A DNA stretch of 60,437 nucleotides, the filler included, from Sphacelaria rigidula (lineage: Eukaryota): assembly GCA_964200075.2 (NCBI GenBank). It is 5 parts of 5 records of this genome, joined end to end, with 100 filler letters (N's around TTAATTAATTAA, not from the genome) between each part and the next. Parts side by side here need not be neighbours in the genome. Positions count along the whole stretch, not along the records: positions 24,218 to 36,225 come from CAXNAA020004237.1; 4 more parts are not named here. One strand, 5' to 3'. Positions 1 to 60,437 of the stretch are shown one piece after another. The translations under genes and the position numbers were made by a program. The notes beneath the pieces were generated by a model. That model ran no database searches. It had not been told where the DNA came from and saw nothing but the letters and a program-made list of their open reading frames with translations. Every line of letters starts with the position of its first letter. Within the stretch, counting starts at the first letter, position 1.

Positions 1-77
1 GTTGTTTTATTTCATGTAGGTCGGCGCCGGGCACAGCGAAGGCGCGCGGCGGCCGGGGGACTGGGATGGGGGTGGGT

Positions 78-112
<35 letters not shown>

Positions 113-590
113 GTACTCGTGATCTTGCATACCGTAGTCATATGACATTGACCTCGCATTCCTACAAAGTCGGGACGGAGCACCCCGGGGTTCCGCCGGG
201 GCAGGCTCGGTACGACCAAGCGCGAAGCGCCGTGGTTCTTCCGGCAGGCGAGCTGCATCCTACGAACATCGTTCGGCTCGAAGCGTGCTGATCATCTTGC
301 ATTTGGATGACAGCCTCCAATGGGTTGCTTCAATTTCTAGTACCGCCACTTCGAGAGACAACCACGGGTTACACACTGCCTCATGAGTCTCATCAATTCA
401 ACACAACGTAGTACGATCGTCTCCCGTAGCACCAAGTTTGAGGTTCTCCACCCCGCACAGTAAAATCCAACTCGATCTTTTATGATTACCGCATAAACAC
501 GCAAGCGAAAAACGGTACCTGTGCTGCCTGGGTCACATTGTGAGTGGCGTTTGACAGCGTCGTTGCCAACTGACACTAACCCTCAACATG
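78..590 (-). mobile_element. 5'-truncated non-LTR retroelement copy, family A, with C-tract at its 3' end
   Basis: Homologous to 17960-18478, 23570-23688, 24320-24707, 25640-26158 and 36125-36225; minus strand ends ..GATCACGAGTACAC followed by a poly-C run. Confidence 0.75.
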
Positions 591-1468
591 GCAAATGGAA
601 ATGGACAGGGAGGGGGGGAGGGGGGGCAGCTCGCAGGACTCACGTTGGATACAGTCTCACCCGAAACAACTGGTGATAAAGACTGGTTGTGTATGTGAAA
701 CTCCAGCGCAAATTTCGCGTGAACCAGAGCATACAGCTGGCTACGCGGGTCGATTTGGTCCATGTCGACCCGGAATCGAGAAAGAAATATACACAAGAAA
801 CGATATGGAATTTTGATTCTACACACCTACGCCCTCACCGATAGCACTCTCGAACTTGCTGTCTTCATGGTAAGGTGTGGCAAACTCCTCGGATACTGCG
901 CAAGCGCACGATGAAGAAAAAAAAAAACAGAGGAAGCAAAGAGTTGGGACAAGAGGTGGCACATACAAATAAAAAAAACACGGCAACACACACGCGAAGA
1001 AGTTTAGCGAGCGTTTACCCGAAATCCTAGTAGTTGTAGACTACCAGAGGTGACCAGATCCGAAACTGGACTCGGAGAAAGGATGTACAGTGCGTTCAAA
1101 ACATTGGTACGAGTTGAACGTGAGTCAAAAAAATATCGACTCAATGTTACTAAAAACAACACCAAGTAGCCGATGTTTGTAGGCAACCTGGCGGTTTTTT
1201 GCGATTTCAGACGGGTCCAGGCCATGACTAAAACTTGTGCAGGCGACGACCTAACACGATTACTTACACTCATGCTCTTTCTCATTCGTTGAATTTGGAG
1301 TACGTTCACCGGTTCACCTGACCAATATCTACGCACACTGAACCACCCCCTGCAGCTAATGCAGCGATTGGCGAAGGAATTCATGATTTGCGGCTAGCGT
1401 GTTCAGTATCTATTTGCGGTCGGATGAGAGGGGGAGGGGGAGGGGGAGGGGGGTTCCTCCCGGAATAC

Positions 1469-1703
1469 TGCACACATCGGACAGCTCATGAGCTACCTAA
1501 ACAGTATTTCTTGTGAAAGTATGGATCCCGATCATGAGCTGGCTTATCTGGGCGCATTTGTCAGATTTGCCCCCTACAGCGCTGGACGCCGAGAACTCAG
1601 AAGTAGCACGAAGGTAATGCTGTAACGTATCTTGGGCTTTCGGACTAGGATCTGAGGGTCCTCTTCGACTAGCTGTTCAAGGTAGCTCATGAGTTCACGT
1701 GCA
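1469..1703. mobile_element. MITE with CTCATGAGCTACCT-core terminal inverted repeats
   Basis: acagctcatgagctacct at 1481-1498 and aggtagctcatgag at 1680-1693; related copy at 55107-55366. Confidence 0.6.
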
Positions 1704-1714
1704 GAGCACTGACA

Positions 1715-1950
1715 TGTGCGTGTGTTCGTGTGTGTTGTCATTCCATGTATTCTGGACGCCAGTCTACACGTTTCGGTATACGTGGGCGCACCAGCCGGAG
1801 TCACACAGGAGGAAGGCCAACACAGAAGCTTCCTCTTTTCTTCTTTTGTTTTAGTACTCCACCTACCTTGTGCGGTGCTTGCCATATTTTTTATCGCGAG
1901 AGGGTTTCAGCAGTCCTTTCTTCCCTCGTCGACCATGAAGTCGAATTGCA
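1715..1950 (-). mobile_element. 5'-truncated copy of the tRNA-derived SINE
   Basis: Aligns by eye with 5197-5425 (gccagtctacac..gtcacacaggagga..tccctcgtcgacc..gtcgaatt); lacks the tRNA-like head. Confidence 0.75.
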
Positions 1951-2825
1951 TGCGGCTGAAAAGCTCTCAGTGAAACCGTTTTTGTAATGTCGGTGCACCC
2001 TTTTGACGTGTACATTCCATGTTGTTTTATTTTGTAGCACCCTGTACCGGCTTTTGAGGGTCTTCGCGCGGGGACCCCCGGGATCTCGTCAAGCACCAAT
2101 ACCTACCAAACGGCCATGTGAGCTTTTCAACAGAGATAAAAGGGGAACCGTTACGAGGCTGTGAAGGTCTCCCGTGCCCACCATCGGTGAAAATCCGGCG
2201 AAGCCATAACCCCACGTCCCACGAAGTACCATGGTTTGAGGTATATAATTCGATCTCACATAGTAACCGTTTTCATTATGTTCCCCTCTAGATTCCTGTG
2301 CATGGCGGTTATACTAGAGGTATCTCTCCTGGTTGTTTTGTTTCACTCTTTCAAGTGAAAGCGATGGCGATTCATCAGATGATGAGACCCTTTGACCGCC
2401 AGGTCAGGTCCTTCCAGTAATCGACGTCACCTTCACTTGAAAAAAATAGTACAAAACCCAGGGCCAGCGAATGAACCAGAAAACCGGGAACCGAGTTCGA
2501 GATACCTCTGCTCGTACTACGATTTGAGGCACGTGGAGAATAGATATAAATAGTAATCAGAATTATTGCGTTGTAAGTTCAGAACAGTTGTCAAGGCCGT
2601 TAATGGATTTGAGCAAGGCATTTCGCGCCACCGCTTTGGACTTGAACGAAATTCGGCCGTGTCACCCTCTTCACTTGTCCGTGGCGCTCAATAGGATGGA
2701 TATGTATGCAAGTGTCGGATGAACATCGAGGGAGGAAGATGCTGATGAAAATATCTGGGGTGACGAGGGGGCGACCTGGAGTTTTCGTCGTATGTTCATG
2801 GTTGATTTCTTCGAACAACATCGCC

Positions 2826-3040
2826 AACCCTAACCCCGACCCAAGGCGTACGAGACCGTCGGGCGAGGGGGAACCATAGCTTCCTCAAGGCAGAGTGTGC
2901 GTCGGCAGACATGAAATCGACGCCGATCTCGACAAGAAAACGCGTTCTGGACGAGCTGAATCCATTGCTCACCTGTCCCAAACCATAGATATACGACCAA
3001 GTCGAGTAGTCATGATTACAACCATAGATATACGACCAAA
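2826..3040 (-). repeat. Dispersed repeat ending in telomere-like GGGTTAGGG
   Basis: Reverse complement matches 6345-6552, 4095-4250 and 6955-7057; ends in ccaaccctaaccccgaccc on the plus strand; internal 20-bp direct repeat aaccatagatatacgaccaa at 2981 and 3020. Confidence 0.65.
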
Positions 3041-3359
3041 ACTCTAGGTCCACTGGTGATGGAAGTCAACCAGGTCTTGAGTCATCACTATGCTGCCACT
3101 ATCGAATCACACAACCCCTCTACTCTAGCTTCGAGCAAAATATGACGTTTCTCGGCATCCCGAAATGTTTTTCGAAACACGCACGGTGTTTGACTTCCGG
3201 GAGTTTCTCACCAAGCACCTCCTCGCCAAAAAAAACATACCCTCCCCCTGGCGGTGTTGTCATCTAGCAAAATGTTCCGAGATCATGGTGGAGGTTGATG
3301 GGGGCATTACTAAACTGTCGACCGGTAAAGTTGGATACTGGTGTCATCAGTAGAAGCGA

Positions 3360-3910
3360 GAAACAAAGCTATGAACACGCGAGGTCCGCATGTCCTGGCC
3401 CCAGCAGTTAATGGCGACTCAACAGTCAGGCGATTTGAATGTGAACACCAACAATCGGATGACTAATGCGAATGATTTCGAGTTGTGGGGGAGAGGGCTA
3501 ACATCTACATGGCAGCCTGGACGGAAGCACGCCACGCTAAGGAACGTTTTGCTGTACCACCACTGGAGCTACCCCAGTGCCCACCAAGGACCTTTAAAAG
3601 TAACCAGTAGTCCGTCGGGTAGTAAGTACACTCACTAGCATATCTGCCATCTCTCCGAACAGCTGTGGTGGTCCATGAGGGTGCCCGGGGTTGTTTTTCC
3701 GGTCACCCCCCGCCCGGTGGCCTTGAGAATTCCCTTGTGTCATCTGCCCTTTCTTTCGCTGTCTCCTTTTATTTATTTATTCTCTTTCCTTCTTCTGTCG
3801 GCGTGCTCTTCTGAGCAGATCCTAAGTATTTTTTTCTTTACCCCGTTGAACTCGGGGACGCTACTCATGTTCTCTTGGCGTGTCTATTTTTATTTTCATT
3901 TTGGGATTGT
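3360..3910 (+). mobile_element. Probable RTE-type LINE 3' fragment with T-rich tail
   Basis: Degenerate reading ..RVVGERANIYMAAWTEARHAK.. resembles the RTE C-terminus at 47990-48100; followed by UTR and T-rich tail. Confidence 0.4.
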
Positions 3911-4094
3911 TTCAGTCGATTGCATCTATTTTTGTAATTAGGCTGGAGTCTAGAGAAAAATGATGGAGGACTCTGTGTCTTGTAAGGAATAGTAGGTACA
4001 GTATTCGAAAGACGAGGCTACGTTTGTGACCACGGGTTCGAGAGATCGGACCAATGTGTGTAAATAATACTAATAACGCAGCTGACAGTCCCAA

Positions 4095-4250
4095 GTGCGC
4101 CTGTCGTGCCCAGGACGCGTATTGATCAAAATCGGCGCCGTAGTTGAGGTCTGCCAACGTCACACTTTTCCTGCGGAACGCTTTGCACCCCCCTCGCCTG
4201 AGGTTTCTCGGTCTTACTTGGGTTGGAATTCGGCTCGGGGGTAGCGTTAT
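4095..4250 (+). repeat. Diverged copy of the telomere-tailed repeat
   Basis: aaatcggcgccg..ttgaggtctgcc..ccccctcg..ttctcgg matches 6381-6480. Confidence 0.55.
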
Positions 4251-4879
4251 ATATTATTACTTCGGAACAATACATTTCCGAGAAATTTCTTCAAAGAGTT
4301 AATCGACCAAGTGGTGGACACACTTCGATCCTGCACCCCTTGCGACCGAAGGACCGGAGTTTGAAATGACGAAATAGGGTGTGGAGGGCTACTAGATTTA
4401 CATACGTTTTGCTTCTGGCTTGCCCATGCCTTTGGAAGCGATGAGCGCTCGTGGGGGCGGCAGGTAATCCATTTCACTCGGGCTAGCTGGCAACGGAAGT
4501 TGAGCTGCGCATCCAAGGGGAATAATACTCGACCCCCAACCCCCTGTGCGCGAGAGTTCGTCATGTGTTGAACAGTTAGACAGCAAGGGTAGGTCACATG
4601 CTCAATCGGCATCATCGTCGAAAAATCGGCATCATCGTTGAAAAAAGTATGCGTCATCTACATGGACTACCCGCACCGCGGTCTGGAGGTTTAATACGGT
4701 ATCATTTCCACTTGGGTAGTGAGACGCATACGGACCACCGTGGCGAGTGTAAATGCCATGAACATGTTAAAAACTTCTCCAGAAACGTTCCCGGCCTCTT
4801 CAGATCCGACTCCAGGTCTATAAATAGTTAATATGGTACAGTAGTACGAGTACATGAGACGGAAAAAATCATGTAGAGC

Positions 4880-4985
4880 TAACCCTTCGACTGCGAGCGA
4901 AGGTTATCTGGGTTATGCCTTCATTTTTCAAGTAAAAATGGCGTTGATTAAACATATCACCTACCCTGGCGGTCAAGGGGTGAAC
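4880..4985. mobile_element. piggyBac-like MITE (diverged)
   Basis: aacccttcgactgcgag..ctggcggtcaaggggtgaa termini, similar to 38011-38116. Confidence 0.55.
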
Positions 4986-5196
4986 CAGTACGTACAAAAG
5001 AAAATGATGAGTACTGTAGTGCTGTTTTTGTCAGTGCTGCGGTTATGACATACTTATTATTAAACGATGTCCAGATCGAAAACGTGCGGCGAAGAAGAAA
5101 AATGATATGCAACCCCAGTCATGTCCAACGGTCAGGACACGCTCAAAGACACGGCGTATCTTGATCGATGCATATTATTGGATAAAGGGGGGCCGC

Positions 5197-5560
5197 TTGT
5201 TGTGTGTGTGTCTTGTCGTCCCTTCTATTTTGGGCGCCAGTCTACACCTTTCGGTAAATGTGGCCGCACCGGCCGGGGTCACACAGGAGGAACGTCAACA
5301 CAGGAGCTTTTTCTTCTTAGTTTGTTTTGAGTTCCCCACCTTCCCTCTGCGGTGCTTGCCTTCATTTTTTATCGTGAGAGGGATTTAGCAGTCTCTTTCC
5401 CTCGTCGACCGTTACGTCGAATTTTGTGAACCCACGACATAGTCGCTCTCCACTCTTGGGCATAGATAGTGTGGGAAAAAATACCAGGTCGCTCCGAGAA
5501 CTGAACCCACGACCCAACCGTCAGAAGGGTTCGCGGTTACCAACTGAGCCTCCGGGGCGA
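5197..5560 (-). mobile_element. tRNA-derived SINE, apparently full length
   Basis: Minus-strand head GCCCCGGAGGCTCAGTTGGTAACC..GTCGTGGGTTCAGTTCTC with A-box and B-box-like motifs (5558-5488), unique body, (CA)n tail at about 5210-5197; second copy at 1715-1950. Confidence 0.75.
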
Positions 5561-6344
5561 GCGGCTCTATTGCGTGTCAAATTACAACCGAAAATGTGCC
5601 GTTGCTGACCGTTTGTATGCGTGTGCTGCGCGCCCGTCTCACGCATACCATCGTTTCTCGTTGAATTTCCAACAGATTTGGGCGTTTGACTGCCTTGAGT
5701 TGTCTGTCAAGCCTTTGCACGTACCCCTGTCAACGGGAAATCATATTTGCCAAAGTAATTTTGAGACCGTTTTTTTTTTTTTGGGGGGGGGGGAAGGAGT
5801 TCGGTGTTTTAGCAACCGATCACGGGCTGTTTTTTCGATAAGACCCCGCCTCAACAGCGTTCAAACGTACCATCTGTACCCCATCGAGCTCTGCTATAAT
5901 CACTCTTGTCCCCACCGCACGCTCGCCCTGTACGAGAAGATCTCATGCACGCATATACAACCTCCGACGCGCTTCCAGCTCGCAAACACCTCCCATGTCC
6001 CGTCTGCATTCAAGCGAGCTGGGTACCACCCGTTTTACTCCTGGAACGTCGCCTCGTGGGGGACGGTTTCATACATACATATTCAACTCGCGGCCGACCA
6101 CCTCCAACGGCGTTCCAGGCTTGCAAATTCTATCCGTACATATCGTCTGTAGCGCAGCGAGCTGGAGGGGTTTTGCTACTTCCAATCCCAAAACACGCTC
6201 GCTTCGCACGATATGACAGTATTTTGACATGTGGATATCACTATACAGACAGTAGAGTAAAGGAAGCTAGAGCTTACGCATTGATCGTCAGAGTGACTAT
6301 TTTTATTAGATGTTCACACAAACACCGATATTCGGATCTTCAAA

Positions 6345-6552
6345 GTGGGTGACGAGCTTGCCCGAAACGTGTCCTTGTCCAAATCGGCGCCGCAGGTGCA
6401 GTGCAGATTTGAGGTCTAACATAGCACAGTTTGCGTCGAGCAACCTTGGCCCCCTCATCATCAAGGGTTCTCGGATGCCTTGGTCAGGGTCAGGGTCAGG
6501 GTCAGGGTTTTATAGGGTTAAGGGTTAGGGTTAGTGTTAGCATTAGCGTTAG
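6345..6552 (+). repeat. Dispersed repeat followed by interstitial telomere-like array (TCAGGG)4, then TTAGGG-like units
   Basis: ggtcagggtcagggtcagggtcagggttttatagggttaagggttagggttagtgttagcattagcgttag at 6482-6552. Confidence 0.7.
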
Positions 6553-6954
6553 TTCAAAATCATGAAGTTTCGAGGACGATTTGTCAGCCATTCTTTCGAT
6601 CAAAGCGTAAGGATTTCTCGAGTGAAGCTTGCCCATTGGAGATACCTTCGAGTCGAGGTTCCGATTACATCTGACAGAATTTCACCGTGTAATATACCGG
6701 GAACCCCGAGTTTGAGACGTCTGTTGACCCACACCAGCAGTACGGGAAACAGAACGTGCAGAACGGGCGTCGAAAGTCCTCGGAAAGGAAACTCGGAACT
6801 TGTATAGCTCTAGATACCTGTTTTCCTGACTACTGTAAACACGACAGTTAGCTACAGAGAAACTTGAGTACAAAAATGAAACGCGAAAGAAACAAATAAT
6901 CATAATGAAGGAAACACTACTGATCGAACGCGGGGGTTTTATAGGTTCGCGTAG

Positions 6955-7057
6955 GCAACGTGTGCGTGGCAGTCCTCAAATCGACGCCGCAGGCGCGATT
7001 TCGACAAGAACACGTTTTGAATGAGCTGGGTCTACTGCTCGCTGGCCCGAAACCATA
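6955..7057 (-). repeat. Partial copy of the telomere-tailed repeat
   Basis: aaatcgacgccg..tcgacaagaa..gagctg..tgctc..aaaccata matches 2914-2987. Confidence 0.55.
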
Positions 7058-8038
7058 TTTTTTTTTAAAGCTTTCTCCAATCCAAAATCAGGTAGTCATG
7101 CTGTGAACCATAAATACACGCCCAAAGCAACAGGTCTTCTGTGTTGAGGATGGGTCTGCTAAAAACAGATGCATGTCGCGCGTAAAGGCAGGACTATTCT
7201 GAATCCAAGTATTTCTTGCAACAACACAGGTCCGATTGCCACGCTCCTCTTTTGTTGATTTCTCGTACGCCAAGCCACTGCTACTAAAAGGTACTGTCGT
7301 GCAACACCCTAGACAGTAAGTAGGACGGTACATGAAGGTACAGCAGCAGAGTGATTGTATGCACTTGTGCTCTTGCTTCTCTACGCGGGGAAAAATACAG
7401 CGGGGCGAATCATTTCCAGTCATGCCCCCATCTACCAAGAAAAGAGACATGAAAGAAGATAAATCTCCGTGTTGTGCAACAGGGGGAAGAATTTCCGAAG
7501 ATCAGCCGTTCGAGACCGAGTGGGATCAGCGGCGGCTCGGTCCAATCAGCGGGCACTCCTCTCACAGGGTAAGACAATATTGAGTGGAAGACACCATCGT
7601 AGTGCACAGTGTTGTGGACAATCGAGTATTTTGAAAACTATTTGAACACGGTATGATTACGATATAAGCTCAAGTGCGTGAGTGCCCCAGTGTACACGGA
7701 GTACCGTGATCTTCACGTCATTTCTCGGGGTGGAAGTGGATCATATGCTGCTGGATTTTCCAGTTTTTCTCGCACAGGAGAAGTCGATCGGGCGAGTTCA
7801 TGAGTACCACACAGCAGAAATCCGTCGAGTACACGACTTTCACCAGCGTGCATGCACGAATAATAATCATCTATTTTTGCTCGACACAAAAAATCGTCTG
7901 TTTTTGCCCCGCCCCTGGAGAGGTCAGGTTGTGGGAGGACGACGCATTTGCGTACAACTACTGGCAAAATATATACGCAACTCGTCCTACTAGGGGTCCT
8001 CAAACTCGACGGTACGGGTAATCGAGTACAAATTACTG

Positions 8039-8390
8039 TTAACCCTTTGAACACGAGGGTAGGCGATCTGTTGAATGGACACCAGTCATGATATTTGTCA
8101 GGTGTACATATACATGATGCCGATTCAACAGAACGCCTACGCTCGAGGTTCAGGTTATTCAACTACGTATCACGGTCTACCCTTTGATCGCGAGGGTGGG
8201 GTGTCCTGTTGGATGGGCAGCGTTCACGGTATTTTTCAGGTGTAAATGATGCCGATTCATCAGAACGCCTACCCTCGCGGTCAGGGGTTAACCCTTCGAC
8301 CCCGAGCGTGAGTCTTCTGTCGAATCAGCATCAAATCTACTAGAAAAATTGGGAAATCATCATGTCCTACCCTCGCGGTCCACGGGTTGA
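8039..8390. mobile_element. Three tandem piggyBac-like MITEs
   Basis: Units start (TT)AACCCTT..GAG and end CTCGCGGTC..GGGTT(AA); copies at about 8039-8156, 8179-8291 and 8288-8390, the last two sharing a TTAA at 8288-8291. Confidence 0.7.
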
Positions 8391-10453
8391 ATTTGAATTC
8401 AAATATACCTTGAACCTCGAGTTCGAGATACCTTCTCTATACGGTGTTTCAAGAATGTTTCATCATGTGATAGCGAAGTGAAATATGCACCAAAGTAAAA
8501 TATGCACCATTAGTCCAGTTACGACAGTACAGGGCAAATAGTACGGTTCATGTGCGCCTAGCCCTGTGTTGAGAGTACAGTGCTTCCATCACCCATCGTG
8601 CGGACAGGCGCTGGCCTGTTGTGTGTACATCACTGTTCATGAAGTTGATGAGTAGAACAAGAGGTAGAACAAGAGGTACATCGGAAAAAACTGTTCTACT
8701 GTAGCCGGTTCGAAATCGAGCACTTTGGGGCAAATACCTGCCCTTCAGCTACGTGATGTTCGTGTATAGTTGATAACACAGGATACTTCTACAGATGAAG
8801 CGCAGACAAGCGGGGACACGCATGACCGGTCCTATCTGTAGAGCGAAAAATGGTTGCACCTGGTCAATGCCCCCCTCACTCTCCTTTACCCAGCACCCTA
8901 CAGTCAGTATACCAGGCGTGAAAACCCCACGCAAAACGCACCAGTGGAGTCAGGGCCTTCGCTGCCAGGCTTGATCTTTATCGAGTCACCAGATACCATC
9001 TTCCCGGAGGTGCCACCGCCAAGCCACTTGAAATCGTCGGTACCGAGTCTCTGCTCGCCTGCGCTCGTCACAACGTATCCACGGTCAAGCCACTCGATCA
9101 GAGAATTGTTTTTGAAATGATGTTCTTGAAGTTGGAACAAGTTGATGGAGAGAGTGACAGCTATGGCAAAGACGGGACACCATACGGCAGAATTCTGTCC
9201 TCTGGGTGCATTCGGGTGTAGGAAGAGAAAAGAGAAGATCGGTGTACCAGAGAGGGCCGAGACGCAATGAAAAGGCCATCTGATTCCATGTGTCAGAATT
9301 AGAATCTACAGAGTATCGACACAAAAGAATAGAGAATAATAACGAGGTACGAGAGAAAACGTGTCCCTTCGACCATTTCTCGCTCTGCTTCAAAATGTAC
9401 ACGAAACAGAAATCAGTTGCTCGCTGGATTTTTTTTTCCCCACCGCTTATTAAAAAAAAACCGCCACACGTCAACGGTTGTTGAACAATTGTTCAACAAG
9501 AGGGGGTTTTGGTTCATAGTGTTCTCATGTTTAACCTGGTATGATGAGAAGGGCGGGGGGAACTGGCTATATAAGAATCGTGACTACAAACTGCAACCTG
9601 AAATACCGAGATCTATGTGTGGTTTAGCAACACCAATCTACTCCGTACGGCTTCGTGTTGCCGCCGACATCGTTTTTTCATCGACGACTCGACAGAAATT
9701 TCAATGCAGCGGACCTCGCGCTTGCCTGGTCTGGCGGGATATTTCGGAACGACTCGTGTTCATTATCTTTTTGTCACGGGCGCATCATGCCTCCTGTGTT
9801 GGCCGTATTTCGAAGGAATGAACGGCTTTACAATGGAAAAAGAGAAGAAATGAAGTTGAGCGAAATCAGGTCATACATGTCATCAATGCTGTACATGAGA
9901 CACAGATGTTATCTACCCACTAGAAAAAGGCCAGTTGGCCAAACATCAGATGAGCACATGCTGTCCACACGAACACACTGCCCCGCATGAACAATGTTGG
10001 CCCCCGAAAAACAAAGCTATGGATAGAAACGTTCAATCTTAATGTCCAAAATATATTCGAAACTCGGGTAACCGTAGTGTGTGAGACCACGGGCCAAACA
10101 TTCCGGCGATTGTGGTCGGTTTGTGCCCTCACAAACATCAAAATGGCATCGTTATCCAAGCGGCGGCATGCTGCTTGACCTGCAGTCGACTGGGTACAAA
10201 ATGCCGCTTTTGACTGAAAGAACATGGTCACGCCAGGCGGCTGTACTGACTGTGTGTAGATGGGTACTGTACTGACTGTGTGTAGCAGTGCTCTATTGGG
10301 GGACAAAAGGTGGATTGATGTGCACAGGATGGGATAGGAAACACACAAAACGAGACGACCCGCACTACACTCTAACAGTACAAACAGCAGCGTTGCGATT
10401 CAATCCAAACAGCACAGCTAGATTCCTCAAACAATACATTAGACACACCTGGG

Positions 10454-11281
10454 ATGGGCACGGCAGTGCTGGCATCTCCATATTCGACTGTATCCGGCCC
10501 ATGTCCATGGGCTCCACAACACGCACCACCAGCGGTGCAGCCAGGGCAGGCCATACAACCCCCGCATACCGAATCCCAGCTGGCCTGGCAGCCATTGCAA
10601 AAGGTCGTGCAGGAGGAGCCGCAGCCACGGCCACAGCTGCCACCGCATGCGCCCATGCACGTCCCCGCACAAGCATTGCCGCAGCTGACACACGTTGCGC
10701 AGCCGAGGCACCCAATGTCACCCGTGCCGACACATCCCCCACAACCTAGGCTACGCGTGCATCCCGTGCAGCTACGACAGCCGAAGCAACCGCATGCAAC
10801 CTCTCCTCGTCGCCAACCCCTTTCCGAGGACGGAGCGCATCCCATATTTCGTCTGTTTTGTGTGGTGTGTTTCGAGTAAAAACGGAACAAACGGTATGTA
10901 CTGGAGTGGTGGTACTGGGTGGAGTACAGACGGCAACAGCTGCTACGGTTGCAGTGCTACGTCAAGGAACACGATGTTCGTGTCCCAGACACTGCACTGT
11001 CGCCAAATTTCGTGCAGGATATGATCGTGTCGCACTACACTGTGCGTAAGGAGTCGTTGCGACGCAAGGTGATGGCCGTGACCGCCTGTTCTTATTACGT
11101 GGATCCGTCGGCAATGACAGAGATCGCGCTCCGTTACCCCCCGAGAAAAAGACCAATTAATCTATCGACCAGATGGACTTGCGCAGGGTCCTGCCCCTTG
11201 AGAGCATTTTGTACAGACTATACCGTCCCCTGCTCTCTGCCGAACTATTTCCGTCAGGCTAAGATTCAGGCAATGCGTTGA
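10454..11281 (+). pseudogene. Intronless Pro/Gln/His-rich ORF interrupted by one in-frame stop; unknown family
   Basis: ORFs 10454-10879 and 10919-11281 share a frame and are separated by a single TAA; no domain recognised. Confidence 0.3.
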
Positions 11282-11794
11282 ACAATCTTGCTTCCTAATG
11301 CTACCTTACCAGTGCTCTCTCTCGTTGGCTGACGACCCGCTCGTTGGCTGACTACCCGAAGTCCTTCCCTCAGCGTCTCTTTTAGTCTGTTTCGATGTAA
11401 ATGCTTTCTGGGGCGAGGCACAGCCCAGAGCTTCAATTAAGAAAATAGTTCTTCCAAGGAATGTATGAGCAACCCAGAACATGCTCCCTCTCATTTTTTT
11501 TGTGCCATTTGCCATATTACCCTGTGGTATCAGCGCCCGCGGTCGAAAAGAGGCTACGAGGTTCAAGAGTCTCGTTTACCTACAGTATGTTACGCACCTA
11601 TCTGATGTCTGATGTTGGATGATACTATCATGGTTGCTGACCTTCCTGCAGATAGGTCGTGCAATTCGGGTGGTGACGACATCACACGGCTTTTCAGGCG
11701 TCCCATCAGCGCGAACAGGGGGAATTCTAATGAAAAAAGGAGCGGGCACTCGATCTCTTTTATTTTTCATCCGGCATTCCAAATGAGAATCCCC

Positions 11795-11940
11795 AAAGCA
11801 ATATTATCTCATCGATACAGACGAGTTGGGCCGTGATCCGCATATCGTACTGATTGTATAATCAAGGGGAAGGTGCCCATCTGCTCAACAACAGTCTGGC
11901 TGGGACAATACTTTCTCGTTAATTACACCCCACATACACT
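11795..11940 (+). repeat. Internal fragment of the CACTA-like element
   Basis: ttgggccgtgatccgcat..aaggtgcccatctgctc..tttctcgtt matches 34725-34855 and the reverse of 37060-37190. Confidence 0.65.
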
Positions 11941-12009
11941 ACGACTTGCTTCGAAAGGTGCACTACCGACTCCTCCTGCGAGTCATCGGGTACCGACGAG
12001 AGCGCGGCA

Positions 12010-12109
12010 NNNNNNNNNNNNNNNNNNNNNNNNNNNNNNNNNNNNNNNNNNNNTTAATTAATTAANNNNNNNNNNNNNNNNNNNNNNNNNNNNNNNNNNN
12101 NNNNNNNNN
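12010..12109. other. Artificial contig-joining spacer (N44-TTAATTAATTAA-N44)
   Basis: 100-bp N spacer with a 12-mer giving stops in all six frames; identical spacers recur three more times. Confidence 0.98.
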
Positions 12110-12174
12110 TTTAATCCTCCGGGTTCTCATCCTCAATGAAAAGCACCATCCTCAATATAGATGATTGGCTGTTC
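12110..12174. repeat. Repeat at contig start
   Basis: tttaatcctccgggt.ctcatcctcaatgaaaagcaccatcctcaa.atagatgat.ggctgtt also begins contig 4 (36330-36394). Confidence 0.8.
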
Positions 12175-12571
12175 TCACGAAAACCTTATTCAGTGTTCTT
12201 GGTACATAAAAGTCGTCATGGAAATTTCCCATCAGCGGGCGGATGCTGGTATATATAAGTCAGTGACGGGCATCGGTTCAAGGGCCAGGGGATGGCGGGT
12301 GAAAAGTATCCAACATTCCATATCATTGATACCCATCGCTTAATTCGATGGGAAAAGCCTTGCACTGATTGCCTCATCTTTTCCAGCGCGTGTGGCGGGA
12401 ACGATTACATTACTTCAATCGGTTACTCTTCCGATCGACGGGTTTAACACCGTGATTATGTGGTGTGACGATGAAACACACATAAAAAGTATTTGCAGAG
12501 TTGTCCGTCGGTGCTGCTCAGATAGTGGAGAACTGGTCCCGACTAGCTGGGAAAACACAAATGTCAGCATC

Positions 12572-14143
12572 ATGTCCTGGTGGAGTAAAGTGCAACGATC
12601 CATGAGTTTGCGAGATCCCAATTCCCTCAAGAAAACGGTTTTGCGTAGCGCAGACAAGTATAATCAGCAGGCCAAAAAGAGCTCCGAAAAGCTTCAAGGC
12701 AGGCTAACGGAACAAGGCACCCAACTATCCAAACAAGCGAGCGACTACGGTAACAGAGCCACGTCCGAACTCAAAAAGACCACAGATGAATATGGGAGCC
12801 GTGCTATGGACAAGATGAAGCGCACCGCTAGTGCTAATGGGGCGTGGTTTCAAAACATCCCCGAGAGGTTGCGATTGCGGAGTATTGAGCTGGGCAGAGA
12901 GGCCCAGAAACGAGTTGCAGACAGGATTGCTGACATGCAGCAGCGCGCTGTGGGTGCTGCAAAAGCGTTGCCTGCCAAGGCTATTGAGGTGTGTGGCTTT
13001 TCCGCGGGGGTGATTTCGTGGATGATGGATGGTGATTGTGGTCGCTGCTGCTTGGAAATGGTTTTTATGTTTCAATCTTAGACAGTTCAGTGTACAGTAG
13101 TAACGTACCGTGCAGCACAGGATAGCACATGACGGCACAGACAGCACAGACAGTACAGTTCACGCTACACACTTACTTACACTACACTACACTACAGAAA
13201 AGCACATTGCGGTACGGTACGATACAGTACAGCAGTGTGAGTTGAAGATCGTTTCAATTCGACTACCCGCCGACGCCTGATGAAGCGTTGTGGGTTGTTT
13301 GGGAGCGTCATGGCTGAAAATGTTGCGCACTTACGGTGATTGATCGTGAGTGCTTATTGCACTTAGCACTTGCCCTCGCAGTGTACACGACAGACGGTCA
13401 TGATCATTTTACTAACAGAGCAAAACAGCCACGCAACCCGTGCCGGGATATTGAACTCTGGCCCCTTTTTTCTCGAGAAATGAAGCTCAACCCTTCTTAG
13501 ATATCTTGACTTGACAAGCACCTGGAGTAATGTTTTCTAGCGTGAAGAAAAACACGGGAAAAGATCGGAGGGGCTATGCCAAGAGGTACCCATGGGCCGG
13601 GAAGTATCATCACGGAAAGTACACACGTGGCATGCTCAGCAAAGTATCAACTGCAGATACAAGTAGCCTACACGTTGATTTCGAACAAGCTTCACCCGCA
13701 AGATGCGGTATGTCCGGCGGTAATTGTTGTTGTTGCTGTTGTTGTTGGAAAGCACGTCGGAAACCTTCGACACTGTAACTTCACCTTCAACCCCCCCCCC
13801 CCGCCGCAAACGCTCTGTGAATATTATGCAGATGGGAAAGGACGCAGCAGCGGCCGGGGGGAGGGCAGCCAAAACCGCTGCAGAGACGGGCACACGGGCA
13901 GCAATCGACGCTGGAAAACGCGCCACCGGAAAGGCCTCTGATGCCATGCCGGGGGTTAAGTCGTACGCAACATGGGCGGGGCGCAAGGTCGTTTATGTTT
14001 TGTTTGGCACGGCCTTTTTGTATGGTTTAGGCAGTGCGCTCCCGGGTGCAGTTGCGAAGTACTATGGAGAGGGGACAGGTCGTCGACGAGAATCTGACGA
14101 CAACAAAGAGGAGGATCAGATCGTGGTCGCCAAGTATCGGTAG
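12572..14143 (+). CDS. Two-exon gene (12572-12988, 13832-14143), about 242 aa, LEA-like amphipathic helical protein with a C-terminal hydrophobic segment
   Basis: ATG at 12572; donor GAG|GTGTGT; acceptor TATGCAG|ATG after a C-rich tract; phase-0 join reads ..AKAIE|MGKDAAAA..; A/K/T/E-rich helical repeats; VVYVLFGTAFLYGLGSALPGAV hydrophobic stretch; stop TAG at 14143. Confidence 0.75.
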
Positions 14144-15374
14144 AAGCATCCCAAGTGTGTAGACCCGGCCCGCTGAATTGAAATCGGGTCGGTTCAGTGT
14201 ATGCGACGTGTAGCGAAGGTTGAGTACATGCTGCAGTCATCAGCAGGAGCTTTTTTTCTCGCGTGGTTGTATTGGTAGCATGCAAATCAGATAGGGGTTC
14301 GGGAGGAGAGTACTGAGGGAGGGGGGGGGGGGATAACGATAGGTTTTTCATGCGATTTGTCAGGTTTTGCCTCGGTAAATTGTGGGTTTTTCCCACGGTA
14401 TGTCGGCGATCTCTGCATACCTTTCTGAGTCCATCATGGGCCTCTTGGTGCAAAGAGCGATGTGACGGAGGAGCCGCTGGTCGTCCAATGCAACATTTGA
14501 ATTAGTGATTCATCGGGCTGGTTCTCGTTTTATTTCAATTCAAGGACGTCTAACGATGGTATTGAGGGATGAATATATACATCGATCTTCCTTGCGTGTA
14601 GTGTGGCGCGTCGTGATATCGTTGGTGGTTCAGTTCGTACTTATCGCTGGTGTTGCGTTTTGTGTTACGTAGAGCTAGCTTCATATTTGGTGCCGTGTTT
14701 TTTTTTCAAATCTATTGATGTTCTCAAGCGTACTGGGGATAACGGTTGTTGTCATTATCTGGTGTCAAATACAGCGTCAAGTATTTTCGGATTATCCAAT
14801 GATCATGCTCATATTTCGCGAAGCAGTATGTATCTGTCTCATATGGAGTTGATCCCAACCAATAATCATATTTCCTATTGGTCACGGACATGCGCTTCTG
14901 GCGGCAGTACGGTACATGAGCATCGATCGTGCATGGGCAGAAGACATATTTCACCCATGATGAAGCAAGAACAACAGCGAACGGTAAAAAGAAAATGGAA
15001 CAGGTCATCGCTCGGGACAAAAAAGGTTTTCCGGCGACGAAGAAAACGAATATCTACAAATGGAAACACAAATTGTAGGTTCCCTGTAACCGTATAGCCA
15101 ACCTGGAGTGCGCCGCGCGATTGATCGTCCACTAGTCATCTAAGCACTTGAATCACGTTGCACCATCCTGCGACACCAACATACGGCCTGGTGGTGGTAC
15201 CCGTATGTTGATGGCAGTTTGGCCAATCGAGATTCCCGGATTCATGCCCAATTACATGGAAGAGTCCGCATGCATTTTTCATAAAGGCGAAAACAACTAC
15301 ACCTGTTTTGGCTCCAAACTCCTCGCCGTTCGAAGGTGATAACCCAAGATTTTCGAGGGAAAAAATCCAAGGTT

Positions 15375-16192
15375 AACAGCGTTTTCGTGAGATTGAGAGA
15401 GCGCTGCTTGAGAGTGGCTTCGGTCATTTGCTTCAATTCAGCCATTTTTCATTCCGTGTGTGCTTTTCTTTGCCTCCATCACTGGCGTGTGCTTAGAGCT
15501 ACACGTCGATATCCTACTCAGGGATATCAAGGGCCTCAATGGCAAGCTACTACAGAGAGCCTATCAGGCCTCGTGGAGGAGCATTTCGGAACTGAAACGC
15601 TTCATTCATCACGTGACCGCTTTTCACTCTCAATCGTATCCTGTACTCTCAATCTCACGGAAACATTGTTGGTTGTGTTCTGTAGGGTATCATTCCGCCT
15701 GAAAATGGGGTATTTTCAGAAGTATGAAGGAGGTATTTTGTCGGCGAATATCCTTCCGAGCCATACCTAGAGTGCTCGGAACAGGGCTCGATACCCTTGT
15801 CGAACCATAGTGGGATACTCGATACATATTTCAGTACGGTTTAGTAAACCAATCGAAAATCCCCCACCTCCGGGTGTACCCTTCAGAACGCAACCAGCGA
15901 TGTCTCGTGAGATTGGGAGTAGAGGATACGATGAGAGTGAAAATCGGTCAATTTGTGGATGGGTCGTTTAAGTTCCGAAATGCCCCTCCACGAGGCCCGA
16001 TATACTTTCTGTAGTAGCTTGCCACTGAGGACTTTGATACCCTTAAGTAGGATATCGACGTGTAGCTCTAAGCACATGCGAGTCATGGAGGCAAAGAAAA
16101 GTACATATGGAATGGAAAATTGGCCAAGTTAAAGTGAATGACCACAGTGACTATCAATCAGCGCTCTACTCTCGATCTCACGGAAACGTAAC
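15375..16192. repeat. Long imperfect inverted repeat (arms about 15375-15712 and 15860-16192); each arm has its own short TIRs
   Basis: The two arms give near-identical translations on opposite strands (CLELHVDILL..LQ..Y.ASWR.ISELKR); each arm is bounded by cgtgagattg.gag / ctc..atctcacggaaac. Confidence 0.85.
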
Positions 16193-17199
16193 CTTGTAAT
16201 TATCTCAGTAATGAATAAGATTTTTGTGCATACCTATTCTTCAATTATTCTCTCGGGGTTCGAGAGGACCTGAACATTCGAGGAGAGGTGCAATCCGGCA
16301 ATTGAACGGCCATAGTCAGAGGACCTTCATTGCTATTGTTTCCGCGGAGAAGGGTGGACTTTTTTTCGGAAATATGTGAGTCAAATAATGGACGTGACTG
16401 TGAGAGAAAAAAAAATGAGAACTTCGGTAGTGATGGTCTTCAAATTGTCGATTCGCACATCTTGCCAATTTTTCGGATCTTAACTCGCAAACTTCGAGCG
16501 AAATATTGAGGGGGAAACTTTCCAAGTCAAGCAGTTGGACCGGCCTGAAGTCTTTATCCGGAATGGAAGCAAACACGGCATGGGCAACAGAACGCAGCGC
16601 AAAGGCAGAGTTCGGCAGTCGTGCACCCACCCGAGAGAGGGCGTCGCAGCTTCTTACAAGGTACCCGAGCAATCTCCATGCCACACTACTGCTTGTTGTG
16701 CTAGAACACGAAATGCGGCCTGATGGCAGCCGTTATGGGGCATTTTTGGTGCGGCGCTACAATACCCAAAAAGTATTTCCTCAGATTCGAATCGTTAGGA
16801 ACCCTCTCCCATATAACACGACTTGCGAAATATGTGAGAGCAAGCCACGATTGAACATCCCGATGGACGAAGGATATCCCGAATGTGCTTCAAAACGGGA
16901 ATGTCCTGACCATTACTCCTGTGTACGAGCCGCTCCTAACTTTGGAGGTCCCTGAATGAGAAAGATCTAGACCCAAGAAGTGTGCAACCCTTTCCGCAGC
17001 ATGACTCTTTGCCAGCAAAATACGTATGCCCGATTTCTTCTTGTTCAATCGTCCTGAAAAACATGGCAGGCGCGTCGCTGACAACAAAAGAAGGCGAGCG
17101 TTTTCCCACCGTACGGCAACAGTCCCTTTTTCGACCCCTCCCACCTCGTTGCCGTCCAACGCTCATAGCCAAAAGCATCGAAATGGGGGGGCTATGTTC

Positions 17200-17455
17200 C
17201 ACGGTTCGGACGAATCATTGCAGGTTCGAATAACCAAACCCCCGATTCCTCAGGCCTGATCGCTCGAAAGAGATAAAGTCGACCGCTGGTCAAACAGGTC
17301 TCCACGTAACGTTTGCGCCGTTCCACGTGCCTGGGCTGCGCGTAGTTGGCTTGCAACGCTGGAAACAAAGCCTAAGGATTGATTCGTACGGTACGAATCA
17401 AGTGGACTAAAATCAAGTTATTTCCAGACGAATCATCAGTTCGTCCGACCCTTGT
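17200..17455 (+). mobile_element. About 250-bp MITE family (TCGGACGAA termini)
   Basis: Copies at 24218-24320 (partial), 54295-54555 (reverse) and 56265-56535 (reverse); ends ttcggacgaatcat / ttcgtccgacc. Confidence 0.7.
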
Positions 17456-17959
17456 AATGTTCGATGAGAGTACTAGTGTAAAATGATACGTATGCCCTAT
17501 TTGGAAACGTGCAAGCCATGCAATGGTTTTGTCACTTCTCGACTCGACTATCAGAAGATACTGAAAATGAGGGTGAAATTGAGAGTGGAGGAAGCAAATC
17601 GATGATTCGGAGCTTTCGGCTATGCAACCTGTGTTTTTGGAAGTTGTAGAAGCGTGCATGAATCCATCGACTTCAGTTCAATTAGACCAAATTCTTCCAG
17701 GTTTGACAACCTCGACAACGTTGCTAATGCCTTCGAATGGTGGCTTCATTCTGTCTTGTCGAAATATTTCGTGTCCTGTTTTCCTACCTCGAGTGAGACA
17801 TCGTGGAACACGAAACCGTAATGGGAGAAACATTAGGTAAACAGTACACAAACACTGCGCTGAGGTTCCACTTTCCCCACTACTATATATAGAGTAAACT
17901 CAACGTACTATCCTATACAGAGCACGACAGAAGCACCAGCAGGTCTCCATCACACCCAT

Positions 17960-18478
17960 TTCCCCCGTGGGATCGGGTTGGCAACGGCGCTGTTAAGCAC
18001 GCCACTCACTGCGTGAGCTAGGCAACCAGGTTGCCGGTGTTTTTTTGCGCGCTTGCGTTTTCTTGCCGCTACCATGATGATGGTCGAGCTATTGAAGATC
18101 AGATTGTGCGGGGTGGAGAAACCTCAATTCCGCGCCAAGGGGATGATCATATTGCGTAGTGTTTGCATGGTGAGACCCATGAGGCAGTGTATAACCCATG
18201 GCTGTCTCTGGAAGTGGCGATGCCCGAAAATGAAGCAACTCATTGGAGGCTGCCATTCATCTCTAAATATAGTCAGTAGGCTTCGGGCCGAACAATCTTA
18301 GGAGGATGTAACCAACCCTTCATGCGACTCGCCGAACACATCACGACGCTCCGCGCTTGGTGATTAATTGCGAGCCTTGGCCGGCGAAAACCGGGCGTGC
18401 GCCGACCTGGCTCTGTAGGGATGCGAGGTCAATGGTCAGATGACTACGTCATGCAAGATCATGAGTACACCGTCCCCC
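17960..18478 (+). mobile_element. Family A retroelement 3' fragment
   Basis: Ends GGGATGCGAGGTCAATGGTCA..ATCATGAGTACACCGTCCCCC; C-rich sequence also at the 5' junction. Confidence 0.75.
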
Positions 18479-19621
18479 ATCTCTAGTCCGATATGGAGCG
18501 GGCGACCCTGTGGTCATTTCCATCTCGGACTCCGGGTGGGCTTTTGCTGCCGATGCTGTGCCAGCGGTTGAAGGTCTCTTACCGCAACAACACTTCGAGG
18601 ACCAGTGTTGTTGTCGTGAAGCGTTTCTGCGACAACCAAGAGTTCCCCCACGGCTCTCGCATTGGTACGCGTGAAAAGTTGCTCAGTGCGTTCGCCCGAT
18701 ACTCCACGAAATGCCGAAATAATGTGGAAAATATGAAGCCCAAACTTCCAACGCTATATATACATTGCGTAGATAGCAAAATACAAACATCGTTCACTCA
18801 GTCCATCTCTGTCTGAGAACACACAGAAGCAAGTTGTGAGAGGTTCTTACTTTGCCTGTGAGGAGGGCATGCTTGTCTTCGTCGTTTTGAGGATCTAGGA
18901 TTTCTCGTACAACTCACCAAGTATGCTGATCACTATTCAATTTCAACTACAGTACAGCTGGCTCCATCAAGGTACGTACGAGTGCCGATGCTTACATTTC
19001 ACCAGGCTCTGGGTCGTCGTAATGTGCATCGGCACAGTTATATTCACGCTACAACTTCAGTACAAGGTAGCACATAGTAATGATTCCCAGCAGCTACTAC
19101 ACCACTTAGTGTATTACAATAAGTATTCTAGTCCACGTGCCATACGCACTACTGAATACCCTCCTGGTTGCTACGCCTGTTTCAGCCCACAGGGCATCGG
19201 CTTTCCCAAAAGCTACACAGCTATACCCGCTAGAGAGGGTCAATCCACATCACACCAGCGCATCCGCCATTTTGTCCACGTTTCCTCTTTCACCAGGAAC
19301 GTCCCTCCAGGGGCAGCGACTACTTAATTCAGAAGGCCCTGGAATCCAGGACGACCTGACGTACTTGTAGATGGATATACCCGCATCATAAAACAACATA
19401 TCCGTATCGTGCCGCTCCACGGAAGAAATCTTGGAGTCAAGAAAAGTGTTCTTGTCGCGGGGCAGGCCGCTTCGGCCTATTCCTCCATTGTCAGCAAAGC
19501 ACGCGCAGGAACTCTTACTCTAAACGATCTATGAAACACTCTTAGACAGGCAAAAAATTTTCCTCAGTAAACAGGGATGGGCGCCAAAAGATGTCCAACC
19601 GACGGATAATCTAATTTGTAA

Positions 19622-19640
19622 AACCACCACCACCACCACC

Positions 19641-19671
<31 letters not shown>

Positions 19672-19697
19672 GCAGCAGCAGCAGTAGCATCATTAGC
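19622..19697. repeat. Compound microsatellite (ACC)n(ATC)n(AGC)n
   Basis: Seen directly. Confidence 0.9.
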
Positions 19698-19971
19698 ATC
19701 GACCATTTCTCTCGATCAGATGTCAACAAGAAACAACAAGCCCATCCCCTCACCCACCCACACGCGATACTTGTAGAAACAGTACGAAACAAAGGCATGG
19801 GTTATGCACAAGTAATAGCACAACGTGCCACTCGCCGCGCGCGCGGACAACAAAGAGCTGTAATATCGGTCTCTCTACCTGTCGAGCCTATCTAACAGCC
19901 ATGCTATACGAAAGCACACACACGCACACGAATGCACATATACATACACCTGAAGGAGAAAATGTTGCTTC

Positions 19972-22666
19972 TTATTTCGGCGCTTTAAGGGCGGCTTCCA
20001 ACGCACGCCGCCTTTCCACGGCAGCCTTAACCCTCGCAATCGCAAGCGGCGTGGGCTTTAGCAGCAAACTGTTTTTGCGTTCCCGAGCCGGCGAAACCAC
20101 AACAGAGTCGCCGCCTCCCTTACTCCCACCCACCCCAGCATCCCCACCTTTTGCGGTTATCGCTCCCTCCCCCACCTCTGCCCCCTGGTTGCCAGTACCA
20201 TCGCTGCCTCTATAGCCGTCATTTCGCCCCCCGGTGATGTCGTCAACCCTCCCTGGAATATACCGGTAAGGTTTGGGTAGTGACGATCTTCTTCTGCTGG
20301 GATTGTTTTGACCTTCCTCCGACGGTGTTACTGCTACTTGGGGACTGTTGTTGTTATTGCTGTTGTTATTATTGTCACCACCTGAGGGCAATCCATCTTC
20401 CTGTGGCGCAGCGATGGGAGCAGACGAACGTCGACGCGACAGGGCAACAGACGCCCCCGCTCCGACGGGCGGTCCCGACAAGCGGTTTGGTCGGCCTTGT
20501 TGCTGTTGTTCCTTTTGCTGCTGCCGCTGCTGCTCCTGCTGCTGCTGTTTTTGATCCCGTTCACGGTCCCGGCATTGCTGCTGGAGGGCCTTGGCAGCGA
20601 TTGGATCTCGAGCGACGCCGACACCCCGTTCGTAGCATAGCCCCAAGTTCCACAAGCCTGAACGGAGTTCAAAACAACGTGCGTATATATATATATATAT
20701 ATATGTATGTATATACATCCTAACTTGCAATACTTCACGAGCCAGGCGGTAACTTTGTGCGGTAATTTTTGTACGAGCTTGACGTTATATGTGTATTTCT
20801 TGAGCATGTGGGAATGAAAGATCAAAACACTCAAACCGCAAGTCATCCTGCATACGCGCGTGCTTGGTTTATTCTCCTACAGCAACACCTTTTCACTTTG
20901 TCCATTCATTTAATGAATTCGTTCCACTCATAATGTCTTGTACAAAAATACTACCCACAGTCGATGCTTTTCGATCCAGACAGAGACAAGATCACGTACA
21001 CCATCAAACGGCCTTTGGAGATGAGACCGCTCACGTTTCCCCGTCTATTACTCGCTGCTGTACGTATTTCAGCAAGACCAACTTCAAACTGTTCTACCAT
21101 GATCCCTCTTTACCGTCCACCCCCCCGCCGTGTGCATCACCCCCATCGGCGAACGTTCGACCGAAATCTGTCGAATTTTCCATGAATGAATGAACTAATT
21201 ATTTATGAAATCCACGAGTCAGCACCGCAATGAACCCGAAATCAAGAAACAACCCACCCCCTCCCAACAAAAATACAGATGAACGACAAACATATCTATT
21301 CCATTTTCTTCGTAATACATATGTGACTGGTTGGCCGGAAAATTTCGCCTGTATCTTCGTCGGCGGTCGTGCAGAGCGATCATTCTGCCGACATGTGAAG
21401 GAACAAGAAAAACAGGTTGCATAAAACCATTGACTGCTTCTGACCCCGGAAAATGTCAAGGCGAATTGCTTCGACTTCATACTTCAGTGTTTTTTTTCTC
21501 CCCGAATATGGATCGATTCGACTGGCGTGAGTGATTATCGTACACTAAATTACCCGCTGTGAATTCAGCCGTGGCCGCCATATAGGCGTTTGCGCTCAAG
21601 GTATAAAAGAGCAGAACGCAGAAACATCATCTGCGGAGAGAAACTTGTGGACATAGGGAAACTGAAGCAGAAAAAAGAGGAAGACGGCGTAATGTGAAGA
21701 ACAAAAGGAGATGAGGAAAAACAGAACATGAAAACAACAAGTGAAAACTACTGAATTGGAGATGAAAACAAAAAGTTAGAAGAGAAGCCCTAGGCCAAGA
21801 GCTAGCACTGGTCCCCAAGAGAATATTATGGATTGCTCGACACATCACAAACGCTGAAGCCAGGGAATAACATATTGACACTTCGGGACAACGGCGACGA
21901 CGGACGACGAGCGATGAATGATAATTCAAGAAAAAATGTCAAGTAATATGAGATACAATAAAATATCAACGATGGAAAAAAAGCGTTTACACATAAAGGT
22001 GTTTACGTAAACATGTTTTCGATCCTTATTGTTCTATTTCTCTCATGCCTGTAGCTACTGATGAGTTAGTTCATCTTTTCGGACCCAGATGTACTGCTGT
22101 ACATGGACTTATACAAAGTGTGGTAGGTATGTCCAGAAATCAAGTACTTTGTCTACAGATCACCATACCTTATTCAGAGATTGCCCCCCTACACTTGCCT
22201 CAAAGCCTGATGGTTACAAAAACGGTGTGCGCGCAATTGACATGCCATACTTCCCTACTGCAGGTTTGATGCTGTATATATATATATATATACTTTACAT
22301 AGCTCCACCTACTATAATGCTAAATTACACTGCTTTGAAGATAACTTTTGATTTCGGATGCTCGACACCTCGCTCGAGATCTCACATTTTGTAAAGTCAA
22401 AAGTAAATCGGGGTCCGGGACAACTTGCTCATCACTAGTAGCTACGCACGAGACACGGAAAACTCATAAACAGATGTATGTTGTTGCCATAATAACACTA
22501 TTCTACACACACGCGCGCTCGACGTGTCCGTTATTCATTGTCATGCACATGACTCACCGGAAATATCGCCTTCATCTGCAGCCTTTTTGAACCACCCAAG
22601 AGCCTCCCCTGCCTCCCGCCCCGGCGAACGCCCCGTCAAACACAGGACTCCCATGTTCACCGCCGC
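19972..22666 (-). CDS. 3' part of a Sel1-like repeat protein gene (exons 22666-22558 and 20657-19972); 5' exons not identified in this contig
   Basis: AAVNMGVLCLTG..EALGWFKKAADEGDIS|GLWNLGLCYERGVGVARD matches the Sel1 repeat pattern; phase-1 GT-AG junction (G|GTGAGT..TTCAG|GC); low-complexity polyQ/polyN tail; stop at 19972. Confidence 0.8.
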
Positions 22667-23569
22667 CTGGATTGTTTTGTGACACCGGGAGGGGAAAAGT
22701 ACGATCACTGATATCATTGCAGAAAAAACGAACAATTGAAGACCGACATGCGTATGTCCTCGGAGATGACTGACCCGAAGAATTCGACTTCTTCTGGATG
22801 ATGACCTACTCCGTACGAAACTAACTAATGACGAAATCTACTTTAAAAGAGGAGATATGACAGCTTTGCCGCGGTGGAGCCATAGACTAAGAACTCTATT
22901 CGCAGTGGACCCATGAACTAAGTACCCTATTCGACATGATCCGTAGGGTATAAAGGACATCATGTATGTCAATGCAGAGCCATGCAGCTCGAGCTTGGAA
23001 AAATGAACACGCCGTCCGGAACAAACGTTGTGGTATGTGTGTTCTCAGAGATGAGCACATTTCCACACTAAGAGTAGTTCACAAATAACATATGACAGCA
23101 TCTGCTTGAAAGCGGGGTACATACGTCGATTCCAAGCGCCTCCGGATACCCAGAGCGATGCATCTTGTTCCGGATAAGATACACGCGTTGGCTTGTTCAA
23201 GAAATAGTAATAGGCAGAAAGAAGACCATTCAACACAGAAAGTAAACAGCAAATAATAGCGATGGCGATGGGGAATACAGTAACGATTATATCAACGACA
23301 GAACGCTAACCGTAACTACAGCAATGATTGGCGAGGCTCAGACAACGGAAACACATTCGCCCCGTGCAAATCGCCGGTCTTTCTCTTTATATATATACGT
23401 ATCCGGCTTCACCGATGAGAACCTGCCTCACCCTAGTGTTAGTGCCATACGTTCTACGGAATCGCTTTCTGCAGTGTTTGTAAACATCGTCAATCATACT
23501 TGGGCCATGCTTCCGGGCAGCTTTTAACATCCTCGCACAAAACCAGTTCCCCCCTTCCCTCAATCTATC

Positions 23570-23688
23570 GTAGCTTGCTCCGGCGAAAACCCGGCGTGCA
23601 CCCTCTCGGCTTTGTAGGAATGCGAGGTCAACGGTCTTATTACAACGGCATACACGGTCATGAGTACACCCCCCCCCCCCCCCCCCCC
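23570..23688 (+). mobile_element. Short family A 3' fragment with poly-C tract
   Basis: ..GGTCATGAGTACA followed by about 20 C; C-rich sequence upstream at 23549-23558. Confidence 0.7.
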
Positions 23689-23859
23689 AAGGGCTGGGCG
23701 GTTTTCAACAGACAAGTACGGCGGTGATCAGTGCGGATAAAGTATCAACCATCCTCAGGCTGCGTAAAGCAGCTCTTGGGGAGTGCTCACGAAATGCCCA
23801 TATTTTGCCTCTTTCGGAATAGATTTAGTACTGTATGTTGCTACGATAGCCGCCGGAAG

Positions 23860-24040
23860 GAAGATAGCTAATTTGAGCGGGTTAAATCTACATGCGATTC
23901 AAAATGACCAAAGTCGAGCACGCCGAGCGGCTAGGCACTCCCACGCTTGGGATGGTTCTCGCCAATGTCGCACATGTGCGGTGCTTCATGCCTTCTGGAA
24001 TCAGCTATCATACGCTGAATGGGCAGTTCTCCGCAAGGGT
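23860..24040 (+). repeat. Dispersed repeat of unknown class
   Basis: Similar to the reverse complement of 59935-60090. Confidence 0.6.
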
Positions 24041-24117
24041 TTTGGGACTCGTTGGGAGGCGGGGGGGGGGGGGGCGCGAACTCTCTTGTTGTTTTTCTTC
24101 TGTGTTTAGGCCTGGGC

Positions 24118-24217
24118 NNNNNNNNNNNNNNNNNNNNNNNNNNNNNNNNNNNNNNNNNNNNTTAATTAATTAANNNNNNNNNNNNNNNNNNNNNNNNNNN
24201 NNNNNNNNNNNNNNNNN
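24118..24217. other. Artificial contig-joining spacer
   Basis: Same 100-bp N44-TTAATTAATTAA-N44 structure. Confidence 0.98.
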
Positions 24218-24319
24218 GCAACGCTGAAAACAAAGCCTAGGGATTGATTCGTACGAGTCGAATTAGTCATACTAAAACCAAGTAATTTCTAGACGAATCA
24301 TCATTTCTCCGACCCTTGC

Positions 24320-24707
24320 AGTTTTTCCCGCGTTCTTTCCCGCGTTTTTTCTGCGGATACCATGATGTTGGTCGAGTTAGATCACGTTGTGGGGGGGTGG
24401 AGGACCCGAAGTCCGCGTAAATGGGGTGATCGTACTACGCAGTGTTCAAGTTGTCTCCATGAGGCAGTGTAACCCGTGGCTGTCTCTGGAAGTGGCGATA
24501 CCACAAAATCAAGCAAATACTTGGAGGCTGTCATCCATATGCAAGATGAGTAGTGCGCTTCAGGCCGAACATATCACAGCGTCTCGCGCTCGGTGATTGC
24601 GAGCCTGATTCGTCGAATACCCGGCGTACTCCGTCCCGGCTTTGTAAGATCAATAGTCTTGTCACTACGGCATGCAAGATTATGAGTACCCCTCACGCCC
24701 TCCCCCC
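24320..24707 (+). mobile_element. Family A retroelement 3' fragment
   Basis: Ends CATGCAAGATTATGAGTACCCCTCACGCCCTCCCCCC. Confidence 0.75.
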
Positions 24708-24960
24708 AGTAGCGATAAAATGATGGTCATACTAGGAGATAGATGGTGGCCACAGACGGCGAAACGGGACGGGGATAAGATATGTAGACGGTTTTTGTGC
24801 AATGTATGGAAGAAACGTAATGAGCGCCGAAACGTTGGAGGTGTCTCTACTAGGAGTAGGAACGGTGCTCCGTCTCGAAAGGGATGCGTGGTCAATGGTC
24901 AAACGACTAGCGCGAGTAACAAATGAGAACCCCTCGCCACCGACCCCCCTCCTCCTCCAC
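24708..24960 (+). mobile_element. Family B LINE 3' end
   Basis: ILGDRWWPQTAK..GAPSRKGCVVNGQ; second copy at 26160-26565 carries the CCHC knuckle; ends AAATGAGAACCCC then a C-rich tract. Confidence 0.75.
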
Positions 24961-25032
24961 CAGAAAAAAGCCTATCCGTTGACTGTCCCTGCCGTCCCTC
25001 TCCTTTTACTTGCGCGCCGTCCTTTTCGTAAG

Positions 25033-25190
25033 GTGGCGTTGTCGATCGATCCTAACAATGCCTCGGCAGCTCTCGCGCTGGTTCATGGTCACGAAATACG
25101 TGGAGAGCACAGGCTGGCTTTGAAAGAGGCGGAAGCTTTTCTCAGTGGAAACCCTGAAAGAGGCGTTGGCAAAAGGGGCCCCAAGAACCG
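25033..25190 (+). CDS. Isolated internal exon, TPR-like (resembles TTC38-type repeat)
   Basis: Pyrimidine tract, TAAG|GTG acceptor and CG|GTACGT donor; VALSIDPNNASAALALVHGHEIRGEHRLALKEAEAFL. Confidence 0.55.
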
Positions 25191-25639
25191 GTACGTCGTA
25201 TGTTGTGTGATTTGTCATGCCGTGGTTCTCATGTTGTGGTTCTCTTGTTCTGTCGACAAGTAATGCAGTATCAACATCCAAGGACACACACTGAGGGAAA
25301 ACGAGGGCACCGGCGACGCAGATACCAACTATGCCCAAGAAAAATACAGTGTGGCACCAACTACAGAGCCGTAGATGATTGCACACTCCATAAGAGCTGC
25401 TGTTCGCAGCAATCACCAGCTTTATACCCCTCTATCTGCAACAAGCGACACATGACACACGACACATGTTTCAAATTTCGCCCAACTGTCTGCTCTAGTG
25501 TTGTGGTTCCCATATTGCGGCTCTCGTTCTGTACTTCACCTGTATAGAATGGCATTTTTCAGGAAGATTTTTGTTTTCCCATGGGCTTGCTCGTCCACGT
25601 GTGAACCCATCGAATCTTGGTTTGTCTTCGGAGAAAGGG

Positions 25640-26158
25640 GGAAGGAGAGGTATACTCATGATCTTGCATGCCGTAGTCATCTCACCGCGGACCTTGCGTC
25701 CCTACAAAGCCGGGACGGAGCACGCCGGGTTTTCGCCTGACCAGGCTCGCAATCAATCACCGAGCGCGAAGCACCGTCACGTGTTCGGTGAGTCACATGA
25801 AGGGTGAGCTGCATCCTGCTAAGATGGTTAGGCCCGAAGCGTACTAAGCATCTTGCATATTGATGACCGCCTCCAATGAGTTGCTTCATTTTCTGGCATC
25901 GCCAATTTCTACAGACAGCCACGGGTTCCACACTGTCACGTGGGTGTCTGACCATTTGAACACTACGTAGTATGGCCATCCACGTTGCGCGGAATTGAGG
26001 TTCTCCCACAATGCACAACATGGCCTAGCTCGACCAGCATCATGGCTACCGCAAACGAAAAACGCGAACGCAAAAAACACGCGGGGACATGGTTGCCTAG
26101 CTTACACAGTAAGTGGCGTGTTATAGAGCGTCGCTGCCAATCGACGCCAACCTCGTGC
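25640..26158 (-). mobile_element. Family A retroelement fragment inserted in the C-tail of a family B copy
   Basis: Minus strand ends CATGAGTATACCTCTCCTTCCCCC; its 5' end abuts the G/C-rich tract at 26159-26187. Confidence 0.75.
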
Positions 26159-26159
26159 G

Positions 26160-26565
26160 GGGTGGAGGGAGTGGAGGGGAGGGGGGGTGCCAATTTGTTG
26201 CTTGCCTTGGTCGTTCGACCATTGACCACGCATCCCTTTCGAGACGAAGCACCGTTCCTACTCCTAATAGAGACAACTCTAACATTTTTTTCGGCGCTTA
26301 TCACGTTTCTTCCATACACTGTACAAAAACAGTTTCATATATCTCATCCCCCCTCCCTGTCTCGCCGTCTGTGGCCATTATTTATCTCCTAGTATAGCCA
26401 TCGTCTACCCGCTCACTGTCCAATGTATCAAACGGTTTCATGCCACCTTCGTTTATTTCCCACGCTTCCCCCTCTAGCACGTCCTGCTCCTCGTCGTATA
26501 GTCCACATGCCGCCACTGTATGAGTTCTACTCTCTACTACATTGCCACAGGGGCACTTTTGCACG
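26160..26565 (-). mobile_element. Family B LINE 3' end with CCHC zinc knuckle
   Basis: CPCGNVVESRTHTVAAC (C-x-C-x8-H-x4-C), typical of the C-terminus of APE-type LINE ORF2; frameshifted. Confidence 0.8.
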
Positions 26566-28051
26566 GTCAGGACAAATCAAGATTCATACGAGTTGACTCC
26601 CGATGAACGTTCGAGGACAAGTCGTGGACGTTTGGGTCATCCGTAAAGTCACGGGGGTATGAAATTGTATACTCAAGGTCATGCACGAGTAACGAGCTGG
26701 ACATCTCTCCTCGACTGCGTGGTGTAATGCGACCGAGAATTGGAAAGCATATACGGGTCATGTTTCATGTACGCGTGATGACAGATTGAAAAAACGTACT
26801 CCTTCTACACCCCGCATGAAGCAAAGGGTGGGTTACATGTATCCATTCAGTGGCGTTTATCGAAGGGTGAGTCATATTCATCCCTACCTTCATCTCACAC
26901 GCACCGAAGGGGGACAATCTTCATGACTTTGTCATCGCATCTGTCATCTCGCACGACTCAAAGAGTAACTATTGTGTACCCAGGAGTCATCCGGCATACA
27001 CTCTGAGGGGAAATAATCATAGTGATAGTAACATACTCACGATGGCAAGCGCGCATAGTCACGCGCCCACGACTCTCGCGGTGCGGATAGTCCATCTGAA
27101 TTACTCATAGATGAGTCATGAATCACGGGTGGGGAGCGAGAACTAGTCGCCGCCCACGGCGGGACCGGGGGATTCGTTTCGTGTGAAGAGCGAGAAGTCA
27201 CTACACGCATGGCGCATATTCCAAAACAAAAACACACCTCAAGCCGCACAACCGGGAGGACGATACTAGTTCGCGTGCCCCACCCCCCCCCATCCCTTCC
27301 CCCGCAATCTTTGAATGTTTCATGATCTCGTACACGACGAGGTATCCCAGGGTACCCCTATAAGTTGTAATATTTCCCTCTAAACCTTGAGCTGTGGTTC
27401 ATAATTTCGACCACCGTGAGACGTACCCCCTGTACATCTGTTCTTTCATCGAGGCGACCCCGATTATCGTTGCTACGCGACGTGATGCGATCTCCATTCA
27501 AGTGAAAACGAGCTCCCACCATTCACAGTGAACGAAAAAGCAGTACACCAACGTATATTCATGTGTACACTTACCGGTGAATATCAATGGAAGATCCGAA
27601 ATATCGAGTCACTGAACCGTCGACGAATCGCTCATCGTAATCCAGAGTTCACGCACGTAATCACCGTCCACTTCATCTTCCATCTCACCCCAGTTCATTC
27701 ATCAACAGCTTCAGACCTTCGCCAGAAGAAAAAAGAGCTCTTCCCTCTTCACGGTGATGATGATATAATATTTATAGTGCAGAAACATTCAGGAATCGGT
27801 GCGGGATTTGGGAAAAGGCTTCCCCCGCTGCCTCTTGCCTCAAGATACGCACGAATATGATCAACTATCATGGCGTGGCAGCTGCAAACCCTTCCTCACT
27901 AAACACCACTCCCGAGCCGTCGACGGAATTGTCATTGTCCTCCAACAGCAGCAGCCCAACAACGAGGGATATTGAGACCGCTCTAACTGCGTCAATCTCG
28001 CTTACGAACAGCAAACAAATGGGCATCCCGCTCATCCCGGTGGCTATCTAT

Positions 28052-31000
28052 CTATCCGTCAGCCCCGTGACCGTCTCCTTTCTCGTATCCCCTCTGCTCG
28101 ACGATGAAGTCGTCGACATCGCTTTCATCATCCCCCTCTTCGGGCCCCGAGAGCGCCAGCAAGCTCTCCGAGGGGTTGCTCAGCCGCTCAGGCACGGCGG
28201 CCAACGCTTGAGCGTCCGACAGCATCGGTACCTCTTTGGGGATGCTGTCGTAGCTTCCGTTGAGAAACAGTACCATTTCGTTCTGCGCGGCATCCAAGCG
28301 GTTGCGGCACCCGGTGGTCAGTCGACCGGCGGTGCTGAAGTCGCGCTCCAAGACGGCCGCGGATGCCGGGATTGACAGCAGCACTCGGGCTGCGCGCGCC
28401 ATGAGCGGGTAGAGACGTGAGCCATCCGAGGACCAGTAGCGGAGCATGCCCTCGATGGGCTTCGTCTCCAGGGTCTCCTCACGTCCAGCAAGCACAAACG
28501 GATCAAATTCCTCCGCGCACAGCTGTCGTTGTGTCTTCGGTGCCGATCCCACTGCTCTGCCCCTGACGATGTTCCCGAACATGCCGCTTTCAAATAAGCG
28601 CGCGGCCCCCTTTGATGCTGCCTTCGACGGGGTACTTGAGCGGCCCCGCCCCCCGCTGGGGCGCTTTTCCTTCTAGGGCCGAGCATCGTTCGCGTTGGCA
28701 CCACTGGCCCTGGGGCTCCCCACTGTAGTGGACTCGCTTGATTCGCCCTCTTCTGCCATCTTCGTCATAAGGTCAACGATCTTATCCCTAACAACCGCCC
28801 GTAAGCGGACAGCCATCTCCTTGCTCTTGCAGATGGAAAGAAGGAAGTTTAGTTCGGCGAAGAATGGATTCATGCAGGTTGCCATCTCGAGGAGGAAGTC
28901 GGGTTTGGCGCCCGGGGCATCCAAGTCGTAACGCTTGAAGAAGCGCTTGTCGACCGCCGCGGCCGGCAACTTCTTGGTCTTCTTCGTCACATCCTGAAGA
29001 GCCGTCTCCTCGCGCAAGAAGGGTTGAGCCGTCTCGGTGCGAACCTCGACGGCGGCAGTCACGTGTCGCTTGGGAGTCAGAATGCGGAGGGGCTTGCCTT
29101 CCTTTAACAGAAACACTCTGACGGGCACGAGGTCGAGGAGCGTCTGGACCCCTGTCGGCACCTTGGTGCTCTGAGTTTCCTTTATCAAAATCGCAATGGG
29201 CTTCACTAAGGAATATAGCTCCTCGATGCTCGACTTTGAGGCGGACAGGGGGAAGGCCACTGACTCATTTTCCGAGTAGTGGACCTCCAGTGCCCACCAG
29301 TTCGAGAGCACTGCTTGGAGCACGCTGCACGTCGATATCCACCGCTGAGGCACCGCATTCACTAGCTTGTTGCTCTTGCCGTAGAGCATTGCCTGAACGT
29401 CTTCGAATTTGACCTGTATGTTTTTGAGGTGAGGGGAGGGGGGGGCAGCGAGGGGGGGGGGGGGGGGGGGGTCGTTTTTTTTATTATTTTTTTCTTTTCT
29501 CTTTATTNNNNNNNNNNGGGGGGGGGGGGGGGGGGGGGGGGGGTGGGGGGGGGGGGGGGGGGGTGGGGGGGCAGGCACTTGTGCGTCTATCATGCTCCGC
29601 ATTTTTACCGAAATAAAGTATTCCTGTTTATACTGACCAACCAAGCGCCAACAGCGGACTGTGTCGGCAAAAATATGAGGAATATCGCGAATGATGAAAC
29701 GCAATCGTCCATGTGTACAGCATGGGCATGTACTTCCTCTGTGTCAGAAGTCTGTGCAGCTATGTTTGTATGAGCCCTCAATGAAGTCCGATTTGATTTT
29801 CGATTTTTTGGCTGCATTCGTTGGCGTGTTTTGAGCGAAAAACAACACTCTTTCTGCAAGATGGGTGCTTGACCCGTGCAGACTCGCGACCGAGAAAAAG
29901 TGAGCCGGTCAAAATTTGGGCATTTTTCGCTTTTTTTCCCAGTGAAGCACAGCAGAGCCGGAAATCGCGACGAATCGTGAAAAAATGTGAAAACCGCAAA
30001 ACCACCACTGATTTGGATATCTCCGTGACGTTAGCATACGCACGCCCCATTTGACAATTTTTCAGGATGTGATCGTTAGTGCTCGATGTAAGAACGTCCA
30101 CAACTGGTCAACATTGGGGTATAAGAGGACCAAAAAAGACCAGAATGGGGTATATTTAGACCTAAAAATAGTACTGGAAACAAGCTTTTTTTCTCTCTCT
30201 TTTTTTTGTAGTCATTCTGTCTGCGCGTTATCTCTCCAACGAACCCAACTACGGGATGATCGTCAGCGTTGAAATACCCAAACAATCAAACGTCCATAAC
30301 TGCAGACTCATGACACAGAGGAAGCTCACCGCCAGCAACTCGTTTTGTCGAGATATCAATACCAACGAAACAAGGACATCTTTCCACTCTTGCCAAATTC
30401 AAACCTCCTGAAGCGCTCACCGCCGAGATTCATTAGCAGCTCAACAATTTCATGACGAACATTATGGAATCTGCAAAAATGCCAGCAAAATGCCGGCTGC
30501 CAAAGACGAGATCATATACAAATAAAGCTCCCATTCTTCAGCAAATTCGCACACGACCAACAACGTGCCCACCTTCGAGTTGGCAGACTTATTCAGGTGC
30601 TCGACCACCTTTTTCACGGCGTCGATGACCTCCCGGGCTTCGTTGTTCTTGTTGGATGCCTTGGAAGCATTCGTTCCAAAAGCCTGTCAAGGAAAACACG
30701 GGGTGGATATCCAGTTATGGGGTCACTCATTGAAGACGCATGCACATTTGCATGGTGCCCATATCATCAGTATAGTGTAGACTTCTTGTCCACCATAAAC
30801 ATTGAATGTGAAGACAACAACAACAACAACATAAAGGCGTTTCATGACTGGTATGAATGATATACGCTCACCGCATATTCCCAAAAATATGTCGCGAACA
30901 CGAAATGAATAACATTAGTGATACTGTTTCCGCCATAGCTCCCCCACCGCCCTCCCGAAACCACCCCAAAGGCGTTACGAAGCAAATGGTCCTACAGCGC

Positions 31001-34000
31001 CCATCATGGAGTTCCAACCCGCGTGAAACGTTAAGCGTTCCATATGGGCGGCATTGGGGGGGGACACAATTGGGGGTAGGAGTTCCCGGCTTGTTGTACT
31101 CTACTTCTTCCATCCCCGTTCATGTGTGCATCCCCCCCCCCCCCCCCCCCCCCTCCCCCCCCCCCCCCCGCCCTCCCTCCGCATTCCCTCGCGCCCCGCC
31201 TGGGGCGCTCGCGTTGTCTCGNNNNNNNNNNGTTTGCCACCTATCACGTGGAACTTTCGTAGACAGTCTCGTGGCACGATTGGGACGTTGCAAGTTGCTC
31301 ATGTTGACCCACCGCTGCCACAACGCAGACCGCTTTACGTTCATTATTTTCAAACATTCACTTAAAATAAGCGACAAGATATCTTCAACGGTTGGAACGA
31401 AGTGTTGTATTCTCACCTCGACCAATGCGCAGTTGAGCATGTGTGGAAAACACCATTCCCATTTGGAGTCGAGGACCTTCAGGCATGACCGTTTCACGTC
31501 CGATCCGGCGTTGGTGACGGTGCAGAAGAGGTCGGACTCGCTCATTCCATATTCGGCTAGCACCTCTCCTACCCAGAGACGGAGAACGTCCGATAATTTC
31601 ATGGTATCGCTCAACTCGGGCGCGGGTCGAAAGAGCTTCACTGCTAGAAGAGCCGTGCATATCGTGAAGCTAGCCGTCATCCAGTGAACGCGCAAAGCTG
31701 TGATGAGCAAATGTCGTCGGTAGAGCCGGTACATCGGCACAAATGTAAGTGTATGCCAACATAATGGAGACATATTCATGAGGGACTCTGCGCACGCCAA
31801 ATACTCCACGTGTCCGCCGCCCAAACCCACGCGTAGACGGCACTGCTGACCAATGCGCGAGCCTTCACGTTTTCATGAGAGTTTCTATTAACGACTTGTT
31901 CACGGATCACTGCGCAAGTTTCGATCGACAATTTTTGTTTGCATCTCTTGTTCACTTTTCTTCACTGTTTGCCGGGTGTCCGACGGGACCTAGGTCGTTT
32001 CTTCGAAGTAGTCCCCATTCTGGGACGCCGGGAAACCGGCACTACCATTTTTTCTCGACTTCTTCGCAAATCGCTGCATGAGCCAAGGAAGGGCCCCTCG
32101 ATATTTTGTGGAAATACTCGACTGACTAGTGGTTAAACTTCCACGTTAACGTCAAGCAAGGCCCAAGAACGCCGTGTTGGTACTTAAAACAAGTAGTTTG
32201 CGGTTTCACCGTTGCACAGCAAAGTTTATGGCTCTGATCGGCACAACCTCACGCCGTTTCAACTGTTTGGATCCTGGAATACTGCACAAATGTTCCATGG
32301 GTCATCACATAACTTTGATCAAGCGACGTGTTCAACTCTTCTCAGCATTTTACGGGGGCTCGACTGGAGTGACGTGCCCCCGGAAAAGCTCAAGCTCTCA
32401 CCCCAGTACATGGTGTCGAAAGTGGAGGGGTAAAAATACCTCGTTCATTCAAAATTGCGTAGTGGCCCAGACAACATGCTGAGTTGGAGGATCGAACTCC
32501 TCAAAACGGCCTGAGGTTCCGCCGATGAGTGTTTTTGGGGTGATGACCGTGAACCACCTCCTGACAGACAACCTAGTCCGGCACTGTCCGATGACGACCG
32601 GAAAATAAACCCGTAAAACCAAAGACCAAAACGAAATGGCCTTCACGTCGAGAACACTCCAAGGGGAGGTCAAATAGAGTGCACACATTGAGGGTAGGGT
32701 TTTAGGGATCGCTTTCCAGTTATTTCATGAGTACGACTCCCAACACTACCCTGATTTGCGTGCCTCAAGTCCGTCTTGCAAAATACCCCGCAATCAGGTA
32801 TACTCTACTGGGCGTGCCCTTCGAACACTCTTCCCGCCTCGAATACGAAAGTAAACGCCAAAATATGACCGTAACGACGTGACATGAACCCGACAGCCGA
32901 GGCTCAATATATTTCTCACTTATGTATTTATCGTTCGAACTCTTGCTTGTCCACAAGTCGATGTTGGCGTGGACAATCGGTCCCCCCGCTCCCTGCCGAG
33001 CCTCTGACAGGCGAAACGCGATTACTTTTACAGTCGCCGCGTAGATCTTGGCGACAACCTTCTTTACCAGCCTCGGGTACAAGGATTGCGGGAACGCCGG
33101 AAGGCACACCATTGCGAAGAATGTCTTCAGCCTCGCGTCATCCCCCTACGAGAAAGCACACAGCTTCCAGATCACTATGATTTTGACGAACATAATAAGC
33201 ATGGCTCGGGCGGGGTTCAATCCCAGGTCATCGTTCGCTGCAGCGACAGTGGCCTTGTACTTCGCCGCCCTCTCCTTCGCTTTCTTACTTTTCGTCGATA
33301 CCATATCTGGTGCGCGGGGCGGGGGGGGGGGGGGGGGGGGGGGATGAGGGAAGGAGTGGTGGGGACGGCGGAGAGGGGTAAAAAATGTAAGCATCGCAGA
33401 AACGGCATGACATGCAACCATCAACATGAAGCTAGAAAACCTGGTGCCATCAGCAGCGACGATTAACCGTTGTAAGTTGTGTGCACAGCGAGTCTCATCA
33501 CGTGACACCGACAACTTGTGCTTGTGCGATAGCCCTCCCCCACAACCAGCCGAAAACTTAAAACTGTCACGAAAAAAATGGTCATGCAGCACCCGACATC
33601 TGGTTTCAAGCTGCATGAAGCGCCTCTCCTGGGCAACATCGGCGAAAACGAACAAAGCGTGGGAATTCCCACCTACTGGCGTTGCTCGGCTTTCCTCACC
33701 TCTATTTGCGAGCAGATTCTGTCTTCCCAAACCGTCCACAATTGGGGGGAGGGGGGGGGGATCATACGGGGTGTCACATATGACTCATCCACCGGTGTCC
33801 TGCATGTGCCCCGTTGTACTCGACGGTAGTGGCGAGGGTATACGCTGCAACGAAGCCGACGTCTGTTGACCAGCATATCAAATACGTGAAGATGCTGGTG
33901 CACTCAAATTCGACTGCGCCACGAGTGCATGACTCGATTTGAAATACTTGATTTTCATTCCGCCCACAGGCACCCAACTCGTTTTTCTTGCTGAGGGTCG

Positions 34001-34278
34001 AGAAAAGTTCGGCTAAACTCACTGTGGACGTCGAACAAATGCCGGGTGGCGTTGCTCGTGTTGTGGGCGGTGATGCCCCCTGATGATGGAGTACTGGTGG
34101 AGAGGAGGCGGCAGTCTTCATTAACCATGCAACACCAAACATGTTTTTTCTTGTCCGGACTGTTGGCGTCCTCCTGAACGAGAAGACCTGTGTCATAAAT
34201 AATTGACCGAGTTTTCTTGGGCACGGGTGCCTTCCTGAATCCGTCAGCAGCGTCGGTTTCGCGAATCGCGCGCTCCAT
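28052..34278 (-). pseudogene. hAT-superfamily transposase, at least five exons (~34278-34023, 33306-32920, 31697-31417, 30683-30573, 29413-28052), with premature stops
   Basis: BED finger (VWCC..C..NTSNATRHLFDVH), DLWTS, TNAGSD (second catalytic D appears as N), CxxH (CFPH), RW motif, C-terminal dimerisation domain (YPLMARAARVLLSIPASAAVLERDFS); all four introns are GT-AG and phase-compatible; in-frame TAG at 33148-33146 and 28675-28673. Confidence 0.9.
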
Positions 34279-34680
34279 CGCTTCCTAATCGAATGGGCTG
34301 GGCAAGGCGTCGGCCGTTGGGGCGAAGAGTATATTGTGAATGCCATGAATGCACGGTGATGGTCTATTCAAAGGCCCTCGGCGGCCTCCGGCCGGCTCCG
34401 GTCTTTTTTCCAAGGGTCACGGTTGAACCGTCATTTTGGGAGAGTCGGTATTCTTGCTTTGCGAAGCGCTCGCCAAAATTGACCCTCTTTCGTCATGTAC
34501 ATTATTGGAGATAACACAACACGAAGATTTCAGGACTGCGGTTATGAATGATGAGGAAAAGTGCAAAATATAGTAGAGCGCGAGGCACTGAGCTTCTGCA
34601 GCCATGCGTGGGAAGCGATCCTTTTTGTAGACGATCATCAAATATTCAAAACACACGGAAAAAAATGAAACTTCCTCCAG

Positions 34681-35720
34681 CACTACGAGCTGGGCCAACC
34701 TAGACACGGATTCAAGATATCAAATCAATATTTCGTCGACACGGACGGTTTGGGCCATGATCCGCATGTTGTATTGATCGTCCAACCATGGGAGAGGTGC
34801 CCATATGCTCCAAAGTTTGGGCCCATATTTTCTCGTTGATGAAACCCCATGTCTAGTAACTTCTATACGTGGGGGAGATAGCGTCCATACTAACATGAAA
34901 TCTTTATGAAACCCTAGATCGATGCATTCAGCGGATGACGACGAATTTCGATGCGCACATTCCCTGGAGCACGGGAGAAGATAGATACCCTTGCCTTCAC
35001 CTCATTCGTGACCTATCTCGAGATATGGCGCACATAAGTTTCCGTACTAAAATCAGTATATTGCGTGCAGATGCGCTAGATTAGCCAAACCTGGATGTCG
35101 CGTCTCAGTTTTTGAGAGCTATGCTATGAAATTTCGTACGGAGAATCGCTGGTGCATAATACAGCTCACTAACACAGCTTTCTTAATTTTTTTGTTTTTT
35201 TTATTTTTCTCGGGTTTTTGGGGCAATTTAGCGGATAAATGAACACTGCTTTTGGGCCTTATCTCAGTTTTTTAGCTCATTTTTCAGAATTGTAATTTGA
35301 AACTCAGGACAAAGAACCACATAGATATGCCGAATAAAAGAAAAGATGGGCTCTCGTATCTTTTTCTTGGGAGAGGTTCGGGCATCCTCGTACGACAATG
35401 GCGTTTTCCATACTAAAACGCCCTAAACCAGTGGGATAATAAGCAAAACTCAACTGACCTACTTTGCTTCGTTAATGATGCCCTAGCCACGGCCCACACA
35501 CAGTTTCATTACACGAAACACCAAATGTGGTCCGGTAAGTGGCCTGCGAAATACTGTCCCGAATTTCTTCCGACTCCGTCACTAAACGGCCCATTATACG
35601 GCCAATATTTGGAGTTGGACCGTGAAATTTGGTATGGACTATGAAAAGGGCATGGTGACAAAAAATACCAGTGCACACAGGAGTGCCCCCAAACAAATGC
35701 GAGGCCTTATGCCGATTTTT
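34681..35720 (+). mobile_element. CACTA-like non-autonomous DNA element (other end not found)
   Basis: Starts CACTACGAGCTGGGCCAACCTAGA; colinear with the reverse copy at ~36395-38167. Confidence 0.65.
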
Positions 35721-36124
35721 TCAATCCTCGGTGTTTTCGGGGGGGGGGAAGGGGGGGGGGGATTACTAAATCGAATACATGAAAAAAAAATATAAAGTAC
35801 ACAAAAAAAATAACAATTCGTGTTGATGAAGGTTTCATTCATTGCATACCTTCGGAGCCAAGGCCAAGTTATATTCATGAGATTCGGCACTACTATGCAC
35901 ATCACACTTCCACGACAAGATTGAGACCAGACAAATACCACGAAGATCTGCAATGCTTGCTCAATAGAGCTTAGCGTATCTATCTGCGCCGCCAATTTGC
36001 GTCCAATGTTGTGGTGGAAGATAGGGCCAGCAGCCATGGTCGCTACCTCATCCAAGTCGCCCTAGAATGCCTGTTTATTGAGTGTTTCTTTCTGTGAAAG
36101 AAACAAAAAAATCCTACGACCGCC

Positions 36125-36225
36125 GGAGGGGTGTACTCATGATCATGCCTGCCATAGTCATCAGACCATTGACCTCGCATCCCTACAAAGCCGGGACGGA
36201 GCACGCCGGGTTTTCGCCGGACCAG
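36125..36225 (-). mobile_element. Family A 3' end, cut by contig end
   Basis: Minus strand ..GATCATGAGTACACCCCTCC. Confidence 0.75.
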
Positions 36226-36325
36226 NNNNNNNNNNNNNNNNNNNNNNNNNNNNNNNNNNNNNNNNNNNNTTAATTAATTAANNNNNNNNNNNNNNNNNNN
36301 NNNNNNNNNNNNNNNNNNNNNNNNN
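36226..36325. other. Artificial contig-joining spacer
   Basis: Same 100-bp N44-TTAATTAATTAA-N44 structure. Confidence 0.98.
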
Positions 36326-37215
36326 AAGATTTTAATCCTCCGGGTCCTCATCCTCAATGAAAAGCACCATCCTCAACATAGATGATCGGCTGTTTAAGAC
36401 CTCAAAACTGATTATTGCCCTTGACTCATGAAAAACAAATCTCTGGGACCACGCATAAAATTTCTTCAATGCCCTGTTGACTGTCCATACTAACTTTCAG
36501 GGTCTAACTTCAAGTAGGAAATTGCGAATTCGCCTTTCAAAACCCGGGCCGATGGGAATTCGGAACAGTGTTTTGCAGAAAGTTTACCGGCTCACGTTTG
36601 GTGTTTGTGTACAATATTAAAACTTTGTCCGGGGCCTCGCTAGGTCATGATGAACCAAGAAAATAGGTCAGGTTGGTTTCTAATTTTTCATTCTTCTCTG
36701 TGCTAGGGCGTTTTAGTATGGTAACGACCACTTTTTTACGAGAACGCCCGAACCTCTGAACCTCTCCCAACTTCTCCACACGAAATTTCATTGCACAAAT
36801 CTCAAAAACTGAGACGCGATATCCAGATTTAGGGCATCTAGTGCCTCTGCTCGTGATATATTGATTTTAGTATGGAGCCTTATGTGCGCCGTATCTCGAG
36901 ATTGATCACGAATTAGGTGAAGGTGCAGGTATCTGTCGTCTCCACGTGCGCCAGGGAAGGTCCACACCAAAAATCGCCATCATCGGCTGAACGTATCGTT
37001 TGGGGTTTCATATAGATTTTAATATAGACGCTATATCCGTACGGTATAAGAATTACTAGACATGGGGTTTGATCAACGAGAAAATATTGGCCTAGACTTT
37101 TGAGCAGATGAGCACCTTCACCTTGATTAGACGACTGCCACGATATTATGCGGATCACAGCCCAACTCGTCTGTGTCGATGAGATATTGCTTCGAGAGCT
37201 TGAATCCGTTTCTAC

Positions 37216-37322
37216 TAGAGTCGTGAACTGGTTTGCTTAGTCAGTCAACTGGTTGCAACAACTTACAACTAGTTACAGTTATAAATTAAAACTGGATAAC
37301 TGGCAGCAGAGTCACGTAAACG

Positions 37323-37354
<32 letters not shown>

Positions 37355-38140
37355 ACCCCCGGGCGCGCCCCCCCCCCGCAACACCAAACACCACAAGGTC
37401 ACCCCACTCCTACTATAGCCANNNNNNNNNNAACTTACAACTAATTTAAATACTAAACAAAACCATGAAAGCCTGCCCCGCGGCCCCCGAAACCCCCCCC
37501 CCCCCCCCCCGGCTAGTGAGGGGCCCCGGCGGAGGCTCCGCCGCAGGCAAGAAAATAACACTATTTGGCTTCACATCTTTTCAGAATCGCGGTAAATTCT
37601 AGCCGCCCAGCGCCAGCAAGTCGAGCATGGAATAGGTGCATAGAAATATGTATGGGGGAAAAAAAATCACCGAACTTTGTGACGCGGATTGAAAAAATGA
37701 AGCGGTGAGACAGTAGTGAAGCATACATAGCGTTTCGCGTGTACCACCCAAGTGCTAGGAACTACGATTAGCACGACAACTTGGTACTGTAACGCTTATG
37801 ACTTCATCAGCCAGGAAAAATAACAGGAATATAACAGCGTCTCCACGGTCATTGTAGTACGCCAATCCTTGGGAAATATTGACCTGGGTATGACAAGTAT
37901 GTACATAGAACACTTTGGAGTGTGACACACATGTCGGACGAAATAATTGGTTCAACTGGTTACAAAATCGATCGGCTCACCAGTTGCATCAGTTAACTGA
38001 AACTGGTCAGTTAACCCTTAGACCGCGAGATCAGTCTTTCTGGATCATGCATACTTTTTTTCACTCGAAATTGATGCCGATTCAACAGAAGACTAACCTC
38101 GCGGTCCAAGGGTTAAGCTGGCAGCCAGTTCACATGTGTA
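37216..38140. mobile_element. Non-autonomous hAT-type element with 8-bp TSD
   Basis: Imperfect TIRs TAGAGTCGTGAACTGG / CCAGTTCACATGTGTA; flanks GTTTCTAC (37208-37215) and GTTTCTAG (38141-38148); repeated AACTGG/CAGTT subterminal motifs. Confidence 0.75.
38015..38112. mobile_element. 98-bp piggyBac-like MITE
   Basis: TTAA on both sides (38011-38014, 38113-38116); TIRs CCCTTAGACCGCGAG / CTCGCGGTCCAAGGG (14/15 match). Confidence 0.85.
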
Positions 38141-38559
38141 GTTTCTAGGCTGGCCCAGCTCGTAGCGTCGGCAGATTTTGGTAAAATAAACGAATCGTCC
38201 GCAAAACACAGTGTCTGAGTTAGTGTTGCTTGGTGTTATCGGGCGATACGAGTAGATACCCCATTTATCAGGAGGGTGTTTTTGAACGTGAAACACAGTT
38301 TTTCGGCTCTAGTGCAATGAGGAGGTAGAGCGTCACAAATACGACAGGAATAGAATCCATCGATCGAAAAAAGGTATTTTTTCCTCATAAAAAAATAAAG
38401 TAGTAAAATTATTAATTAATTAATTAACTAATTATTGTAAACGTAAAGTAGTAAATTAATTAATTAATTAATTAATTAATTATTGTTTGGGGATGGGATG
38501 GGATGGTTGGTTGGTTGATTTTGTATTTTTTTCTTTGGAGAAAGGAAAGACAATATCGA

Positions 38560-38836
38560 AGAGCCGGAATTTGGGCTGAAAAGTGGCAAGACTCCTCATG
38601 ACCGACTCCTCATGACCGACCAACCCGTAAGTCACCTAATATTGAGTACATGTGTTTTCTTGGAATGTGGAGCGGACACGAGTATCTTCAAATTCCCAAT
38701 GTGATGAGCGGTGGCAAGCGAAAGAGCGTAAAAAAATCGACAAGTACGAAGAAAATACAAAATCAATAGTTCAGACGCTAACTACTACTCGAGGTATATG
38801 GCATGCACGACCATGAGTACACCCCCCCCTCCCCCA
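38560..38836 (+). mobile_element. Possible third family (C) with the shared ATGAGTACAC+C-tract terminus
   Basis: GGCATGCACGACCATGAGTACACCCCCCCCTCCCCC at 38800-38835; upstream body unlike A or B; 5' boundary uncertain. Confidence 0.4.
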
Positions 38837-38971
38837 CATCAGGTGGGTAACTCCCCTTAAATGAAGCCTCCTCTATTTAGGGTTGAGCATGGGATTGGTT
38901 TAATTCACGTAGAAGTTCGCATGATCTTTATTTATTTTTTGGGGGGGAGGAAGGGGGGAGGGGGGGGGGGT

Positions 38972-39583
38972 CTACGAGCTGGGCCAGCTAAGAGTAGGTG
39001 TAAATCTCGCTCAGGCGACGCACGGCGCGATATTAGGAGTTGGACGCTGAATTTTCGACACCAGCTTTTTATGATCGAAGCGCAGAAGATCACGGGACCA
39101 GCAAAGAAAAAAAGAAGAAAAAAAGAAGTTATGAGCCTTCAAAATTTCGGGAAAAACCAGATAATGTCAATGTCACAAGTCCAGGAAGAAAAGGAGAATC
39201 TGCAGCTGGACACGGGAAGAATCAGTTCCTTGAGTGCAGAAGGTCTTCCTGAAATTTCAGCTCAAGAGTCGTCGAATTGGGCCGTGCGTTCAACATATTC
39301 CGTGAGGCTGCTGCAGCCCTATAAATCAAGTGATGGGAGACTTCAAATACGGAGGTCATGAGTTCGAGTCCTCACAGATTCTCTTTGTTCTTCTTCTGTC
39401 GTTAAGGTCATACATTATGCAGTACATTTTTTTTCATATATTGTTTTCGTCCAGCGGCGGTGCCGTGTGTCACCAGGTTGGTCTACACTTCACAATGATA
39501 TGCTTACATTGGGTTAACTCGGGAAACTGGGGAAGCTGTGGTGTGAGCAAGTGTTGCAGCTCTCAAGCTGGCCCAGCTCGTAG
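38972..39583. mobile_element. About 610-bp MITE with perfect 18-bp TIRs related to the CACTA-like terminus
   Basis: CTACGAGCTGGGCCAGCT at 38972-38989 and its exact reverse complement at 39566-39583. Confidence 0.8.
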
Positions 39584-42490
39584 TATGAGTGCCCCCCCTC
39601 ACCAGAGGTCCGAGATAAAAAATGTTGGAACGTGGAGCTCGCGTGGGGGTAGAAAAAAATCGTGCACCCCAGGTTTTATGTTATATATCGGTGATATGCG
39701 TGTCTTGTCTTTCGTATGAACCAACCATAGCATCGTCAGCACCTCTGGTAGGGAGGTATCATCAGGATATTATCTGCACCCCATACTCGTACTGTATATA
39801 GTTCACCTAACTGATGGGGCAGAGGAAGTATGGTATAGAATAATAGATCTTAGACTCATGTATGCATATATCGAATCGACGCGGTGAAGGAGACCGGAAG
39901 TATTTCGCTCAGCAAGGCAAAAAAAGGTCGTCGGTGCTGTTTATTCTGCACTACTGTCTGTTGTTGTAGACTAAGACTACGATACGTATATCCTGCAGTT
40001 ACACGCGAAGGCTAGAGAGAGGCGCTTCTCCCAAGCTCAAAATATGCCCATCCAGCAACATGGTTTTCGAGGGGGTCACATGTTGACATCGACGCAGCAT
40101 ATCCTTCCCGCATACTGTTGTACTGTACCGGACGGTAGTCACTTGTTGTACTGTTTTCTGTACTACTACAGTTGTACTGTACTGTGATATGATTTCTTAG
40201 CGGCTCGCAGTAGCGTTGTAATACGGTGTGCCCTACATACCGCACTATTCTGGACAGACAGATGTTGCTGCTGCCGATGCTGCTGCTACCACTGCTGCTG
40301 CTGCTGATGATGATGATGATTCTTCTTCTGATTCAGCTGGTACTCTTGCTGGGAGTGGGTTGGCCAGGTGTTGTTGGTGAGCGACGTTGGTGGGTGTGTT
40401 CCGGATTGTGTTCGTGCCCGCGGGCTCGCAGTGCGGGCTATTTGAAGTCTGAGAATAGAACAAAAACAAATAATGTAGAATGTTCCAGGAAGTTTCATTT
40501 ATGGAATAATTCGGCGTACGGGGCATCCGATACCATGAATCTTAAATCCAGGCCGGTTGATTGGTTCGGCTGGGTCCTATCTTTGGTAACGAGCACAGAT
40601 ACTCATCCTTCCTTCGATTTACCTGTATGCGTGTGTTGCATCACCCTGTCGCGCCGGCCGCGGGCGCCGAAGTAGTAGTAGTAAGCATCAGTTTAAAATC
40701 GCAAGGTTGGTGACCTGGGTCTTACAGAAAGTCATGTTCGCCGTGAAGATGTGTTCCCGGTTCAAAACAAGTGATGGCGGTGGCATTAAATGGTTTAGTT
40801 CAACCACGACAGCGGAGTCACCATGTACACCTGTACAAAAAGCGGAGTAACTTAGTTTTTGTACTTCGCCCGAGATGCAGACATTCTCCCTACAGAGGTT
40901 CGTACAGACAACCGTACAACAGCACAATAGTGTCTTGAACTCGAGGTTCCCGACATATTTCGCAGGATCGTCTGTGAGATAAATCGGGAACCTCAATTCG
41001 AAACCTCAAATGATATTCGCCGAAACTCAAATCAAGATGAAAGGGGGGTTATGCCTGTATGTACGCTGTGCGTCCCGAAGCATCGTGCATAGCTAATCGT
41101 ACAGAAGCATTCTCTAATCTGGACGAAAAATGCTCTTGACAAGACTGGAACTGGTAGTTGTGGGGACAGTGTTCTTCAACAAGGGTTTCAAGAAACATGT
41201 TAACGATACGAGACCATCAGTTATACGGGGCCCTTTCTTTACCGTGCTGGCAGACCGCAACGCCTACTGACTCCACTGTCCAATCCATTACCCCGAGCAA
41301 GTGTATCATCTTTGACGGACGCATGGGTGCTGGATGATCATCACGGGGTATTCTGCTGACGCTACCCTTCAACACGCAGTAATACCCCGCGAGAGACTCT
41401 ACCCTTTGTGTCAGGTTCACCGTTTTTTTTCATGAGTTATGGGGTATACTACTGACTGTACTCAGAGTGACTGCCATCTGCAGTAGGAGCATGGGTTTTG
41501 ATTGATGATGGGGTATCAGGTACTGTATCGGGTAGTGGAGTAGTGGAGTAGTGGATAATCGGACCATGCATGAACCGATGTCAGATGTCCCGCATCGACT
41601 CAACCGGCAAATCTAGGTTACGCCGCATTTTTGGGAAATGACAAAAAAGCCCCCATATTCTCAATCTGCCCACGCGCGGTGTGCTCTCTTCAGCGCTCAC
41701 GCCTCCAAGGTTTGTCCAAATAGGACGGGGCAGCCCAAACATCAAGATAGGTGACGATACAATGCCGATCTGTGGAGTGCCTTGCAGGTGAAGATTGGGA
41801 TAATGGTTTGTCATAGTGTGTCAATTTCGCCATTTCCGCCCCCTAACAACAGCATACTGCCGTAGTAGCGGCTGTGCCAACAATCAGTCCCACAGCCGAC
41901 CGTATACACTCGGGCTGAATCCACCACGACGATCAGGGGCTGTGTGTAAATATTTTCTCTGCCAAGGATTGACGGCCACCAGGCCGGGCTTTGTAATCAA
42001 CCCATGCCGCAGATTCTATTGCTTGACAAAATTGTGTTACATCACACATCAATACTTGAGCCCAGTAGTACTCCTGTCCCGTCCGTCAGTCTTGACATCT
42101 GTTGCACCTACTGCTCGACTAGTTGGCCATGTTGCAGTGTGCTGTACTGTTGTTTTTCCTGTCGTCTGTCCTGTTGTTTGAACTGACGGTCTAGACTCCA
42201 CAGCAGTTATCACATGCCCATTCTTGTGCTGTACAGGCCCTTCTCGACCAGCGGCCGTTCTTGGGGCCGCCCTACGCTTGTTCAGAACCCAAATTCGAAA
42301 GTGATCAAATTTTATTCGTCTACAACCGTATGGGGGTGAATGAAGGCCTCACCGACCAAAATCCGTCGTCAACAAGAAAAAATATGAACGCGGTGGGATA
42401 TTGAAGACGTGTTGAAGACGTCATTGACTCGTCTGACCTGTGCCGAACCTGTGCCGAATCTCTGCCGAACAGAACACACGCTCCATTCGA

Positions 42491-42789
42491 AGTTACCTAG
42501 GTTTAGTATAACATACAGCTTAGCTTTACAGCTTGTGCCCTCCCCGGGCTGCCCGGCCTTTGGCGGGTGTGTGAACTGCGAACCTGCACTCACGCACCTG
42601 AAGTGTAGAAAGGACATACTCGTCGACAGCAGTAGTAACAGTTACCTAGGTTCAGTATAACATACAGCTTAGCTTTGCAGCTTTTGCCCTCCCCGGGCTG
42701 CCCAGGCTGGGGCGGGTGTGTAAACTTCGCACCTGCACGCACACACCTGGAGTGTCGAAAGGACATAATCGTCGACAGCAGTACTAACG
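42491..42789. repeat. Tandem duplication, unit about 149 bp, two diverged copies
   Basis: agttacctaggtt.agtataacatacagcttagcttt.. starts at 42491 and again at 42640. Confidence 0.9.
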
Positions 42790-44478
42790 GCAGTGTTGTT
42801 TTTTTTCGATAATATGGAGGCTGTGTTTCGACGGTTAGGCGCCAAGAAAACCCGCACCTCGCTTGTCATGACGCCGAAACTTGGAGGATGCGTTGATTTG
42901 TACTGCAGTAAGGTGTCGGAGCCGCAGCCGTGGCTGCACAAGGCGCTGATGGCCCGATCTGCATTGAAACGATGGATGCCATTCTCATCAGATTCTGTGT
43001 TTTTTACTACCTCCTGTCTGATGACAAATATAGTATGTACAACTTTGGTCAGGCTCGCAGACCGCACGGATACTTCAGGCGTCATCGTCAATCTTCGCCC
43101 AGTTAGGGATGAACGCTCGCAGAAAACCAGAAAATAAACAGCATCTGGGCCCCACCATATAGATGAAGGTCTAGGCTAAACCTTCGGCGGTCCGAAAAGC
43201 CTCTCTCATGCGACCGCTGCGTTCTGCCATAGACCCTGCCCCACGTATCTGACAAGTTGGCAAAATCCCCGTACAGACAGGAGCAATGCTGGCGGATACA
43301 AAATCCTGAGAGTCTGGCAGCCGGCAAGGTAGTTATGGTAGTGTCCTTCTAGCGATATCAACTTACAGTGCACTCTTGCAGAGTTCACAGGTGAATATTT
43401 TGGCGATTGCCTCACCTGCAGTTCGCCCAGATGTAGTGGATTTTTCCACCATCTCACCGCGCCAGATTATATGTGAAAATGTATAAGATCCTGCATTATA
43501 TGTTGAAATGTCCCAGACCCTGGACGAAGATTCTACAGTCAGTACGACCAAGGTGTTAGAAGTGTACTCTGCACAGTATAAAATATATTGCCGACCATAA
43601 TTTGTGTAGTACTCGTACCTCAAGTCGGTAACTGCAACGCTACACTTCGAGACAACTACAGTGTTTAAAAATCTTCAGGGTATGAAATGCTACAGGCGGC
43701 TTTCGCGCCATAGCGGCTGTATTATCATACAGCTTTGTCTAAGATATAGGCAGCCATGACAGCAGCAGAAACGGCCATTCACTCCTGCGTGCGCAATCTG
43801 GGGCAAACGCACGCTGTAGCTGCAACACGGACAGCTTTACAAATGATATCCCGCGTACACGTCGACCGCAGATACAAGCGGTTGCGTTCATGATGTGGCG
43901 AACTGCATAGGACGGCGCGAAATCAATGCAGCACAGGGATAGGCTAAGGATGTGACGTTCTGTGGTGTGCTTTGTCACCCTGCACCCGGCCGCTGTGCAG
44001 TGAGCAGGTAGTGTCGCCGATGGCGTAACGCCGCGGTTGGTACGCAGTGTCAAACACATGGCAGCAAACAGCATATTTGATGTACAACAGACGAGGATGT
44101 GTGTCTCAAGGCCAATGCGCACAGAGTGGGACCTGCATCTAGAGAACCCTGCACCAACTCGCCCTGTTCTAGCGGATACATGAACCTTTTCAGCAAAAAA
44201 CGCTTGCAACGTGTGCTGTAACGAATGTTACGCGTCATGCAGCTTTCTCCCATACATAGCATCGCCCATAAAGCGAGCTGTCAGAGCGAACAGTGCCCAA
44301 CCCTCTTACCACGATGACCCCCTGTCTGAGCTCGAGATAATTGAAACTGTGGAACATGACTTCAACTAGTAGAAAGTACACCTCACCGTGATAAAAGCTT
44401 CCACATTATCGAAAAGGAACAACACTAGTAATAGGGTAGTAACCGTCTTGCTGCCCTATCTGCTGCTTACGCTCGACG

Positions 44479-47400
44479 ATGATGACGGCACTGAATCCTG
44501 ATGCGGCGGAATATTCCCCAACGACTAAATATGCCTCGGCTACACAGCCCGCGGCAGCGGCACCAGGTAACCGTCGCCGAAAGCGTGGGATACGTAGCAA
44601 GGAGAGTAGATCTGCTAGGTATCTACACGTGTGTAAGCACAAGGAACGATGTGGTGGTGGAACCGTCGAGGCATGTCGGGACTGCTGCCCCCGAAACCAT
44701 GTCTGCTAACAAGCACGCACGGAGCAGTGTCCATTTCAGAACAGAAATAAAATACTTGCATGGAAAGAGATGGAAGAGAAGAAAAAACACGCCGCACGAA
44801 GAAAGAGGCGTAGGAGACGAGCAGCTTGGAGGGCTGCCGATAAGAGGAAAACGACTGCGAAGGCGAGGGCCAGGATCGGCGAGCTTACTGCCGGTACCTA
44901 CATTGTTCGCACGCTCGCCTTCAAAGGTGCGAACGGCATTGGCCACAGTGAAATGGTCCTGAAACCATGTCAGAGTCTGGGATGCGATATCGTAGGGTCG
45001 CAAGAAACCAGGAGAAATGGTCAATCGGTGTTCATTGCGGCGGGATTCACGGTATTTTGTTGTGGTGGCACAAGCGGGGCTAAGGGAAGGGCAGGACAAC
45101 ATGGGTAGGGATCACTATCACGGAGTCAATCCTGGAGATGGGAGGAAAAGGTTCAACAGTCGAGTACCTCAGTGCTCGACTTATGAAGGTGAAACTTGAA
45201 CTACACGGCAAATCCAACCCAGTATCATTTATAGTTAGGTATGCCCCGACGGCGACCGCTCTGCTGCGCGATAAGAACAAGTTTGGGGATGACGTATCCG
45301 ATTTTGTCTCACAAGTACCTGGCAAGGAAAATCTATCCGTCATGATGGATGCCAACGCCCGCACTGGAAAACAAGGAGAGGGGGGTGGAGAGAATGATAG
45401 CAAGATACTTGGCGAATACGGGCGGGACGTACTGAACAATAACGGTGAGAGGCTACTGTCCTTCACAGAGGAGCAACGTCTTACTGTGCTCAATACGTTC
45501 TTCAGAACACTCAAGTGGGGCATCTCGTGCACTTCTCAAGCTCCAACGCTGGGAAGGGACGCTGTCGCCTTGACTACATCCTCACAAGACAGACGGACCG
45601 AAAACTCGTACGCAACATTTCCGTCCGCCGTCCACCACCCGGAAAACGCGAGTCTGACCATAACCTCGTATCTGCAAAAGTCCGGCTCCGTGGGCGCTTC
45701 GCGCCCAATCGCAAGATATGGAAACATGCATCAAGACGCAGAACGGCTGACCTCGAAAGGCTGATCGCTGACCCGACGTTGAGAGCAATGACGTTGCAAA
45801 CGGCCTTCCCTCTCGACCCCTTGCCTATAGATGCTACCGCCGCTGACATGGCTGCAGGCCTCACCAAGACGCTGATATCCGCCCCAGCAGACACCGCGCC
45901 CCACGAGAGAAACCAACGAGGCTCCCACGGCTGGTGCGCGAGTGTCGAGGCCAAGGCAAAGATCTACACTCCATGGATGGCGAAGGAAAAAGCACGGAGG
46001 GCATCGATGTCAACGCCCACTGGCACCAACCTAAAAAAACCTTGAAGAAGCCTAACAAGGAACTTTGTCGTGTTAGAGCACATGTGGTGGAGAGATTCTT
46101 CGAGACCTACGTCAGCCGACTTGAAGCGCACATGGCGAGAGGTGACCAACGCGATTTCTACAGGCATCTGAAGGAAATCGATGTCGAAGGGAGGAAACCA
46201 TGTAGCCCACAGCAGCAATATATCCGCGACAACAAGGGTCAAATGCTCAGAGACGTGAAGGTCATCCGCCCGCAGTGGGTACACTGGTTTCACATCCTCC
46301 TCAACACCAAGTCGCCCCGCCCCGCCTCAACCCAGTAATCATCGACCAACTCCAGGCGCGGCTTCTGAGCACGTTGCTACACGAGGTGCCTACGATAGAC
46401 GAGACAGCGGATGCCATACGATCTATGTCCAACGGAAAAGCCGTTGACCCAGATGAACTGCCGGCTGAACTGCTGAAGATACTCCTCGACGGCGACGACA
46501 CTAGCCGACTACAGAGATTCCATGCTATCAGTGTTGATATCTGGGGCGGAACAGCCGTACCACCACAATGGACGGATGCTACCATCATCGTGCTCCACAC
46601 AAAGGGCGATCGGACGGAATGCGGAAATTACAGGGGAATTTCACTCGTGTCATACGCCGGCAGAGTGCTCCTCAAGATAATCGCCCGCCACCTAAGCACC
46701 TATTGCGAGGACAATGGAAATCTGCCTAAAGAGCAGTGCGGCTTCCACCCCGGACGCTCAACCCTCGACATGATGTTCACCGTCCGATGACTCCAGGAAC
46801 TTGGCCGGAGACGACAGATCTCGCTCTACATATGTTTCGTCGACCTCACGAAAGCAGACGATTCTATCGACCGCCCATTGCTGTGGAAACTTCTGGAACG
46901 CTTTGGCGTCCCACCCATCATGCTCTCGATTATTCGCCAATTCCACGATGGTATGCAAGCTCGGGTGCGCACGAATGACGGAGAATACTCGGAATGGTTC
47001 GACATCGACCAGGGCCTCCGACAGGGATGCGCCCTAGCACCACTGCTCTTCAACATTTTGTTGACGGCAGTACTCACGGCGGCCCTGGCAACCTCCCGTG
47101 ATGTACCTAACATCTCGGGGGACCCGGTGCGAGTCCGAAAGCGCGAAAAGGGAGATTTCCAACAGGAATGTGCGGTAGCATCGGTCGAGCCAGACGTGGC
47201 CACAGCAATCGCGGCGGAAGAGGTGCGGTCCTTATGGAGTATGCTGTACGCCGATGACGCCTGCATCATCCCGCGGACATCATCGAGCTTCGAGAAGATG
47301 ATGAAGGGGATTGTGACGATCTGCGGAGAGTTCGGGTTGACCGTGTCGGTAGCAAAGACGAAGACCATGCGACTGCACTCACAGGCGGGGGCACCTCGAA

Positions 47401-48260
47401 ATCAACGCGGTTGGCCAGGTATACAAACAAACAGACAGCTTTGTATACCTGGGGAAATTACGGAAAGCGGCGACCTCTCGGTGGAAATCAAAAAGCGCGT
47501 ACAGCGGGCATGGTCGAGCTACCACCAGTACAAAGTCCGACTGTACAATCGAACGAACGCGGCCGTCTACCTCTCAAGGTCCGCATAATCAAAGCCGAGG
47601 CTGTTGAAGCGCTTTTGTACGGGTGCGTCACGTAGACCCCTCTCAAAGGTCGCAACAATCTACTGCGCACGGCCCACCATGCGTTGCTCAGGCGCTGCCT
47701 TGGATGGCACAAGCGCAATCGCACATACCACGTTCTGTCATACCGAGAGACCCTCGCGAGAACAGGGTGCGAAAGCGTCGAGACGACGGTGAGGAAGAGG
47801 AAACTCCATTTCGCCGGTTTCGTCATGCGCATGTCACCCGGACGGATACCGAAACACGTCATGTTCGGTGAAGTTATAGCCGTGAAGAGACAAGAAAGAG
47901 AGTTCAGCGGCAGGCACAAGGACTGGATCCGCTGCCTATCGGAAGACATGAAGGCGTTCGGTATCGAATGGCAGGGGTGGTCTACCAGAGCCTTGAATGC
48001 AGTAGAGTGGCACAGCTGTGTTGAACAGGGGGCACAAAGGGTAATGGTGGACTGGTGCCAAAAAGATGACGCAGAGGCAGCGATACGGCATGCGAAAGCT
48101 GCAGGCCAAGATGCACCGACAGCACCTGGGACCGACAGTACCAACAGCAACTGATCATAGCCTACGCCAGATACGTAAAGCATTGCGTTTGGTTCCCATC
48201 TCTGATTTGTCCATCTTTTGTTCGTGGTGGTGTCTTGTCTGTTTTTGTTTCGTCTGTGTC
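44479..48260 (+). mobile_element. Near-full-length RTE-clade LINE (APE endonuclease + reverse transcriptase), inactivated by frameshifts and stops
   Basis: APE motifs QETRR, YAPT, DANARTG, NNGERLL, LDYIL, SDHNLV; RT motifs [43 protein letters not shown]-terminal RKRKLHFAGFVMR..RIPKHVMFG; T-rich tail. Confidence 0.93.
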
Positions 48261-48331
48261 GCTTCGACTCAGCACGAGCTAGCTCAACAAGAGTTTTTCT
48301 GTTTTGTCACTCAGGGAAACAGGGTGGGGCG

Positions 48332-48431
48332 NNNNNNNNNNNNNNNNNNNNNNNNNNNNNNNNNNNNNNNNNNNNTTAATTAATTAANNNNNNNNNNNNN
48401 NNNNNNNNNNNNNNNNNNNNNNNNNNNNNNN
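48332..48431. other. Artificial contig-joining spacer
   Basis: Same 100-bp N44-TTAATTAATTAA-N44 structure. Confidence 0.98.
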
Positions 48432-48697
48432 CCCCCACTGCCACCGACAAGAACATTAAAAGTCCTACCATGACAAATACTACCATCAGGTGTCATCAAC
48501 AACCAACCCCCCCCCCCCCCCCCCCCTTTGAAGATGCACACTAGTCGTGCTGGACTCCGCTGCCGAAGAACTTTTTTTTCCTCCCCTCGACTTCGCGTTT
48601 TTTTTCGTGTGTTGATGTTGTGTGTGTGTGTGTGTTATGTTCCCCGTGTAAACTTTTGTGCTTTTTTTATCGCGTATGGAACCAAAAAGTTGACAAG

Positions 48698-48977
48698 GTG
48701 GTACGACCTTCTGAACGAAGATGAGGTCTACGACCGCGACAACATCTTGGGGGAGATTGAGCTTACGGTGCAGTGGTACAGCGATCCCAGCGCAGGCGAA
48801 CTGGCCAAATGGCAGCAGGGCTGGTTCGAAGCCCTCCGGCGCAAGATAAGTAAGAGCTGTTTGTGGATCACCGCAAAAATAGTGGTTCCATGTTGACCTG
48901 TAAGTATGCACCATCATATCAAAGTGAGTCGACGAACCTCCACGACGGACTGCCGAAGTGTTGATCGATCGATTGAT

Positions 48978-49073
<96 letters not shown>

Positions 49074-52000
49074 CGATTGATCGATTGATTGATTGTCGCA
49101 CTTTACCTGACCCCCGGGGGGTCCAGCCGTGGTCTCACGATAGACGTACGCGAGAAAAATGGAACTGAAACACGCTCTGAAAAAAGAAGGAACAGGAAAA
49201 AAAGGGGGGGTCGAACAGAACGACATAGCAGACTCAGTCGTGACAAAAAAAATAATAAAAAGTCAACACAAGCAAAGCACAGAAAGAAATGCCCGACCTA
49301 AAAACAAGAAAAATGGAAAAGAAGAGAAAAGTACAGAGCAAATAAAAAAAAATACAATGAAACGATGGGAGAAAAAAGCAAACAAAAAAAGGGAGGAAAA
49401 AAAAGAAGGAAAAGGCCCAAGGGATTCAGGGTAGCAGAGTAGATACAGACACACACCAGTGGGTACCGCAGAGCCACCGACTAAGGACATAATCAACAAC
49501 CGATATGGGCGGACAGGATTTTCCGATTGGCAGCCCTCGACGTAGCAGCCTCTCGCTTGTGACGGCAGTCTCATTCTCGCTTGTCGGCGCGTCGCCACGT
49601 GTCCTCAAACTCTTCCGCTCCCTTTTCGACTCCAATACGCCATTTGGCCAGGTCCTTCGCCGCAGTGACCCAATCGTATGCATTGTTAACCTCTGCACCG
49701 TAGCCGAAACACTTTCGTCGGGCTCCTTTGTGCGGGACAGCCCCTAGCGCACGTAGGTACTCCTTTAGGGTATCCTCCAATTGCTTGGGGGGGCGGCCGA
49801 CCTCCTTGGGTCCTCGTGTGGAAAGCCGACCGTTCATAACACGCTTGGGAAGGCGTGTGTCCTTCTGCCGGACGAGGGCTCCCGCGAAGCAGAGTCGACG
49901 TTTGCGGATAGTCGCCTCGATACGTTCGCAGTTGGTCATCTCGACCACCGGTCTGTACGAAAAAGTCTTGTTACCATTTCGATCGTACCTGCGGGATCCA
50001 ACCACTCGCAGCAAGAGCTTGTGATGGGCAGTGCGCAGACTGTCGAAGTCCTCAAAACGTAGCGTCCATGTGGCACACCCATACAACAAAGCTTCCACCA
50101 CCTCCGCTTTAAGCAGTCGAACTTTCAAGGATAGCTCGGCGTTGGGTCGGTCGTAGAGTTGGAGCTATATTTTCGGATACGCGAATAACATCCGAACTAC
50201 CAACGTGTAGTGTCTAGTTGTTTTTTGTCGTGCTTTGCTTTGCTTTGCTTTGCTTTGCTTTATTTTGTTTCGTTTCGTTTCGTTTGCTTCCTTGCTTGCT
50301 CTTGTTTTTGTTTTTGTTTTCGTTTTTTTTTGTTCCACTCTATAATTTGCGTCTGTTCCACCTTTCTGTTTTGTCCACCTTCCTGCAGCGATCGTTCCCG
50401 CTTTGTCTAATCTCGGGAACGTCTATCGCGCGACCACTGCTTGATCCCTGGCGGATCAGTGAATGCGTGACAACCAGTCGATATAATCAATTCATGTAGA
50501 AGCTGCGAGTGCCGAGGGAGGTAGGGAGAGAGGTGAACTGATCTCTCGACACTATTAGTGCCATACACTCGTCTCGAGGGAGGGGGGCGGGGGTGAAATG
50601 AGAGTGCCACAAAAGCGATGTGGCCACCTCTACTCTGTGGATAGACACGGTGCGAGCGTTCATCGGATTTGCCGCTGCGCAATGGTTCGCAGGTGGATGG
50701 GGTAATGACAGACACAAGCCTAGACTATATCCTTTCACAAAGGGATCGATAGGATCGTATCGCCACACACACACACACACACACACGTGAGAAGCATTGA
50801 ATCGTTTTGCTTCTTCAAAACCAAAAAACGTATACTTTCTCTGTCCCAAAGGTCTTGAATGGTTATGTTTGCACGGGCCCTTGACCATATTCGTTTTTTT
50901 TTTTGTTCTGTCATTGTTTTCGCGTGCTTTTAGTTGAATCCAACGTTGTTTTTCGACAGCTAGGGCCCGACCTATGCAGCCGAACGGCCGCTAAAACATC
51001 AGTCGGTTCGAAAATGGCCGCAAGTCGCCCTTCTCCGGGGGCAAAAAAAAAGGAAAAATGGACCCCCCCCCCTCCCCCCACACCCCCAAAACCCTGTATC
51101 TTTTTTCAANNNNNNNNNAATGGACCCCCCCCCCTCTCGCCGAAATCTCTTCGTTTCGGCGTCTTGTACAGAAGCTAGCCACCTCTCGTCCTAAACCAGC
51201 TTTTCCACGTCATCACTTTTATTCAGCACGAAACGGCAGAAATCGGTTGAATTTGGCTAAAACCGGATTCAATGTGGCCAAAACTGGGTCAATTCTGCCC
51301 CGAAAATGTATGTCGTTCGTTCATATACCGTCTGATCACGTGATGAAGAGCAGAGAGAAATCGCGTTGGTTCTTGTGGGGGTCCGATCTGCACTTTTCTA
51401 GCAGTTTAAATATTATATTTCGAGCGAGCACCTTACAATCGCACACAGGCAGCATCGTGGGACTCTCTCGTACGAAGAAAACAACAAGTAAAACGGAGAA
51501 ATGAAAGGCATATCCTCGGAGGTTTCAGCTAAATGCGAGCCTGATTGTCGTCAGGCGTTGCGTTTCTGTAGGTGGGCAGAGGTATATCATGTCAGTTGCA
51601 TGAATCAAACCAGTATTGATGTGGACAACAGCTTATCGATTCCTAGACGGACACTTGTGGGATTTCCCCCCTTCCCATGTGGTGGCACCCATATCACTCC
51701 TCCTATCTATGAGCGTCTTCGAACGTTTTTTGAGCGAGAGTTGGGTATGTACACCTTCACCTTTCTTCCCCTATCGCCCATGTGTGCTGGGTCCCCAAGC
51801 CAATCATTGCCCACGGAAGCTTTTCCCCGCGAGTCCGCGAACTTTCCTTCGAAGCCTCTTCTGCTACGAAGTCACCCACCAGTTGCGTGGACCCCCACCT
51901 TTTTTACGACTCTTTCGTCTGCACTTAACTTTTTAGTCACTCTTTGGTGGGAGCCGGGAATCGAACCCTGGACGTTCTGTCAATGAATCGTACGAGTCAG

Positions 52001-55000
52001 CTCATGGTGTCGCCAATGTGAAAAGGTGGTTCCTCGACAGCCGCTTGTGAGATTTTCCCCCTTCTATCTGGTGGTACCCACATCAATGTGCGTTTTTTTG
52101 TTTACGGTGTGTTTTCTTTGTGTTCATGAGGACACGAATACGCGAGAGGATATTTTGAGAAGGGTTGCCATTTCGGGGGGCAACCCCACGTTCGATGAAA
52201 ATGGATACACAATGGAAACCTCACATTTCTAATCATCGTATTTTCAATCTCTCCACGAACACCTTGTCTACTCCCCCTTCCAATTCCTTCGGCACCGCAT
52301 CAAAAGTCGGCTATCACCCCCACCTCGGCATGCGTACGACCGCAAATCCTGAAAAGGTGCATGTAAGTGTCGACGGCACGCCCCGGATGTTCCTGGTTTC
52401 CGTAACTTTGGTGCCCTGAACACCGTCCACGGAGAGGTTTCCATCGCGACGATCAGGCAGCTGCTTCTTGTGTAGCCGATCTTGTCGCCATGGCATCAAG
52501 GTCAACGGCAAGCAACCTGTGGGTGCTCCACGCTACATCCGAGACATTAGACTCGGTAACCAGAGCACGAACACGGCCCTTTTGGCAGCTAGTCTTCCGA
52601 GGGAGGATAGCACGGCGTTCTAAGTCATCATTATCGAAAAATATTCCTGACAGGCGGGTGATGCAATATCGGGAAGGGTTTTCAAAGATTTTCCAAGCCG
52701 TATTTTCATCTCATCTGAAGAACGAAATAGCAATCAGCGAACCTACACAGTGGCACAAGATGAAGACGACCCCCAACACACAGAGACCGAGCAAGACTGC
52801 TGTGTGGTTCACGCCAGTGCAAGTAGTTGCGCATTGTATTGTTGTTCATCTGGGATTGCATCAACCGATATACACGTTTTTGTACGTGGATGCTCTTAAT
52901 TTTTTGTTTTTGTTCTCTGGGGGGGGACAACGTGCTGAATATTCTACCTTGTACGATGTTCGTTTGGTTGTGAAGTTATATCCGTAGCGGCCAATTCGTG
53001 AACAATGGATATCTCAAAGTTGTCCCGTGAAACTATGATGAGAGGCCTTTTTTTTTGTCGGTTTCCGCTTCTTGTCGTCCACTGACCGCGGCCCTGTTAC
53101 GTCTGTTCGCATATTCTGTTTCGCTACAATCGTGGTCATTTTCGCGTGTTTTTCTTGCTTCAGTAATGGGTCCCGAATCGTCCGATGAGGAGGAAGTGCA
53201 GGATGAAGACGAGGAGGGGCTTCTGTCTCCGGAACAAATACGCGTCCGTGAGGAAGCAAGGAAGAAACTCGAGCAAGAGGACGAAACAGCCAAAAAGGCC
53301 ATCGCCGACCAGCTGCAAGACTTCGAGGTGAGTTCTTCGCAATATGTTGGGGGGTGACAATGTACGCGCTCAATTGGAGCATGTGTGTAGAAGCGGGGAG
53401 GGCGGATCGGCCGGGTCGGACGGGGAGTGATCGTCGTTCGAACATCGGTACACCTCACCCTAGGTCATCGGTAAAGCAGCAGTTGATTTTCTCCCAGTGT
53501 GGACGTCAAGATGCGGACCTTCGTGACGGATAGTCTCAAGTGCTCGTCGCGGTGCGCGACCCGCGTTTGCCTCGCTTCGCCTCTATTTCTGTGTAGGATT
53601 GATTAGTGTCACAACAGAAGACCATGGGGCTTATTCCAATGAGGCTGGAAAAAAGTGGAGAACGACTACTCGCTTGCCATGATTTAGGATTGCTCGTCAA
53701 CGCTCGCTGGAAGTGGAGGATGACGAAGGTTTTTCAGCGTGTTCCTCACTTCTTCTGCCGGCCGTCCTCACTGCCGCGGGCAACCCCTTTCCCCTTTTAT
53801 CATCCCGAAGTCTAGAAGTGGCATTCGCTCATAAAACCACCCCCAAACCAACGACCGTCGTACAGGCTTCAATGCTCGCGAAAACAACAGTTTCAGGCCT
53901 CGAAGGGGGTGAATGAGGTTTACGTTTCGCCAGAGCTATTCCTTGATTGGGACGGACATGAGATGTTTCGAGCAAGCCATTGCACGAAGGAGTCGCTGTG
54001 ACGCATCGCTGAGTGTGGTGTATTTTTGATGCTCGATAGTATCTCATCATAATGTCGATATACATCGACCTCAGTCCCGAAAATGGGGAGTGTTCATGCT
54101 GGGAGAATTCACGCTAAGACGTGCGCGGCGGTTGGACATTACATTCATAAACGTCATCGTTTTTCGGTCTTGCATCACGTCACATGCACACACACACACA
54201 CCCTGCCGCGGCCTTATCTCATTTTTTTTGTTTGGTCGAAACGGGAATTTGGGCTCAGAATGACATGTGAACGTCACCGAAAGCCAGTAAAGAATACAAG
54301 GATCGGACGAATAATGATTCGTCTGGAAATTACTTGGTTTTAGTATAACTGATTCGACTCGTACGAATCAACCCTTAGGCTTTGTTTTCAGCGTTGCAAA
54401 CCGGGTACACGCAGCTCAGACACGTGGAATGGCGCAAAAGTTGCGTGGGTACCCCTTGGACCAGCGGTCAACTTTTTTCTCCCTTTCGGGCAATCAGACC
54501 GGAGAAATCGTGAATTTGGTGATTCTTCGTCGTGATGATTCGTCCTAACCGTGGAAGAATATGAAGAGTTCTTGGATGATGATCGCCAAGGTTGTCGTGG
54601 CATTCACACTTACATATATATATATATATATATTTATATTTAGACGGTTGTGATTTTTTATCGCGGCATCTCTAGTGCGATTCCGTCCTTCATGTAACCC
54701 ACCCCGCCCCCGCCCTGATGTGCTCTGCTGTCCCGCTTCAGTGTAGTAGATAGTATTCTCTCACCTGCGATTTATACTGGTACCCTCTTCTTGTGACCAA
54801 GAGACGTGGGGTACCATATATCACGCAGATACGTTTTGAAGTACGATCTCTCGTCAGGAATGGCCAGAAGACGTATCTTGCTGCGACCCCGTTTTGTGTC
54901 TCTTGTTCATGTCTTCTTTGTATTAATACCGGGGGGATCTGAGTCTTTCGTGGTCCAGGAAGAAGAGTCATTATATTTCCGAAGTACATATGTCGTATTT

Positions 55001-58000
55001 GAGGATAATTCTCTCGCATGTGATACCCGATGGTAAGAACTGATATTTGATGACGTGTCTGTGTGAGTTTGTCCTGCTATCTCTTCTTCTCTATTTTTGC
55101 TCAGCCCGGACAGCTCATGAGCTACCTATGTTGAATAGTCGAAGAGGATTATCCGACACCTACTATCCAGAAACACAAAATGTGTGACAGCAGAGTGTGG
55201 GGAGCCAAAGAGCTACCTTTTGCGCTACGTACTCCGCGTGCCCGGCGTCCAGCTCCGCGGGGAGCAGATATGGAAAAAAAGGGGCCGAATGAGCTAGTTC
55301 ACGCTCCGGATCAGTACACTAATGATCTGTAAATATTGGGGTAGCTCGTGGACTGCTCGACGTGTGTAAGCTTTGTCGTTGTCGGCTCTCGTGATTACTT
55401 GAGCGAGTGAGTGTTTCCTCTTTTTTTTGCCTTGGGTACGTCCATCTTACGGTGGTGTCTAGGGTCGTGGTGCACCAGGTAGTGTGCGGCAAATCAACTA
55501 ATCAATCAATCAATCAAATCTTGATTCAACTGCAGGTGAAATCAGGAGACTACACTATCTACGTGCATATCATCGAGGTAAGGAATCTAGAACCCAAAGA
55601 CGTACAAGGCACCTCCGATCCCGTGGTGTACATGGAGGCGTTTGGGCAGAAGTTTTGCACCGAGGTGAAGCAGGCGTGTCTCAGCGCCGTATTCGACGAG
55701 GCCTTCGTCATCAACCTCAGAAACCTCGACAAGGACGTCTTTACTGCGGGCGTCATTCGGTGAGTTTCATGTTTGATGTCTTCTTTTCCCCCCTTCTTTC
55801 CCCCTCACTTTTGTTTACTTACTTCGCTTCCTCCTCATAACTTCGTCTTATCGAAGATTTTTCCGTCGAACCACCCACGCTTGTTTTATAGGTGCTAGTC
55901 AAGTGTACTGTATGTACTGTAGACCGATATATCGATGCTTCCCATCTCGTGAGTCCATCGTGAGCATTTTTGGTTTATTCGCTCCTTTTGCTTGCAGTTG
56001 TTGAACGTCACGCTATGTGAGGCATTCACTTTCCTAGCTGTGGGCTGGTTGGAATCCATTTTGGCTGCGGTAGGACGTAGCTTGCCGCCATTACTTTGCG
56101 TGTCGCCGAAAGAAAAAGCGTTTCTTTTTCTTTTTTGTATTATCCTGCCAGCTTTTTGCGATGTAAAATATATTCTCGTCTGTAAGCTGTTCAACACCTC
56201 TATGCACTACGCGGACAGAAACATGTCTCTCTTGCCTCCTTTGGTGAATGAACGTTACTTTTGAAAATTCGGACAAATGACGATTCGCCTGAAAATGACT
56301 TCCTGCTTTCAGAGTTATTGAGTCATACCGTACGAATCACTTAATTCTTTGGCTTTGGTTTCAGCGTTGCACCCCACGTACCCCGGGTACGCGCTCCCCG
56401 GGCACGTGTAAGAGCGCAAACGTTGCGTGGAGATGTTCTTGACCCGCGGTCGACTTTTTCTCTCTCTTTCGAGATAGCAGGCCTCAGATATCGTATATTT
56501 GGTTATTCAAACTAGCGACACTTCGTCCGACCGTTGGTACTCTGAGTCGCAGCAATGGTTGTGCGGAGGCGAAGGTTAAAGCTGTGCGAATACCACTACT
56601 TACGTCGTTGGGTGTATTTGTTTTGCACATCAGCCCTTCTGCGCCATGTTCAAACCGGCGGTCGAAGAGACTCGGAGAGCAGAGTGAAAACAGCTGAAAC
56701 GCATCGAACACATCACGCCTTTTGATCGGAGTTGTGTTCTCCAGCTGCCAACTGTAGAGTCTACTCTGAAAATGAAAGATGACGGATAAAATTCGTTTCA
56801 CTTGACTCCCACAACAGTTGTACAAATGGCTTGTACGTAAGCCGGCAGCCTTTCTGCACCTGTAGTCATGTTCCGCTGCACATCACACACATGACACATC
56901 ACATCAATACGTGCCGGTGAGAATGAAAGAAATGTACACTTCAAACTTGAAGGTACATTTAGACAAGCACGATTATCTCTCTCGCTATGCATATATATAC
57001 CTAAATTTGTATATTCTCTGCTCGTTTTGTTCTCCATGCATTCTGTATGATAATAGGCCCGTGTTGGATGGGGACCATTGATGCCACCGGCACTTTACGT
57101 TACCGTCTCACCATCCAAGTTCGGTTTCATTACAGTACTCGTCTGAAACGTTCATTCATCGTTGTTTTTGTGTATCTTTTCCCGCTGGGGGCTTCCTTCG
57201 CTGCACGCGTTGCACTGGCGGGATTTGGTGCGGGGGATGTCGGCCTTCTGCGTGTGTGTGTGTGTGTGTGTATGTTTTCAGCGTGTGTGTTATGGACGCC
57301 GACGGACCAGCGATGATGAAGAACGACCTCATCGGATCCTACACCTTCGATGCAGAAAGTGTGTACTTTCAGAAGGTGAAGAGAAACGAAGGCAAGCATG
57401 ACGAAAGGACGGACCGAGAGGGAAGACTTGAAAAACAAAATGGAGAACGTTTTGAAAACGAGTTGCGGTGCGCTTAGGCATCGAAAACTTGAAACTTCTG
57501 GGTATTGTAAATGTCCGATAACGGTAACTGACTGCAACGGAAGTGCACAGAAAACCGGGTTGGAGACAGTGGATTTTTTCATGTCCACAGGGGAGACAGA
57601 AGGAAGTTACCGCGACACAGTTCTTACCTGTTACCCGTCATGTGAATACGTCGGAAACCCACGTATCATGTTAACGTTGCTGAGGTTCAAGTGTCTTCAG
57701 TTGTTCTCCTACCTGTATTTGGTCTGCCAAGAGATTAGTTGCTGCAACGTATGCAGTGTGTCATTTTTTAACATGGAAAATGAATTGAAAAACCACCTGT
57801 TACGCAACGTGGGCATCGTAGCAGAAGCCATGCCGCGATATCGTGGCAACAGGAAAACACTCTCCCCGCGAGACCGCCATCTGGATCTCGGCCCCCTTCA
57901 AGCGTTTAGTGCTCGCGCGTCCTACCTCATGTCCTGTAAACAGAATGAGTAAAAGTGGCGTTGTTGCCGTGCCGATTGCGCGGATTGCCGCCACGTTCAG

Positions 58001-59671
58001 TACAGCCTCTTTTCCCTGACGTAGCTGGCGTCATCTCTCTCTCTCTCTCCTCTGAAGTCCGTCTGCAGCAAATGAATTTTTTGCGGTGTTGGGGTGATTA
58101 ATTCGATACTGCTTGAGTATGGTGTGCATATGGATGAATAGATAGATAGATACTATGGTACTACGAAGTTCCTGTATGTGCCGTTTTCCAGGGGAATCGT
58201 GTTCGCCCGAAAGTTTTGGTGCTTTGTAGTATAATGACGTGCGTGGTTCCCCACGTGCGCGGTACCTTGATGGGAGTACTCCTGTGTATTTAATTCAGTG
58301 ATTGACACTATCGAGTCTGACAGCCTCAAGACACGGCAACAGGATCATCGAGTATCGTGTAGCCTTCAAGGGGCTGACTGTCTGTCCCATAACCATCTAC
58401 CATTGTGGCTATTTAGCCTAGCCAGCTCTAGCTATCATGCGCTAGTACATATCTGGCACTTGCTTACCACACGTGCCCAAGTCAGCGTCTTCTCTTTTGT
58501 CGACATTGCTGTTTCGAGGGGCATACGGCATCTTCTTGCCTGATGTGAAGACGGTGAATAGGAGGTAAGTTTTTGTGGCATATCTTCCTCGGAAACACAA
58601 ACCGTGGGAGTCCTTCCTACCGTAGCAAACAAGAGGGCATGGCTGCTGTCATTCGTCAGCAATTTGTCGACCTTTCAAAGAACCGTCGTGTGTGTGGCCT
58701 TCGGATGGCGGAACCACGGCGAAGACTCCATCGACCAACCACCTACAGATGCCTCGTGTGACGGTGACGGTGGATACTGCGGACAAATATTTGAACAAAC
58801 ACTCTACATTTGTGTTTGGCGTTTATCTTCGTGCTATGCTTTCGGATACAAACCACGCCCCATAGGACTGACGATGTTTTTGATTTGTTTTGCTTTCAAA
58901 CCTTTTGGTACTGGCAATGGAAAAGTGTGGATGGCGAGGTGCTGTTTTTTGAACGAGGTATGATCGAGTATTTATATGCTATTTACAGCTCTCACGCAAA
59001 ACTATGAGCCGGAGGGGTGTTTCTCAGACCCGTATAAAAATGTGCCCCAGTGCCGCACGGGACTCAGTATGTAGAAATAGACAGATCGTGCCGATTTGTC
59101 TGTATATAGAGTTTAGGCACGCAAGTGCTAATCTTGACTGTGTGCACAAAGTTGAACAAACTCGACCCGTCGCGTCCCTCACTGAACAAAAACGAATCCG
59201 ACCGCACTAGGGTGACATTTTTGGTGCGCGCATGACGTATACTAGCAGTTGTTCTTCTGTGGCCTTCTGCTGTCAAGATGGCTGCCGTCAGTCTGTGTCT
59301 CTTCGTGTGTGTCTCTCTCTTCCCATCTCATCTCCTGTGTCAGGGCTTGAAATAATGAGGCGTCCGGCCCGGGGACGGAAGGGGAGGGTTCCCACAGGGT
59401 AAAAAATTCCCGTAGCTCGAGGAGGTCCGTGTAGGCACAACAGTATACAGTACACAATGTTCCTAGGCCATGCATGATACTACTGTACATTGAAAAAGTG
59501 TGTCCGTGTATGTGCCTTCGCTTGTTCTCCCCATGATGCAAAACCCACCAGGATCACGAGATCCACCGGCAATGGGTGGCGTTGATCGATGACGTCAACC
59601 CATTAGACCAGAACGCGCAGGGATATCTGCAGCTCTCTGTCGCAATCGTCGGACCAGGCGACAAGCTGAAG
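48698..59671 (+). CDS. Partial ferlin-family multi-C2-domain gene; exons 48698-48849, 53164-53327, 55536-55759, 57282-57375, 59552-59671
   Basis: All junctions GT-AG and phase-compatible; joined protein WYDL..GEIELTVQW / acidic linker / GDYTIYVHIIEVRNL..GTSDPVV..FDEAF / VMDAD..NDLIGSYTFD..VYFQK / DHEIHRQWVALID..GYLQLSVAIVGPGD, the last part characteristic of a ferlin C2 domain. Confidence 0.88.
48961..49094. repeat. (GATT)n microsatellite
   Basis: Seen directly. Confidence 0.95.
49150..50185 (-). mobile_element. 5'-truncated RTE LINE in a ferlin intron
   Basis: KVRLLKAEVVEALLYGCATW..IRKRRLCFAGALVR..RLPKRVM, homologous to 47575-47900; followed by 3' UTR and T-rich tail. Confidence 0.88.
51945..51974 (-). 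other. tRNA 3'-half-like sequence ending in CCA (SINE head or primer-binding-site-like)
   Basis: Minus strand CCAGGGTTCGATTCCCGGCTCCCACCA; no intact D-arm or anticodon arm seen. Confidence 0.5.
54295..54555 (-). mobile_element. MITE copy (17200 family)
   Basis: gtacgaatcaacccttaggctttgttttcagcgttgc is the near reverse complement of 17351-17389. Confidence 0.75.
55107..55366. mobile_element. MITE copy (1469 family)
   Basis: cggacagctcatgagctacct .. ggtagctcgtg. Confidence 0.55.
56265..56535 (-). mobile_element. MITE copy (17200 family)
   Basis: ccgtacgaatca..tttcagcgttgca..gcgcaaacgttgcgtggaga..gcggtcgacttt. Confidence 0.7.
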
Positions 59672-60437
59672 GTGGGCGCGAAATACGAACTAAAAAGCAG
59701 ACGCTGGGAGGCCGGTTCCATTCATATCCTGCTTGTGTCTTTTCCTCCATGATGTCCTTCTGAACGCATTTGCACAGCTTCACTTCATTATAATTTCCGT
59801 CTGTATATATGCGAATGATGATTGAAAATGGCAGTATTGGTATGCGCCTGGTCTAATGCGCATATTTATTTTGAGATACAGCCAATACATACGTGCACAT
59901 TTGGCATTATTTTCTTACTAATTGTAAGTAAACGAAAAAGATGGCCGTACAACGCATAATAGCTGGTGTCGGACTGCGTGAAGCGCCTCATGTGGGCGAG
60001 ATTGGCGAAAACGGCCCTTAGCGTGGAAGTTCCCAGCTGCTCGGTGTACTCGGCTTTCATAATCATACGTAAATTTTGCGTTCTCAATGCCGTGCCCCAG
60101 TGGTGTAATGGTCCGCCTGTTACCATTAGGGTGGAGAAAATAATGGTTCAAATCCCAATGCGGTGAGTATTTTTCTTCGAAGTATCTGACTTCCATCGTC
60201 GGAAGCGTTAGTACGTGAGTAAGCAAGAAGTAATTGACTGAGTTTGTTTCACGAGAATCGACGTGGTGCGGGACTGTAGGTCATGATCCACTCCGCGAGA
60301 CCAGAATGCAAGGCGTGTACCGGGGAGAGATGGTTCGATCCCTTGAGACCACGAACGAGTCCCGAGGGGACAAGGTCAACTTGCGACAAATAAATAAAAT
60401 GAAGTAAATCAAATGCTTTTCGAGTGGAATTGGGGGG

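Follow-up and report, generated by a model that had tools for sequence, protein, structure and literature searches.

Two very abundant families of repeats, designated A and B, were characterized in a 60,437-nt stretch of Sphacelaria rigidula DNA (hereafter the window), and the existence of a LINE and a SINE-like partner which both end in a homopolymer-C tail is well supported. The best explanation overall, to which we assign a probability of about 0.6, is that the B copies arose as 5'-truncated insertions of an autonomous LINE of the APE type with a single long open reading frame (ORF), that family A would be mobilised by it in trans, and that the priming of both on their (C)n tails would favour C-tracts. 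The window consists of five pieces of about 12.0 kb each, joined by linkers (N44-TTAATTAATTAA-N44 at 12010, 24118, 36226 and 48332), so that the cuts through A6 and one LINE are artificial. The copies, their tails and their flanks are located as follows.

44..111, minus strand: tail of A1, C34 and then a decayed C-rich stretch
112..584, minus strand: A1, full-length SINE-like copy of family A (about 473 nt at this locus), from alignments, with the 5' start set by the TTGGCA(A/G)CG anchor
603..626, minus strand: C7TC7TCCCTGTCC, a C-rich tract that lies 18 nt before the 5' end of A1
17951-17966, plus strand: C-rich 5' flank of A2
17967..18469, plus strand: A2, full-length family A copy
18470-18484, plus strand: tail of A2, short, decayed and C-rich
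23549-23561, plus strand: C-rich tract upstream of A3
23570..23668, plus strand: A3, copy of family A truncated at its 5' side to the last ~100 nt
23669..23688, plus strand: tail of A3, C20
24322..24689, plus strand: A4, copy of family A adjoining a MITE-like repeat (24218-24321) on its 5' side
24690..24707, plus strand: tail of A4, CCCTCACGCCCTCCCCCC
24708..24930, plus strand: B1, 5'-truncated LINE copy immediately behind the A4 tail
24931..24961, plus strand: tail of B1, C-rich and decayed
25630..25649, minus strand: tail of A5, CTCTCCTTCCCCCTTTCTCC
25650..26154, minus strand: A5, full-length family A copy immediately behind the B2 tail
26155..26187, minus strand: tail of B2, C7TC4TCCACTCCCTCCACCCCGCAC
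26188..26565, minus strand: B2, 5'-truncated LINE copy, 5' flank not C-rich
just below 36132, minus strand: tail of A6, short and C-rich
36126..36225, minus strand: A6, 3' end of family A, 5' side cut by the artificial linker
38793..38835, plus strand: A7, ~29 nt of the family A 3' end (38793-38821) with a C8TC5 tail, 5' flank not C-rich

Alignments within the window yielded seven copies of family A (A1-A7) and two of family B (B1 and B2). A preliminary description of this DNA had counted six of the former, the additional one being the short A7, and its two B copies with bodies different from those of A were found again. The unit length of family A is about 505 nt, and three copies have a single 5' start in common (about 584 on the minus strand, 17967, and 26154 on the minus strand), recognizable by the same anchor. 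Truncation at the 5' side is heavy and variable (about 29, 99 and 505 nt in A, 223 nt in B1, 378 nt in B2), the 3' end is constant, and the terminus ATGAGTAC is present throughout. Pairwise identity among the copies is 73-80%, which indicates that they are old.

Judged from its coding sequence, family B is the 3' end of a LINE with APE, RT and CCHC domains, and the preliminary assignment of these repeats to non-LTR retroelements was thereby substantiated by tblastn and domain searches. Residues 1289-1360 of the protein P0001 were matched by tblastn on 24708-24923, where B1 codes for the last 72 residues of the ORF at 78% identity, and residues 1241-1360 on 26561-26194, where B2 has frameshifts and contains the CCHC motif CPCG..H....C. 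Of the ORF, no more than the final 72 and 120 codons are retained in the window copies, and the APE and RT domains were read from the relatives P0001 and L012, the latter a metagenome contig: RVT_1 lies at 740-989 of P0001 (E 9.8e-31) and is present also in the L012 ORF, which is continuous with B sequence, and an apurinic-like endonuclease is recognized in P0001 as Exo_endo_phos (170-392) and Exo_endo_phos_2 (279-414). The first five protein matches to the L012 ORF fragment are 52-87% identical, and the named proteins closest to the B LINE are those of the brown alga Ectocarpus. When the whole P0001 was searched against the sequences of the PDB, only the RT regions of the L1 ORF2p (E 6.6e-21) and of the R2 protein (E 8.8e-20) were found, about equally; the APE domain alone gave nothing significant, solved LINE endonucleases included, the best real candidate being an exodeoxyribonuclease at E 0.064. 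The ORF of L012 is intact, crosses the module shared with family A and stops at a TGA inside AAATGAGTAC, and the stop codon of the B ORF falls within the terminal ATGAGTAC. Since the LINE has no 3' UTR, the shared module lies inside its ORF.

This module contains the motif GGGATGCG(A/T)GGTCAATGGTCA, which was found at 18418, 24881, 26216 (minus strand), 36163 (minus strand) and, in a more degenerate form, at 23617. These five matches at three or fewer mismatches in the window stand against none in 100 shuffles, and a sixth, degenerate copy is located at 143-159 on the minus strand. The distance from the motif start to ATGAG is 43 nt in A2 and 42 nt in B1, exactly the spacing that had been claimed before; the earlier length of the shared signal, about 50 nt, proved to be too short, since local alignments of A with B or L012 extend over 55-79 nt at 77-84% identity (e.g. 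59/77 and 46/55 identical). Over the 90 nt that precede the stop, 9 of 180 positions differ from L012 in L020 and L054 (two further metagenome contigs) taken together and 12 of 180 in B1 and B2; for the 300 nt further upstream the corresponding numbers are 75 of 599 and 113 of 413. Third codon positions are conserved in the last 90 nt as strongly as the others. It is supported by these alignments that the shared module behaves as a nucleotide-level signal, conserved beyond coding need, and the proposal of two different bodies with one common 3' module gains support from the same alignments and conservation. The predicted stem-loop of the module is weak (-7.5 kcal/mol), with 0 compensatory changes in 14 pairs, and was given no weight in favour of the model. 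The C-terminal ..GCVVNG.. peptide encoded by the module recurs near the C-terminus of relatives that are 35-43% identical in their best local alignment. A metagenome scan by the 19-nt motif returned 74 loci, among which only L012, L020 and L054 are real relatives; the other 71 were dismissed, having at most about 30 nt in common. Viral contigs scanned with P0001 and with the motif gave no matches.

Family A is non-coding: the module that it carries is out of frame, and a TAG shortly before the module interrupts the frame of B. No tRNA was detected in it by ARAGORN, and Rfam gave no match at the gathering score, nor any at E up to 1 on 17900-18520; it is termed SINE-like because no tRNA, 5S or 7SL head was detected. 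We suggest that this non-coding unit has captured the last 55-79 nt of the LINE and is probably mobilised in trans, like the SINEs which share the tail of a 'stringent' LINE.

The second feature common to both families is the tail: in several data sets virtually all 3' ends are followed by (C)n. In agreement with the preliminary description, C-rich sequence stands behind ATGAGTAC in all nine window copies and poly(A) in none of the nine. All three metagenome copies of B (L012, L020, L054) end in C-runs, and at the loose ends in the DNA runs the consensus past the 3' end of B reads GAGTACG followed by 18-23 C (673 contigs in X1, 454 in X3 and 695 in X4; agreement 0.59-0.65). The presence of C-runs in the metagenome copies and in hundreds of contigs indicates that (C)n arrives with each insertion. 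The tail of B1 is unchanged in an X4 contig that shows 24 differences over 577 places of single-copy flank. Long homopolymer runs (at least 10 nt) in the window amount to 22 of C/G versus 3 of A/T; about 19 of the 22 have no recognisable A or B end before them, and within the window no upstream sequence common to these was found; they may be targets, orphan tails or products of other families. A third C-tailed family is represented by two short copies, at 38941-39035 (minus strand) and 39530-39598 (plus strand), with no 5' C-tract by eye. Simple-repeat tails do occur in this genome, since (TCAA)n terminates another LINE fragment of the window. For the RT of the other LINE, the Protein Atlas yielded nothing beyond generic RT clusters. 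The literature search, general as well as on brown algae and Ectocarpus, found no poly(C)-tailed or poly(C)-specific LINE or SINE; Repbase reports and subscription journals were outside its scope, and a prior description is possible. Homopolymer tracts have been reported from Physarum (PMC4758236); as a source of this DNA Physarum was rejected, the named relatives of the LINE being Ectocarpus proteins.

On the 5' side, a C-tract, scored as 9 or more C among 12 consecutive nt, lies no more than 40 nt upstream of four of the seven readable junctions, a situation found at 2.15% of the window positions (binomial P ~7e-6 with n=7, the junction coordinates, this 12-nt length and the threshold having been set post hoc). 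By eye the count is five of seven, and at two of the four positive junctions the tract is itself a tail of A or B. On average C makes up 0.43 of the 40-nt flanks versus 0.25 (resampling P ~1e-5), and on the strand of the element the enrichment is always of C, never of G. A4 is uninformative about the target because its 5' end adjoins the MITE-like repeat. The statement that several 5'-truncation points abut C-rich DNA was correct as to the C-rich sequence upstream of A1, A2 and A3; the ends at ~584 (minus strand) and 17967, however, are the shared full-length start and not truncations. The more general claim that poly(C) tracts are targeted agrees with the C enrichment at four of the seven flanks, but no C-tract precedes A7 and B2 and no TSDs were found: among the nine copies, which are old, the longest shared words were of 4-7 nt or were C-runs. 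Some LINEs make no TSDs. The contigs of the sequencing runs break at repeats, and none of them bridged an empty site. A preference for C-tract targets is likely, though not proven, and the endonuclease might be specific for oligo(dC)/(dG), as had been proposed before.

Both nesting orders that had been noted before, B after the tail of A and A after the tail of B, are present: B1 starts at 24708, straight after the A4 tail (joint 24707/24708), and A5 starts at ~26154 on the minus strand, straight after the B2 tail (joint ~26154/26155). At least two further joints were recognized in contigs of X6, possibly an RNA run, one with a B end, 24-27 nt of C-rich sequence and then A from ~24458, the other with a B end, C11 and then the last ~40 nt of A. 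Such joints could also be made in a single event, if the reverse transcriptase, having completed or left one RNA, switched template onto the C-tailed 3' end of another, for which the mammalian U6/L1 chimeras are a parallel; the elements would then have (C)n tails without any C-tract preference, and the other C-rich 5' flanks would come from clustering in repeat-rich DNA. In both window composites the upstream member indeed has an intact 3' end with its tail and the downstream member follows 0-3 nt on, no TSDs lie between the members, the B2+A5 composite lacks C-rich DNA at its outer 5' junction, and the X6 joints are of like build. Nevertheless the tracts upstream of A1, A2 and A3 have no recognisable A or B 3' end ahead of them, and a chimera would need an unknown third partner there; moreover, 18 nt (A1) or about 9-13 nt (A3) separate tract from element, and the C enrichment at four of the seven junctions is far above background. 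We consider this route unlikely as the general explanation.

A strict site-specificity of the microsatellite-targeting kind appears still less probable. According to this explanation the C-runs on both sides would be pre-existing genomic (C)n, and the tail of the RNA would be only read-through target. It would fit with the abundance of long C/G runs unattached to A or B, and A1 does resemble a split tract, with a decayed C-tract upstream and pure C34 plus decayed C-rich sequence downstream. It is opposed by the asymmetry of the two sides: the C-run is found 3' in 9/9 window copies, in 3/3 metagenome copies and in the contig consensus, but 5' in only 4-5/7, with none at A7 and B2, and the pure long runs are on the 3' side. 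Because of this difference between the 3' and the 5' side, the C-run is at least partly a tail borne by the element and not only target DNA.

That A and B have no mobility of their own, being one composite or duplicated segment, or that the C-runs are artefacts of assembly or sequencing, is improbable in the extreme: A and B do adjoin twice within 2 kb and a distance of just 1-53 nt separates the assembly gaps of the window from long C/G runs, but A stands without B at four places (A1, A2, A3 and A7) on three of the five pieces and the two A-B pairs are in opposite order, so that they are not fixed parts of one element, a possibility for which the preliminary description had allowed, B runs on into the LINE ORF in metagenome contigs that are independent and have no A, and C-tails are present in three metagenome contigs and four sequencing runs from three studies.

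In the model of an autonomous LINE with a trans-mobilised family A, the protein of the LINE would bind the ~80-nt 3' module, and reverse transcription would start in the (C)n of the RNA, paired with a G-run exposed by a bottom-strand nick, as the C/G counterpart of L1, in which poly(A) pairs with a T-rich nick. Insertions would favour existing C-tracts, of which older tails may be one source, and this preference would account for the C-rich 5' flanks as well as for the nesting of A after B and of B after A. As for the tail itself, poly(A) polymerase would not add it; its template is probably the C-run of the donor copy, reached by read-through, and slippage would regenerate it, as happens in simple-repeat-tailed LINEs. 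In a broader form of the proposal, to which we would give slightly less than even odds, a brown-algal or related marine LINE lineage performs TPRT on a homopolymer-C tail, a nick in a C/G tract providing the oligo(dG) end that primes on the (C)n of the RNA beside an ~80-nt recognition module overlapping the end of the ORF, and together with its passengers has replaced poly(A)-dependent retroposition in these genomes and seeded them with very many long C/G tracts; these act in turn as landing sites and interrupt assemblies.

The 3' tail is central to the choice of the RNA by a LINE and to the priming of DNA synthesis, and the well-studied cases have poly(A) or short repeats. A naturally occurring and very abundant poly(C)-tailed pair of LINE and SINE-like element, if true, would offer a clean case for comparison, in which the tail cannot derive from polyadenylation, a G-rich primer is required, and the recognition signal and the coding end of the ORF overlap. 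Such a pair would also account for the excess of C/G over A/T runs and the gaps beside them. Long C/G runs are prone to unusual DNA structures (G-quadruplex, i-motif).

Among the known systems, the closest in organization are the SINE/LINE pairs with a common 3' tail, such as UnaL2/UnaSINE1 of the eel and CR1 with the Pol III SINE of the tortoise, where the LINE is of the 'stringent' type. As in these pairs, the short, non-coding A carries the last 55-79 nt of its partner LINE, a stretch under more conservation than coding requires, and one simple tail terminates both families; in contrast to them, the tail here is a C homopolymer instead of a 3-8-nt repeat, the module is within the LINE ORF, and A has no detectable tRNA, 5S or 7SL head. 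In the L1/Alu system the poly(A) tail pairs with a T-rich nick and Alu inserts into older A-tails. The homopolymer tail, the enrichment of the same base in the same-strand target flank, the new copies in older tails and the heavy 5' truncation are common to both systems, but the tail of A and B consists of C and not of A, no TSDs were found and no copy has an A-tail; since the tail is C, cellular polyadenylation cannot supply it. The LINE proteins of Ectocarpus sp. and of marine assemblies (P0001-P0004 and others), compared as protein records, have the same APE and RT architecture as the B LINE. Waldo, Mino, Kibi and Koshi are microsatellite-specific LINEs of the R1 clade, and TRAS and SART are specific for telomeres. 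Family B resembles all of these in being an APE-type LINE in which the 3' simple sequence is the one enriched in the 5' flank; it differs from them in that its repeat unit is a single base, and in that this sequence is present at 4-5/7 of the 5' sides and at 9/9 of the 3' sides.

Family A, a short non-coding SINE-like unit, and family B, the 3' ends of a LINE, were delimited in the window by self-comparison and alignment.

112-584, minus strand: A1
17967-18469, plus strand: A2
23570-23668, plus strand: A3
about 24322-24689, plus strand: A4
25650-26154, minus strand: A5
36126-36225, minus strand: A6, cut by a linker
38793-38821, plus strand: A7, about 29 nt
24708-24930, plus strand: B1
26188-26565, minus strand: B2

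The six family A copies of the preliminary description were recovered, but the seventh, A7, had been missed there. The 21-nt motif reported for these families was confirmed at its places, with five matches at no more than three mismatches and none in 100 shuffles; a sixth, degenerate copy lies inside A1. A1, A2 and A5 share one start, G(A/T)GGG... 11-15 nt ahead of TTGGCA(A/G)CG, so all three begin at the full-length start of a family A unit of about 505 nt, and the list of proposed 5'-truncation points has to be corrected for A1 and A2. B1 begins at 24708 immediately behind the tail of A4, and A5 begins immediately behind the tail of B2; the claim that both nesting orders occur therefore stands. 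Just outside the ends of the B2 and A5 composite there is a 15-nt inverted repeat, 93% complementary (25612-25626 and 26571-26585), the right arm of which falls where a moderately repeated family, reaching from 26562 to beyond 27200, has its border.

The surrounding DNA is eukaryotic and rich in repeats. Four identical linkers of 100 nt (N44-TTAATTAATTAA-N44; 12010-12109, 24118-24217, 36226-36325 and 48332-48431) recur at a spacing of 12,108 nt; the five pieces of about 12.0 kb that make up the 60,437-nt window were thus joined artificially, and A6, the LINE at 44.4-48.3 kb and the repeat at 24218, which lie at such joins, are cut. The further features are the following.

44443-48331, plus strand: decayed LINE of another family than B, with many frameshifts, an APE-like N-terminal part and RVT_1
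48961-50197, minus strand: LINE C-terminal fragment with its tail, the fragment itself at 49484-50197 (tblastn to P0095, E 5e-17)
38941-39035, minus strand, and 39530-39598, plus strand: third short family with about 45 nt in common, both copies ending ...AGCTGGCCCAGCTCGTAG
17197-17456 and 24218-24321, plus strand, 54295-54556 and 56269-56534, minus strand: MITE-like repeat of about 270 nt
28052-28761, minus strand: hAT-family transposase remnant (C-terminal dimerisation domain, E 6.5e-12)
55395-55760, plus strand: open frame with C2 domain (exon), E 8e-10

The C2-domain frame is the sole clear host-gene signal among frames of at least 120 aa in the window. The C-terminal part of the decayed LINE matches P0088 best; the element is A-rich on the plus strand and its 3' UTR is cut at the linker. 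The MITE-like repeat has terminal inverted repeats (G)GTCGGACGAATCAT... / ...ATGATTCGTCCGACC; its copy at 24218-24321 adjoins the 5' side of A4, and over 24218-24317 the summed depth of run contigs, which is not a copy number, is very high.

The assignment of B to a LINE is based on its relatives. A motif scan of metagenome contigs gave 74 loci. Of these, 71 were rejected as matching by chance, over no more than about 30 nt, and three match B with 73-85% identity across 227-400 nt: L012, L020 and L054, two of which have 'marine metagenome' in their record names. The open frame of L012 enters at the locus edge, takes in the C-terminal half of an RT and a CCHC motif (CPCG..H....C), then crosses the module shared with A (...GAPSRKGCVVNGQMTKASNK) to a TGA inside AAATGAGTAC, which means that this LINE has no 3' UTR. 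The protein search returned the full-length ORFs P0001 (1360 aa, 87% identical) and P0002 (75%), together with Ectocarpus sp. proteins named only as products. P0001 carries an endonuclease/exonuclease/phosphatase domain (170-392) and RVT_1 (740-989), and by tblastn its residues 1289-1360 fall on B1 at 78% identity and its residues 1241-1360 on B2, with frameshifts. By sequence the RT is about equally close to solved L1 ORF2p (E 6.6e-21) and an R2 protein (E 8.8e-20), and the APE domain alone gave no significant match to solved structures.

Family A matched no LINE protein; searches of it for a tRNA gene and, with E values allowed up to 1, for Rfam families were negative as well. Its last 55-79 nt align to B and L012 at 77-84% identity (e.g. 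59/77, 46/55), which bears out the proposed common 3' end of the two families. In A this module is out of the LINE frame, with a TAG just upstream in that frame and one extra base ahead of ATGAGTAC; it is the nucleotide sequence that is kept, not the protein. Compared with L012, the last 90 nt before the LINE stop differ at 9/180 positions in L020 and L054 and at 12/180 in B1 and B2, as against 75/599 and 113/413 in the 300 nt upstream, and third codon positions in these 90 nt are conserved as much as the others. Such a pattern is the signature of a cis-acting 3' signal common to the LINE and a non-autonomous passenger. Folding of the module gave a weak consensus, with no compensatory changes in favour of a specific structure. 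Among LINE relatives with a best local alignment 35-43% identical, a peptide ..(C/R/E)V(V/A)(N/Y/D)G.. recurs near the C-terminus (P0001-P0003, P0006, P0007, P0009, P0014, P0015, P0017, P0018, P0028 and P0035), mostly 2-11 residues from the end and further in for P0014. It is encoded by the module part that A shares, and behind it there could be either a constraint on the protein or one on the RNA, through which the ORF simply reads.

The terminus (A/C)ATGAGTAC, in places mutated, is common to all nine copies and continues into a C-rich stretch, with poly(A) after none of the nine, as the preliminary description had it. The tail is C34 in A1, C20 in A3 and C8TC5 in A7, and a decayed run in the remaining copies; the three metagenome copies of B are likewise followed by C-runs (GC8GCACC.., GC11GC5.. 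and GCCTC7TCCTCCC..). In four public runs (X1, X3, X4 and X6) from three studies, 7,132 to 101,445 contigs per run could be placed on 24218-27200 with a likeness of 80%, nearly all of them on repeat parts. Depth, which is not to be read as copy number, was far lower in the single-copy bins 25018 to 25617. Past the B 3' end (place 26193, element strand) the consensus reads GAGTACG followed by 18-23 C, running up to the 30-letter limit of the display, with 673 (X1), 454 (X3), 695 (X4) and 102 (X6) contigs behind it at an agreement of 0.59-0.65. At 24927, the end of B1, the consensus is of the same type, as it is for family A at 25649 in run X6. One X4 contig keeps the B1 end and its decayed tail unchanged in a flank differing at 24/577 places, so the B1 insertion is old and shared.

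C-runs are not restricted to these families. Homopolymer runs of at least 10 nt number 22 for C/G against 3 for A/T in the window (11 against 0 at 15 nt or more), and the short assembly gaps at 29508, 31222, 37422 and 51110 lie 1, 53, 45 and 7 nt from long C/G runs. About 19 of the 22 have no A or B end ahead and no upstream sequence in common; such runs could have been targets, could be orphan tails or could belong to other families as their tails. One copy of the third short family continues into C11TC6TTCCTC7 and the other into TATGAGTG and C7, hence the ATGAGT(A/G)C terminus with a C-tail is not limited to A and B. The LINE fragment at 48961-50197 has a T-rich 3' region and then about 135 nt of (TCAA)n as its tail (48961-49095); this genome thus has LINE tails made of simple repeats, the B tail being the one-base case.

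Seven 5' junctions could be read (A1, A2, A3, A5, A7, B1 and B2), A4 being left out for the repeat that it abuts and A6 for the linker cut. In four of them the 40 nt upstream contain a 12-nt stretch with 9 C or more, compared with 2.15% of window positions on both strands (binomial P about 7e-6); A2, with 8 C in its best stretch, is just under the threshold and would be the fifth. The mean C fraction of the 5' flanks is 0.43 versus 0.25 (P about 1e-5), with G fractions of 0.05-0.23. The enrichment is genuine for this sample, which is small, with thresholds set after seeing the data, and in which the positives A5 and B1 are B and A tails. The proposed targeting of poly(C) is supported by these flanks, but A7 and B2 have no C-tract upstream and no A or B copy shows a target-site duplication. 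A C-run follows 9/9 ends in the window and 3/3 in the metagenome, is the consensus in hundreds of run contigs, and precedes only 4-5 of 7 starts; this clear asymmetry speaks for a run that arrives with the element, as opposed to one that is nothing but split target.

Direct observation covers what the elements are, the conserved module that they share, their C-tails and the enrichment of the flanks. Starting from these we infer the pairing, where the nick falls and how the tail arises: the LINE protein would recognise the module of about 80 nt, reverse transcription would begin within the (C)n of a read-through RNA paired with a G-run at the bottom-strand nick, such priming would favour C-tracts, older tails included, and slippage would renew the tail length. 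We give this whole chain a probability of roughly 0.6. A1, with a pure C34 and then a decayed C-rich stretch downstream and a decayed tract upstream, is arranged as one would expect after insertion into an older tract, as a single case. The main rival keeps the C-tail and ascribes the tail-to-element joints, of which X6 contigs hold at least two more ('B end, C-run, 5'-truncated A'), to template switching within one event; this seems rather unlikely. Still less probable is a strict repeat-specific element without a tail of its own, which fits the 3'/5' asymmetry poorly. Solitary A copies, the opposite A-B orders and the independent assemblies contradict the idea that A and B are fixed adjacent parts of a single composite, or an artefact, and it is hardly credible.

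The observation of C-tailed families thus holds and its poly(C)-targeting interpretation is partly supported. The full-text literature searched, which does not cover Repbase reports and many journals, yielded no account of a LINE or SINE with a poly(C) tail or with specificity for poly(C). As for the suggested comparison with microsatellite-specific R1-clade elements, of which B would be a candidate member, the repeat is present on both flanks only in part, at 9/9 3' flanks and at 4-5 of 7 5' flanks. Tail-sharing SINE/LINE pairs exist among 'stringent' LINEs, and in L1/Alu the A-tail is related to the T-rich nick, insertion into older tails included. In its proposed working the A/B pair resembles both of these systems, and it differs from them in a passenger without a small-RNA head, in a module that for B lies inside the ORF and in a tail that is a C homopolymer.
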